Shown piece by piece: positions 1 to 64,000 of a DNA stretch of 64,000 bases. The translations under genes were made by a program, and so were the position numbers. Numbering within the stretch: position 1 is the stretch's first letter; each line of letters begins with the position of its first letter. The DNA comes from Selaginella moellendorffii. Lineage: Eukaryota; Plantae; Lycopodiophyta. The notes below the pieces were generated by a model. It was not told the origin of the DNA, ran no database searches, and saw only the letters and a program-made list of their open reading frames with translations. The stretch lies in NCBI RefSeq assembly GCF_000143415.4, contig NW_003314302.1, positions 1,181,820-1,245,819 of the forward strand, in the 5' to 3' direction.

Positions 1-660
1 GAGTTGCCTCTCCAATGGCCCAGACATGAAGCCCGCCTTGTCTCTCTCCAGGGGCCCGGACAGGAACCCCCGCTCCAGAGGACCCGACATGAACGCCCTC
101 TCCAGCGGGCCGGATAGAAATCCCCTCTCGAGCGGCCCCGAGCAAGAGCCTGACGATCCAGTGATGGGTCCCGAGTGAGCAATTCCCCTGGGTATCGGCT
201 GGAGTGGCAGCGCTGTAAACGATGGCGTGCTCTCGAACGCCGCGGCCGGGACACTGGAGAAGGCGGTGAAGCTATCGAGCAAAGGGGCCGACCTGGAAGT
301 GGAGGTGTTGGCGCTGACGGACGCCCCCGAGATGGCCTTGAAAGAGGTCTCGGAGATGGTACACTTGAGCGCGTTCTTGCTGATCCTGGGCATCGCCGGC
401 GCCTGCTCCTCCGCCTCCACGCTCGACCCAAATGGCTCCGAGTCGGTGTGGATGGACGAGCTCGTCGAGTGGGAGAAGGGATAGTCCCCGGACTGGTGCT
501 GGGCGGGCGAGCTGGCGGAGGAGTCCAATGTAGGCCTGATGTAGCAGAAGGAGTGGCCGAGGCCTTCATCGAGAGGATGATCCGAGAGCACAATTCCCGC
601 CCCATCGTGCTCCCGCCTGGGAACGAAGCAGCTCACCACTCTTGAGACGCTGTTTCCCAT
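1..660 (-). CDS. POL/PLL: POLTERGEIST/PLL-family protein phosphatase 2C, N-terminal part (runs off the window start)
   Basis: Manual translation from ATG at 660: MGNSVSRVVSCF (myristoylation/palmitoylation-type N-terminus), LDEGLGHSFCY, ETSFKAISGASVSANTST, FESTPSFTALPLQPIPR and five SGPLER repeats, all POL/PLL hallmarks. Missing from the ORF track because no stop lies in the window. Confidence 0.93.
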   Translation of the reverse strand, partial: MGNSVSRVVSCFVPRREHDGAGIVLSDHPLDEGLGHSFCYIRPTLDSSASSPAQHQSGDYPFSHSTSSSIHTDSEPFGSSVEAEEQAPAMPRISKNALKCTISETSFKAISGASVSANTSTSRSAPLLDSFTAFSSVPAAAFESTPSFTALPLQPIPRGIAHSGPITGSSGSCSGPLERGFLSGPLERAFMSGPLERGFLSGPLERDKAGFMSGPLERQL

Positions 661-1152
661 GATCACATCCTCCCTCTGCCTCTTCGGCCCTCGCTCGGCC
701 TCCGTTTGGATCGCTGCTAGCCTTCACAAACCCTGCCGCTGCCTCTACCGCTGCTGCTGCCGCTAGATCCAATCCCCCCGCGGCTCATGAAAGAAGAAAT
801 CCCCGGCATCACTCTCTATCTGGAGGAGGGAGGAGAGATCGAGCAGCCGGGGAGAGTAAAAGCCGGATCACTGCGAAATATTACGCGAGCGTTGCGCGAG
901 AATCTGCGAAATCCCGCGAGAAATCGGCGACGCGCAGAGGACGCATTCCGGGCGCTGCAAACATCTTACCTCGGGAATCACAAAACCCTAGCGCGCCGCG
1001 ACGCATTCCCCCTCCACGCAGCTCCCAGTCAATCTGGCGATTCAGCGCCCGATGCCGCAGCGCCTAGCGCCTAGCTGCGCGCTCCTCTCGAAACCCTAGC
1101 TCTCCTCCATCGCCATAGCTAGCGTAGAACACACACACTATCTATAAAAACT

Positions 1153-1154
<2 letters not shown>

Positions 1155-1184
<30 letters not shown>
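1155..1184. repeat. (CA)n microsatellite upstream of the POL/PLL gene
   Basis: Directly visible run of about 14 CA units. Confidence 0.95.
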
Positions 1185-1185
<1 letters not shown>

Positions 1186-2573
1186 CGCAGCCAAAGCTCT
1201 CTTCTATATCACCATAGCCGAGTTTTTTTGCGTCTTCCTTTATTTTTCTTTTCTTAACTCCACTTGCACTGACGTTTTTGACGGTTTTGATAGTTGACGG
1301 GCTGACGGGCTGACTGGCGCTCTTGCCCGTCAGCCGTCACCTTTCCGACAAGCGCATTTCCCGGCGCCAGAGATTCGTTTCTTACAAATGACGGTCAAAG
1401 GTAATTTCTGGACGGACGTTATGCTGCTTAGCTTAATGGAATGGCCGCATTAGCGTTAATCGATCCTCTTTAATTCGGTTTTCAGCTTTCACGCGCCGCT
1501 TGGAATTCGTAAATCTCTCCCAACATTTTTTAGTGGCCTTCTCGTTGAGCGAACCTTTTGGAAAATTTTAATCGCGTCGATCTCCGTGAAGATTCATGCT
1601 ATAAGATCAAGAGAACAGCGAGGCGAGATCACGATACAAAAGCAGAAGTAAAAAAAAAGAAACTCACTTGCGATCACGAACAATTCTCTGGAAGCTTACG
1701 CACCTCTTCCTCCAAGCCAATCCTTTGACTTCGAACGATCAATCAGCCTGGCATAAACAATCGATTTTTCAGCTTGAGACTTCAACCGAAGTTTGGTGGT
1801 GCTCTTACGGCTATGCTCCATTTCTTTGACTTGATTCATTCTCGCAATTAATACGCCCATCCATGACGGATAAAGCTGCGTGTCCTGTGCCTCTGACTTT
1901 CGTTTGGAGAAAAGGAGCTTCGGCCAACCTGCACAGAGGACCTGAGAACCGGGAGCAAAATCTCCAAACACATCGAAATTCAAAGATACATGCCTGCTTT
2001 CACGCTCCAAGCGTCGCCAAGTAAGCCGCCCCTTTTCCTTTTCGACTTCATCTTTCTCGCGAACAGCAACAGCAGCAGCAGCAACACATCTCTCACCCTG
2101 GACCAAGTAGGTGACAAGTCGCTTCGCGCTGTTTGCGGCACAGGGTGGCGAGCTGCTTTGATATATTCGGGAAAAAACTCCCGCAGAATCTGCAAGAATT
2201 TCCCTCCGCAAAGTCCAAATGCTCACTCGATAAGTAGCTGTATTGATAACAACGCAGCGAGCACGCAGAACGTACCTGTAGCTTTCTAGAAGTCGATGCA
2301 TCAAAGCGTAACTTGCGTCACGGGCCCGTTTTAAAGGAGTCAACTCTGCTTCCGTCACTCCACCGCAAAGAGGAGGAGAAATATAAAAAAGACTAGCTGC
2401 AAAAGTGTGATTCCCTCCCTAGGCACAGGGAAGGAATACACAGGGCCCCATTTAACAATGAGCTTCGGCCTGAGACAAGCAAACCAAAGTGCACAATCAA
2501 TCAGCTTGAACCAACCCGGCGATGGATTTCTTGAAAAGAGAGAGTCAAAAAAAGAGCTTTACCCAAAGGAAAA

Positions 2574-4022
2574 CTAGGACGCTTTCTTCTTTTTGGAGAC
2601 ACCAGAGTATCGCTGATATATGACCGTGCTAGAGATGACCATTGGCATCGCCACTAGCACGTAGATGGAGGGCGGAATGTCCTCGAGAGCAAATTGCAAG
2701 AGCGCCGTGACCACCAGAGCAGACACTATAACAAAGCCCTGCAACAAAAGCAAGTGTGTGTGTGTGAGAGAGTGTGGGTGCTCCACTACGGCGACAGAAA
2801 ATAGAAACATAGATTTATTTTTTCTTTCTCTTCTTCGTACCTTTCGAACCCCACCAGCATATGTTGTCACTAAGCCAACTAAGATCCCACCAAATGCATT
2901 TGTAAAGAGTGGGAGCTGCAACAGGATGCGCACATAAGTGTCGCAAGATTGAAGAATCCACACGACTTACAAGGGTGAGCGTGGTCCATCCGGAAAAGTA
3001 ACCACGCCGCCGGATCGCTTCTCCGTCGGGCGACTTAAGCAAGCTGGCGATGAGAAACAGACTTCCGAAAGTTGACATCTCAACAGTCATCAAGTACGTG
3101 CTTCTACGCTTCACCTGGCACAGGATCCCGAGATAGTGAGGCACGAGAAATAATAAAAGAGGGGAAGGGAATGATGTACCTGGGCGGCCCATTGGCAAAG
3201 TGTCGATGCCAACCCGGAGAGCATTGAAGCAACTAGGATCGGAATTACGCCAAGTATTAAAGTCGACTCCGGATCGACATCAGCGGAGCTTTTGGAGCTT
3301 TTCTGACCAAAACTAAGCAGAACAGCGGCCGAGACTAGCAAGAGCAAAGCACCAATTTGCTGTTTTGTCTGCGTAATCCTGTGAAGAATAACACACATGA
3401 TCACTCGCGAAAAATGGAAATTGGAAGAAATGAATCCTTACCCGAGTAGAAAGAACATGAACACTGCTGTAAAAAGAAGTTTTGTTTGGTTGAGCAAGGA
3501 AAACGTAAGCGAATCGAGGTGACGATACGAGAGCTGCAAGAGAGTGTTTTGCACAGCATAAATTCCTGCTGGAAGAGCTGACGCTGTCAATGCGTCAATA
3601 GCGTTCCATTCCTTGTGAAGTCTCCAAATACTTCCATCGAGAAACATAAAAACGAGCGCAAACACAGTCTGTGCGATCACACTAAAACTTAACAACGGAC
3701 GGAAAAAGCAAAGAAGAAAAAAATTCCTTTCGATTCGACAATGGACATACCTTTGCAATCTCACATCCAAGCACCGTCGTGGAGATGATCACCTCCTTCC
3801 TACACCAGATCCGCGATCGCGATGAATCACGATTGATGGAGGATCCAAAGGGACGAAATCTTACCCGCTATAGCGCTTGGAGATGATCGGCTGGATGCCG
3901 TATTGGAGCGCGAGCAGCGCCATGTATGGCCAAGCGCGGCGCTGGGGCTCCATTTCCGCCCTAGAATCGCTGTCGGCCGCCTGGGAAGCGCCATCGCCAC
4001 GCCCTCGCCTTCTCAGCTCCAT
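2574..4022 (-). CDS. ROCK1: ER nucleotide-sugar (UDP-GlcNAc/GalNAc-type) transporter, ROCK1-like, multi-exon
   Basis: Spliced translation MELRRRG...LALQYGIQPIISKR|KEVIISTTVLGCEIAK|...ASALPAGIYAVQNTLLQLSYRHLDSLTFSLLNQTK...|SGLASTLCQWAAQ|VKRRSTYLMTVEMS...|NAFGGILVGLVTTYAGGVRK|GFVIVSALVVTALLQF...KKKKAS*. GT-AG introns (e.g. 3864-3800) and a C-terminal dilysine ER signal. Matches Arabidopsis ROCK1 motifs as recalled. Confidence 0.9.
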
Positions 4023-4914
4023 TGAGGTCAATAATATTCCAGCAGGATATTCGACCCGCTTCTTTTTGTTAAAAGGATCCGTAACACTTAGCCCTAAAGT
4101 TGACCAAAATATTCTAGAGGAATATTCTACCTGACCGTTGACTATATAGAATTCACTCTAACGATGCGTTTCCCAACTGTGGACGAAGAGGCGTTCGCCT
4201 TGAAGTTTAGGATTGTACAAGAAATGCAAAATAATGATTCGCACAAGTACTTTGGCATGATTGAGAAGGCCAAGTTGAAGATGGTCAGATATCACCGATT
4301 GTGATCATCTGCCCCGAGGACTCAGGCAAGACCATGATCTGCAAGAGCTCTGTGATATTGTTTCTGTTTTCCTGATGGACCTGACATCATCGTGGTCTTT
4401 TGTTCATCTGATAGCTTCTTCCAGACGTAAGATGAGTGGAAGCTCCAGTGCCGTGTCTTGGGTTTGGGAAATCTTGACGATGCTACAGAGTTCTGCCAGA
4501 ATCACTGCTCGCTCGGTTTGGAGCCCATGGAACCTTGGGAGAGTTCATGGAAGGATACGTTTCCGAGTTATAGGTAAGCCCTTAGAAAAGATGGAGATCA
4601 ATGTTTTGACTATTTCCTAGATTGCTCAATTGGCTCTGATTTCTCATGGGCGGACGCGATAGAGTGATTGATGTTTTGGCCAAACCAAGTTTAATAGCAA
4701 CAACAGGAACCTAGTTTATGAATTTTATCGTAGTGAAGAATGGACTAGACGGTGAAAGCTCTGTCCGCTAATGAAGAAATACTTGAGCTTGATTAAATTA
4801 ATGAATATTTGGATTTATAAAAGTATAATTAATTATTATCAATAATATAAGGATTTAAGAAAGTTAATAATAATAATAAACATTAATACTGAAAAATTAG
4901 GTCAAGGCTGTGCT

Positions 4915-7136
4915 ATGACGAATATTCTACAAGCATCTTGTGCTCGTGGATTGCCTCCTCGTGTTCTCACAAGCCCCGTTCGTTCTCTGCGTCTAGGGTT
5001 GTTCAAGTTCTCTGGGGGGAAGCTAGTCTCTGGGGGGAAACGAGCTGCGGTAGCTTGCCACGCGCATTCTTCACTCGGTATGTGAATCCTGCTGTGCGTT
5101 GCGTTTTGATCCAGGATTATCACAGATGCGGCAGCTGTTCCTCAAGCTCCAGAGTTTGTGATTGCCAATGCCAATGGCGTCGCTGCTACCACCGGCGCTT
5201 CTCATTCGACTGTTAGCATCACAATCGTCGGGGCATCCGGTGATCTTGCAAAGAAGAAGATATTTCCGGCCCTCTTTGCATTGTTCTACGACGGCCATCT
5301 TCCCCAGGTACGAACGAATCCATCGTTTTTATTTTCACAAGGTTTTGTGGCTTAAAGAAGCGTCTCTTACGTAGAGCAGCATTTTACAGTGTGTGGCTAC
5401 GCCAGGAGCAAGATGACCGACGAAGAGTTGCGATTGAAAATCAGTGGCAATCTAACTTGCCGGATCGATAGAAGGTTTGCGTGAAGTGTTTATCATGGTA
5501 CCTAGAACGACTTATTCTGTTCTTTCCTACAGTGAAAACTGTGGAGACAAGATGGAGGAATTCTTGAAACGCTGTTTCTATCACCCTGGCCAATATGACT
5601 CGCTTGAGAATTTCGCTCAGCTAAATGAGAAGCTCAAAGGCCACGAGGTATCTAGTTTTTCCGTGCTGTTACAACTTGCGAGGATTTTACTCTCTGTTTT
5701 CTTTTTCTTTGATGCAGCAAGGAAGAATTGCACACCGCTTGTTCTACTTATCAGTTCCTCCCAATGTCTTCGTGGACGCAGCAAAGTGTGGCAGTCTCGC
5801 TGCCTCATCGTCAACAGGATGGACTCGTGTGATTGTGGAGAAGCCATTTGGCCGTGATTCGGAATCTAGCGCACAGCTAACAAGTGGACTTAAGCAGTAC
5901 TTGAATGAAGATCAAATATATCGGTAAGAAGGTATTTCTCTTACTTGGCTTGATAGTCTCTTCTTTTTTCGTACAGCATCGATCACTATCTTGGAAAGGA
6001 ACTTGTTGAAAATCTCTCGGTTCTCCGGTTCTCCAATCTGGTGTTTGAACCTCTGTGGTCGAGAAAATACATTCGAAACGTGCAGATTATTTTCGCTGAG
6101 GACTTTGGTACCGAAGGACGAGGAGGGTGTGTAGGCTTCACGCATCTTTTTTGTTTGTAAAACGACTTAACATTTCTTCCAGGTACTTTGATCGCTACGG
6201 CATCATTCGAGACATCATGCAAAACCACTTACTCCAGATTGTAGCCCTGTTTGCAATGGAGCCTCCAGTAAGCTTAGATGCGGAAGACGTGAGAAACGAA
6301 AAAGTAAGCTAAACTTTTGCCCTGGTATGAAGAGATTTTACTCGTTTTCTCCAGGTAAAAGTTGTAAGGTCTATGAGGCCTCTAAGTATCGAAGATACTG
6401 CTGTTGGTCAGTACAAAGGTTACTCCAAAGACGGTGTTAGATTTCCCGGCTACACAGACGATTCCACCGTGCCCAAGAACAGCATCACTCCAACGTTTGC
6501 AGCGGCAGCTCTCTTCATAGACAATGCTCGTTGGGATGGCGTGCCATTTCTTATGAAAGCCGGAAAAGCTTTGCAAACCAGACGGTACGTAAAATTGCTG
6601 CATTCTGGATTCCGCAAAGTTTCATATTTTGTTTCGTGTGTGGTTCACAGGACCGAGATTCGAGTTCAGTTTAGACACGTCCCTGGAAATCTTTTCAAGC
6701 GGAACCTCGGTACGGAATTAGACAAAGCCACCAACGAGCTAGTGATTCGAGTCCAGCCAGACGAAGCCATTTATCTCAAGATCAACAACAAAGTCCCGGG
6801 GCTGGGAATGAGACTCGATCGAAGCACTCTGGACCTCCTCTACGCAGACAGGTAGAACGAGCTAACAGTTTAATTCTTTTTTACGAGCTATGTAACAGAT
6901 ACTCGAAAGAAATCCCTGATGCTTACGAGCGATTGCTGCTGGATGCCATCGCTGGAGAGCGCCGTCTCTTCATCAGGAGCGATGAACTGGACGCGGCGTG
7001 GAAGATTTTCACTCCTCTTCTTAAAGATCTCGAGAGAAAGAAGACGGCGCCCGAGTTATACCCGTACGGAAGCCGGGGTCCCGTGGGAGCTCACTATCTC
7101 GCGGCCAAGCACAACGTGAAGTGGGGCGATGTTTAG
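4915..7136 (+). CDS. G6PD: Plastidic glucose-6-phosphate dehydrogenase, intact multi-exon gene
   Basis: ATG 4915 opens a Ser/Arg-rich transit-peptide-like exon, spliced via 5078-5125. Motifs: [21 protein letters not shown] (plastid redox Cys pair), [38 protein letters not shown]. Stop TAG ends at 7136. Confidence 0.96.
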
Positions 7137-10100
7137 AAAAGCGCTAATTTTGAAATATTCAACTTTGGAGATCCAACGTGGACGCGCATTTAAAGAGAGG
7201 TGTGCCGTCCGATCGGCGTGGCAATGGCGATCAAGCCTAGGGCATTGGGAGGTTCGCTCGGAGAATTTTGCTCGCTACTGCATTAGATTAAGGCGGAGGT
7301 AAGTTAAGCGTGTTTCTTAATTGCCCTCTTTCTTTCTTTTCAAAAGAGAGGCGGATGACACACGAAATTGGACAACAAATGGCCACAGCAATCGTGTTAG
7401 CAATGGCTTTTTGTTTTATGTGTTTACAGGTTGACATGCCCAAGAGTAATAAGATAGATGCTGTTGTTGATGAGGTGGTGATTTGGATTGTGCTTTCAAG
7501 ACTTACAGTGTTATGTATGTGTTTTAGGTGAGGTAGAGCTAGTAGTTGATTCTCTCGTGTAAGGTCTTGTCTATTGTTCAAGAGTAGTGAAATGAACAAG
7601 AGAGTGAACCCTAGGCTAACCTCCCAACCCTTAAGGTGTTATGGCCTTAAATCCCACAGGAATAGAATATTCTCAAAATATTCCTGTGGTTCGTGTCATT
7701 TTCCCCTCCCTTATGACCTAACCACATACAATAGCATTGAGAAGCTAAACAAGCCTCACATAAAGGGAGTCCAAGGCAATACAACCATGAAGAAAAGATG
7801 TGCAAATGGCAATACCAATGTCGCGACAAATGGCCATGAAAGAAGGAAAGCAATTCGGCTTTCTCACATGACAATATGGTCATGGAAACAAGAGAATGAG
7901 AATAGAACAAACGGCTCAAATCATATAACAATACAGCTATAAAACTCAATTCTCCCCTTCCTCAAGAATATCATCCAAGTCATAACCAAAACTTGGAAAC
8001 ACTTTCTTCATGTCATCCTTAGTTTCCTATATAGCTTTGTCCATGGAATAACCATTCCATTGAACTAACAACTCCCTAGTTGTCTTCCGGCTTGTTCTCA
8101 CCAATCTTTGAGCAAGAATATTGGCCAGACCAGCCTTCTCTGCATCAATCTCTAGGATCTGGATGATGGATTAATACATGACATCACCAAAGTGCAAACA
8201 CGCTTTAAGCTTGCTCACTAGAATGTTGGATGAATCTTCGAACTAACTAGCAAGTCTAAAGTGTATGCAAGATCCCCTATATGCTGTAAAATTGTCCAAG
8301 GCCCACAATACCGTGAAGACAACTTAGCACTGCCACCTCCTTTTAGAGACCATTGTGCATCCAACAGCTTAAGGAAAATCTTGTCACCAACTTTGTGCTC
8401 TTGATGACGATGATCCTCATCAGCCAATCTTTTGTCTTGCTCTTGAGCTTGCCCCATGTTCAACTTTGCCAACTCAAGCTTGTTTTGCATATCCTCCAAG
8501 AAATCACAAGCATGAGGTACTCGAACCAAAGCCAAATTCAAACTCACTGGAGACTTAGGCTCATAGCCATACATTGCCATAAATGGAGACATGCCAATAG
8601 CTTATTGATGAGTGCTATTATGAGCAAACTGAAGCAAAGGCAAGTATTTTTCCCATACTCCCTGTCGAGTTAAGTTTCCCACAAAAGACCTTAGCATATC
8701 TTCTAAAAGCTAATTTATGCACTCTATCTGCTCATCAAATTGTGGATGCTCACCACTACTCATACTCAGCTTAGTCTCTAGCTTCTCAAAGACCACTTGC
8801 CAAAACTTAGACGTGAACTTGGGATCCTAATCACTCACAATGTCACCCGGCAAACCATAGAGGTTGAATAATTGGTCTACAAATGATTGAGCAAGTTCAA
8901 AAGCTTTTATAGTCATCTTCACGGGGAAGAAGTGAGCCATTTTCATCAAATGATCCACAACAACCCAAATAGCATCATTTCCTCGAAAGGTTTTGGGCAA
9001 ACCAGTGATAAGGTCTATCGAGATGCTATCCCACTTATTCTCGGGTACACATAAAAGATGTAGAGGCCAGTGAGCTTCTGATGATCAACTTTAACTGCCT
9101 AGCAGGTCAAACAACCATGTATGTACTTCTCAACATCTGACTTCATCCCAGGTCAAAAGAAATGCCTCTTCACCAACATATATGTTCTCAATACCCCTGG
9201 ATGCCCAACACTTGGCACATCGTGACACTCAACCAAAATCCATTTGATAAGTTTGTCAACACGAGGGACCACTATATGTCCCTTCTTCACTAGGATTCCA
9301 TCTCGTATCTCGAATGATGTAAACTTGTCACATTTTAAATCTGTGGAGGTGTCCCTCAACAAAACCTTCATACAAATATCAGTGATAAAGGAGTCGAAGT
9401 CAGCAAACTCTTTAAGCTCATCCAAGAGATTGTTGGATAGCTTCACGAATGAGATAGAATTTACCATCCTGGATAATGCATTAGCCACCTTATTGTCACT
9501 TCCATGCTTGTACCGAATCTTAACAAACATTTCCTATAGAAATTCTTGCCAACGAGCAAGATGGCTTTGAAGATCTACATTTGGAGAGACTAATGATTTG
9601 AATCTACATGGAAGTCCAATCCATATAGGTAATGTTGCCATTCTTGAATAGGTCAATTCCACTGTGTGGCATCAAAATTATGGCTTATGAATGCGATGGC
9701 TTATAAATGCAAGAGAATGCCTAACTTGAAACAATACGGCCCCAAAAGCACTATCACTTCACATCATTGCCTATAATTTCCACCATAGTCATCTTCAGAA
9801 CAATCCTTACTCTAATGTCCAGCCCTGTGGCAACGAAAACAATTGCCCTCCACCTTATTGTAAGCAACCAAAGGGAACGACTTGAGAGATGATCTATGGG
9901 GTTCAAATATAGAGGGAAAGGGCCCATAAACAAGAGTGCACCCCCTTTTCCAATCGGTTAAGGGTCTTGGGATATTTGGGGTTAAGCGTCCTTGGGTTTG
10001 AATAGTACTGGGCTGGGTGACTTCCCGGGAAGTCCAAACTCAGGAGCTTACAATTTGGTATCGGAGCCTCTTCCTCAGTTCTAGCGAAGGATAGAGGCAG

Positions 10101-10169
10101 ATTGCTGGGAGATGGCAAGGGCAGCCTCTTCCTTAGTTCTAGCGAAGGATAGAAGCGGATTGCTGGGAG

Positions 10170-13100
10170 ATGGCAAGGGCAAGACGTAAGCGTGATGAGA
10201 AGCGGAAGAAAAAGCGAAAGACTGCGGATGCTAGCAGTGCAGAGGGTGCGGACCCTTCGGTAGGGACTCGATTGGACGTTCTAGAAGGACAATTGGCACA
10301 AACCAATGCCCTACTAGAGACTCTCATACGCAAGTTAAAGCGTGACGAGAAGCGGAAGAAAAAGCGAAAGACTGCGGATGCTAGCAGTGCAGAGGGTGCG
10401 GACCCTTCGGTAGTGACTGAGGCAGAACCAAACAAAGTCGAATAGACCGAAGTGGAATCAGTCCCTCAGGCAGTTCCCAAGTACAAACCAAAGCCCCCAT
10501 CGGTCTTCAAGGGAGTGAATGACTATAAGGTGGTGGAGGATTGGTTTTATGATATGGAGGACTACTTCCGAGCATTGCGGTTACCAAGCTTGGAGAAGGT
10601 CCTATGTGCAAAACCATACTTGGCAGATAATGCCAAGTCTTGGTGGAGAATGACAGAGGCTAACGAAGGACCAGTGGCCACTTGGGAAATGATGAAGGTG
10701 AGGATCTGCGCGATTTACGTTCCTCCGAATGCTACTCTGCATCTAAGAGACGAGCTGAGTAGGCTGAAGCAGACCGGAAGCATTCAGGAGTATGTGAATG
10801 GGTTTATGGCAAAGAGGATACTTGTCACGGACATGGGGGATATGGATGCGTTCCATGCCTTCATATCAGGTTTGCAAACCTGGGCTCGCGGAGAGGTGAT
10901 GCGGTGGAACCCGACCAACTACAAGGAAGCGTTGGATGCAGCCATCAAGGTGCATTTCAACGATAACCTGTGAAAGGGGAACACGACGGGGTCGGGGTTC
11001 ACGTTTAGCAAAGGGGCCAAACCAAGGGGAACGTATAGCCGAGGGAAATTCAAGAAGAGTTTCTCTAAGAATGAGTCCTCGGGGTTCCGGAAAGGCAAAT
11101 CCGGTGGCCAGCGAGCGAGTACGTGGGGGAGTCAAGCGAAAAGAGACAAACCCACGGATAAGAAAGTCAAGTCGTATAGCAGCGTGGGAAACAACATATG
11201 CTACAACTGCGGTGAAGCGGGACACTTTTCGAGGGAATGTCCCTACCCGAAGAAGGCCAAAGCCAATATGGCCATCAAGTCGGGTGAAGTCCAAACTGAG
11301 GTATGTGATCCAGTCCCTAACTCAAAGTTACTCATTACACGAGCAACTTTGGTAGAGAGTCGTTCGCGACATCTACTAGCCCTCCGAGGGAAGCTCGGAG
11401 GTAGCTTTGTTAAGATCCTTATTGACATGGGTGCTTCGGATAATTTTGTGGCTGCAGACATAGTTCGGCATGCCGGACTAACGGTGCAGCGGCTAGGCGA
11501 ACCAAGGATTATAGAGTTTGTTTAAGGTAGCCAAAGCACCGATGAGGTACTTCGACAAGCGAGAGTCGGAGTGGGGACTTGGAAAGTGGACATGGATTTC
11601 ACCATGTTGGACATGGCGGGATTTGACGTGATCTTCGGAATGGATTGGTTCAATCGGTTTGTGGTAGCCTTGCATGGACAAGGTAGGAACCTTGTGGTAC
11701 TGGCAAATGCCCAAGGAAGAAGATCTAGGGTGGAGGCTCAGGATCTAAAGGTAGGGCAAAGCAAGGCCAAAGATTCCTGCTTAAACCTGGTGTCCACGAG
11801 AGGACAACTCACTAAAGGAACTAAGGCAGCCTTTTTGTGCTTACTCTCGGTAAAGAGTGACAAAAAGACAAGAACAGAAGAAGTGCCTTTAGTGATCCAG
11901 CGAGTGTTGGACCAATTCCAGGATACCATGCTGGAGGAGCTACCGGCGGGGTTGCCCCCAGCACGACCGATAGAACATAAGATTGAGCTGGTCGAGGGTG
12001 CTGAGGCAGTGGTTCATCCCCCTTATCGTTTGAATGAAAAGGAACTCAAGGAGCTCAAGTGCCAACTAAAGGAGTTGGTGGACAAAGGGTATGTTAGGTT
12101 GAGCAAGTCGCCATATGAGGCGCCGGTGCTATTTGTGAAAAAGAAAGATGGATCTATGCACATGTGCATAGACTATCGGTTGCTCAACAAGTATACAAAG
12201 AAGAACAAGTACCCTTTGTCAAGGATTGAGGACCTGTTCGATAGGTTGGGAAAGGCAAAATACTTCTCGAGGATTGACCTAAGGTCAGGATACTACCAGA
12301 TCAGGGTAGCCGAGGAAGATGTGAAGAAGACAACCTGTCGAACCAGGTATGGGAGCTTTGAGTTTCTAGTGATGCCCTTCGGGCTATGTAATGTGCCGGC
12401 AACGTTTTCAACGCTAATGAACCACATCTTTGTACCCTATCTGGATCACTTCGTGGTCGTCTATATCGATGACATCCTGATCTATAGCGAGACGCTAGAG
12501 GAGCATGCTGAACACTTGGCGAAGGTGTTTGAGAAACTAAGGGAACACAAACTGTATGCTAAAGAGAACAAATGTGACTTTGCTCAACAAGAGGTAAAGT
12601 TTCTCGGGCATGTGGTGGGCCAGAACGGGCTCAAGGTGGACCCGAAGAAGGTCCAAGTGATCTAGGAATGGGAGCGACCATCAAATGTACATGAGTTGAG
12701 GGCATTCTTGGGGCTATGTAACTACTACCGAAAGTTTATCAGACACTATTCGAGAGTAGCCCTGCCCTTAACGGACCAAACAGGAAAAGGGAAGATGGTA
12801 TGGACAGCAGAATGCGAGGTGGTATTCGTCCACCTCAAAGGGAAGTTGAGGAAGGCTCCCGTGTTGGCATTACCAGACTTTGGTAAGGACTTTGAGGTAG
12901 AAACGAATGCTTCGGACTTTGCGTTGGGTGCAGTTTTGAAGCAAGACAACCATCCAGTAGCATTCTTCTCGAAGAAGTTGGACAAGGCTCAAAGGAAGTG
13001 GCCTGCCCATGAGAAGGAATTGTTTGCAGTGGTCAAGGCGCTCAAGGAGTGGCGACACTACCTTGGGAGACACTTCAAGGTTTACATGGACAATGTGGCA

Positions 13101-14873
13101 ACGAAACACTTCTTGTCACAGCCCGACCTGAGAGGGAAACAGGGTCGGTGGGCCAATGCCTTGGCCGAGTTTGATTGTGAGATTTTGTACAAGCCCGGGA
13201 AGAGCAACATTGTGGCGGATGTGCTAAGTCGAAAAGCGAGCTTGAGGTTGGCGATATCCAGCATAACAGCAACCTTCTGGGACGATGTGTGGACAGCATA
13301 TAAGAACGATGGTCTAGCACAAGAAGTGTTGCTGAGGAATCTAGAGGCACGGGAAGCTCACCAGAGAGGTGAGCTGCCAACGGAAGAGAAAACGGGCTAT
13401 GCAGAACGCAACGGACTCATCTATTACAAGCAAACGAGGGTGTATGTTCCAGAAGGGGAACTAAGGAAGGTAGCCTTAGAAGAGTGTCATGACGGACCTC
13501 TTGCGGGACACGGCGGAGTGCCCAAGACGATGGGCTTACTCAAGAGGAAGTACCATTGGCCAGATATGGCTAAGGAAGTCCAAGACTATGTAAAGACATG
13601 TCCAACATGTCAGCAGGTCAAAGCCGTGACTAAGGCTAGTGGAGGCTTGTTGCAAAGCATCCCAATTCCAGATCGCCCGTGGAAATGTCTAACAATGGAC
13701 TTCATCACGGGACTCCCCCCAAGCGAGGGGTTTGATGCGATATTCGTGGTGGTGGACCGATTTTCAAAAATGGCACATTTCATACCCACCATAACGGAAG
13801 TGGATGTGGAAGGTGTGGCGAAGCTGTTCTTTGAACAAGTGGTGCGAGTGCGGGGAAGGCTGGAAGAGATCATCTCAGATCGAGATAAGATCTTCACTAG
13901 TAGGTTCTGGAGGACTCTCCTGGAATAGTATCGCACCAAGTTGAAATTCAACACAGCCTATCACCCACAAACAGGTATGGGGTATTAAGTCAAGTTTGGT
14001 GGCACTAACACTTCTTGACAGACGGACAAACGGAAAGGGTGAATAAGCAGCTGGAGGATTATTTGCGATGCTATGTCTCGGGAGACCAAACCGATTGGGT
14101 AAGTCATTTGGGACTTGCGGAAATGTGTTATAACAACTCACCACATTCGAGTATCGAGGTGAGTCTATGGGAAGTCATCAATGGGCGAGCTATTGAAGGT
14201 CCTGTGGAACTCGGCGTGGTCGAGTATCATGGAGAGCTACCCGCAGTGGAGGCATTCACGGCGGAAAGACTCAACATTTGGAATCTAGTGAGGGATTCCT
14301 TGGAACGGGCTCAATAAAGGCAAACCAAGTACGCGAACCAAAAGCGCCGGGATGTAGAGTTCCAAGCTGGGGAGAAGGTGTGGTTGAACACCAAGAACCT
14401 TAGGCTACCAAGTGGGATCAGCCGGAAGTTGACCCAAAGGTAAAAATGCATGTATTCCTGTAAATGAATTGATCTTGAGTTCCTTAAGCAGGTTCGTGGG
14501 GCCTTACGAGATTGAGGCACGAATCGGTAAAGTGGCTTACCGACTCCGACTTCCTCGAGAGATGGGGAAGATGCACCCAGTGTTCCATGTGAACTTACTC
14601 AAGCCGTACTTTGAGGATCCACTTCGCAAGGACCAAGTAAGACCTTTACCTGAGGTTATCCAAGGGGAAGAGGAATACAAAGTCGAGGCCATCCTCAATG
14701 CGCGCAAGAGCAAGCGACAAGGACGTAAGGTGAAAGAGTTCCATGTGAAGTGGAAAGGATTTCCACACTACGAAGCAACATGGGAACCGGAGGAGAACCT
14801 AGCGAATGCGTGAGATCTAGTGGAGGAATTTCTACAAGGCAGAACTCTATGTACTTATGCAAAGTTCAATTAA
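10170..14873 (+). pseudogene. Chromovirus gag-PR-RT-RH-IN-chromodomain polyprotein, copy A (premature stops, two introns in IN)
   Basis: CYNCGEAGHFSREC, D(M)GAS, MCIDYR, YIDD, ASDFALG, HDGPLAGHGG...CPTC, ISDRD, YHPQT|DGQTE, KLTQR|FVGPY, chromodomain YKVEAIL...VKWKG...TWEPEEN. Confidence 0.95.
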
Positions 14874-15275
14874 AAATATCAATTTGCAAAGTTGAGCAAT
14901 GGCATATGTTGGGACCCGAAGGCGCGCCGAAGGTAAGCTAATTAGCATGGGTTGGATAGGTCGACCAGACATAGGGCACTACGCCCGACTCCCCGCGGGG
15001 ATGTCGAATCCGTAGACGTATTTTACGGAGGTTGGGTTCGAGTCCCAACCCCCTAGTAAAGCAAGGCTGGGTTCAAGTCCGGACCCCATACTAGGGCATG
15101 GTGAGATGAGGGGTATAGGGACACTTATATTTCGTTGTCATGGGCTCTTGGCCAGGGAGGCTAACTTAGGCACACCACTAAGTGGGGGGATGCCCCTAGA
15201 GACATGGTCAACAAGTCGTAGGATAAAAAGAGACGTTCGATGTGGGCATCGAACTTCTTCTATGGGTGGTGGAGT

Positions 15276-16421
15276 TGTAAGGAACTGACTCCCCGAGATG
15301 TCGTAGACTAAAGGATCCCCGAAAGCTTGACCGAAATGACAAAGAGTTCATCGGATGTGACCGAGTCGAAGATCGAGTCCAAGACCGACTCTGAGACCGA
15401 GTTCGAGATAGAGTCCGGGAACGAGCCGAGGCCGAATCGGAGACCGAGATTGAGACCGAGTTCGGGACCGAGTTTGAGACGGAGTCCGAGATCCAAATCG
15501 GGTCCAAGACTGAGTCCGAGGTCGAGTCCGAAGTTGAGTCCAAGATCGGGTCCGAGATCGAGTCCGAGATCGAGTCCGAGACCGAATCCGAAGTCGGGTC
15601 CGAGATCGAGTCCGAGATCGAATCTGAGACTAAGTCCAAATACTAATACGGGTCAAGGGGTGAAAGCCCAAAGCATGTGTCTCCTAGGGGGGGGGGGGGC
15701 TGCAGGGGGTTCCAAAAGTATAGTAGGGATAGTGAGGTCTAGGAACCAGTCTTGAAGGAACTCTCCAGTGGTGCTTCCAAACTGACTTGAGGTTGAGACT
15801 GGGGCTGAGGGGCCTTGGGTGGGAGTGAGCATGGGCTTGGGTGGTGCCGGAGGGGCCACCCAGGGAAGTGCTCAAGAGCAGCTCCCACTCCTGAAAGGGA
15901 AACCGACTGCGGTGCTCCCGGCTCATGTGGAGTGGTGCCCCACTTGAGTACTTTGTGGCTCATTAGTCTTCGCCCTTCCTAGGGGCTTGGGCCTTCCCTT
16001 CGGGATGGGGGGTACCCATACCGGGCCATTAGGCGACGGTGTTTCGCCCCGATGCCCCGAAGCAAGTATTGCACCCAAGGCTTGGGATTTAGAGGGTCCC
16101 ATGATCAAGTCTTGCTGTACCAAGGGGTGTTAGGAACCTGGAGGCTTGGTGTGCTTGGCTGCTTGTGCCTGTGGGGAGTGTAGCCGAACCTTAAGTCCAG
16201 TCTAACCCAGGGAGGGGGATTGGGAGAGATTTGGGAATCCGTGGATGGAAGGCTAATGCTCCATTGCTCGTGCAGTGAGTAGTTGAAACCAAGTAGGACC
16301 AAGTAGGAGCTGGTACAATAGGCGAGAACCTTGGCGAGGGAACTTAGCACAAACCAAGGCAGTGTTGGTCGGATAGACGAGGTAAGCTAGCAAATTAGAA
16401 AGGAAAAATTTGTGGCTTACA
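15276..16421 (+). repeat. Chromovirus LTR (~1.15 kb) with a GAGTCC/GAGATC/GAGACC hexamer array
   Basis: TGTAAGGAAC...GGCTTACA, preceded by the PPT-like ATGGGTGGTGGAGT. Homologous to 42525-43682 and 48915-50046. Confidence 0.92.
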
Positions 16422-17674
16422 ATTTGGTATTGGAGCCGTCTTGAGTCTGACTCTGTTGGTTGGCTAAGGGAATCACACCACATGTTGATTGACATCTGGC
16501 TGGTCCAGTTTGCTCCCGCTGGGCTCGACCCGAGGGGTAGGGTGTTAAGAGAGCGGGGCTCTCAAGAGAGCCGTGGCTCTCAGCTTCCGTTCATGAGGGT
16601 GTGAACTTGCAGAGAAGCGTGGTGGATTGTAAGCAACCAAAGGGAACGACTTGAGAGATGATCCATGGGGTTTAAATATAGAGGGAAAGGGCCCATGAAC
16701 AAGAGTGCACCCCCTTTTCCAATCGGTTAAGAGTCTTGGGATATTTGGGGTTAAGTGTCCTTGGGTTTGAATAGTATTGGGCTGGGTGACTTCTCGAGAA
16801 GTCCAAACTCAGGAGCTTACACTTATCTTTCTCTCTTTGGTCCAAACAATGTCTTTTGGCCTTATTACCATCTTCACTCTTCGAATTACAACGAAACAAT
16901 AGTCGTTTCTTCCCCGAAGATGAAGTATTGGTGGGTTGGTCATCATGTTGACCACCTTAAAGACCATCCTTTTGACCAGAGTTAACCAAGTTGACCTACG
17001 GTTTGGGCGAAAAGATTTGAGCCTTAGTGATAGCATCAGTTAATGTTGCTGGAAAATCCTTCTTGACCTTTTATTGCACATCCACTGAGCTCAATCCTTT
17101 AATGAAACATTGCACCTTTAATAGCTCATTATAGGTGCCCGTGAGACTAAAGTAAAGATCATGGAACTTGTGGGCATACGCATTCAAAAACAAAGTCCTC
17201 TGCCGGATCTCTAACAGCTAGTTCACAAGATCAACCTCTTCAAACTTCTTGACAAACGAAGTGCGGAAAACCTTCATCAAATCAGTCCAAAAAGTCGGTT
17301 GTGGATTAGCTTTAATGTAATTCTTCCACCACAAAGAAGCATGACCCATAAGCTTCATCATAAAAAAATCAATATTTACCTTATCTTTACAAAGATTGTG
17401 AGACTAACAACTTTCCCACAATTTCAACCAAGAATCAACCTCCTAGCTATCACAAACATCTGGTGATGATTTCCATTCCATGATACCATAATCCTTGGCA
17501 TGCTTGACGTACCAATGGTAATCACGGACATGAGATTAATTCAACCCTTGAGGGTTCATGCGAAGCAAAAAATCCTTAATGAGATTAATGGAATCCTTAA
17601 CCTCCTTTATGTCGCTTTGAACCGCAGAAATCTGGCATTCTTGCCACACAACGACATCATCAAAAGTCTCTTTT

Positions 17675-17939
17675 TGTAGCGCATGTGGTTTTGACCCTTT
17701 ATCCTATGGTGATTTACCATAGGATAACACCATGAAGCGGAATTTAAACCCTCTTTATGCCACGTGATAGATGCCACATGTCACATACCACATTTCCAAA
17801 AGACAGTGGTGTGGAACCCGAGTTTCAGGGCCTTGGGCCACTAAACGAAGGAATGGTGCCAAACTCCCAAGCATGGAGCCAAAGAGTGACGGAACTGAAC
17901 CACGGAGCAACTCCTAAACATACAGCCCAAGGAGCGAAG
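17675..17939. repeat. Partial LTR of family D, ending at an assembly gap
   Basis: Begins TGTAGCGCA and matches 50235+, 53855+ and 37551+. Confidence 0.8.
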
Positions 17940-20212
17940 NNNNNNNNNNNNNNNNNNNNNNNNNNNNNNNNNNNNNNNNNNNNNNNNNNNNNNNNNNNNN
18001 NNNNNNNNNNNNNNNNNNNNNNNNNNNNNNNNNNNNNNNNNNNNNNNNNNNNNNNNNNNNNNNNNNNNNNNNNNNNNNNNNNNNNNNNNNNNNNNNNNNN
18101 NNNNNNNNNNNNNNNNNNNNNNNNNNNNNNNNNNNNNNNNNNNNNNNNNNNNNNNNNNNNNNNNNNNNNNNNNNNNNNNNNNNNNNNNNNNNNNNNNNNN
18201 NNNNNNNNNNNNNNNNNNNNNNNNNNNNNNNNNNNNNNNNNNNNNNNNNNNNNNNNNNNNNNNNNNNNNNNNNNNNNNNNNNNNNNNNNNNNNNNNNNNN
18301 NNNNNNNNNNNNNNNNNNNNNNNNNNNNNNNNNNNNNNNNNNNNNNNNNNNNNNNNNNNNNNNNNNNNNNNNNNNNNNNNNNNCTTAGTCGTTTTGTGGA
18401 TCATCTTTCTAATCGCACTACACCATTGTGAACATTGTTGAAGTCATCCACGTCATCCTTTATCTAGTCTCCGGATTGTGAGCGGGCATTCGTGGATCTC
18501 AAAGAGTTGTTGACGACTCCACCAGTTTTGGCATATCCTAACTACACTTGACCTTTTATTTTGCGTGTGGATGTTTATGATATTGGTCTTGGAGATGTGT
18601 TGATGCAAGAAAACCTGAGTGTGTCTGGTGAGCACCATCCCATTGCGTATATAAGCCGTACATTGCAACCAGCGGAGGTGAACTACTTCAAGCCAAAGAA
18701 GGGCAAGGTGTATAGTAACTTAGTCGTTTTGTGGATCATCTTTTTAATCGCACTACACCATTGTGAACATTGTTGAAGTCATCCACGTCATCCTTTATCT
18801 AGTCTCTGGATTGTGAGCGGGCATTCGTGGATCTCAAAGAGTTGTTGACGACTCCTCCAATTTTGGCATATCCAAACTACACTTGACCTTTTATTTTGCG
18901 TGTGGATATTTATGATATTGGTCTTGGAGATGTGTTGATGCAAGAAAACCCGAGTGTGTCTGGTGAGCACCATCCCATTGCGTATATAAGCCGTACATTG
19001 CAACCAGCAGAGGTGAACTACTTCAAGACAGAGAAGGGCAAGCTGTAGTAACTTAGTCATTTTGTGGATCATTTTTCTAATCGCACTGCACCATTGTGAA
19101 CATTGTTGAAGTCATCCACGTCATCCTTTATGTAGTCTCCGGATTGTGAGCGGGCATTCGTGGATCTCAAAGAGTTGTTGACGACTCCACCAGTTTTGGC
19201 ATATCCTAACTACACTTGACCTTTTATTTTGCGTGTGGATGTTTATGATATTGGTCTTGGAGATGTGTTGATGCAAGAAAACCCGAGTGTGTCTGGTGAG
19301 CACCATCCCATTACATATATATGCCGTACATTGCAACTAGCAAAGGTGAACTACTTTCAGACAGAGAAGGGCAAGCTGTAGTAACTTAGTCGTTTTGTGG
19401 ATCATCTTTCTGNNNNNNNNNNNNNNNNNNNNNNNNNNNNNNNNNNNNNNNNNNNNNNNNNNNNNNNNNNNNNNNNNNNNNNNNNNNNNNNNNNNNNNNN
19501 NNNNNNNNNNNNNNNNNNNNNNNNNNNNNNNNNNNNNNNNNNNNNNNNNNNNNNNNNNNNNNNNNNNNNNNNNNNNNNNNNNNNNNNNNNNNNNNNNNNN
19601 NNNNNNNNNNNNNNNNNNNNNNNNNNNNNNNNNNNNNNNNNNNNNNNNNNNNNNNNNNNNNNNNNNNNNNNNNNNNNNNNNNNNNNNNNNNNNNNNNNNN
19701 NNNNNNNNNNNNNNNNNNNNNNNNNNNNNNNNNNNNNNNNNNNNNNNNNNNNNNNNNNNNNNNNNNNNNNNNNNNNNNNNNNNNNNNNNNNNNNNNNNNN
19801 NNNNNNNNNNNNNNNNNNNNNNNNNNNNNNNNNNNNNNNNNNNNNNNNNNNNNNNNNNNNNNNNNNNNNNNNNNNNNNNNNNNNNNNNNNNNNNNNNNNN
19901 NNNNNNNNNNNNNNNNNNNNNNNNNNNNNNNNNNNNNNNNNNNNNNNNNNNNNNNNNNNNNNNNNNNNNNNNNNNNNNNNNNNNNNNNNNNNNNNNNNNN
20001 NNNNNNNNNNNNNNNNNNNNNNNNNNNNNNNNNNNNNNNNNNNNNNNNNNNNNNNNNNNNNNNNNNNNNNNNNNNNNNNNNNNNNNNNNNNNNNNNNNNN
20101 NNNNNNNNNNNNNNNNNNNNNNNNNNNNNNNNNNNNNNNNNNNNNNNNNNNNNNNNNNNNNNNNNNNNNNNNNNNNNNNNNNNNNNNNNNNNNNNNNNNN
20201 NNNNNNNNNNNN
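17940..20212. other. Two assembly gaps (17940-18383 and 19413-20212) flanking a ~334-bp tandem triplication of a Gypsy RNaseH fragment
   Basis: N runs. The unit start CTTAGTCGTTTTGTGGATCAT recurs at about 18384, 18719, 19052 and 19386. Confidence 0.85.
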
Positions 20213-21408
20213 GTGGATGTTTTTGATATTGGTATTAGAGATGTATTGATGCAAGAAAGCCCGAGTGTGTTTAGTAAGCACTATCCCATTGCGTATATAA
20301 GCCATACATTACAACCAGGGTAGGTGAACTACTTCAAGACAGAGAAGGGCAAGGTGTAGTATTTTAGTCGTTTTGTGGATTATCTTTCTGATTGCACGGC
20401 ACTGTTGTGAACATTGCTGAAGTCATCAACGTCATCTTTCATCTAGTCTCTGGATATTGATGGTCATTCGTGGATCTAAAAGAGTTGTTGACCACTCTTC
20501 TAGTTTTAGCATATCTTAACTACACTCAACCTTTTTATTTTGCATGTGGATGCTTTTTATAGTGGTCTTGGAGGTGTGTTGATGCATAAAAGCTTGAGTA
20601 TGCTTGGTGAGTGCCATCCCATTATGTATATAAGCCATACATTACAACCAGCGGAGGTGAACTACTCCAGAGAAGGAGTGTTTAGCAATAGTTTAGGGTT
20701 TTAAGAAACTTTATGCATATCTACATAGTTCTCGGACATTATTTGAAGATGTTCATGTTGCCATTACTTCATTATTGAAGTGAAAGAACTTGGTTGGTCG
20801 TACTTCTCGGTGGACTTTGAAACTTCAAATATATGATTTTGATATTGTTCATTGTCTTGGGAGTTCTATGGCTGATGTTGATACCCTTTTTCGAACTCCT
20901 CCATTCTCCACTCTCTTCTCATGTTTCTGACAAGCTTGATTTTCTAGCATCTATAGAGTTTTTAGATGAGGATTCTGTGTTGTCAGTGGTTGCCGTACTT
21001 GAAATTCAGTGTCCACAAGGTGCAGAGCAAGATCTACTTTCTCTTGATGAAGTTTGCGAGGCTCAAAAGACTGAGCCGTGGATTCAAAGGCTTCGAGATG
21101 GGTTTGAGAATCCTACATCACTTGCTGATGATTTGCCATTTTTATATTTATATTCTCAATATCACCTTGAAGACAGCCTTCTTTATTTTGTGGGGATGGA
21201 TACTAATGATCCTTTACAGTTAGTGGTACTTTCCATATTTATTCCACAGTTTCTCCATGCCTACCATGATTCTCTTGTTCTAGGCGGGCATATAGGACAT
21301 CGTTGTATGACCGAGAAGCTGCACAGGTCTTTTTTTGGCTGGAGATGCAACGTGATATTATCCGGTATATGTGTAATTGCGTTTGGTTCCAAGTTTGTAA
21401 TACTCCCC

Positions 21409-22001
21409 TGTAAGCAACCAAAGAGAACGACTTGAGAGACGATCCATGGGGTTCAAATATAGAGGGAAAGGGCCCATGAACAAGAGTGCACCCCCTTTTC
21501 CAATTGGTTAAGGGTCTTGGGATATTTGGGGTTAAGTGTCCTTGGGTTTGAATAGTACTGGGCTGGGTGACCTCCCGGGAAGTCCAAACTCAGGAGCTTA
21601 CATTTGGTATCAGAGCGGTCTCAAGTCCGACTCTGTTGGTTGGCTAAGGGAATCACACCACATGTTGATTGACATCTGGCTGGTCCAGTTTGCTCCCGCT
21701 GGGCTCGACCCAAGGGGTAGGGTGTCAAGAGAGCGGGGCTCTCGGGAGAGCTGCGGCTCTCAGCTTCCGTTCACGAGGGCGTGAACTTGCAGGGAAGCGT
21801 GGTGGATTGTAAGCAACCAAAGGGAACGACTTGAGAGACGATCCATGGGGTTCAAATATAGAGGGAAAGGGCCCATGAACAAGAGTGCACCCCCTTTTCC
21901 AATTGGTTAAGGGTCTTGGGATATTTGGGGTTAAGTGTCCTTGGGTTTGAATAGTACTGGGCTGGGTGACCTCCCGGGAAGTCCAAACTCAGGAGCTTAC
22001 A
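21409..22001 (+). mobile_element. Intact 593-bp TRIM of Cassandra type (5S rRNA-derived LTR segment)
   Basis: LTRs 21409-21602 and 21808-22001 (one mismatch seen). TSD TCCCC. PBS TGGTATCAGAGC (tRNA-iMet). PPT-like GGGAAGCGTGGTGGAT. LTR segment GTTAAGTGTCCTTGGGTTTGAATAGTACTGGGCTGGGTGACCTCCCGGGAAGTCC aligns to 5S rRNA box A/IE/box C. Confidence 0.93.
21531..21585 (+). promoter_or_regulatory. 5S-type RNA Pol III internal control region (A box-IE-C box) in the LTR; further copies at 9981-10035, 16750-16804 and 21930-21984
   Basis: Colinear with plant 5S GTTAAGCGTGCTTGGGCGAGAGTAGTACTAGGATGGGTGACCTCCTGGGAAGTCC (recalled consensus). Confidence 0.85.
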
Positions 22002-23899
22002 TCCCCTTCGTACCGCGAAAGGATGGTTCGAGTCAATTGCAGTTTCCTATCCATTTGAGTTAGTGGTGTTTGATCTTATGGGACCTTGTCCACGATCGAC
22101 TGCTGGCAATGAATATGTTATTATTGCTTCTGATTATTTGACTTGTTGGGTGGAAGTTGGTGCTCTTGCTAATGCCTCTGCAATTGCTGTTGGATATTTC
22201 CTCCTCAATTGAGTGGTGTTCCAACATTCTTGTTTGGAGCGGATTCTTTCGGATAATAGTCCCGTATTTATGGCTGAAGCATTTCATGTTTTGACGTCTC
22301 GGTTGAGGATATGCCATGCTTTCACAAGTGCTTACCATCCACAGTTAGACGGTTTAGTGAAATGGCTCGTTCGGACATTCAAAGGAATGATCACGAAGTA
22401 TATGAACTTTTAGCATTTGGATTTAAATGGTTATTTGCCGTCTCTTCGGTATGCATATGTCATAAGGGTGCAAAGTTCTGTTGGTGCTTCACCATATAAA
22501 CTTCTATATAGTCATAATCTAATATTACCAATGAAGCTGGGTTTACCTTCGCAATTACCACGAACTGCCGATACTAGGTTGTGGGATCAGTATTTGATGA
22601 GCACTCTTCCACATGTTCGAGCAGAGTCTATTAAACACTTAGGCCGCGTACAAGTGGGACAACAATGGCGCTATAGCTCCCATCATCGTCCACCTACAGA
22701 GTACAAAGTGGATAATTTGGTGTTAGTCTATTTTCCCTATCTTACAGTATATGGTTTATCTAAAGGGCTCTTTGCTCAATGGAAAGGACCGTATCGGGTA
22801 TTGCGGCAAGTTGGACCAAAAGTTTATGAGGTTTAACATGATATCCAACAGGCTAATCCTCTAGAAATTGTGCATATGCAGTGGTTGAAACACTTCATAT
22901 AAAGGGATCAGAAACAACCGATACCACCTATAGATCCACTGAGCCTCCTTTTGACGTTCCTCCAAATCCCAGCCCATCTACAAGAGAACTTTGATAGTCT
23001 TCCATTATTCCAAGAGGAGGGGATGATGTGAGGTCCAAGTGTACGGCTATGATGCTGTATATTAATATTAGCGTAGTGGAATTTTGGTAGCCGTCAGATT
23101 GGTTTCAATTTGGACCACTCACTTCTCTATATAAGCTAAGGTTTTTGGGCTAATTGATATGCACATTTTTTGTATTCCCTTTCCATATTTCATGCACTCA
23201 TACAGAATAAAATCATTTAAAATGAATTTTTTCAATGGATTAGCTATGTTAAGAAAAGTAAAATTTGAAGATAGAAGAATTATAATCAAACTTAGAAATT
23301 TGATATGGTTTTCAAATTTTATTATTTCTATTTTAAAGTGTATTTATATAAAATTTATATTATATAATAAAATATATAAATCAGATATAAATCTTTTATT
23401 TCAGAGGAAAAGTTCAAGTTCTTTTCTTTATGTCTAATTTAGGAGAAATATTTAATATTTATATTTTAATGGATGATAACTTCAAAGTTATTTAGAAAAA
23501 CTATATAACATAAATTTATGCTAAAAAAATTTTAAAATAACATATTTATAAATTTTTTTCTTTTCTGTTAAGACAAATAATAAATTAAAATTTATCTTAA
23601 AACATAGTTTTATAATATTTTGTGTAAATATATTTATAATTTATAGAAAATTTAAACACCAAGTAATTTTAATCTTTTTTTTATAATTTATATGAAGTTT
23701 GATTGGTTTAAATCCATGTAACTAGTCATATCATTATGATTTTATCCATTTATATTTTTAATTTAAATGATTTCTTGTGATTATACACTTAGTCAGCACT
23801 TGCAACCATGACTAGTTTATTCTTGAAAGAAGAGAAGATTAGAACTATTAAAATATTAAATAATAAAAAAGAAAAAATGAATTTATGTTGGATACCTTT

Positions 23900-26800
23900 A
23901 AATACTCTTTTTTTTTGTTAAAAAGTCCATAACACATATTTTTAGCCCTAAAAGTTGACAGTAAGAAATTCGACTTTAGGGTTTTATAATAAAATATTAA
24001 AGCAGAATATTCTACCTGACCGTTGACTTATATAAAGCTTTGCCGTAACAAATGCATTTCCTAAGTGTCCACAAAGAGGCGTTCGTAGTGAAGCAGTAAA
24101 GTTTGAGATTGTATAAGAAATTCAAAAGAATGATTCACATAAATACTTTGCCATGATGGAGAAGGCCAAGAGAAGCTCTTCAGGATGGTGTGCACCGATC
24201 CAATATCACTGATTGTGATCTTCGCCCCAAGGACTTGGGCAAGACCATGATCTGCGAGAGCTCTGTGATATTGTTCCTGTTTTCCTGATGAACCTGACAA
24301 CATTCCTCTGCTCACCGTATGGATTTGTTTTAGAGATGCAGGATCAGGAGACCTGGTGCTGTGAGGACAAGGAAAGTGTGAGGATTTCAGAGAGGCAACT
24401 GTAGCTTGTTTCATTCTTCTGCAAGTTTGTCCAGAAGAAACATCATCGATCAGGCAGATGGGAGAAGCATTATTAGACAGATCTCACTTTGTGTGGCTGA
24501 TGAAAGAGCAGCACCTCTCTCGCATGGTCTTTTGTTCATCTGATAGCTATTTCCGGAAGTAAGATGAGTGGAAGCTCCAGTACTGTATCTTGGGTTTGGG
24601 ACGCTGCAGCCAAGGAGTTCTCCCAGAATCACTGGAGGCCATGGAACCTTGGGAGAGGGAGACCAATGTCTTGACGATCTCCTAGCCAGATTGCTCAATT
24701 GGCTGTGGAGTGCCAGGTGGTTGATGCTGTTGACGTTTTGGAAAGCTCCAAACCACAACGAGAGGAACCTAGTTAGTGAAGAATGGATTCGTAGCTCTGT
24801 CGAAAGTTGATATACAGGTTTATAATTGAAATTTATTAATATTATAAGGATTTAGGAAATGTAATAATCATATCTGAAAATTAGGTCAAGCTGTATTGCG
24901 TAGGAAAGGCGCGCATTCTTTGCGACCAATGGCGTCGCTGCTACCACAGGCGCTTCTCATTCGACTGTTAGCATCACACTTGTCGGGGAGTCCGGTGATC
25001 TTGCAAAGAAGAAGATATTTCCAGTCCTCTTTGCATTGTTCTACGAGGGCCATCTTCCCCAGGTAAGAACGAATCCATCTTTTTTACTTTCACAAGGCTT
25101 TGTGGCTACGCCAGGAGCAAGATGACCGAAGAGTTGCCATTGAAATCAGTGGCAATCTAACTTGCCGGACCGATAGAAGGTTTGCGTGAAGTGTTTATCT
25201 AAAACGACTTGTTTTTTTTTCTTTCCTACAGTGAAAACTGTGGAGACAAGATGGAGGAATTCTTGAAACGCTGCTTCTATCACCCTGGCCAGTACGACTG
25301 GCTTGAGAATTTCGCTCAACTACATGAAAAGCTCAAAGGCCACGAGGTATCTAGTTTTTTCGTGCTGTTACAACTTACCAGGATTACAACTTATTCTCTG
25401 TTTTCTTTTTCTTTGCTGCAGCAAGGAAGAATTGCACACCGCTTGTTCTACTTATCAGTTCCTCCCAATGTCTTCGTGGCCGCAGCAAAGTGTGGCAGTC
25501 TTGCTGCCTCATCGTCAACAGGATCGACTCGTGTGATTGTGGAGAAGCCATGATTCGGAATCTAGCGCACAGCTAACAAGTGGACTTAAGCAGTACTTGA
25601 ATGAAGATCAAATATATCGTAAGAAGGTATTTCTCTTACTTGGCTTGATAGTCTCTTCTTTTTTCGTACAGCATCGATCACTATCTTGGAAAGGAACTTG
25701 TTGAAAATCTCTCGGTTCTCCGGTTCTCCAATCTGGTGTTTGAACCTCTGTGGTCGAGAAAATACATTCGAAACGTGCAGATTGTTTTCGCTGAGGACTT
25801 TGGTACCGAAGGACGAGGAGGGTGTGTAGGCTTCACACATCTTTTCTGTTTGTAAAACGACTTAACATTTCTTCCAGGTACTTTGATCGCTACGGCATCA
25901 TTCGAGACATCATGCAAAACCACTTACTCCAGATTGTAGCCCTGTTTGCAATGGAGCCTCCAGTAAGCTTAGATGCGGAAGACGTGAGAAACGAAAAAGT
26001 AAGCTAAACTTTTGCCTCGGTATGAAGAGATTTTACTCGTTTTCTCCAGGTAAAAGTTGTAAGGTCTATGAGGCCTCTAAGTATCGAAGATACTGCTGTT
26101 GGTCAGTACAAAGGTTACTCCAAAGACGGTGTGAGATTCCCCGGCTACACAGACGATTCCACCGTGCCCAAGAACAGAATCACTCCGACATTTGCAGCGG
26201 CAGCTCTCTTCATAGACAATGCTCGTTGGGATGGCATGCCATTTCTTATGAAAGCCGGAAAAGCTTTGCAAACCAGACGGTACGTAAAATTGCTGCATTC
26301 TGGATTCCGCAAAGTTTCATATTTTGTTTCGTGTGTGGTTCACAGGACCGAGATTCGAGTTCAGTTTAGACACGTCCCTGGAAATCTTTTCAAGTGGAAC
26401 CTCGGTATTCTTTTCAAGCGGAATTCGGTACGGAATTAGACAAAGCCACAAATGAGCGAGTGATTCGAGTCCAGCCAGACGAAGCCATTTATCTCAAGAT
26501 CAACAACAAAGTCCCAGGGCTGGGAATGAGACTCGATCGAAGCACTCTGGACCTCCTCTACGCAGACAGGTAGAACGAGCTAACAGTTTATTCTTTTTTA
26601 CGAGCTAAAGTTCCTATGTAACAGATACTCGAAAGAAATCCCTGATGCTTACGAGCGATTGCTGCTGGATGCCATCGCTGGAGAGCGCCGTCTCTTCGTC
26701 AGGAGCAATGAACTGGACGCGGCGTGGAAGATTTTCACTCCTCTTCTCAAAGATCTCGAGAGAAAGAAGACGGCGCCCGAGTTATACCCGTACGGAAGCC

Positions 26801-27070
26801 GGGGTCCCGTGGGAGCTCACTATCTCGCGACCAAGCACAACGTGAAGTGTAGAAAAGCGCTAATTTTGAAATATTCAAATTTGGAGATCCAACGTGGATG
26901 CAATGTAAAGACCACTTCCCAGACCAGCGCGGCCGTTTGGCAATGGCGATCAATGCTAGGGCAGGGGGAGCTTTGATTGGAAGTTCGCTTGGAGAATTTT
27001 GCTTGCCATGGCATTAGATTAGTCAGAGGAAAGGTTGTTTCTTCGAAAGAGAGGCGAATGATACAGATGC
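23900..27070 (+). repeat. Segmental duplicate of ~4060-7360 (ROCK1/G6PD intergenic region plus G6PD)
   Basis: Shared AATATTCTACCTGACCGTTGAC, GCAAGACCATGATCTGC and G6PD introns; the match ends at AAAGAGAGGCG. Confidence 0.9.
24928..26850 (+). pseudogene. G6PD: G6PD pseudogene (unprocessed duplicate)
   Basis: Transit-peptide exon largely deleted. GASGD changed to GESGD. Deletion across the intron 2 acceptor. 8-bp deletion in EKPFGRD giving TGA. ~20-bp duplication near 26400. Stop region deleted. Confidence 0.92.
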
Positions 27071-29564
27071 TGACGAGATTGAAGAGCATGGTTTGGGACT
27101 TTGGTAATTATCCTCAAAGATTCACAGAGGTTTTGGGGTCTGGATAGTGAACATTGTACATTAGTGGAATATAGTGGAGTTAGTGGATATTCAATGGATT
27201 TCCCACAGGTTTTTACACAAGAGGTTAGTGACTGTTGTAGAAGTCAAGAAGTTGTTTCAGGATTTGCTGACCAAGGTATAAAGTTCAGAAGTGTATGTGT
27301 TTGATGTCTTGATAAGTCCTCTTGCTAAAAATTTCTTGAATTGGTCAAATGAAGATGTAATGAAATAAATAAAGCTTTATTGCAGAAGTAATACTATAAA
27401 TAAAGATGTTTTGATCATGAATTTAAGGCATAATTTAAATTTTATTATGATGGTTTTCTTGATGGTAAGAATAAGTGGAAATTTCTCTCAGCAAATATAA
27501 ATTTTTTTCTAACACACTTCCCAAACTTGAATTTATCTATGGAACTTTGCTAATATCTTGTTTTAGTTGTTTTCTCCCACATTAATAATGACATATATAA
27601 AAGTTAGTACTGAAGAACAAAAGCCACTCTAAAGTTTTGGATTGCCACTATTAACAGTGTTATTATTTATATAACTGGCACTTGACTATTAGCATATGTT
27701 AATGTTCAGGTAATCTTACAAAGAAGAAGACATTGTTCTATGAGGGACATCTTCCTCAAGTAAGAAAGAATGCATTTTATTCTACTCACATGGTTTATAT
27801 ACACTAATTAGAACTTTTCTCAAAAGTAAAATATTTAAAATTTCAAATTATATATAAATACAAGTACATGTTATAGATAATTTTCAGAAATTCATTGTAT
27901 GCATAATTTATTATTAGCAGTATTTGTTGCTCATAAAGGATCATTAAGAAATGTTGCTAAAGAGATTACTAAATCACAATCATTTTAATTGTTAAATATG
28001 AAGGTACATGATACTGATCTTTACAATATTTTCTTGTTGAATATACTAATTCTTTATTATTTTTTAAAAATAAATTAGCTTTATTTTCTAAAATTAAAAT
28101 ACAGTTAAATATATATATATTTTACTATAGGCCTAACTCGCAAAATTTCTAATTTTTTTAAAAATAAAATTACATGACAAGACAAAGTCAAATAGAGTAT
28201 AACCTCAAGAGTTTGGAGAAATTAAAAAATCTCAGAATAAAAATCTGAACCATGATATAAATTACTATTAGTAAAATAGGTATTACCTAAATTTTTCAAT
28301 GTAGTATACTTTTTATAACTGAAATATAATGAATTAGAATTAGAATTAGAAATTAAGGGTTTCATTCTTGAAATAGCTAGATAACTTTTTTTTAAATAAT
28401 TAATTTTTTTTGAAGAATATTTTCTAGCCCATATATAATATTCTTTTCTTTGATATCTTGTGTAGATCTAGAACATATATCTTCACATTTAACAATTATT
28501 TCAATATTTCCTGGTGAAGTCAAGATAATTTTTGAATTTGAATAAGTTGCAGGATAAAATTATTTTAAATTAATTTTTTCAATTAATTTCCATATAAGTA
28601 GAATAATTTATCTCATGTCTTCTGGTTGTAAAAGATGAAGTTGTTAAAGATTTAGGCTTAGCAGTATTAAGGAAAGATAAATTTAAAGACAGAAGAATTA
28701 TAATTAAACTTAAAAGTTTGACATCATTCTGAAATCTGTATAAATACTTTTTGTTATATAATAAAATTTATATAAATCAACGATTATTATTTATATTTTA
28801 ATGGATGAAAACTTCCAAAGTTATTTAGCAATAGTCCATACACATAAACATATGATCAAATAGATCAATAAAATATTAATAAATTTTTTCTCTGTATTAT
28901 TACGAGAAAAAAAAAATTTAGCTTAAATTTTTATTTGCTTAAGAAAACATATAGAGGGTCTGGAGTGGTAATGGTTATACCTAGAATATACTTGGATATT
29001 CTACAATATTCTAAAATCTAGTGATTGTTATTCATTTAACTTAATCTTGTATTAATAATTTATAAACTATTTTAAACACTTTCTAATATATTCTAGTTTC
29101 TTCTACTATCTAATAGAGCATTGGCAGGCCTCAGTCATCTACTATGATAACTTGCACAACAGCCACCACAAGGTAATTGCTGTGCAAGCTAAGCTCCTAT
29201 AGAGAGTTGGTGCTAGTGGGGGCTTAATTTGAGGAGTTGGCTCGAGCCATTTAAGTCAATCACTGTCTCTTTGATTCACTTGCCTACTGACAGAAGTGTA
29301 GGGGCAAGCCACTTTGTTGGCTTCCATCTAACAAACTCTCAAATACAATCATTAGAAGAACACCTAAGCCAATTGACCAAATGATATAGTTTTCAATATT
29401 GTAACTTCAAAACTTTTGCTCATTGCTAATAATCTAGGGATAAAAAAGGGCATAATAATATTCTAATAAAGAAACATAGAACATCATAAGTAATCCCATG
29501 AATGGTGGAAAATTGAGTTACCATAAAGGTGTAAAGAAAAAACTCAATATAAATAACTAAAGAG

Positions 29565-31073
29565 TGTAATCTATAATTTTTTCCTTTCCAATTTGAGAAC
29601 TTACTTGGTCTATTTAACCAGCTTTGCTTTGGCTTCAATTAAGTTCCCTTGCGAAGGTTTCCACTTATGTATTAACTTCTATTTGGTCTTACTTGGATCT
29701 AACTACTCACTACATGAACAATGAAGTGTTATCCATCTATGTATAGATTTTTAAATTCCCTTCCAATCCTTTTTCCCAAGTTAGGCTAGACTTAAGGTTT
29801 GGATACACTACCTATAGGCACAAGTAGCCAAATATATCAAGCCTCCAAGTTCTTAACATTTTTTAATACAACAAAACTTGATTATACGACATTTTAAATC
29901 CCAAGCTTTAAATGCATCTTTTACTTCGAGACCCTAGCGGGAAACACCGTGGCCTAATAGCTTAATATGGGTACCTTTACTCCCCCACTCTTGTCCTAAA
30001 GGGAAGGCATAAGCCTCTAAGAAGGAGCGAGGACCAATAAGCTATATAATACTTAAGTGGGCCACCACTCTAGATGAGGTAAGAGCATTGTAGTAGATTT
30101 CCTTTCTAAGAGTGGGAGCTATTGTTAAGCATTTTCTTGTGTGGCCTCTTTGGCACCTCCCAAGTCTATGCTCACTCCCATTTAAGGCTACTAACCCCTA
30201 ATCCCAACCCCAATTCGGTTTGGAAGAACCATTGAAGCATTCCTTCAAAATTGGGTCTTGGACCTTATTATCCCTATTATACTTTTGAAAAGCCCTACTA
30301 CCCCTTGCCCCCACCCCCCATAGAGACGATTGCTTTGGGCTTTCACCCCATAACTTGTATTAGTATTTGGACTTGGTTTCAGACTCGATCTTGGACTTGG
30401 TCTTCAACTCGATCTCAAACTCAATCTTGGACCCAATTTTGGATCTCAGACTCGGTCTTGAACTCAATCTTAGACTCAATTTCAAATTTGGCCTCATTTG
30501 ATGAGCTCTTTATCATTTCAACTTAAGACACCTTAAAGAGTTGGTTCCATACAACTCCACCACCTATAGATGAAATTTGATGCCCATATCAAATGTATCT
30601 ATTTAATCTTATGACTTGTTGACCATGCTTTAGGGGCATCCCCCCATTTAGCGATGTGCTTAAGTCAACCTCCTCAACTAAGAACCCATGATAACAAGAT
30701 ATAGGTGTTTTTATACATATCCCTTCACCTCGCCCTCGTAGAGGGTTGGGACTTGAACCTAGCCTTGCTTTACTAAGGGGTTGGGACTTGAACCCAACCT
30801 TTGTAAAATACATCTATAGATTTGACATCCCTTGGAGAGTCGAGTGTAGCTCTCTATGCTTAGTTGACCTTGTTGAACCCATACTAATTAGTTTATCTTT
30901 GGTGTGCCTTCTAATCTTAACATATGTCATTCCTCAATTTTATAAATGAATACTTTAATTAAACTTTGCATAAGTACATAAAGTTTTACTTTGCAAAAAT
31001 TTCTCTACTATCTTTTAAGTGTTTGCTAAGTTTTCCTCCAGTTCCCATATTGCTTCATAGAGTGGAAATCCTT
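29565..31073 (-). mobile_element. Degenerate third copy of the chromovirus family: chromodomain tail, 3' UTR and LTR (29565-30553)
   Basis: The reverse complement gives KGFPLYEAIWELEE, the GGTTGGGTTCAAGTCCCAACC hairpin, the PPT and LTR similarity to 15276-16421. Confidence 0.85.
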
Positions 31074-31077
31074 TCTT

Positions 31078-34000
31078 CATGGGTTGCCTCCATTATGAGG
31101 TGTGGAGTATGGGATTATATTAGAGCCGAGGACACGGCTAATTTACCAGCGTCCATTTTGGTTAAGTTATGTGGAGGAGCAAGAAGTCCAACGACAAGTT
31201 AAAGAGTTACTTGAGTTTGGATTTATTTAGCCAAGTAAGTCTCCATTTGGTGCTCTAGTTTTGCTTGTGAAAAAGGATGACTCAATATGGATGTGTATTG
31301 ACTATCGTGCCTTGAACAAAAAGACAGTGAAGGATAAAATGCTGATGCCGCGTGTGGATGATATCTTATATAAGTTTGGTGAAGCACGAGTGTTTACCAA
31401 GATTGATCTAAGTAGTGGATATTATCAGATTGCAATGGATGATGCATTTATCTCCAAGACAGCATTCAACACAAATTTCAGATATTTTGAGTTTACAGTT
31501 ATGCCGTTTGGTTTGACAAATGTATCAGCCACATTTACTTGGTTGATGATGGAGATGTTTAGGTGTTATCTTCATGAGTTTATAGAGATTTTCTTGGACG
31601 ATATTTTTGTTTTCAGCAAGAATATGGAGGAGCATAAAGTGCATTTGTGCAAGGTATTTTTGTTACTTTATGACAACAAACTTTATGCGAAGAAGAGCAA
31701 ATGTGAGTTTACAAAGTCAGAGGTGGAATATCTAGGCCATATTATGACATTTAAGGGTGTCAAGATGGATCCAAGGAAGGTGGTTGCAGTGGAGAATTAG
31801 CCTACATCAACTTTAGTGGTCGAGTTACACAGCTTTCTTGGTATGGCTAATTACTACCAATGTTTCCAACATAAGTTTGTGGAGGTGGCTATTCTTTTGA
31901 CACGATTGTTACACAAGAATGTATCATTCAAATGGAAGAAGCCACAAAAGGAGAGTTTGTGGTGTTGAAACGATTGTTGAGCAAGACTCCAGTGCTTCGT
32001 ATTGTTGATCCATCAAAACATTATAAGGTGATATGCGATGCGAGTGGTTATGCACTAGGAGGAGTTCTCATGTAAGAGGGATAGCCTATTGCATATGAGA
32101 GTCAAAATTTGAATCTTGTAGAACAACACTATTCCACATATGAGCAGGAGTTACTCTTTATTATTCATGTTTTGCGGACATGGCAACACTATTTTTATGG
32201 TGTAGTGTTCGTGGTGTTGATGGATCATAAATCACTTGTGTATTTTTTCACACAAAAGGATATGAGTTGATTAAGTGCAAAGGCTGATATCCTTGAGTAT
32301 TGTAAATCATGCGAGCTTTGTCAGCAAGTAAAGGTGCCACGAGAGAAGCTGGGGGGACTTTTGCAACCTTTACCTATTCCTTAGAGCTATTGGTGTAGTA
32401 TCTCTATGGACTTCATTACTTGTTTGCTATAAACACAAAGGCAAAAGGAGCAAGTATAAGCTATAGTGGATCGTTTGACGAAGTATGTGCAGTTGTTGGC
32501 TCTTCCGAAGATTATCATTGCCTCAGACTTGGCTATAGTCTACTTGGAGAAGGTTTTTCCTAATTTTGGTTTGCCAGAGGATATCATTAATGATTGAGAT
32601 TCAAAGTTTACAAGTGGATTTTGGAAGAGCAATGGACCAAATGGAAGCCCCTTTCTCATTGGTGGATGGGATTCTCTACTATAATGGTTGTGTATATTTG
32701 CCACGAGTGGAAGTGTTAATTACTCAAGTTTATTCCACTATCATGACCATCCAGAGGCTGATCATTTTGGGGGGAAGAAGACATATGAGTTGATTAAGTG
32801 CAATTTTTATTGGAGGAATATGAAAGCTGATATCCTTGAGTATTGTAAATCATGCGAGCTTTGTCAGCGGGTTAAGGTGCTACAAAAGAAGCTAAGGGCA
32901 GTTTTGCAACTTTTATCTATTCCTCAAAGTCATTAGTGTAGTATCTCTATGGACTTCATCACTTGTTTGCCATGAACACAGAGGCAAAAGGAGTAAGTAT
33001 AGGTCATAGTGGATCAATTGATGAAGTATTTATGGTTGTTGGCTCTTTAGAAGACTGTCACTGCACCAAACTTAGTTGCAATCTACTTGGAGAAGGTTTT
33101 TTTTTTTTTTTTTTGATTTTTGTTTACCGGAGAACATCATTAGTGATCGAGATTCAAAGTTCACAAATGGATTTTGGAAGAGTTTTGTGAAGGCTATACA
33201 AGTGACTTTGAAACTCTTGAGTGGAGATCATCTTTAGACAGATGGGCAAACCAAGCATGTGAATCAGGTGGTGCAGGATATGCTACATTGTAGCATTGGC
33301 CAAATGCAAGGACAGTGGGATTTAGGTGTTACATTTAAGTAAGGATATTCAAGATAAGCTTGATTCTGAAGCGACTGATCTAGCCATAGAACTTCATGAG
33401 ATTCTGGTGGTGTGCAAATGGAATTTGTAGGTAGCTCAGGATAGAGTGAAGAAGTTTGGTAATGAGCATTGCCAATTCCGGGAATATAAAGTGGGTGATC
33501 TCATCTTCATATGAGTGATCTTTTCATCAAGTGAGCAGTAGAACACCTTAGTGCCTTTACGGATAGGGAAGAGTGATAAAATTTCCCATCGATATGCTAG
33601 AGGCAACCCATGAGGAAGTTTAGATGGAAAAAACATCAGAAAACTCTTTGAGTACATCTTATACTACTGCTTCTCCCCCACACGTGCCTTGGTCCCCCTC
33701 ACAAACAAACAGTAAGTAACTCGAAAGTGTTCTTCCATTATGACAAGCTCACTTCAAAGATGTAGCGAAGAGTATAACAACTAGAGGTTGAATTCCCTCT
33801 CCAAACCACACATCTTTAATGCCACCATACTCTAGTGAGACACACTTAATACTCCACTTTATCTCCGGATCCACCTTCACCAACCATGGCATCCCAAGAA
33901 TGAGATCCACATAATAGATATTTGCGAGATAAAAAGTTTTTATAAGTGTGGTTTTGCCAGCAAACACTTCCAGCCTCTCTATATAAGCATCGAAATGTTG

Positions 34001-35379
34001 AGCAAAGGTAGTTGCACCTTTCACCATGTATGGAAGAACTCCTCATGTGATCAAGCTATACTCCGCAACAAACTTTGTTGAAACAAAGTTGTCATCACTC
34101 CTACTATCTAGTAAAATCTACATTGGATCGCCACAGAACATGCCCTCTAGCATTAAAGTTAATTCATGAGTGTCTTTGAGCTCTATCTTGTTCCACACAC
34201 AGTTGAGTTGACGAGCAATGATCAAAAGCTTCTTCCTTCGACTGGAATGGATGTCCCCATCATCCTCAGAATGCAAAGTTTGCAACTTTTTAGTATCTAA
34301 CTTACTGTCAGTAGAAGATTGGCCATTCTTTTTGCCCTGCTGCTTGTTCTGACAACTTTGTCTATAATTCTTCACAAAGAACTTCTGCTTCTTTGACCCC
34401 TTTGCATCTGAAGTAGTCACCACAAACTTCAACTTGTGGTGCTTGTTCCCATCCTTATATCCATGGCAATCATCATGATGATTCTCGACAGAAGGACTCC
34501 ATGAATGCTTATGAGACTTGTGCTTGTCATTGTCAAGCCAACGAGCCACATCAAAGAGATCCTCCAAACTCTTTGTAGGCTGAGAATGATGCAAGTGTTC
34601 CCACATGCTCTCACTATAAAGGCTATTAATGAAGTAGGACTTGTTCTGATCTAGATCCTTTGGAACACGAGTAATCAAATGAGTAAGCTTCTCAATATAG
34701 TCTGTAAGCATCCTTTTCCCTTGCTAAAATAATCAAAGTTCTATACGAACATTCTCCATGTTGTAGTGAGGGGCAAAACATAAATGAAAAGCAGCTTCAA
34801 ACTCATCTATGGTTAACACTGGTGGTTTCTTATCCGCAACACAAGACTCCTCAAGCCAATTCCACCATCGAAGACCTGCATCATGCAAAACCATTGAAAT
34901 AACCATTAAAGCCTCTGCATCCAGAGTTCCCCTAACAGCCAATAACTTCTTCACATTGGCTAGCTAAGCAAGACACTTGTCCATACCACCATCACTAGAA
35001 AGGTTGGAATCTTGAATTGATCTACCAAGGAAAGCTTACTTGGAGCGCTACCACGTCCAACCTTGAGTGCCTCAACACGCCCACACATGATATCCATCAT
35101 GCCATCTCGTCTTGCATCTCTTACTAATTTTGATTAAAGGCTCATAACTCATGAATAACATCTTTAATGGTCCAAACCTCCGCAACTCCATTAGCACCAT
35201 CATCAACACCACCATCAACAATAGGATTTTAACATTCAGCTTGGTCAGCCATTGCAACTAACTCCTTTAAATACCAATGTTCCCTTAAACCCTAAGCCAA
35301 TTGGCTAAAGGGGTGATCACTTGATTGCAAGGCCCTTTCTTTATCATATTATCATATTATCATGACCTGGTGCTTAATA
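31078..35379. mobile_element. Rearranged Gypsy family E: 102-bp LTR (35278-35379), PBS and gag-PR on minus; RT-RH-IN on plus
   Basis: Minus: LRWWNWL, FAPHYN, DLILGMPWL. Plus: MCIDYRAL, FLDD, HDHPEADHFGG. The IN segment is duplicated internally. Confidence 0.8.
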
Positions 35380-37550
35380 GTCTTGGTCTTGATCTCGGTC
35401 TCGGTCTTGGTCTCAGTCTTGGTCTTGGTCTTAGTCTTGGTTTAAGTCTCGGTCTCGGTCTTGACCTTAGACTCCATCTTGGGTCTATCTCGGATTTGAC
35501 ATCAGACTCCATCTTAGATCTATTTCGGACTCCATCTTGGGTCTATCTCAGACTCTATCTCAAGTCCATCTTGGGTCCATATCAAACTCCATTTTGGACT
35601 CCATCTTGGGTCCATCTCAAGTCCATATCGAATTCCATCTTGGACTCTATCTCGAGATCATCTTCTCAAATTCCTTCTTGAACTCCTTTTCAGAATCCAT
35701 CTAGAACTTTTTTTTGGACTCCTTTTTAGACTTGTTCTTGACACTTCCATGTGTCACAACACTCTCCATATGTTAATATTTCTTGTGTCCACTACAGATA
35801 TCATATCAAACACCTCACTTAAGAGGAGTTCTGTGATGAAATTTATCATAAGACATTTTCATGGATGATTGGGGATTGGGAGGCTTTGAAAGAAACCCCC
35901 ACTATCTTTCATTACGACCTTCACCTATTGATATGTTAAGGATGTCTTTACATAGTCTTGAACATTTTTATCTATGTTTGGCTAGTGATACTTTCTTTTG
36001 AGTAAGCCTATTGTTTTGGGCATTTTGTTGTGTCCTATTAAAGGTATATAAAAGATTAATTTTTCCATTTTATTTTAGTCACTTAACCATGCTTTGGACC
36101 TCTTGAAGAAGTCTCACTCACAACCTCTATAGATCCTTATCTGCCTTGGGATATTTGCCTACCCCTAGATATGATCTCAAGACCATATCAGCTTCGTATT
36201 GAGTCCAAGTGCTCTATGTGTTCAATTTCACTCCTAACAGCCCAAAGATACCATTAACATTTTAGTATATTACACTAAGGTTATATCCATTTACCCTTGT
36301 TTCATTGGTAATCCAAGACCACCCACAATATGGTTCTATCTCTTTGACACTAAGCCATCTATCCATGAGTGATCATTTCATGACTACACCTTAACATTTT
36401 CAGGATGCCCCAAGATACGGGGAATACCATCCCCCAATATCCTTCCTTTAGTCCCTATCAAGTCCCTCTATTTATGACAGTGCTTGCTAACACCACCACT
36501 AGTTTAGGGCCCAAAGGCCTATCCACTAAGCCTCATTCACCTTTGGGACTTTCTTACCACATAACCTTACCCTTGGTCACCAAGCAAGAGGACGATTCTT
36601 TTTTCTTTCCATGGTCCGAGACTTTGGGATAAGATTTCAAAACATTGCAGCCTAGTATAAGTTTCATGTGTAATCCTCCCACCTTTCACCACTAGGGTGT
36701 TGCAGCCATATGGCTAGAGTGACGTTCCGATAAGCCATGCAAGGTATCTAAGTAAATAGTGCCACCCACACTTGGATTGGGAGTATTGACCATCTGATTT
36801 CCCAGAGGAGCTAGAGCTAACTTTGGAACACCTCACCAAGTTACCCATTTGTTCATCCATGTCGGTTTCAGGCTTTATTACAAACTCCATCTTGGGCTCC
36901 ATCTCAGGTTCCATCTCAAGCTCCATCTTTGACTCTATTTCAGACTTCTTTTCGGACTCGATCTTGACACTTTTATGTGTCATAACACTTGTCATGTGTT
37001 GGTCCTTCTTGTGTCCTTTTCTAGATACTCACTTATTAATCACTTCATATTTATTCCTTAAGTATTTCATTGGGAGTTCTACTTTTGCTCTTGACTTTCT
37101 GAGCTAAAGCTTTTTATCCAAATATATTACACTCATTGAATCTTCACTTTTGGCCACTACTATATAGCACACTTTCAAACCGACATTAAGGCTTAGAGAT
37201 TTGTGTTTCACAACACCACCACCCATAAATGAATTTTGATATTATCATCGAATGATAAACTATTTTCTGAAGTAACCCCTATCATAGATTACCATTTCTA
37301 TCTTTTGCACTAAACAATTATTCATCAATGGTTTAACACCGAAGGGAAATCATGCCTTGCATGTCCTTGATGAAGTATAGACCCTCCAACTTAGGGACTT
37401 ATTAAATCCTTTATTTTGGTCTTCTCACTTTGTTGGATTAGATCCTACTAAACCCCCTAGAGACACCTTCTCTATCTCAATCTTACTATTCATTCTAGAG
37501 TAGTTTCAAACCATATCATTATAACCATCACCTTTTTGGAACTTTAATAT
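35380..37550. mobile_element. Decayed repeat with 6/12-mer arrays (GACTCCATCTTG-like), probably a retroelement continuing at 51405-53850
   Basis: Arrays at 35380-35740 and 36860-36970. The host sequence is split by family D, which carries an AATAT TSD. Confidence 0.45.
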
Positions 37551-40500
37551 TGCGGAACCTAAACCCTCTATGTGCCACGTGTCATATGCCACATGTCCAA
37601 AAGATAGTGGTGTGGAACCTCGAGTTTCAGAGCCTTGGGCCATTGATGTCAAACTCCTAAGCATGGAGTCAAGGAGTGACAGAACAGAACCATGGAGTAG
37701 CTCCCGAGCATATAGCCAAAAGAGCAAAGGGTAAGGAGCATGGAGTGACTTGGAACAGTCCTAGAGCAACCAGTATCCCAATGCCAGGACCAACATGCAA
37801 AACGGAGCTAAACAGAGTCTGGCACTATTTCAACATACCAGTGCCTTAACATGAGGGTATAGGTACTCCACTAGCTAGCATGGTGTGGAACTTGGGCTTA
37901 GACCCAAGCCAAATGCAAAACAAAAACAGGCACGCAAGCAAAAGTTAGATTATGCCTTAGGTTGGTCAGCCATACCCAACCTACCCACTATCCCTATTAT
38001 ACATTTGGAACTCCCTATAGCCCCTCCCTCCCCTTTGAAGAACACACACTTTAGGCTTTGACCTAGTATCAGGAGTTAGTCTCTAGGACAAACTTGAAAC
38101 TTACTAAATATGGAATGTCCTTAGATTGTGAATTTAGACACGGGATAAACACTATTGTGTTCAGGACAATCTCTACATTCCATAAATATGCTAAATAAGA
38201 AAATCTAGACACTTTTCATAAATAGCATTTGAAACCGAAATGAGACTAACACAAAGGGCATGATAGTGAGGGTGTTTGGCAGACACAGTAAGCTATCATT
38301 TAGCAATATTGAGGGATCAAACTCAATATTGCGGGGGTTCTTGACACTAGCAAGTGCAAGCTAATGACAAACCAAGCTAAGTATACTCAACAAGAAACAC
38401 ATAGAGTTCTTACCTTATGTTTATCCAATTTAAGTGCATGTTTATTGACCAGTTTCTCAACTAGCTCAAGTGGGAATTGATAACGGGTCCAATAATACTG
38501 ACCTTCTACCGTCATGGTAGTAAGGAAAGAATATCTGAAAGGACTAGCTGACATATAAATTTTGATACCCGAAGTCACATTCACAACACTCTCCCCCCCT
38601 TAGGGAAGATCGACGTCTACCGGCAAGGAAACAACTCTAGAAAAAATTCACGGTGATCATACTATGTGAGAAATGCACCAACCCTAAATGAGTTAGGGTA
38701 ACTTCTTTATTTAACGCAAATGCACTACTAATATAGACACCTTTTGGCTATTATTGACAAGGAAATGACCAATGGAGTTAGCCACCTTTATTGCTTTGGG
38801 TGTCATCTAACTTACAAAAGTGTGATATGCTCTTGCTTACAATGATATAGAGAGAGAAGTTAAAGGCCTTAACCCTCATGAGCAAAGAAACCAAACCTGT
38901 TGGTAAGGTTTAGATAAACTACTATAAACAGGTAGTTAAAGTTGTTTACACAGTCACACCCTTTTACAATGAAATAAGGAATATTGACAAAGAGGCAGGT
39001 GATGAGACCAGTCGATAGTAACTACTCTATGATTAGAGATTTCACCATGCATACGAAGCACCAAAGCCAATCTGTCTATACTGGCCCAAATTCAATGATT
39101 AATAGATGGATAATATTAAAGTCAAAGACAATGATATTTGAGAGACTTAATTATCAGTGAATAAATCTTAGTTTAGAACACGAAAGTATTCCAAGTAAGT
39201 TATCATTCGATAAACGAGGATTAGAATATAGGAACCACCAAGATCATCATAATTGGAAAATATAGGATTCACCATCTAATAATATTCAATAGCTAGTGTA
39301 TCATTAAGAAAACGTAATGATAAAACTTAACTATTAAATATTTAGATAGCATACTAAACAACTTACGTAATACGACTAAAAGAACACAAAGTATTATTGA
39401 CTGGTAAGCAAGATGCTCGCAAATGTATCACCAAAGGAAATAACATCCTAATCTATCAGAACTAACATGAGCAACAATCAACAGAACAGAATGAATGCCA
39501 CAAAACCAACAAATATTCGTTCATACCAACTATCGCACTAGCCAATTTGAATAAATCCCAACTAACAACACCAAGGAACTCAAGTTGCTTAAGCAAGTGT
39601 CAGCAACATCCCATTGATGTCTCAAACCCAAGAGACCAATCCAAAGTAAACCACAAAAAACATGTGGTATTGCTAAAGCTAAAAGCCATCAAAGTGAATA
39701 ACTAACTACCATGAAAGATCATCAATCATCCTATCAACAAAAAGATGCAAAATCATCATCAAAAAAAGAATCTACCATCCTGAAGGACGGCAAATCATTC
39801 TATATCAACAACACTCAAGCAAAACCTTTTGATAAGGATAATTAACTAATCTAGATGATAGTCAATCATCACTAATGATTGTGAGATGCAAAAGCCAATT
39901 TTAACATTGAAGCTAACAAGCTAAAATGCCTTCCCTAACAATTTTTAACAAATGGAACAATGAGTATGAAAACTCAAAAAACTAGAGCTTGAAGAAGTTT
40001 AGAATTAAGTTTTGCATAATAATGATCACGAGTTTCATAAAAACTCACTTCAATATTAAAGAGAAATCACGGTACAGCCCACAATATCCTCCTCAACACA
40101 TCCATAAGCCAACCAAGACTCAATGAAATCCAACACTACTAATTAAATGCAACCAAATGATATCGACAAAGGTAGAGTCAACATGCCAACATAGAAAACC
40201 CATGTAAGCCCACGACATGATCCTCCGCAACACCAACCGGTAAAACAAGCCTATCACTGCTAAATCATCATCGAGTAAAACAAGTGTCAACAGTTCTTGA
40301 TGAAGTTTACAAGTAATCACTGGTCGCAAAGCAACTAACAATCACTCTTTAACTTGCTTTCACAAGACCCAAACATTAAACTCATGTTATCAAGTCATAT
40401 GCTTGTCCAGTATGAATGTAATACCCTAGACATGAAATAAAGGTTCATGGACAAGCACGAACTAAATGACTACTTGAATCCAACTCAACAGCAGTAAGCT

Positions 40501-43500
40501 CACCAATGCGTTTATGAGCATACCTTGAAGAAGCCTCCTCATAGACAAACCTATAGTACGGGTACCGACATCTCAACCTCAAACAACTAAGTTGGACATG
40601 ATTCACCATTATCAACTAAGGAGCAGGGCCACCAAAACCAAGTCAAGATCAGTGAGAGCTCATTACTCTCATAAAGTCTAATGAAATGCAAGGTGCAACT
40701 TGCCACTAAGTATAACGCTACAGAAGAAAGGCACAAGGGTCACCTTTCTACATCAACTCGAGATTCTATTCAACTCAATTGCTTTAACCCCAAAGGTTAG
40801 CATCCTTTTCGGTTTGTATTATAAAAACTACTTATTAAGGTTAAGTTAACCGAAGTCAACTCCAACCCCTTCATTGGTTTGTACTGACTTACAAAAATGG
40901 AATGGTTTTCAAACAAAGTGATCAACAAATTAACCATTGGAAAAATCTAAGAAAATTTGTGGAAATTTTTCCATCCTAGAGAAAGAATGACTCTCAGTCC
41001 AAGAATGCAAACTTTCAAGACTCAACTAACTTCCTCTTACTAACAACTTCACATAAATTCACTTCAACACAAATTCTCATGACCTAATAGCATGCTTAAT
41101 TATCAAACATCTTTGCCCATTTTTCTGATATCCAACACCGACATCCGCAAAAATGCAAAATAAACATTTAAGGCTTGATTATGAAGACCACATCTTTGGA
41201 TATCTATATTGCACTAACACTCTTCTTCAACCACCTTCAAGATCCAATGTGAAGTCAAAATACTAATAAAAAAAATGACATGAAAAATCAAGTTCTAAGG
41301 AAAATTCCTCATCACTTAAAACAATAATGCCACTTCCACTAATACAAGTGCTAACGATGTTAATGCCTTAACTACACACCTTCTCCATCCAACAATCTAC
41401 TTTTAGTGTTAATAGATCAACCGACAAGAAATAGCAAATGAATGCCATAACCCTTTCCACAACCTTATGGGCAAACCCTTAAGGAAAAAATGTACTAACT
41501 CAAATTTAGCATAATGGACCACAATTGAGAATCCAGTCAAAGTTACTATAATGTTACTACATGTAAGTAGACTAGCTTCACCATCAACCACTTTGGGGTT
41601 GATCATCATTAACCAAGCAATTTCGTAAACACATTTCTCATTATCACATGGATATTATAAAAGTATCACAATGACTTGATCATCCATTGAGCAACACTAC
41701 GAGCAATGCCCATGTTATTACTTTAAATGTTTATGTGAATATCAAGTGCTAACTCGATTTGATAAAATGCAACATAAATGCCACACTCCACTGATAGAGA
41801 TTTACAACACCCAATACTAGTAACTTTTGTTCACAATACGGACAAGCTCATGCCACTCTCTTTCTGACCAAACTCAAAACTAATCTAACACCAAGCTATT
41901 CAAAGAGCAATAGCAAAGTTCCCCGGAAAAAGAATTGAGCATTGTCTTCAATAGCAAGTCTAAACAAAATGGTATAACACTTTATGGTTATCCATTCCAC
42001 AACTCACCACTTGCAAAATTATCACTTCCAACATGCATCAAAGTAGGGACTCTTGATTGCATGATATGAATATGAGCAATGAATTAACATCTCATTGCAA
42101 ATCATCTCTCCAAGAAGAGAAGATAATTTATGTGTTTGATCTTTCGTCCCTGACAACTCTCTTTTCAGTCTCATCTTTGACCAAACCTCAAGCTTGCTTT
42201 CGCACTGCCTTTAGTCCAATCCAAGAAAAGTTTATGAGAGAGCATGGCAATGACTACTTGAACTAATGGACTATAATCTTGATTGGTTCACTTATAATCA
42301 TGCCTAGAAAAGATCCACTAGTGCCATGCTAAACAGCTATAGACTAGCTTATTTGCCACTCATAGCAAACCCAAGGGAGGTTTACTTTTACCTGGTAACC
42401 ATTGATAGGACAACATTAATCCTACCAACTCAAATTGTAACCTCGAGTTGTTAATGTACCTCACTTATGAGCCCAAGTGCAAACTCGTGCAAATGGAACA
42501 ACTCAGTCCATCCTATGAGCTCAATATAAGGAACCGACTCCCTGAGATATTGTAGGCTAAAGGATCCCCGAAAGCATGACCGAAATGACAAAAAGTTCAT
42601 CGGATGGGACCGAGTCGAAGATCGAGTCCAAGACCGACTCTGAGACCAAGTTCGAGATAGAGTTCAGGATCGAGCCCGAGGCCAAATCGGAGACCGAGTT
42701 CAAGATCAAGTTCGAGACAGTGTCCGAGATCCAAATCGGGTCTGAGACCGAGTCCGAGGTCGAGTCCGACATCAAGTCTGAGATCGGGTCCGAGATCGAG
42801 TTCGAGATCGAGTCCGAGACCGAGTCCGAAGTCAAGTCCGAGATCGAGTCCGAGTCCGAGATCGAGTTCAAGACTGAGTCCAAATACTAATACGGGTCAA
42901 GGGGTGAAAGCCCAAAGCATGTGTCTCCCAGGGCGGGGGGGGCGGGCTGCAGGGGGTTCCAAAAGTATAGTAGGGATAGTGAGGTCTAGGAACCAGTCTT
43001 GACGGAACTCTCCAGTGGTGCTTCCAAACCGACTTGAGGTTAAGACTGGGGCTGAGGGGCCTTGGGTGGGAGTGAGCATGGGCTTGGGTGGTGCCGAAGG
43101 GGCCACCTAGGGAAGTGCTCAAGAGCAACTCCCACTCCTGAAAGGGAAACTGACTGCGGTGCTCCCGACTCATGTGGAGTGGTGCCCCATTTGAATACCT
43201 TGTGGCTTATTGGTCCTCGCCCTTCCTAGGGGCTTGGGCCTTCCCTTCGGGATAGAAGTGGGGGGCGTAGAGGTACCCATACTGGGCCGTTAGGCCATGG
43301 TGTTTCGCCCCGATGTCCCGAAGCAAGTGTTGCACCCAAGACTTGGGATTTAGAGGGTCCCATGATCAAGTCTTGTTGTACCAAGGGGTGTTAGGAACCT
43401 GGAGGCTTGGTGTGCTTGGCTACTTGTGCCTATGGGGAGTGTAGCCAAACCTTAAGTCCAGTCTAACCCGGGGAGGGGGATTAAGAGGGATTTGGGAATC

Positions 43501-46500
43501 CGTGGATGGATGGCTAATGCTTCGTTGTTCGTGCAATGAGTAGTTGAAACTAAGTAGGACCAAGTAGGAGCTGGTACAATAGGTGGGAACCTTGGCAAGG
43601 GAACTTAGCACAAGCCAAGGTAGTGTTGGTCGGATAGACGAGGTAAGCTGGCAAATTGGAAAGGAAAAATTTGTGGTTTACAATTTGGTATTGGAGCCTT
43701 TTCCTCAATTCTAGCGAAGGATAGAGGCAGATTGCTGGGAGATGGCAAAGGCAAGGCGGAAACGAACCAAGGCGGAGATGGAACCTCCTCCAGAGCTAGA
43801 GCCTCCGGTCGAACAAGAGGCTATGGTTGAGGAATCCTTGCATGAGGAGGACTCTAGTGAGGAAACTTCCAAACAGGAGTCCGGTGGTGAGGTTCGGTCG
43901 TCCAAAGCTTGATTGGACATTCTAGAAGGACAATTAGCACAAACCAATGCCCTGCTAGAGACTCTCATACACAAGTTAAAGTGTGACGAGAAGCGGAAGA
44001 AAAAGCGAAAGACTGCGGATGCTGGCAGCGCAGAGGGTGCGGACCCTTTGGTAGGGACTGAGGCAGAACTAAACAAGGTCGAACAAACCGAAGTGGAATC
44101 AGTCCCTCAGGTAGTTCCCAAGCACAAACCAAAGCCCCCACCGGTCTTCAAGGGAGTGAATGATTATAAGGTGGTGGAGGATTGGTTTTACAATATGGAG
44201 GACTATTTCCGAGCGTTGCGGTTACCAAGCTCGGAAAAGGTCCCATGTGCAAAACCATACTTGGTAGATAATGCCAAGTCTTGGTGGAGAACGACAGAGG
44301 CCAACGAAGGACCGGTGGCCACTTGGGAAATGATGAAGGCGAGGATCCGTGCGACTTACATTCCTCCGAATGCTACTCTGCATCTAAGGGACGAGCTAAG
44401 TAGGCTGAAGAAAACCGGAACCATTCAGGAGTATGTAAATGGGTTTATGGCAAAGAGGATACTTGTCATGGATATGGGAGATATGGATGCGTTCCATGCC
44501 TTCATATTAGGTTTGCAAACCTGGGCTCGTGGTGAGGTGATGCGTTGGAACCCAACCAACTACAAGGAAGTGTTGGATGTGGCCATCAAGGTGCATTTCA
44601 ATGATAACCTGCGAAAGGGGTACACGATGGGGTTGGGGTCCACGTTTAGCAAAGGGGTCAAACCAAGGGGAACGTATAGCAGAGGGAAATTCAAGAAGAG
44701 TTTCTCTAAGAATGAGTCCTTGGGGTTCCGGAAAGGCAAATTCGGCGGCCAGCGAGCAAATACGTGGGGGAGTCAAGCAAAAAGAGACACACCTACAGAT
44801 AAGAAGGTCAAGTCGTATAGTAGCATGGGAAACAACGTATGCTACAATTGCGGTGAAGTGGGACACTTTTCGAGGGAATGTCCTTACCTGAAGAAAGCTA
44901 GAGCCAATATGGCCATCAAGTCGGGTGAAGTCCAAATTGAGGTATATGATCCAGTCCCTAACTCAAAGTTACTCATTACATGAGAAACTTTGGTAGAGAG
45001 TCGTTCGCGACATCTACTAGCCCTCCGAGGGAAGCTCGGAGGTAGCTTTGTTAAGATCCTTATTGACACGGGTGCTTCAGATAATTTTGTGGCTGCAAAC
45101 ATAGTCTGGCAAGCCGGACTAATGGTGTAGCGGCTAGGTGAACCAAGGACTATAGAGTTTGTTCAAGGTAGCCAAAGCACCGATGAGGTACTTCGACAAG
45201 CAAGAGTCGAAGTAGGGATATGGAAAATAGACATGGATGTCACCATGTTGGACATGGCGGGATTTGATGTGATCTTCGGAATGGATTGGTTCAATTGGTT
45301 CGTGGTAGCCGTGCATGGACAAGGTAGAAACCTTGTGGTACTAACAAATGCCCAAGGAAGAAGATCTAGGGTGGAGGCCCAGGATCTAAAGGTAGGGCAA
45401 AGCAAGGCCAAAGATTCCCACTTAAACCTGGTTTCCACGAGAGGACAACTCACTAAAGTAACTAAGGCAGTGTTTTTGTGCTTACTCTCGGTGAAGAGTG
45501 ATAAAAAGACAGGAATGGAAGAAGTACCTTTAGTGATCTAGCGGGTGTTAGACCAATTCCAGGATACCATGCCAGAGGAGCTACCAGCGGGGTTGCCCCC
45601 CGCACGACTGATAGAATATAAGATTGAGCTGGTTGAGGGTGCTGAGGTGGTGGTTCGTCCCCCTTATCATTTGAACGAAAAAGAACTCGAGGAGCTCAAG
45701 CACCAACTAAAGGAGTTGGTGGACAAAGGGTATGTTAGGTTGATCAAGTTGTCGTATGGGGCGCCAGTGTTATTTGTGAAAAAGAAAGATGGATCTATGC
45801 GCATGTGCATAGACTACCGGTTGCTCAACAAGTATACAAAGAAGAATAAGTACCTTTTGCCAAGGATTGAGGACCTGTTCGATAGGTTGGGAAAGGCAAA
45901 ATAGTTTTTGAGGATTGACTTGAGGTCAGGATACTACTAGAACAGGGTAGCAGAGGAAGATGTCGAGAAGACAACCTGTCTAACCAGGTATGGGAGCTTT
46001 GAGTTTCTGGTGATGCCCTTTGGGCTGTGCAATGCACCGGCAACTTTTTTGGCGTTGATGAACCATATCTTTGTACCCTATTTGGATCACTTTGTGGTTG
46101 TCTATATCGATGACATCTTGATCTATAGCGAGACACTAGAGGAGCATGCCGAACACTTGGCGAAGGTGTTTGAGAAACTAAGGAACACAAACTATATGCT
46201 AAAGAGAGCAAATGTGACTTTGCTCAACAAGAGGTAAAGTTTCTCAGGCATGTGGTGGGCCAAGACGGACTCAAGGTGGACCCGGAGAAGGTCCAAGCGA
46301 TCCAGGAATGGGAGCGACCATCGAATGTACATGAGTTGAGGGCGTTCTTGGGGCTATGCAACTACTACCGAAAGTTTATCAAACACTATTCGAGAGTAGC
46401 CCTGCCCTTAACGGACCAAACAGGAAAAGGGAAGATGGTATGGACAGCGGAATGCGAAGCGGCATTCATCCACCTCAAAGGGAAGTTGAGGACGGCTCCC

Positions 46501-49500
46501 ATGTTGGCATTACCAAACTTTGGTAAGGACTTTGAGGTAGAAATGGATGCTTCAGACTTTGCGCTGGGTGCAGTTTTGAAGCAAGACAACCATCCAGTAG
46601 CGTTCTTCTTGAAGAAGTTGGACAAGGCTCAACAAAAGTGGCCTGCCCACGAGAAGGAATTGTTTGCAGTGGTCAAGGCACTCAAGGAGTGGCGACACTA
46701 CCTTGGGAGACACTTCAAGGTTTACACGAACAATGTAGCAACGAAACACTTTTTGTCACAGCCCGACCTGAGAGGGAAATAGGGTCAGTGGGCCAATGCC
46801 TTGGCCGAGTTTGATTGTGAGATTCTGTACAAGCCCGGGAAGAGCAACATTGTGGCGGATGCGCTAAGTCGAAAAGCGAGCTTGAGGTTGGCGATATCCA
46901 GCATAACAGCAACCTTTTGGGACGATGTGTGGACAGCATATAAGAACGATGGTCTAGCACAAGAAGTGTTGCTGAGGAATCTAGAGGCACGGGAAGCTCA
47001 CCAGAGAGGTGAGCTGCCAACGGAAGAGAAAACGGGCTATGCGGAACGCAACGGACTCATCTATTACAAGCAAACGAGGGTGTATGTTCCAGAAGGGGAA
47101 CTAAGGAAGGTAGCCTTAGAAGAGTGTCATGACGGACCTCTTGCGGGACACGGCGGAGTGCCCAAGACGATGGGCTTACTCAAGAGGAAGTACCATTGGC
47201 CAGATATGGCTAAGGAAGTCCAAGACTATGTAAAGACATGTCCAACATGTCAGCAGGTCAAAGCCGTGACTAAGGCTAGTGGGGGCTTGTTGCAAAGCAT
47301 CCCAATTCCAGATCGCCCGTGGAAATGTCTTACAATGGACTTCATCACGGGACTCCCCCCAAGCGAGGGGTTTGATGCGATATTCGTGGTGGTGGACCGA
47401 TTTTCAAAAATGGCACATTTCATACCCACCACAACGGAAGTGGATGCGGAAGGTGTGGCGAAGTTGTTCTTCGAACAAGTGGTTCAAGTGCGGGGAAGGC
47501 CGGAAGAGATCATCTTAGATCGAGATAAGATCTTCACTAGTAGGTTCTGGAGGACTCTCTTGGAACAGTATCGCACCAATTTAAAATTCAGCACAGTCTA
47601 TCACCCACAGATAGGTATTGGGTATTAAGTCAAGTTTGATGGCACTAACACTTCTTGACAGACGGACAAACGGAAAGGGTGAATAGGCAGTTGGAGGATT
47701 ATTTGCGATGCTATGTCTCGGGAGACCAGACCGATTGGGTAAGTCATTTGGGACTTGCAGAAATGTGTTATAACAACTCACCACATTCGAGTATCGGGGT
47801 GAGTCCATAGGAAGTCATCAATGGGTGAGCTATTGAAGGTCTTGTGGAACTCGGCGTGCCCGAGTATCATGGAGAGTTACCCGCAGTGGAGGCATTCACG
47901 GCGGAAATATTCAGCATTTGGAATCTAGTGAGGGATTCCTTGGAACGGGCTCAACAAAGGCAAACCAAGTACGCGAACCAGAAGCACCGGGATGTAGAGT
48001 TCCAAGCTGGGGAGAAGGTGTGGCTGAACACCAAGAACCTCAAGCTACCAAGTGGGATCAGACAGAAGTTGACCCAAAGGTAAAAATGCATATATTCCTG
48101 TAAATGAATTGATCTTGAGTTCCTTAAGCAAGTTCGCGGGGCTTTACGAGATTGAGGCACGAATCGGTAAAGTGGCTTACCATCTCTGACTTCCTCGAGA
48201 GATGGGGAAGATGCACCTAGTGTTCCACGTGAATTTACTCAAGCCGTACTTTGAGGATCCGCTTTGCAAGGACCAAGTAAGACCTTTACTTGAGGTTATC
48301 CAAGGGGAAAAGGAATACAAAGTCGAGGCCATCCTCAATGCGCGCAAGAGCAAGTGACAAGGACGCAAGGTGAGAGAGTTCCATGTGAAGTGGAAAGGAT
48401 TTCCACACTGCGAAGAAACATGGGAACTGGAGGAGAACTTAGCGAATGCGCGAGATCTAGTGGAGGAATTTCTGCAAGGCAGAACTCTATGTACTTATAC
48501 AAAGTTCAATTAAAATATCAATTTGTGAAGTTGAGCAATGGCATATGTTGGGACCCGAAGGCGCGCCGAAGGTAAGCTAATTAGCATGGGTTAGCTAGGT
48601 CGACCAGGCATAGGGCACTACGCCCGACTCCCCATGGGGATGTCAAATCCGTAGACGTATTCTACGGAGGTTGGGTTCGAGTCCCAACCCCCTAGTAAAG
48701 CAAGGATGGGTTCAAGTCCCGACCCCATACTAGGGCGTGGTGAGGTGAGGGGTATAGGGACACCTATATTCCGTTGTCATGGGCTCTTGGCCGGGGAGGC
48801 TAACTTAGGCACACCGCTAAGTGGGGGGATGCCCCCGGAGACATCGTCAACAAGTCGTAGGATCAAAAGAGATGTTCGATGTGGGCATCAAACTTCTTCT
48901 ATGGGTGGTGGAGTTGTAAGGAACCGACTCCCCGAGATGTTGTAGGCTAAAGGATCCCCGAAAGCATGACCGAAATGACAAAGTGTTCATCAGATGGGAC
49001 CGAGTCGAAGATCAAGTCCAAGACCGACTTTGAGACCGAGTTCAAGATAGAGTCCGGGATCGAGCCCGAGGCCGAATTGGAGATCGAGTTCGAGACAGTG
49101 TCCGAGATCCAAATCAGGTCCAAGACCGAGTCCGAGGTTGAGTCCGAAGTCGAGTCCGAGATGGGGTCCGAGATCGAGTTTGAGATCGAGTCCAAGACCG
49201 AGTCTGAAGTTGGGTCCGAGATCGAGTTCGAGATCAAGTCCGAGACCGAGTCCGAATACTAATACGAGTCAAGGGGTGAAAGCCCAAAGCATGTGTCTCC
49301 CAGCGGGGGGGGTGTAGGGGGTTCCAAAAGTATAGTAGGGATAGTGAGGTCCAAGAACTAATCTTGAAGGAACTCTCCAGTGGTGCTTCCAAACCGACTT
49401 GAGGTTGAAATTGGCGCTGATGGGCCTTGGGTGGGAGTGAGCATGGGCTTGGGTGGTGCCGAAGGGGCCACCCAGGGAAGTGCTCAAGAGCAGCTCCCAC

Positions 49501-51404
49501 TCTCGAAATGGAAACCAATTGCGGTGCTCCCGGCTCATGTGGAGTGGTGCCCCACTTGAGTACCTTGTGGCTCATTGGTTCTCGCCCTTAATAGGGGCTT
49601 GGGCCTTCCCTTCGGGATGGAAGTGGGGGGGTAGAGGTACCCATACCGGGCTGTTAGGCCATAGTATTTCACCCTAATGTCCCGAAGCAAGTGTTGCACC
49701 CAAGGCTTGGGATTTAGAGGGTCCCATGATCAAGTCTTGTTGTACCAAGGGGTGTTAGGAACTTAAAGGCTTGGTGTGCTTGGCTACTTGTGCTTGCAGA
49801 GAGTGTAGCCGAACCTTAAGTCCAGTCTAACCCGGGGAGGGGGATTGGGAGGGATTTGGGAATCCGTGGATGGATGGCTAACGCTCCATTGCTCATGTAG
49901 TGAGTAGCTGAAACCAAGTAGGACTAAGTAGGAGCTGGTACAATAGGCGGGAGCCTTGGCGAGGGAACTTAGCACAAGCCAAGGCAGTGTTAGTCGGATA
50001 GACGAAGTAAGCTGGCAAATTGGAAAGGAAATATTTGTGGCTTACACCCAAAAGCAAGCTCACATAATACGGTACAACAAGGTAACCAAACCCATACCCA
50101 AGGAACCATTGCAAAGCCTTTGCACCCAAATGTGTACCCACTTGGATTATTGTTTTCATCTCTGCATATATAATGAGACTAGTTGCCCAATCTCATTAGA
50201 TAGTACTCACTGAGACTCATCCTTTGATACGAAATGTAGCGCACATGGTTTTTACCCTTTATCCTATGGTGATTTACCATAGGATAACCATGGAATGGAA
50301 CCTAAACCCTCCATATGCCATGTGTCATATGCCATGTGTCAAATGCCATGTGTCTAAAGAACAGTGGTGTGGAACCCAAGTTTCAGGGCCTTGGGCCACT
50401 AAACGAAGGAACAGTGCCAAACTCCTAAGCATGGAGCCAAGGAGTGACAGAACCAGACCATGGAGCAACTCTAGAGTGTACAGCCTAAGGAGCAAAGGGA
50501 CAGGAGCATGGAGCGACTTGGAACAGTCCTAGAGCAACCAACATCCTAATGCCAAGACCAGTATGCAAAATGGAGCCAAACGGAGTCTAGCACTATTTTA
50601 GCATACCGGTGGCCTAACACAAGGGCATAAGTATTCCACCAGTTAGCATGGTGTGGAACTTAGGCTTAGACCCAAGCCAGATGCAAAACAAGGATAGACA
50701 CACAAACGAGAGTTAGACTACGCCTCAGGTTGGTCGGCCATGCCCAACCTACCCACTATCCCTACTATACATTTAGAACCCCCCATAGCCCCTCCCCCGC
50801 CCCCCACCCCTCAACCCCCTCCCCCTCTTGAGGAATACACGCTTTGGGCTTTCACCCCAAGCCTCCCTTAGTATTAGGAGTTAGTCTCTAGGACAAGCTC
50901 GAAACTTACTAAATATGGAATGTTCTTAGATTGCAAATTTGGACACAAGATGAACACCATTGTGTTCAGAACAATCTCTACATTCCGTAGATATGCCAAA
51001 TGAGCAAATCTAGACACTTTCCATAAATAGTTTTTGAGACTGAAATGAGACTAACACAAAGGGCATGATAGCGAGGGTGTTTGGCAGATACAGTAAGCTA
51101 TTATCTAGCAATATTTAGGGACCAAGCTCAATATTGTGGGGGTTCTTGACACTAGCAAGTGCAAGCCAATGACACAAGTTTCTCAAACTATGCCAAGTAT
51201 GCTCAACAAGAAATACATAGGGTTCCTACCTTATGTTTATCCAATTTAAGTGCATGTTCATTGACCAGTTTCTCAACTAGCTCAAGTGGGAATTGATAAC
51301 GGGTCCAGCAATATCGACCTTCTATTGTCATGGCAGTAAGAAAAGAATATCCTAAAGGACTAGCCGACAAGTAACTTTCGATACCTAAAGTCACATTCAC
51401 GACA
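37551..51404 (-). mobile_element. Highly decayed LTR retroelement (family D) hosting chromovirus copy B
   Basis: LTRs 50235-51404 and 37551-38588 (the latter with a small deletion just inside its end). TSD AATAT on both sides. Degenerate PBS at 50221-50234. PPT AGGGGGGGAGAG next to 38589. Coding domains are only weakly recognisable. Confidence 0.8.
42525..50046 (+). mobile_element. Full-length chromovirus Ty3/Gypsy copy B with its own long LTRs
   Basis: LTRs 42525-43682 (TG mutated to TA) and 48915-50046. TSD CTCAA/CCCAA. PBS TGGTATTGGAGC. gag ATG at 43742. DTGAS, YIDD, IN and chromodomain are present with several stops and one frameshift. Confidence 0.94.
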
Positions 51405-54400
51405 AATATTAATTTTTTGAGTCAATTGCTTAGGTGTTTCTGACACCTTGTATTGCACATGTTGTGCAAACTCCACTTCCTCATCTTATGAAGTTTTATA
51501 TTAGAGGGCACTATTATCCCCTCTTTTATCTTATACCACCCTAGGCATTAAGTTCCACTTATTCATAATTTGTGCTAAAGTTGTCCATGACTTGGCTATC
51601 TTGTTACTCCATTTATTTGAGTTTTCACTTTTTACTAAATTTGAGCATTTGGTAATCCTATCATGGGAAATATATTTCCTTTTTCACAATCCATTAGCAT
51701 CCACCACACAATAATTCTTTATCTAACTTATCATTTGGATTCCTTCCAACAATTTTCAAAGGTTAGTCTTGGTTATTAATCTCTTGCTTTTATCCTTTAA
51801 TTGTTACACCAAGCAATATAAAATCACTAACTCTATCCTTAGGGTATTTTTTTGGTTTTTGAGAAAAGGCTATATTTTGCTAAGTCCAAGGGGTGTTCAT
51901 CCCTATTAAGTCTCATTAACATTTTCCATTGCAAACACTATTTATAACCTAATTTTATGATCTTCCTATGGATCTTTACTTGGAGACTACTTTCTTAGAC
52001 TCATAGTACCATTATATTGTTATACATCATTTCACCTAAGTGTTTTTCCCACTTAGTCCTCTTGACCAAGTCACACTATACCACTTGTTTAAATCACCAC
52101 TTTAAACTAAGAATTTTGATCTTTAACCTAGCTAGAAGTTTTTCCTTGATTCTAGTGATCCTATATAGATATTATAACAAATTTACTAATAGATACTAGA
52201 TTTCTCTGACTTTTGAGTTGTTGACCATGACCGTAGGGCATCTTTCACACTTGGTAGTGCACCCAAATCAGCCCTTCTGAATAAAGGTCTATAACAACCA
52301 ATATTAGGTGTCTCCATTTCATTTATCACGTCCTCGGTGCCACTTGCACTAAAGTGTTCAAGTTAAATATATTGACCTTTCACACTAAATATATTAGCCA
52401 TGCATCATAACTTTGGGCTATCGTTGTGTGCCCAAGACAATCTCTTTACTAAAAGTTTATGACCACTAAAAATTGTATCCTTATATTCCAAACCATCCTA
52501 GTGTATTGGGACTCAAACCTAAGCACTAGAGGGTTAAGACTTAAACACAATTTTTGTATATGCATCTACAGATGGCTTCAACTAGGATGCTTAGCATGAC
52601 TCCTTATGTCAGTGCACCAACTTATATCCAACAAACATTATAAATCATAGTTTAGGAACCTAGTTCCTCTGAAGTCTTCCAAATCCTTTTGACAAGCTAG
52701 TTGACTAACCTATGATCATGTATAAACTTCTCTATGTTTGGCCGTATAGGCCACCCTTTTGAAGTCATTACTTTCAATTAGGGTCTTTGTTTCTTTGATT
52801 TGAAAATTTTGCTTAACAAGTCATCTAACCAACATAATATGGTTCTATACATAAACTTGAAAGCTTTGACTCTTGTTCAAAGCCATCTCTTTGAACATAC
52901 AAAAACTACTTCCTCAATTTTGATAGTATTGCCTTATAGCAAGCTTCAAGACCACACCACTTTAATTTCATGTATTTCTATGAACCATTTACACTTGTCT
53001 TTCTAAATATCAACTTATCTAAAATTGTCTTTGGGAATATTTGAAAGGACTCCATCTTTTAGGTTGCTAAGATCTCTCCCTTTGCAAGCTTCTTGATTAT
53101 TTTATGGTTTAATATAGGCAATTTCATACTTTAGACTCCCTATGATACATAGTCACAAATAGCACACTCTTGAGCATATGCTTGATTCCCCACTTTTAGT
53201 TTGTATAACCACTCTTAGTTATGCCCTTTAATTCTTATAGTTTGGTTCTATCCTTTTATTATTTGCTCTTAGCCTTATACATTCCCTTTAATTATTCTCT
53301 TCCAGGCTAGGAGGGTAGCTTAACACTTTCTACAATACCCTTAACAAGTATTCTTAGGATATATATCAGATGAACCTACTTAATGGCCTAAAAAGTGGTT
53401 TCTCATATTCTACACACCAAAATTAACATGATTACTCATAAGCCTTCATATACCTGTTGCTAGCAATGCTAAAATCCTTTTGGCTTTATTCACTTAAAAT
53501 AGACGAACCTACCCCATCTTTATCTTTTGTCAACCCTGGACATTAGATAACATTTCTTAATACATTATAACCTAGGGACTTAGACCTTTGGGCCTTATCT
53601 ACTGCCTTTATAATACCAAACACTACTTCTTTGGTATTTTAAAGTGCCTATATATTTCAATGATGGACTTCCCAGGTAATGGATATTTTCTATTATAACA
53701 CTTAACCCACTATATTGCAAAATAAGCACAACATCCCTTAAGGGATGTAACTAACTCCCATATTCCATCAAAAAGTCATAGGAAGTTAAATCTTACTAAT
53801 CCAAATAATTACTCTAAATCTTTACTTAGTTGCCTCATAGTTATGATGTCCTACTATAGCATATGTGGTTTTTACCCTTTATCCTATGGTGATTTATTAT
53901 AGGATAACCACAAAGCAGAACATAAACCCTCTATGTACCACATGCCACATGCCATATGCCATATGCCATGTGTCCCAAGGATAGTGGAGCAGAACCTGAG
54001 TTTCAGGGCCTTGGGCCACTGAATGAAGGAGCAGAGCCAAACTTCTAAGCATGGAGCTAAAGAGCGAAGGAACTGGAGCACAAAGCGACTCCTAAACATT
54101 TAGCCCAAGGAGCAAAGAAACTAGAGCATAAAGCAACTCCTAAGCATTTAGCCCAAGGAGCGAAGGGACAAAATAATGGAGCAACTTGGAACAGTCTTAG
54201 AGCATCCCACATCCCAATGCTAGAATTAGCATGCAAAATGGAGTTTAACGTTATTTTAGTATACTGGTGGTCTAATACAAAGACATGGATACTCCATCAG
54301 CTAGTATGGTGTGGAATTTGGGCTTAGACTCAAGCTGGACACAAAACAAGGATAGGCACGCAACCAAGAACTAGACTATGCTTCAGGTTGGTATGCTATG

Positions 54401-54439
54401 CCTGACTTACCCACTATCTCTACTATATATTTGGAACAT

Positions 54440-57040
54440 TATTAAGCACTAGGTTAAAATAATAGGATAAAGAAAGGGCCCTACAATCAAGTGATCACCC
54501 CTTTAGTCAATTAGTTTAGGGTGTAAGGGATAGGATCTTAACAACTAGAGTGACATCTTAGGGTGTTAAGACGAATCCAAGGAAAGTGGCTGTGGTTTAA
54601 ATATGATTGTGGACGATCATTCCCTGACGAGGGGAGGATTGTTAGGCACCAAGTTAGGATAATAGGATAAAGAAAGGACCCTACAATCAAGTGATCACCT
54701 CTTTAGCCAGTTGGCTTAGGGTGTAAGGGATAGGATCCTAATAGCTGGGGTGCACTAGAGCTTCATTCAACAATCGTTTCAGCGCCACAAAACTCTCTTC
54801 TTGTGGCTTTTTCCACTCAAATGGCATGTTCTTGCATAACAATTATATCAAAGGAATAACCACCTCCACAAACTTATGCTGGAAATGTTGGTAGTAACTA
54901 GCCATACCAAGAAAACTACACAACTCAGCCACTGTAGTCAGTGTAGGCCAATTTTCCACCATAGCCACCTTCCTTGGATTCGTCTTGACACCTTGAGATG
55001 TCTTCACATTGCTGATCCATCAAAACCTTATGAAGTGACATATGATGCAAGTGATTATGCATTGGGGGGAGTTCTCATGCAAGAGGGACAGCCTATTGCA
55101 TATGAGAGTCAAACTTTGAATCTCACAGAGCAACACTATTCCACATATGAGCAAAAGTTACTCTCTATTGTTCATGCTTTGCAGATGTGGTGGCACTATC
55201 TTTATGGTGCAATATTCATGGTGTTGATGGATCACAAACCACTTGTGTATCTTTTCACACAAAAGGATTTGAACACTAGGCAAGCTCATTAGATGGTTAA
55301 ACTTATGGAGTTTAGGGAGTTTCCTATTGAGCATCGTCCGGGAAAATCAAATGTGGTGGTGGATGTTTTATCTCATGTTTGTCATGTGACGGCATTCTAA
55401 ACACAATTTTGTCATCATTTGAGTAAAGTGGTTAGCGAGTTTGGGTAGTTGTTTAAGCATGCTCGGGCTTAAGATGCTGAGGTGGCCTCTTTGTGAAACC
55501 AAATGGAAGCCCCTTTCTCATTGGTGGATGGGATTCTCTACTACAATGGCTGTGTATATTTGCCACAGGTGGATGCATTAATTACTCAAGTTTTATTCCA
55601 CTATCATGATCATCCAGAGGCTGGTCATTTTGGGGGGAAGAAGACGTATGAGTTGATTAAGTGCAATTTTTATTGGAGGAATATAAAAGCTGATATCCTC
55701 AAGTATTATAAATCATGCGAGCTTTGTGAAAGGGTTAAGGTGCCACGGGAGAAGCCAGGGGGACTTTTGCAACATTTACCTATTCCTCAAAGCCGTTAGT
55801 GTAGTATCTCTATGGACTTCAACACTTGTTTGTCATGAATATAGAGGCAAAAAGAGCAAATATGGGTCATAGTGGATCGGTTGACAAAGTATGTGTGGTT
55901 GTTAGCTTTTCAAAAGATTGTCACTGCCTCAAACTTGGCTGCAGTCTACTTGGAGAAGGTTTTTTCTGATTTTGGTTTGCTAGAGGACATTATTAGTGAT
56001 TGAGATTCAAAGTTCACAAGTGGATTTTGGAAGAGTTTTGTAAAGGCTACGCAAGTGACTTTGAAACTCTTGAATAGAGAACATCCTTAGATGGATGGGC
56101 AAACCGAGCATGTGAATCAGGTGGTGGAAGATATGCTACGCTATAGCATTGGTTAAAGGCAAAGACAGTGGGATCTATATCTTCCGTTGGTGCAATTTAC
56201 TTACAACAATAGCCAATACAATGGAACCAAGTCCTTACTTTGCCATGTTTGGAAGGCATTCCCGAACAGTGGTGGAGTTGGGATTGCATTTGAGTAAGGA
56301 CGTTCAAGATAAGTTTGATTCTGAGGTGACTAATCTAGCCATAGAACTTGATGAGATTCTGGTGGTGTGCAAACAAAATTTGCAGACAGCTCAAAATAGA
56401 GCGGAGAAGTTTTCTAATGAGCATTGCCAATTTCGGGAATATAAGATGGGTGATCTCATCTTCATGCAAGTGATCTTTCCATCAAGTGAGCGGTAGAATA
56501 GCTTGGTGCCTTCACAAATAGGGAAGAATGATAAACTTTTCCATCGATATGCTAGTTCATATGAAGTGCTAGAACACATTGGTAAAGCAGCTTATTAGGT
56601 GCAACTGTTAGCTAAGGTGAAAATTCATTCGGTATTTTATTTTAGCCAGTTAAAAGGTGTACTATCTCGGAGTGATGGGCCCAATGCCTCCTTGATGTAT
56701 GCAGCTGTGGAAAATAGACTAGGAGCTTGAGCAAGGTTCCCTAGAAAGGGTGATCACCAGTATAACTCGTCCTTGGGACAAGGACTTTGTTGGGGGGGAA
56801 GAATTGTTAGGCACCAGCTTTGACCATGTGGTTAATGTGGGTCAAAGGGAGGGTCAAGGGTATATTAAGGCATGTTAGGGTAAGGGACTTAACCTACCCT
56901 AGGGCTCACAGTAGAGTGGTGGCACAGTGGATCTTTTGAGGTAGCTCAGGGGTGGGTGGGTGGTGAGGAACCTCAAAAGGTAGTGTAGTATGGTTTAGGG
57001 TGACTAGATCTCTATCTTTTTGTGCCGGATCTATCTTTTT
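54440..57040 (+). mobile_element. Family E: mini-TRIM (104-bp LTRs 54440-54543 and 54640-54743) fused to RH-IN pol, a PPT and a different LTR starting TGTTAGGCACCA at ~56804
   Basis: Direct repeats TGTTAGG...CCTAACA (degenerate), PPT GAGGGGAGGAT, DASDYALGG, HDHPEAGHFGG, PPT GGGGGGGAAGAAT. Confidence 0.75.
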
Positions 57041-57584
57041 GTGCCGGTGTCACCTAGCTTACAAAAGTGTGATATACTCTTGCTTGCAGTGATATAGAGA
57101 GAGAAGCTAGAGGCCCCAACCCTCATGAGCAAAGAAACCAAACCTATTAGTAAGGTTTAGATAAACTACTGTAAACAGGCAATTAGAGTTGTTTACATGG
57201 TCATGCCCTTTTATAATGAAATAAGGAACATCGACAAAGGGGCAGGTGATGTGACCAGTTGACAGTAGCTACCTCATGACTAAAGATTTCATTATGTATA
57301 TGAAGTGCCAAAGCCAGTTTGCCTATACTTGCTCAAACTAAAAAATTAATAGATGGACAATATCAAAGTCAAAGACAATGATATTTGAGAGACTTAATTA
57401 TCAGTGAATAAATCTTAGTTTAGAACACAAAAGTATTCCAAGTAAGTTATCATCCAATAAACTAGTATTAGAGTACAGAAACCACAAAGATCATCATAAT
57501 TGAAAAATATAAGATTCATTATCCAACAAAATTTAATAGCAAATGTACCATTAAAAAAACTTAATAATAAAATTTAGCTACTAA

Positions 57585-57746
57585 TGTAGTGCATGTGATC
57601 ATAGGATGAGATTTGGATATACTGTCACCGTGGATCCTTGGAACCTTGGGGGATAAATGGGGATAAAATAGCCACTAAGGGCTCTCTCATCAAGCAATTG
57701 CCCCTTTTCCAATTGGCTTAAAGGGAGAGAGATAAGGTGCGCTACA
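57585..57746 (+). mobile_element. 162-bp solo LTR
   Basis: TGTAGTGCA...TGCGCTACA termini, TSD ACTAA, and an empty site in the paralogous sequence near 39330. Confidence 0.85.
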
Positions 57747-59799
57747 ACTAAAAATTATAGATATCATGCCAAACAACTTATGAAAAACAACTAAAAGAAC
57801 ACAAGTATCATTAACTTGGTAAGCAAAATGCTCGTGAATGTATTGCCCAAAGGAAATAACATTTAATCTATCAGCACCAGCTATAACAACAATTAATAGA
57901 ATAGAATGAATGTAGCGAGACTAAGAAACACTTATTCATGCTAACTATCATATTATCTAATCTGAATAAATCCCAATCAATAACATTAAGGAACTAGAGT
58001 TTCTCATGCAAGCATCAATAATATCCTTTCAATATCTCAAACCCAAAAGACCAATCTTGAGCAAAATACAAAGAATATATGATAATGCAAAAAACCATAA
58101 GCTATAGAAAAAACAACTAACCATCATGAAAGATCATCAATCATCTCATTAAAATAGAGATGTATAATCATCATTGAAGGAAGAATTTACCATTTTGAAG
58201 AACGGCAAATCATTCTATCAACAATAATTAAGCAAAACTTTGACAAGGAAATCAACTATCCTAGATGATAGTCAATCATCATTAATGATTGCTAGATGCA
58301 ACTAACTTTAATTTGAAGCTAATAAGCTAGAAATGCCTTCCCCAACAACTCCTAACAAATGGAATAATAAGTATAAAACCCAAAGAACCAAAAACTCGAA
58401 GAAGCCTATAGCTAAGTCGTGCCTAACAATGATCATGAATTTCGCATGAACTAATGTCAATGCAAAAGAAGAAATCATTGTATAACCCACAATATTCTCC
58501 TCAACATATCCAAAAGCCAAATTTCGTAATGCAAAAGCTAATAAAGAGCATGTCTGCATTAATCCAAAAACTAAATATAATGAAGCTATGCTCAACAAGT
58601 GATCACGAAACTAATCCTTTATGAATCCATCTTTATAACAAGACATAATTCACTTTATAATAAGCATAAGAAGAATTATCAATAATTAATATATCCCCAA
58701 CTCAAATCCAAAAAAGAACCAACATCTTCAATATCAATCACTAACTCTTCCTCTTATATAGCTAGTTTAGTTCATGATTAAATCACTTTTCAAGGAAAAG
58801 CTCAAAGCTCAACCCCTACTAAACAATATTATCTAGAACATATCTAATCTTAACTTGCCACTCAGCTCATTTAAATGTTAACACAATTGCTAACTAGCAA
58901 TTGTACAAATGTCAATAACATAAAACTACAACCAAACTATCAACACTATTTGTATCGAGACTAATGAAACTCAATATCAATCCTATAAAGAGACATTTTA
59001 TCTCACTCAAATCTCAACAACCACAATATCAATGATAAAACATCACTTCAATGCCATTAGCATCAGAATAAAGCTAGAATAAAGCAAGAGTGAATTACAA
59101 CTCAAAGCTCTCTAGCAACCAAGCTAACCAAAGTCAAAGATACCTTAGCCAGTATTTGAAACTAATCCTTCAACAATACTCAATTACAAATAACACATTA
59201 TCAAGGAGTGATTCACCATGTCCAAGACTCAATAAAATCCAACACCACGGACTAAACACAACCAAATGATATCGACAGAAGTAGAGTTAATATACTAATA
59301 TGGAATAAACCATACAAGTCTAATGACATGATCCTTTACAACACCATTTAGTAAAGCAAGCTCATCATTAATAAATCTTCATCAAGTGAAGCAAGTATCC
59401 ACAGTCTTCGACAAAATCTATAAGTAATCACTAGTTGTAAAGTAACCAACAATCACTCTTCAACTTACCTTTCACAAGACTTAAACACTAAACTTATACT
59501 ATTGAGTCATATACTTATCCAACATAAACGTAATACCCTAGGTACAAGATAAAGGTTCATGGATAAACATAAACTAAATGACCACTCAAATCCAACTTAA
59601 CTATAATAAGCTTACTAATGCATTTAGCCAATAGTTCTGAGTATGCCTTGAAGAGGTTAATTATGCATGATCAACACTTAGTTGAAACTAAAGTGAAGAT
59701 CATGAGATGGACTCATATTGGTACACAACCTTCTCATAAAAAAATCTATAATACAAGCATTAACACTTTAACTTCAAACAATTAAACTAGACATCACCA

Positions 59800-60115
59800 T
59801 ACTCAAGATGATGCTGTAGGAGTTCTTCTAGAATCATTGCTTGCTTAGTTTGGATCCCATAGAATCTTGGGAGAGTTTATGGAAGGATATCTTTCGAGTT
59901 ATAGGTAAGCCTTTATCGAAAAGATGGAGATCAATGTTTTGATGATCTAGCCAGATTGCTCAATTGGCTATGGGCAAACATAAAGTGCCTCATGATTGTT
60001 GATGTTTTGGAAAGCATGCTCCAAACCAAGTTTAATAGCAATGAGAGAACCTAGTTCTCAAGTGATTTATTATTAATATAAAGATTTAATAAATATAATA
60101 ATAATAATAAAAACA
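59800..60115 (+). repeat. Third partial copy of the G6PD upstream region
   Basis: Matches 4480-4882 (GAGTTATAGGTAAGCC, GATTGCTCAATTGGCT, AAACCAAGTTTAATAGCAA, AATAATAATAATAAA-ACA). Confidence 0.85.
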
Positions 60116-63100
60116 TCTATATATCTATATATATAAAGTGATAAGGCAGAGGCTTGATAGCTGTTAGATCCTAGGTATATTGTTTTTTAATGTTAAATTG
60201 ATTGCCTCTTTTCATTGTAGGTTTTAGCATGGAACTACCATGCTCTCTACCACTACTCTTGCCATTACAGTAGTACATAAGTTGATGAGTGTGTAGGTTT
60301 GGCATTGCTAAGATATGATAGCTCAACAGATATCATCTCAAATGTCATTGACGAGGACCATCACATAGAATTCCTCTAGAGTGATTGTGCTTGACGCTAT
60401 AGTAGCTTTTGGTTTGATGGTATTAGCAACTAAAGAGACTGGCCATGCAATTTTTGCACTAGAAAAGGATAGTGCATTTAAAGGTGTTCTTGGGACATTT
60501 CATAAATAAAATATAAATTTCTCATTATAGTAATTCCATCATGGTTATGTATATTAAGTGGATTGATGACATGGGCTATAATGTGCCATGTTATGCAAAA
60601 GCACTCATATACAACAAGAGCCCACAGTTAGAGAGCATAATACTATACAAACTCCTCCTTTTATAGATGTGGATGCCAAGGAAGGCTAAGTTGTTTTTTT
60701 TTTAGTCGAATTTTTTAGTGGTATTATAGAGTTTCTTCTTTGACTCATGATATTTATTTTCTTATTAGACTTATATTATTTAGTTTTTTCTTGGATTGAA
60801 AATATGTCTTAAATTTTGAATAGAATTGTTGATTTGTCCTTTTGAACATTAACGTTTGTATTTAGTGGACTATATTGACTTTCATTGACTTGAGCTCAGC
60901 TCAAAAACTACCCAACCCCCAATACAAGCATTTAACATGTGTTCAGCAGTGTTTCTTACCCCCAAAGTAGTTGTTCCCATTCTTTAGCTCACCCTAGATG
61001 CCTAGCTAAAGTTTGCTTGCTGGATTAGTGGCAATTGCAATAATTGCACTTCTTCCTACAAAGATCCATGTCAGCATTTGATTGGCAATTGTTAATTTGG
61101 CCCTCAATTTTTGGAGATATGTTCCTAAGAAGAGTCAAAATTATATTTTGTTTCAAAATTATTTTGAATAGCAGTAGTTCTGATAGAGTGATTGAATTTA
61201 AAAATTCAATTAGAAACTCTTCAGGATGACCTGAGTCAACCATATCAATGCTCAAGTAAATATATGAATTACTTCATAATTTCCAACAATGTTATTATTT
61301 ATTCTGAATGTGTTGTCATTGAATGGGGTGAGAATAACCTTTGATGCAGCTTTATAAATATATTTAATGTCATTAATAACAAAGTTTATAATAAAGGTAG
61401 AGATAGATAGTGAATATAGTATTTTGATAATATCTGGTGGGAGACATGGCAACTAAAAGCTACTATCACCATTGCCAAGTTTGAGAAGCCATTCAAAAAA
61501 AGAAACACTACTTATCTTTATTAGTGTTAGTGTTTTAAAGAGTGACTATTGTCTATTCATTTTAATTGAGCTTGAAATAATAAAGGGTTTATGACCATGG
61601 GGAACAATAGGAAGGGTTTGACAAAAGTCACTACTTATAAATATTATAATGCCTCTAAATGGTTTAGAATTAAATTTGAGATACTTTAAATATTTATCAA
61701 GTGCAGAAAAATCATGTTATTAACTTCATCCTATATGAGAACATTTGATTATTTAATGGTTTTTCCAGCAACACTATTAATTGTTAAAGTAGAGATAGAA
61801 GTTTCATATAAAAGAACAAGCAGCTTTAAAGTTGTTTATGGAGTTTGACTATATTTTAGCAAAATGCATACAATCTTAGTCTATGCCATATTGATTTTTT
61901 TAATTTTTTATTGTAATACTATAATAATGGTATTATGTAGAAAATCTTTCCCAGACTAGGTCCATCAATAAAGAAACATTGATTTTAGTTAGAGTCAATG
62001 GCATTCATAATAAGCTAAAAAATATAGCATTATTAGTGATTGAATTTATTTATATTTGCATTGATTTAGTCTTATGATGGATCAAGGATCTATGTATTAA
62101 GCATGTGTTCAATAATGTCCTAATGTAGAGAATGGGCAGGAAGATCAAGCTCTCAAGTTTTTGAACAGGACAGAGGATGAAGGAGGCAATTGTGTAGCAG
62201 ACTATACAAGCTATATTGCTGATTTCAAGGCTTGCTCACCCCTGGTGGCTTGAGAAGAAGGCAAGGAGCTCAATGGGAAGCTTGTCAAAATTTTGGAGAA
62301 TACAATGATGCTTGAACTGTGAGAGGTGGATGAGGTTTGCAAGATATGGCTTCGAGAACTCATCTTGAGCTTGTTCTCTCTCACAAAAGAACAAAGACTG
62401 CAAACTCTTTGATGGTTTTGGCTATTGAGGGTTGGCTCCAGCTCTATTGCTCAATGGACCACAACAATCTGGTTGTGTGTGCTATAGAAGTCTAAGATGT
62501 GTTCATTTGGGTTTGCAAACATGGTTTATACAATGGCACTCCTCTTATTCTTAAACAAGCATCTCAAAATGTTTTAGATTATGAAATTATCACAAGATAA
62601 TTCCACGGATTGCCTGTCTTTATTCCACATATTACTCTTAGTGATAAAATCCTTTTTAAGATGTCCCAAAGACAATTGCCAGTTTGTCTGAATTATTTCT
62701 TAATTATTTCTAAATCCCAAGTCCAAACTTTTGACCATGTTGGCATTTACCTACCCCAACCTATTTTCGCACATTATGCTCTCTCAAGGTGCAGATCATT
62801 TGAGCAACTTCATGTTCAAGTGCTCACAATCCTCCTTCAAGGCAATCTTATACTACATGATCAACACTTTTACACTGTGAAAATAGTCTATACTAAACTT
62901 CTTAAATACATCTCACAATTGCAAATCCAACCATGATTCCACAAAGATATCTACTCAACCACCCTTGACTTGCAGTTGCAAGTTTTAAGTGCACACCACA
63001 GGACAATTAGCATTGAGTGGTATGCCATTTTGGTTATGGCAACATGCTGTCAAAGTTCTAATAGTAGAGGTAGATTTCTTATCTTGTTGCTTCCTGAGTG

Positions 63101-64000
63101 CAACTGTCATTGCAGTGTAATGGTTTCTGGCTCATCTCAGGAGGAATTTCTTGAGTGCCTGAAGGGGGCTTTGGAGCAAGTAGCAACAGCTGAGCCAAAG
63201 ATGGACTTGGAAGCAATCTTTTGCCTCTTTGTGTTCAGAATGAAGGAATGCAACTCAATACTGATTTGATTTGGCTTATGCAATGTTTATAGAGTTTGCA
63301 AATTCCAGCATAGGAAATTTGGATGTGAGAAGTTTAGACAAAAATCAAGTATAGTAAGTGCATTACTATTTTATGATTATTGTGTGGCATGATGAGCATG
63401 TGAGCAATAACCACAACCAGCATGCCCGGGCTGGGGGAGGAAGGGTGAGCAACACCTGTTTGTTTGCATGGCCTAGGAGGGATAAAACTCTCCTTTTACT
63501 GCAGCTCCTCTCAGATGTGAAGTTTCCAAGGGAACTGGGAGAGGAGCAGCTGCTGACCAGACCACCCAGCACCAGAGATGGAGGCCTAGGAGATGCCACT
63601 TGAGCACAGGGATGTTCATGGTACACATGTGACCAGGTATGTGCTAAGCATGATAGCTTAGACCATTAAAGAATGAGCAGCTTGCTTGTACACTGGATTG
63701 ACATTGCTTGGTATTGTGAGCTGAAGCAATTTGCAAGTCTTATGGCTCTACTTTGCCTAGGCTTTTGTGCAACTCAGCTCAACATCCAGAAACTTTTCAG
63801 TGGGTCACAGCAGCACAAATGTATGTGCTTGTGCTAGGTATCCAAAACTTGGATGGTGGCTAGTAAAGGGAAGGATTGTGCCAGTCTCCCCCTGATGTCC
63901 TAGTAGAAGTGCATTCTTTACAATGTCTCTCCAGCTGAGATGATCTTGCACAATAGCAACTTTATGCATATGCTGTGTCTAAGGTCTTATCCATCCCTTT
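60116..64000 (+). mobile_element. Degenerate Helitron (5' end plus PIF1-like helicase remnants; 3' end not identified in the window)
   Basis: A|TCTATATATCTATATATATAAAG 5' end. Minus strand: FFIDGPSLGK, SDFCQTLPIVP, ILTPFND, EFLNSI...LLRNISP. Plus strand: GLYNGT, QRQLPV...ISKSQVQT...VGIYLPQPIFAH...ALSRC. Confidence 0.8.

What the first reader, a model, noticed from the sequence alone, without database searches (positions are those of the whole stretch)
9854..16826. Cassandra-type TRIM fused with a chromovirus in one insertion: candidate autonomous partner of a 5S-carrying TRIM
Seen: one TSD (CTTAT) brackets Cassandra-LTR / PBS / chromovirus gag-pol / PPT / chromovirus LTR / PBS / Cassandra internal / Cassandra-LTR. 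Both parents occur intact nearby (TRIM 21409-22001; chromovirus 42525-50046). The two outer LTRs share diagnostic bases (GAGAGAT, CAATCGG, TGACTTC) that the free TRIM lacks, so they look like sister LTRs. Both junctions fall at the shared CTTACA-(A)TTTGGTAT..GAGC LTR-end/PBS, and there is no internal TSD, so this is not ordinary nesting. Known: Cassandra TRIMs are non-autonomous, and I am not aware of an established helper (check the literature). Inference: template switching between co-packaged RNAs, or recombination of a 1-LTR circle at the PBS. Either implicates this chromovirus as the TRIM's helper and yields a gag-pol element flanked by 5S-promoter LTRs.
Basis: partly seen in the sequence, partly recalled or inferred. 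Interest (0 to 1): 0.93.

Follow-up and report, generated by a model that had tools for sequence, protein, structure and literature searches.

The report
Cassandra-like TRIM fused with a chromovirus
A tiny non-coding plant retrotransposon with 5S-rRNA-like repeats and a full-size (now broken) chromovirus sit fused inside one insertion, joined exactly at their tRNA primer-binding sites, which is circumstantial one-copy evidence that this chromovirus family may be the unknown helper of Cassandra elements.

Summary
The described structure is real. One 5-bp duplication (CTTAT) brackets 9859-16821, which reads TRIM LTR / spacer+PBS / chromovirus gag-pol / PPT / complete chromovirus LTR / spacer+PBS / TRIM internal domain / TRIM LTR.

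Corrections:
- The 5S likeness is real but below Rfam's gathering score.
- The "intact" chromovirus parent is not intact. It carries an extra upstream internal fragment, has no TSD, and has about 3 frameshifts and 10-12 stops.
- The composite's gag-pol is also broken, with about 2 frameshifts and 5-7 stops.
- The three "diagnostic bases" cannot prove sister LTRs. The TSD does that work.

New detail: both spacer+PBS copies are chromovirus-type. One breakpoint lies in the shared GCTTACA LTR end. The other is blunt, 1 nt past the PBS. A 58-bp duplication starts inside the PBS. This disfavours nesting-plus-deletion, a single crossover with a 1-LTR circle, and graph misassembly.

The best reading (about 0.5) is several template switches at the PBS during reverse transcription of co-packaged RNAs, followed by integration through the TRIM ends. 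That would make this a heterologous variant of the Sabot-Schulman complexes. The helper inference rests on one decayed copy. The chimera itself looks like a dead end.

The parts
9854..9858 (.). left target-site duplication CTTAT
   Evidence: identical to 16822-16826
9859..10052 (+). 5' TRIM (Cassandra-like) LTR, 194 bp, TGTAAGC...GCTTACA
   Evidence: 96-97% identical to the free TRIM LTRs
9962..10049 (+). 5S-rRNA-like segment in the 5' TRIM LTR
   Evidence: RF00001 31.3 bits (gathering 38), E 1e-4
10046..10052 (+). junction 1 window: GCTTACA, the only bases shared by the TRIM LTR end and the chromovirus LTR end
   Evidence: last TRIM-specific base is 10045, first chromovirus-specific base is 10053
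10053..10068 (+). spacer ATT + PBS + 1 nt, chromovirus-type (15/16 identical to 43683-43698)
10065..10180 (+). 58-bp tandem duplication (2 units, 3 transitions apart); its left boundary lies 4 nt inside the PBS; single-copy in the other chromovirus
10188..10418 (+). 81-bp segment present twice (10188-10268, 10338-10418); the first copy replaces about 154 nt found in the other copy (43754-43907)
10112..14837 (+). chromovirus gag-pol (gag, zf-CCHC, protease, RT, RNase H, integrase, SH3_Tf2-1, chromodomain); broken: about 2 frameshifts and 5-7 in-frame stops
   Evidence: outer bounds only
15355..15646 (+). 12-nt tandem array in the chromovirus 3' non-coding region
   Evidence: also present in the other copy
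15686..15700 (+). chromovirus polypurine tract (A followed by a G run)
15701..16421 (+). complete internal chromovirus LTR, 721 bp, TGCAGGGG...GGCTTACA; no 5S match
16422..16437 (+). second spacer ATT + PBS + 1 nt, chromovirus-type (16/16 identical to 43683-43698); junction 2 lies between 16437 and 16438 with no shared base
16438..16627 (+). TRIM internal domain, with its purine-rich tract at 16611-16626
   Evidence: 178/190 identical to 21618-21807; all 12 differences are transitions, no indels
16628..16821 (+). 3' TRIM LTR
16731..16818 (+). 5S-rRNA-like segment in the 3' TRIM LTR (most decayed copy)
   Evidence: 23.6 bits, E 0.03
16822..16826 (.). right target-site duplication CTTAT
21404..22006 (+). 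comparator: free TRIM 21409-22001 (593 bp) with TSD TCCCC; spacer TT + PBS TGGTATCAGAGC; 5S-like segments at 21512-21599 and 21911-21998
42527..50046 (+). comparator: chromovirus copy. Partial internal 3' end + PPT (42527-42947), LTR 42948-43682, internal 43683-49312 (gag-pol about 43742-48483, about 3 frameshifts and 10-12 stops), LTR 49313-50046. No TSD

Best explanation
The composite is a heterologous complex cDNA. It was made in one round of reverse transcription from a TRIM RNA and a chromovirus RNA held in the same particle, then integrated once through the TRIM LTR ends.

Inferred path:
1. Minus-strand synthesis starts on the TRIM RNA, makes the normal first jump, and copies the TRIM U3, PPT and internal domain.
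2. At the 3' edge of the TRIM's primer-occupied PBS it switches to the chromovirus RNA.
3. It copies that RNA's PBS, spacer and U5-R.
4. It jumps through the chromovirus R to the 3' end and copies the chromovirus U3, PPT and gag-pol.
5. Near the chromovirus 5' end it makes further small switches, seen as the 58-bp duplication and the 81-bp copy-back.
6. The TRIM plus-strand strong-stop DNA then pairs at the PBS and the GCTTACA end, which supplies the left TRIM LTR.
7. Integrase acts on the two TRIM ends and makes the 5-bp duplication.

Shown: the architecture, the TSD, the positions and types of the junctions, and the decay state.
Inferred: every step of the path, the co-packaging, and therefore the helper role of this chromovirus family.

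The product is a dead end rather than a new autonomous element.
For: 1. The composite meets all four criteria that Sabot and Schulman used for template-switch complexes: an internal LTR, two internal domains, a flanking TSD, and similar outer LTRs (PMC1950507; here).
2. Both spacer+PBS copies are chromovirus-type, 15/16 and 16/16 identical to the free chromovirus. Each differs from the free TRIM by one indel and one transversion. The 578 nt of TRIM-derived sequence differ from the free TRIM only by transitions. My count gives Fisher p of about 8e-4 that the PBS differences are ordinary decay of a TRIM-type PBS.
3. Three independent breakpoints cluster on a 23-nt stretch out of 7 kb. Junction 1 lies inside GCTTACA. 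Junction 2 is blunt, 1 nt past the PBS. The 58-bp duplication has its boundary 4 nt inside the PBS. The PBS is where strand transfer and pausing occur in reverse transcription.
4. The small duplications are as diverged as the outer LTR pair: 3/58 and 2/81 against 8/194. This fits one event.
5. The private branch of the internal chromovirus LTR is about 2.8%. The TRIM LTRs have 1.5-2.6% (computed). This fits equal residence time.
6. The LTR termini are alike, GCTTACA at the 3' end and TGTA at the 5' end.
7. The only other copy of this chromovirus family in the window also has an LTR flanked by internal domains on both sides.
Against: - There is one copy only, and it is decayed.
- The true parents are unknown. 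The argument uses the single free TRIM and single free chromovirus as proxies.
- The TRIM internal domain and the chromovirus 5' UTR share nothing beyond the PBS. No common packaging signal is visible.
- The chromovirus-type spacer at junction 1 needs an extra assumption, namely heteroduplex resolution or a TRIM parent with ATT.
- The T-to-C switch at junction 2 has no microhomology.
- The iMet-type PBS is common among plant LTR retrotransposons (general knowledge), so it is not specific to this pair.
- No other chimeric copy, read-level support or source genome could be retrieved.
Confidence: 0.5

Rival explanations
1. Acquisition at the DNA level after integration. A resident TRIM at the CTTAT site suffered a break at its PBS and was repaired by copying from a chromovirus template that offers LTR-spacer-PBS on both sides, either a tandem copy or an extrachromosomal circle. 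Alternatively a 1-LTR circle recombined at the short shared motif and mismatch correction followed. No co-packaging and no helper relation is implied.
For: - The TSD and outer LTRs are equally well explained.
- A tandem-like chromovirus template exists 26 kb away in the same window.
- Junction 1 lies in 7 nt of microhomology and junction 2 is blunt. This looks like microhomology-primed copying plus end joining.
Against: - A single reciprocal crossover predicts one TRIM-type PBS, and none is present.
- The shared stretch is only 16-23 nt with mismatches, and 6.4 kb would have to be copied.
- A circle or broken end would far more readily use the kilobases of homology in other chromovirus copies.
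- It does not explain the 58-bp duplication boundary inside the PBS.
Confidence: 0.2
2. Ordinary nesting followed by deletion. A complete chromovirus inserted into the TRIM at the LTR/PBS boundary and later lost its 5' LTR through recombination between the short GCTTACA repeats.
For: GCTTACA is shared by both LTR ends, so such a deletion is conceivable. Illegitimate recombination is common in plant LTR elements (cited in PMC1950507).
Against: - The sequence after the chromovirus 3' LTR would then be the TRIM's own spacer+PBS. It is chromovirus-type, with one indel and one transversion against the free TRIM in a background of transitions only.
- There is no TSD around the chromovirus block.
- It needs an insertion within a few bases of one point in a 593-bp element, in the same orientation, plus an exact deletion.
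Confidence: 0.04
3. Assembly artefact. A real TRIM at this site was wrongly threaded through a chromovirus 'internal + LTR' cycle in an assembly graph at the shared PBS.
For: The window comes from a scaffolded assembly with N gaps at 17940-18383 and 19413-20212. An 'internal + one LTR' loop entered and left at a shared node is the shape such an error would take.
Against: - The two PBS copies differ from each other. The longest exact shared string is 16 nt.
- Junction 2 has no shared base at all between the proxy parents.
- The two TRIM LTRs differ at 8 sites, and the chromovirus part is 6-7% from the other copy. Copies were therefore resolved, not collapsed.
- All differences look like in-genome transition decay.
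Confidence: 0.06
4. The composite is one copy of a propagating chimeric family, that is, a gag-pol element that transposes with Cassandra-type LTRs.
For: The structure has matching TRIM ends, a PBS next to the 5' LTR and a PPT next to the 3' LTR.
Against: - No second copy is in the window.
- Ten runs of four or more T lie between the 5S-like start in the 5' LTR and the 3' LTR, against one in the free TRIM. A full-length Pol III transcript is therefore unlikely (general knowledge of Pol III termination).
- The retained internal chromovirus LTR and second PBS are not what a streamlined family would carry.
Confidence: 0.05

Closest known systems
Template-switching complex LTR retrotransposon insertions (Sabot and Schulman 2007, PMC1950507)
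   Same: Three LTRs, two internal domains, one flanking 5-bp TSD, similar outer LTRs. These are explained there by strand switching between two co-packaged RNAs.
   Different: The published cases are homologous pairs (Angela, Squiq, Opie). The switch is proposed in R, and chimeric LTRs are expected. Here the partners are unrelated in sequence (TRIM and chromovirus), no LTR is chimeric, and the joins are at the PBS.
Cassandra TRIMs (Kalendar et al. 2008; Maiwald et al. 2024, PMC10853983; Kalendar et al. 2020, PMC7215508)
   Same: 593-bp non-coding element with roughly 200-bp LTRs and a Met-type PBS. A 5S-like core of about 70-90 nt lies in each LTR, and the TSD is 5 bp. The size matches the smallest Cassandras described (about 600 bp with 200-bp LTRs).
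   Different: The 5S match is below Rfam's gathering score and lacks about 32 nt of the model. Pol III transcription is untested. Known Cassandra rearrangements are tandem arrays and exchanges between Cassandras. I found no report of fusion with an autonomous element.
Chimeric or hybrid non-autonomous LTR elements and tandemly arranged TRIMs (sugar beet, PMC13570524; Gao et al. 2016, PMC4717578; pear Cassandra, PMC4079214)
   Same: LTRs and internal regions are reshuffled between families. Three-LTR structures often retain their TSDs.
   Different: Those cases involve non-autonomous families with each other, or LTR-LTR recombination within a family. None pairs a Cassandra-type TRIM with a coding chromovirus.
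LTR swapping between autonomous and non-autonomous partners in soybean (Du et al. 2010, listed in the references of PMC4079214; paper not held, details from my own knowledge), plus BARE-2 and Veju_L, which PMC1950507 names as template-switch products
   Same: Exchange of modules between a helper and its parasite is read as a footprint of co-packaging.
   Different: In those pairs the partners share long LTR or internal homology. Here they share only GCTTACA and the PBS.

Membership tests
Cassandra TRIM | Small non-coding LTR element (about 0.56-0.97 kb) with two short LTRs | tested here: met
   Free copy 21409-22001 is 593 bp with 194-bp LTRs that are 193/194 identical, and has TSD TCCCC. The size range is from PMC10853983.
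Cassandra TRIM | 5S rRNA-derived segment, including the internal control region, in each LTR | tested here: inconclusive
   RF00001 matches all four LTRs at the same place, at 33.8, 33.8, 31.3 and 23.6 bits. All are below the gathering score of 38. E-values are 5e-5 to 0.03 in local searches, and 40 model positions are replaced by 8 nt. Nothing is found at gathering threshold. The boxes were not checked against this species' own 5S gene, which is not in the window.
Cassandra TRIM | Methionine-tRNA primer-binding site next to the 5' LTR | not testable with these tools
   TGGTATCAGAGC follows the free TRIM's 5' LTR after a TT spacer. That this is the Met-type PBS is general knowledge and is stated for Cassandra in PMC10853983. 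There is no tRNA gene in the window to pair it with.
Cassandra TRIM | Pol III transcription starting in the 5S part, with a T-run terminator in the LTR | not testable with these tools
   One run of four T lies in each TRIM LTR, 13 nt upstream of the Rfam-defined 5S start. It is the only such run between the two 5S-like starts of the free TRIM. Expression was not tested.
Chromovirus (Ty3/gypsy with chromodomain) | gag, protease, RT, RNase H, integrase order with a C-terminal chromodomain | tested here: met
   Pfam finds Retrotrans_gag, zf-CCHC, RVP_2, RVT_1, RT_RNaseH, Integrase_H2C2, rve, SH3_Tf2-1 and Chromo (E 1.7e-14) in that order on separate ORF pieces. The clade (Tekay, Reina, CRM or Galadriel) was not determined.
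Template-switching complex (Sabot and Schulman criteria) | Internal LTR between two internal domains | tested here: met
   LTR 15701-16421 lies between the chromovirus internal region and the TRIM internal domain.
Template-switching complex (Sabot and Schulman criteria) | Flanking TSD around the whole complex | tested here: met
   CTTAT on both sides.
Template-switching complex (Sabot and Schulman criteria) | Outer LTRs derived from one reverse-transcription event (highly similar to each other) | tested here: inconclusive
   The outer LTRs are 186/194 identical and all differences are transitions. They are no closer to each other than to the free TRIM LTRs (185-188/194). This fits an older insertion from a slowly changing master, but similarity alone does not show it.
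Simple nested insertion | Inner element with two LTRs and its own TSD inside the outer element | tested here: not met
   There is one chromovirus LTR only. TTACA to the left of the block and GTCTT to its right are not a duplication. The PBS after the chromovirus LTR is chromovirus-type.

The most novel reading that the evidence does not exclude
The composite is a fossil of a virus-like particle that held a Cassandra-type TRIM RNA together with a chromovirus RNA. Its product was integrated through the TRIM's LTR ends. This would be the first sequence-level pointer to the autonomous partner of Cassandra elements, namely a chromovirus family that shares the LTR terminus GCTTACA and the PBS. That partner has been unknown since 2008.
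Probability: 0.4. Interest if true: 0.8.

Novelty: new variant of a known kind. Interest (0 to 1): 0.6.

Why it matters
Cassandra elements occur across vascular plants. They carry a 5S-derived Pol III promoter and have no coding capacity. The literature I could read still calls their helper unknown (PMC10886601, PMC7215508).

A TSD-bracketed chimera whose joins sit at the primer-binding site is the kind of footprint expected from co-packaging. It turns the open question into a concrete census that can be run on any genome: do TRIM/chromovirus junctions of this type recur, and do they recur with this family only?

The finding also extends the template-switch model of complex insertions. That model was described for near-identical partners switching in R. 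Here the partners are unrelated and the switch is at the PBS.

On its own, a single decayed copy in an unidentified genome does not establish the partnership.

Tried and rejected
1. Other copies or the source genome:
- The RNase H-integrase piece has no relative above 49% identity among 5.8 billion clustered proteins or among the 1.84 billion representatives.
- Exact-product look-ups for three window ORFs found nothing.
- Two metagenome scans were run. The TRIM LTR 3' end as a 23-mer gave nothing. A 20-mer of the 5S-like core gave two contigs, L001 and L002, that are unrelated beyond the seed.
- Recurrence, read support and species therefore could not be tested.

2. Flank continuity across the composite:
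- The left flank is the RNase H-integrase part of an older minus-strand gypsy element (8006-9758).
- The right flank gives only non-significant matches, so continuity was not shown.
- The same test worked cleanly for the free TRIM.

3. Shared sequence between TRIM and chromovirus beyond the PBS:
- There is none between the TRIM internal domain and the chromovirus 5' UTR, 3' end or LTR.
- There is a marginal LTR-LTR similarity, reached by about 2-6 of 500 dinucleotide shuffles. Rfam does not support it. I set it aside as unproven.

4. Other iMet-type PBS in the window that could show how specific the motif is: there are only the TRIM and chromovirus ones, plus chance-level hits.

5. Sisterhood of the outer LTRs from shared bases: rejected as uninformative.

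6. Species identification through the G6PD-like ORF: not run. The length window of the protein search would exclude full-length G6PD, and the answer would not change the verdict.

7. Papers not held: Kalendar 2008, Maiwald 2021 and Du 2010.

SLIPS
- I also once noted the end coordinate of one reading frame inside the element.
- The 5S claim rests on Rfam only.
- The PBS pattern searched was copied from window 21605-21616.

Full report
**1. What is there**

- The sequence between 9859 and 16821 is bracketed by CTTAT at 9854-9858 and 16822-16826.
- Its two ends are 194-bp TG..CA repeats (9859-10052, 16628-16821). They match the LTRs of a small element at 21409-22001 at 95-97%.
- That small element is a clean TRIM:
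  - It is 593 bp, its LTRs are 193/194 identical, and its TSD is TCCCC.
  - After the 5' LTR come a TT spacer and then TGGTATCAGAGC. A purine-rich tract precedes the 3' LTR.
  - It sits in the integrase gene of an older plus-strand gypsy element. Reference-protein coordinates run on without a gap across the insertion.
- Between the composite's TRIM LTRs, in order, lie:
  - a spacer+PBS;
  - a chromovirus internal region;
  - a G-run polypurine tract;
  - one complete chromovirus LTR (15701-16421);
  - a second spacer+PBS;
  - the full TRIM internal domain (16438-16627; 178/190 identical to the free copy, no indels).
  These are shown.

**2. Identity of the two partners**

- Rfam finds nothing in the window at gathering threshold.
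- In local searches RF00001 (5S rRNA) hits the same place in all four TRIM LTRs, at 33.8, 33.8, 31.3 and 23.6 bits against a gathering score of 38. About 32 nt are missing from the middle of the model.
- Taken with its size, LTR length and PBS, the element fits the small end of the Cassandra lineage. Maiwald et al. describe elements of about 600 bp with roughly 200-bp LTRs and a shared 5S core of about 70 bp (PMC10853983).
- I therefore call it Cassandra-like. The 5S criterion is met in kind but not at the curated threshold.
- The coding partner is a Ty3/gypsy chromovirus. Pfam finds gag, zf-CCHC, protease, RT, RNase H, integrase (H2C2, rve), SH3_Tf2-1 and a chromodomain, in that order.
- Its closest relatives in two very large protein collections are at most 49% identical. 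The source genome is evidently not represented there.

**3. State of the genes**

I aligned twelve full-length relatives to each copy and kept only counts and outer bounds.

| Copy | gag-pol bounds | Frameshifts | In-frame stops |
|---|---|---|---|
| Composite | about 10112-14837 | about 2 | 5-7 |
| Second copy | about 43742-48483 | about 3 | 10-12 |

Neither copy is autonomous as it stands.

**4. The second chromovirus copy is not a simple intact parent**

- The two-LTR element is 42948-50046, and its LTRs are 91% identical.
- Directly upstream of its 5' LTR lies another 3' end of an internal domain with its own PPT (42527-42947). This fragment is cut off abruptly on the left.
- There is no TSD.
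- Both copies of this family in the window therefore have an LTR flanked by internal domains on both sides.

**5. The junctions**

- The TRIM LTR and the chromovirus LTR share only their last seven bases, GCTTACA.
- Junction 1: the last TRIM-specific base is 10045 and the first chromovirus-specific base is 10053. The break lies inside the shared heptamer.
- Junction 2: 16437 is chromovirus-specific and 16438 starts the TRIM internal domain. The join is blunt and sits one base past the 12-nt PBS.
- Both spacer+PBS copies (10053-10068 and 16422-16437) are chromovirus-type: ATT spacer, G at PBS position 8, and C after GAGC. They match the free chromovirus at 15/16 and 16/16.
- Against the free TRIM, each copy shows one indel and one transversion.
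- The 578 nt of TRIM-derived sequence in the composite differ from the free TRIM by transitions only, with no transversion or indel. By my count, two non-transition differences in 17 nt against none in 578 nt gives p of about 8e-4. The PBS copies are therefore not decayed TRIM PBSs.
- The TRIM's own spacer+PBS has been replaced, and the chromovirus motif is present twice.

**6. Other rearrangements at the same spot**

- A 58-bp tandem duplication (10065-10180) has its left boundary 4 nt inside the junction-1 PBS.
- An 81-bp segment is present twice (10188-10268, 10338-10418). The first copy replaces about 154 nt present in the other chromovirus copy.
- The repeat units are diverged by 3/58 and 2/81. 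This is indistinguishable from the 8/194 between the outer TRIM LTRs.

**7. Ages**

- The outer TRIM LTRs differ by 8 transitions (K2P 0.043). The free TRIM LTRs differ by 1.
- In a three-lineage comparison, the internal chromovirus LTR has a private branch of about 2.8%. The two TRIM LTRs have 1.5% and 2.6%.
- This is compatible with the two parts having resided here equally long.
- The outer LTRs are no closer to each other than to the free TRIM (6-9 differences). With only three lineages, the three bases they share against the free TRIM are simply changes on one branch. They do not show sisterhood. The TSD is what ties the two ends to one insertion.

**8. Explanations**

- *Nesting plus deletion* predicts the TRIM's own PBS after the chromovirus LTR. 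*A single reciprocal crossover with a 1-LTR circle* predicts one TRIM-type and one chromovirus-type PBS. Neither is seen.
- *Graph misassembly* needs a shared k-mer across each join. The longest exact shared string is 16 nt, and junction 2 shares none. The copies are also clearly resolved from one another.
- *Break repair* by copying from a tandem or circular chromovirus template remains possible. It needs 6.4 kb of synthesis primed on 7 nt, and it does not explain the duplication boundary inside the PBS.
- *Reverse transcription* explains all three PBS-centred breakpoints.
  - The PBS is where the primer tRNA sits, where minus-strand synthesis ends, and where the plus-strand transfer pairs.
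  - The composite meets the four criteria of Sabot and Schulman's template-switch complexes (PMC1950507).
  - It differs from those complexes in three ways: the partners are unrelated, the switch is at the PBS rather than in R, and no LTR is chimeric.
- I put the RNA-level origin at about 0.5, DNA-level acquisition at 0.2, and the other readings at 0.04-0.06 each.

**9. What follows for the helper question**

- If the RNA-level origin is right, a TRIM RNA and a chromovirus RNA were in one particle. A cDNA with TRIM ends was then integrated. That points to this chromovirus family, or a close relative supplying the proteins, as a helper.
- The like termini agree with this: GCTTACA at the 3' end, TGTA at the 5' end, and the PBS. 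They are not independent evidence, because any microhomology-based route would select for them.
- No common sequence beyond the PBS is visible between the TRIM internal domain and the chromovirus leader.
- The literature I could read names no helper for Cassandra (PMC10886601; PMC7215508). It describes hybrid non-autonomous elements and tandem TRIMs, but no Cassandra-chromovirus chimera.

**10. The chimera itself**

- A Pol III transcript starting in the 5' TRIM LTR would meet ten runs of four or more T before the 3' LTR. The free TRIM has one, located in its 3' LTR.
- The element keeps an internal LTR and a second PBS, and it is broken.
- I read it as a dead-end by-product, not as a new autonomous family.

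**11. Limits**

- There is one copy in one window of a scaffolded assembly with N gaps at 17940-18383 and 19413-20212.
- The parents are known only by proxy.
- Recurrence, read support and species could not be tested.

They were not used.

Noticed in passing
window 42527-42947: A 3' end of a chromovirus internal domain, with the 12-nt array and PPT, sits directly upstream of the 5' LTR of the second chromovirus copy and is cut off abruptly on its left. The structure is a truncated tandem (internal-LTR-internal-LTR) without a TSD. The fragment is about 10% diverged from both other copies of that region.
   Followed up: partly
window 20534-22932: The free TRIM is inserted in the integrase gene of an older plus-strand Ty3/gypsy element. 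Reference-protein coordinates continue across the insertion, about residue 1106 on the left and 1108 on the right in P0027.
   Followed up: yes
window 8006-9758 (minus strand): A degenerate RNase H-integrase-SH3 region of another gypsy element abuts the left flank of the composite. Both TRIM-ended insertions in the window therefore lie in old gypsy pol sequence. The right flank (16827-17670) could not be assigned.
   Followed up: partly
window 18384-20669: A tandem array with a period of about 335 bp (copies 84-97% alike) is interrupted by the two N gaps (17940-18383, 19413-20212). By eye it looks like repeated RNase H-region sequence of the gypsy element that hosts the free TRIM.
   Followed up: no
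window 5171-7303 and 24926-27033: A 2.1-kb segment is present twice at 90% identity. The first copy contains a 160-aa ORF (6373-6855) with two stretches of the G6PD C-terminal domain. It may be a captured or retro-copied gene fragment.
   Followed up: no
window 9977-10019 vs 15800-15843: There is a marginal local similarity between the 5S-like part of the TRIM LTR (LTR positions 119-161) and chromovirus LTR positions 100-143. It was reached by 2-6 of 500 dinucleotide shuffles. Rfam finds no 5S match in the chromovirus LTR.
   Followed up: partly
window 29565-31075 and 35789-36035 (minus strand): Fragments of a more diverged, AT-richer relative of the same chromovirus lineage: an LTR 72-75% identical and internal pieces 73-79% identical. 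Its LTR ends in ..ATTACA.
   Followed up: partly
window 15355-15646, 42600-42880, 48990-49255: All copies of the chromovirus carry a variable 12-nt tandem array between the chromodomain and the PPT. Copy number differs between copies.
   Followed up: no
window 3438-3770 (minus strand): A short ORF matches a nucleotide-sugar transporter domain (E 1e-7). It may be an exon of a host gene.
   Followed up: no
L001 997-1016, L002 386-405: Two JGI metagenome contigs share a 20-mer of the 5S-like core plus a few flanking bases, but are otherwise unrelated to the TRIM. They resemble each other and may carry a 5S-derived repeat of another eukaryote.
   Followed up: no
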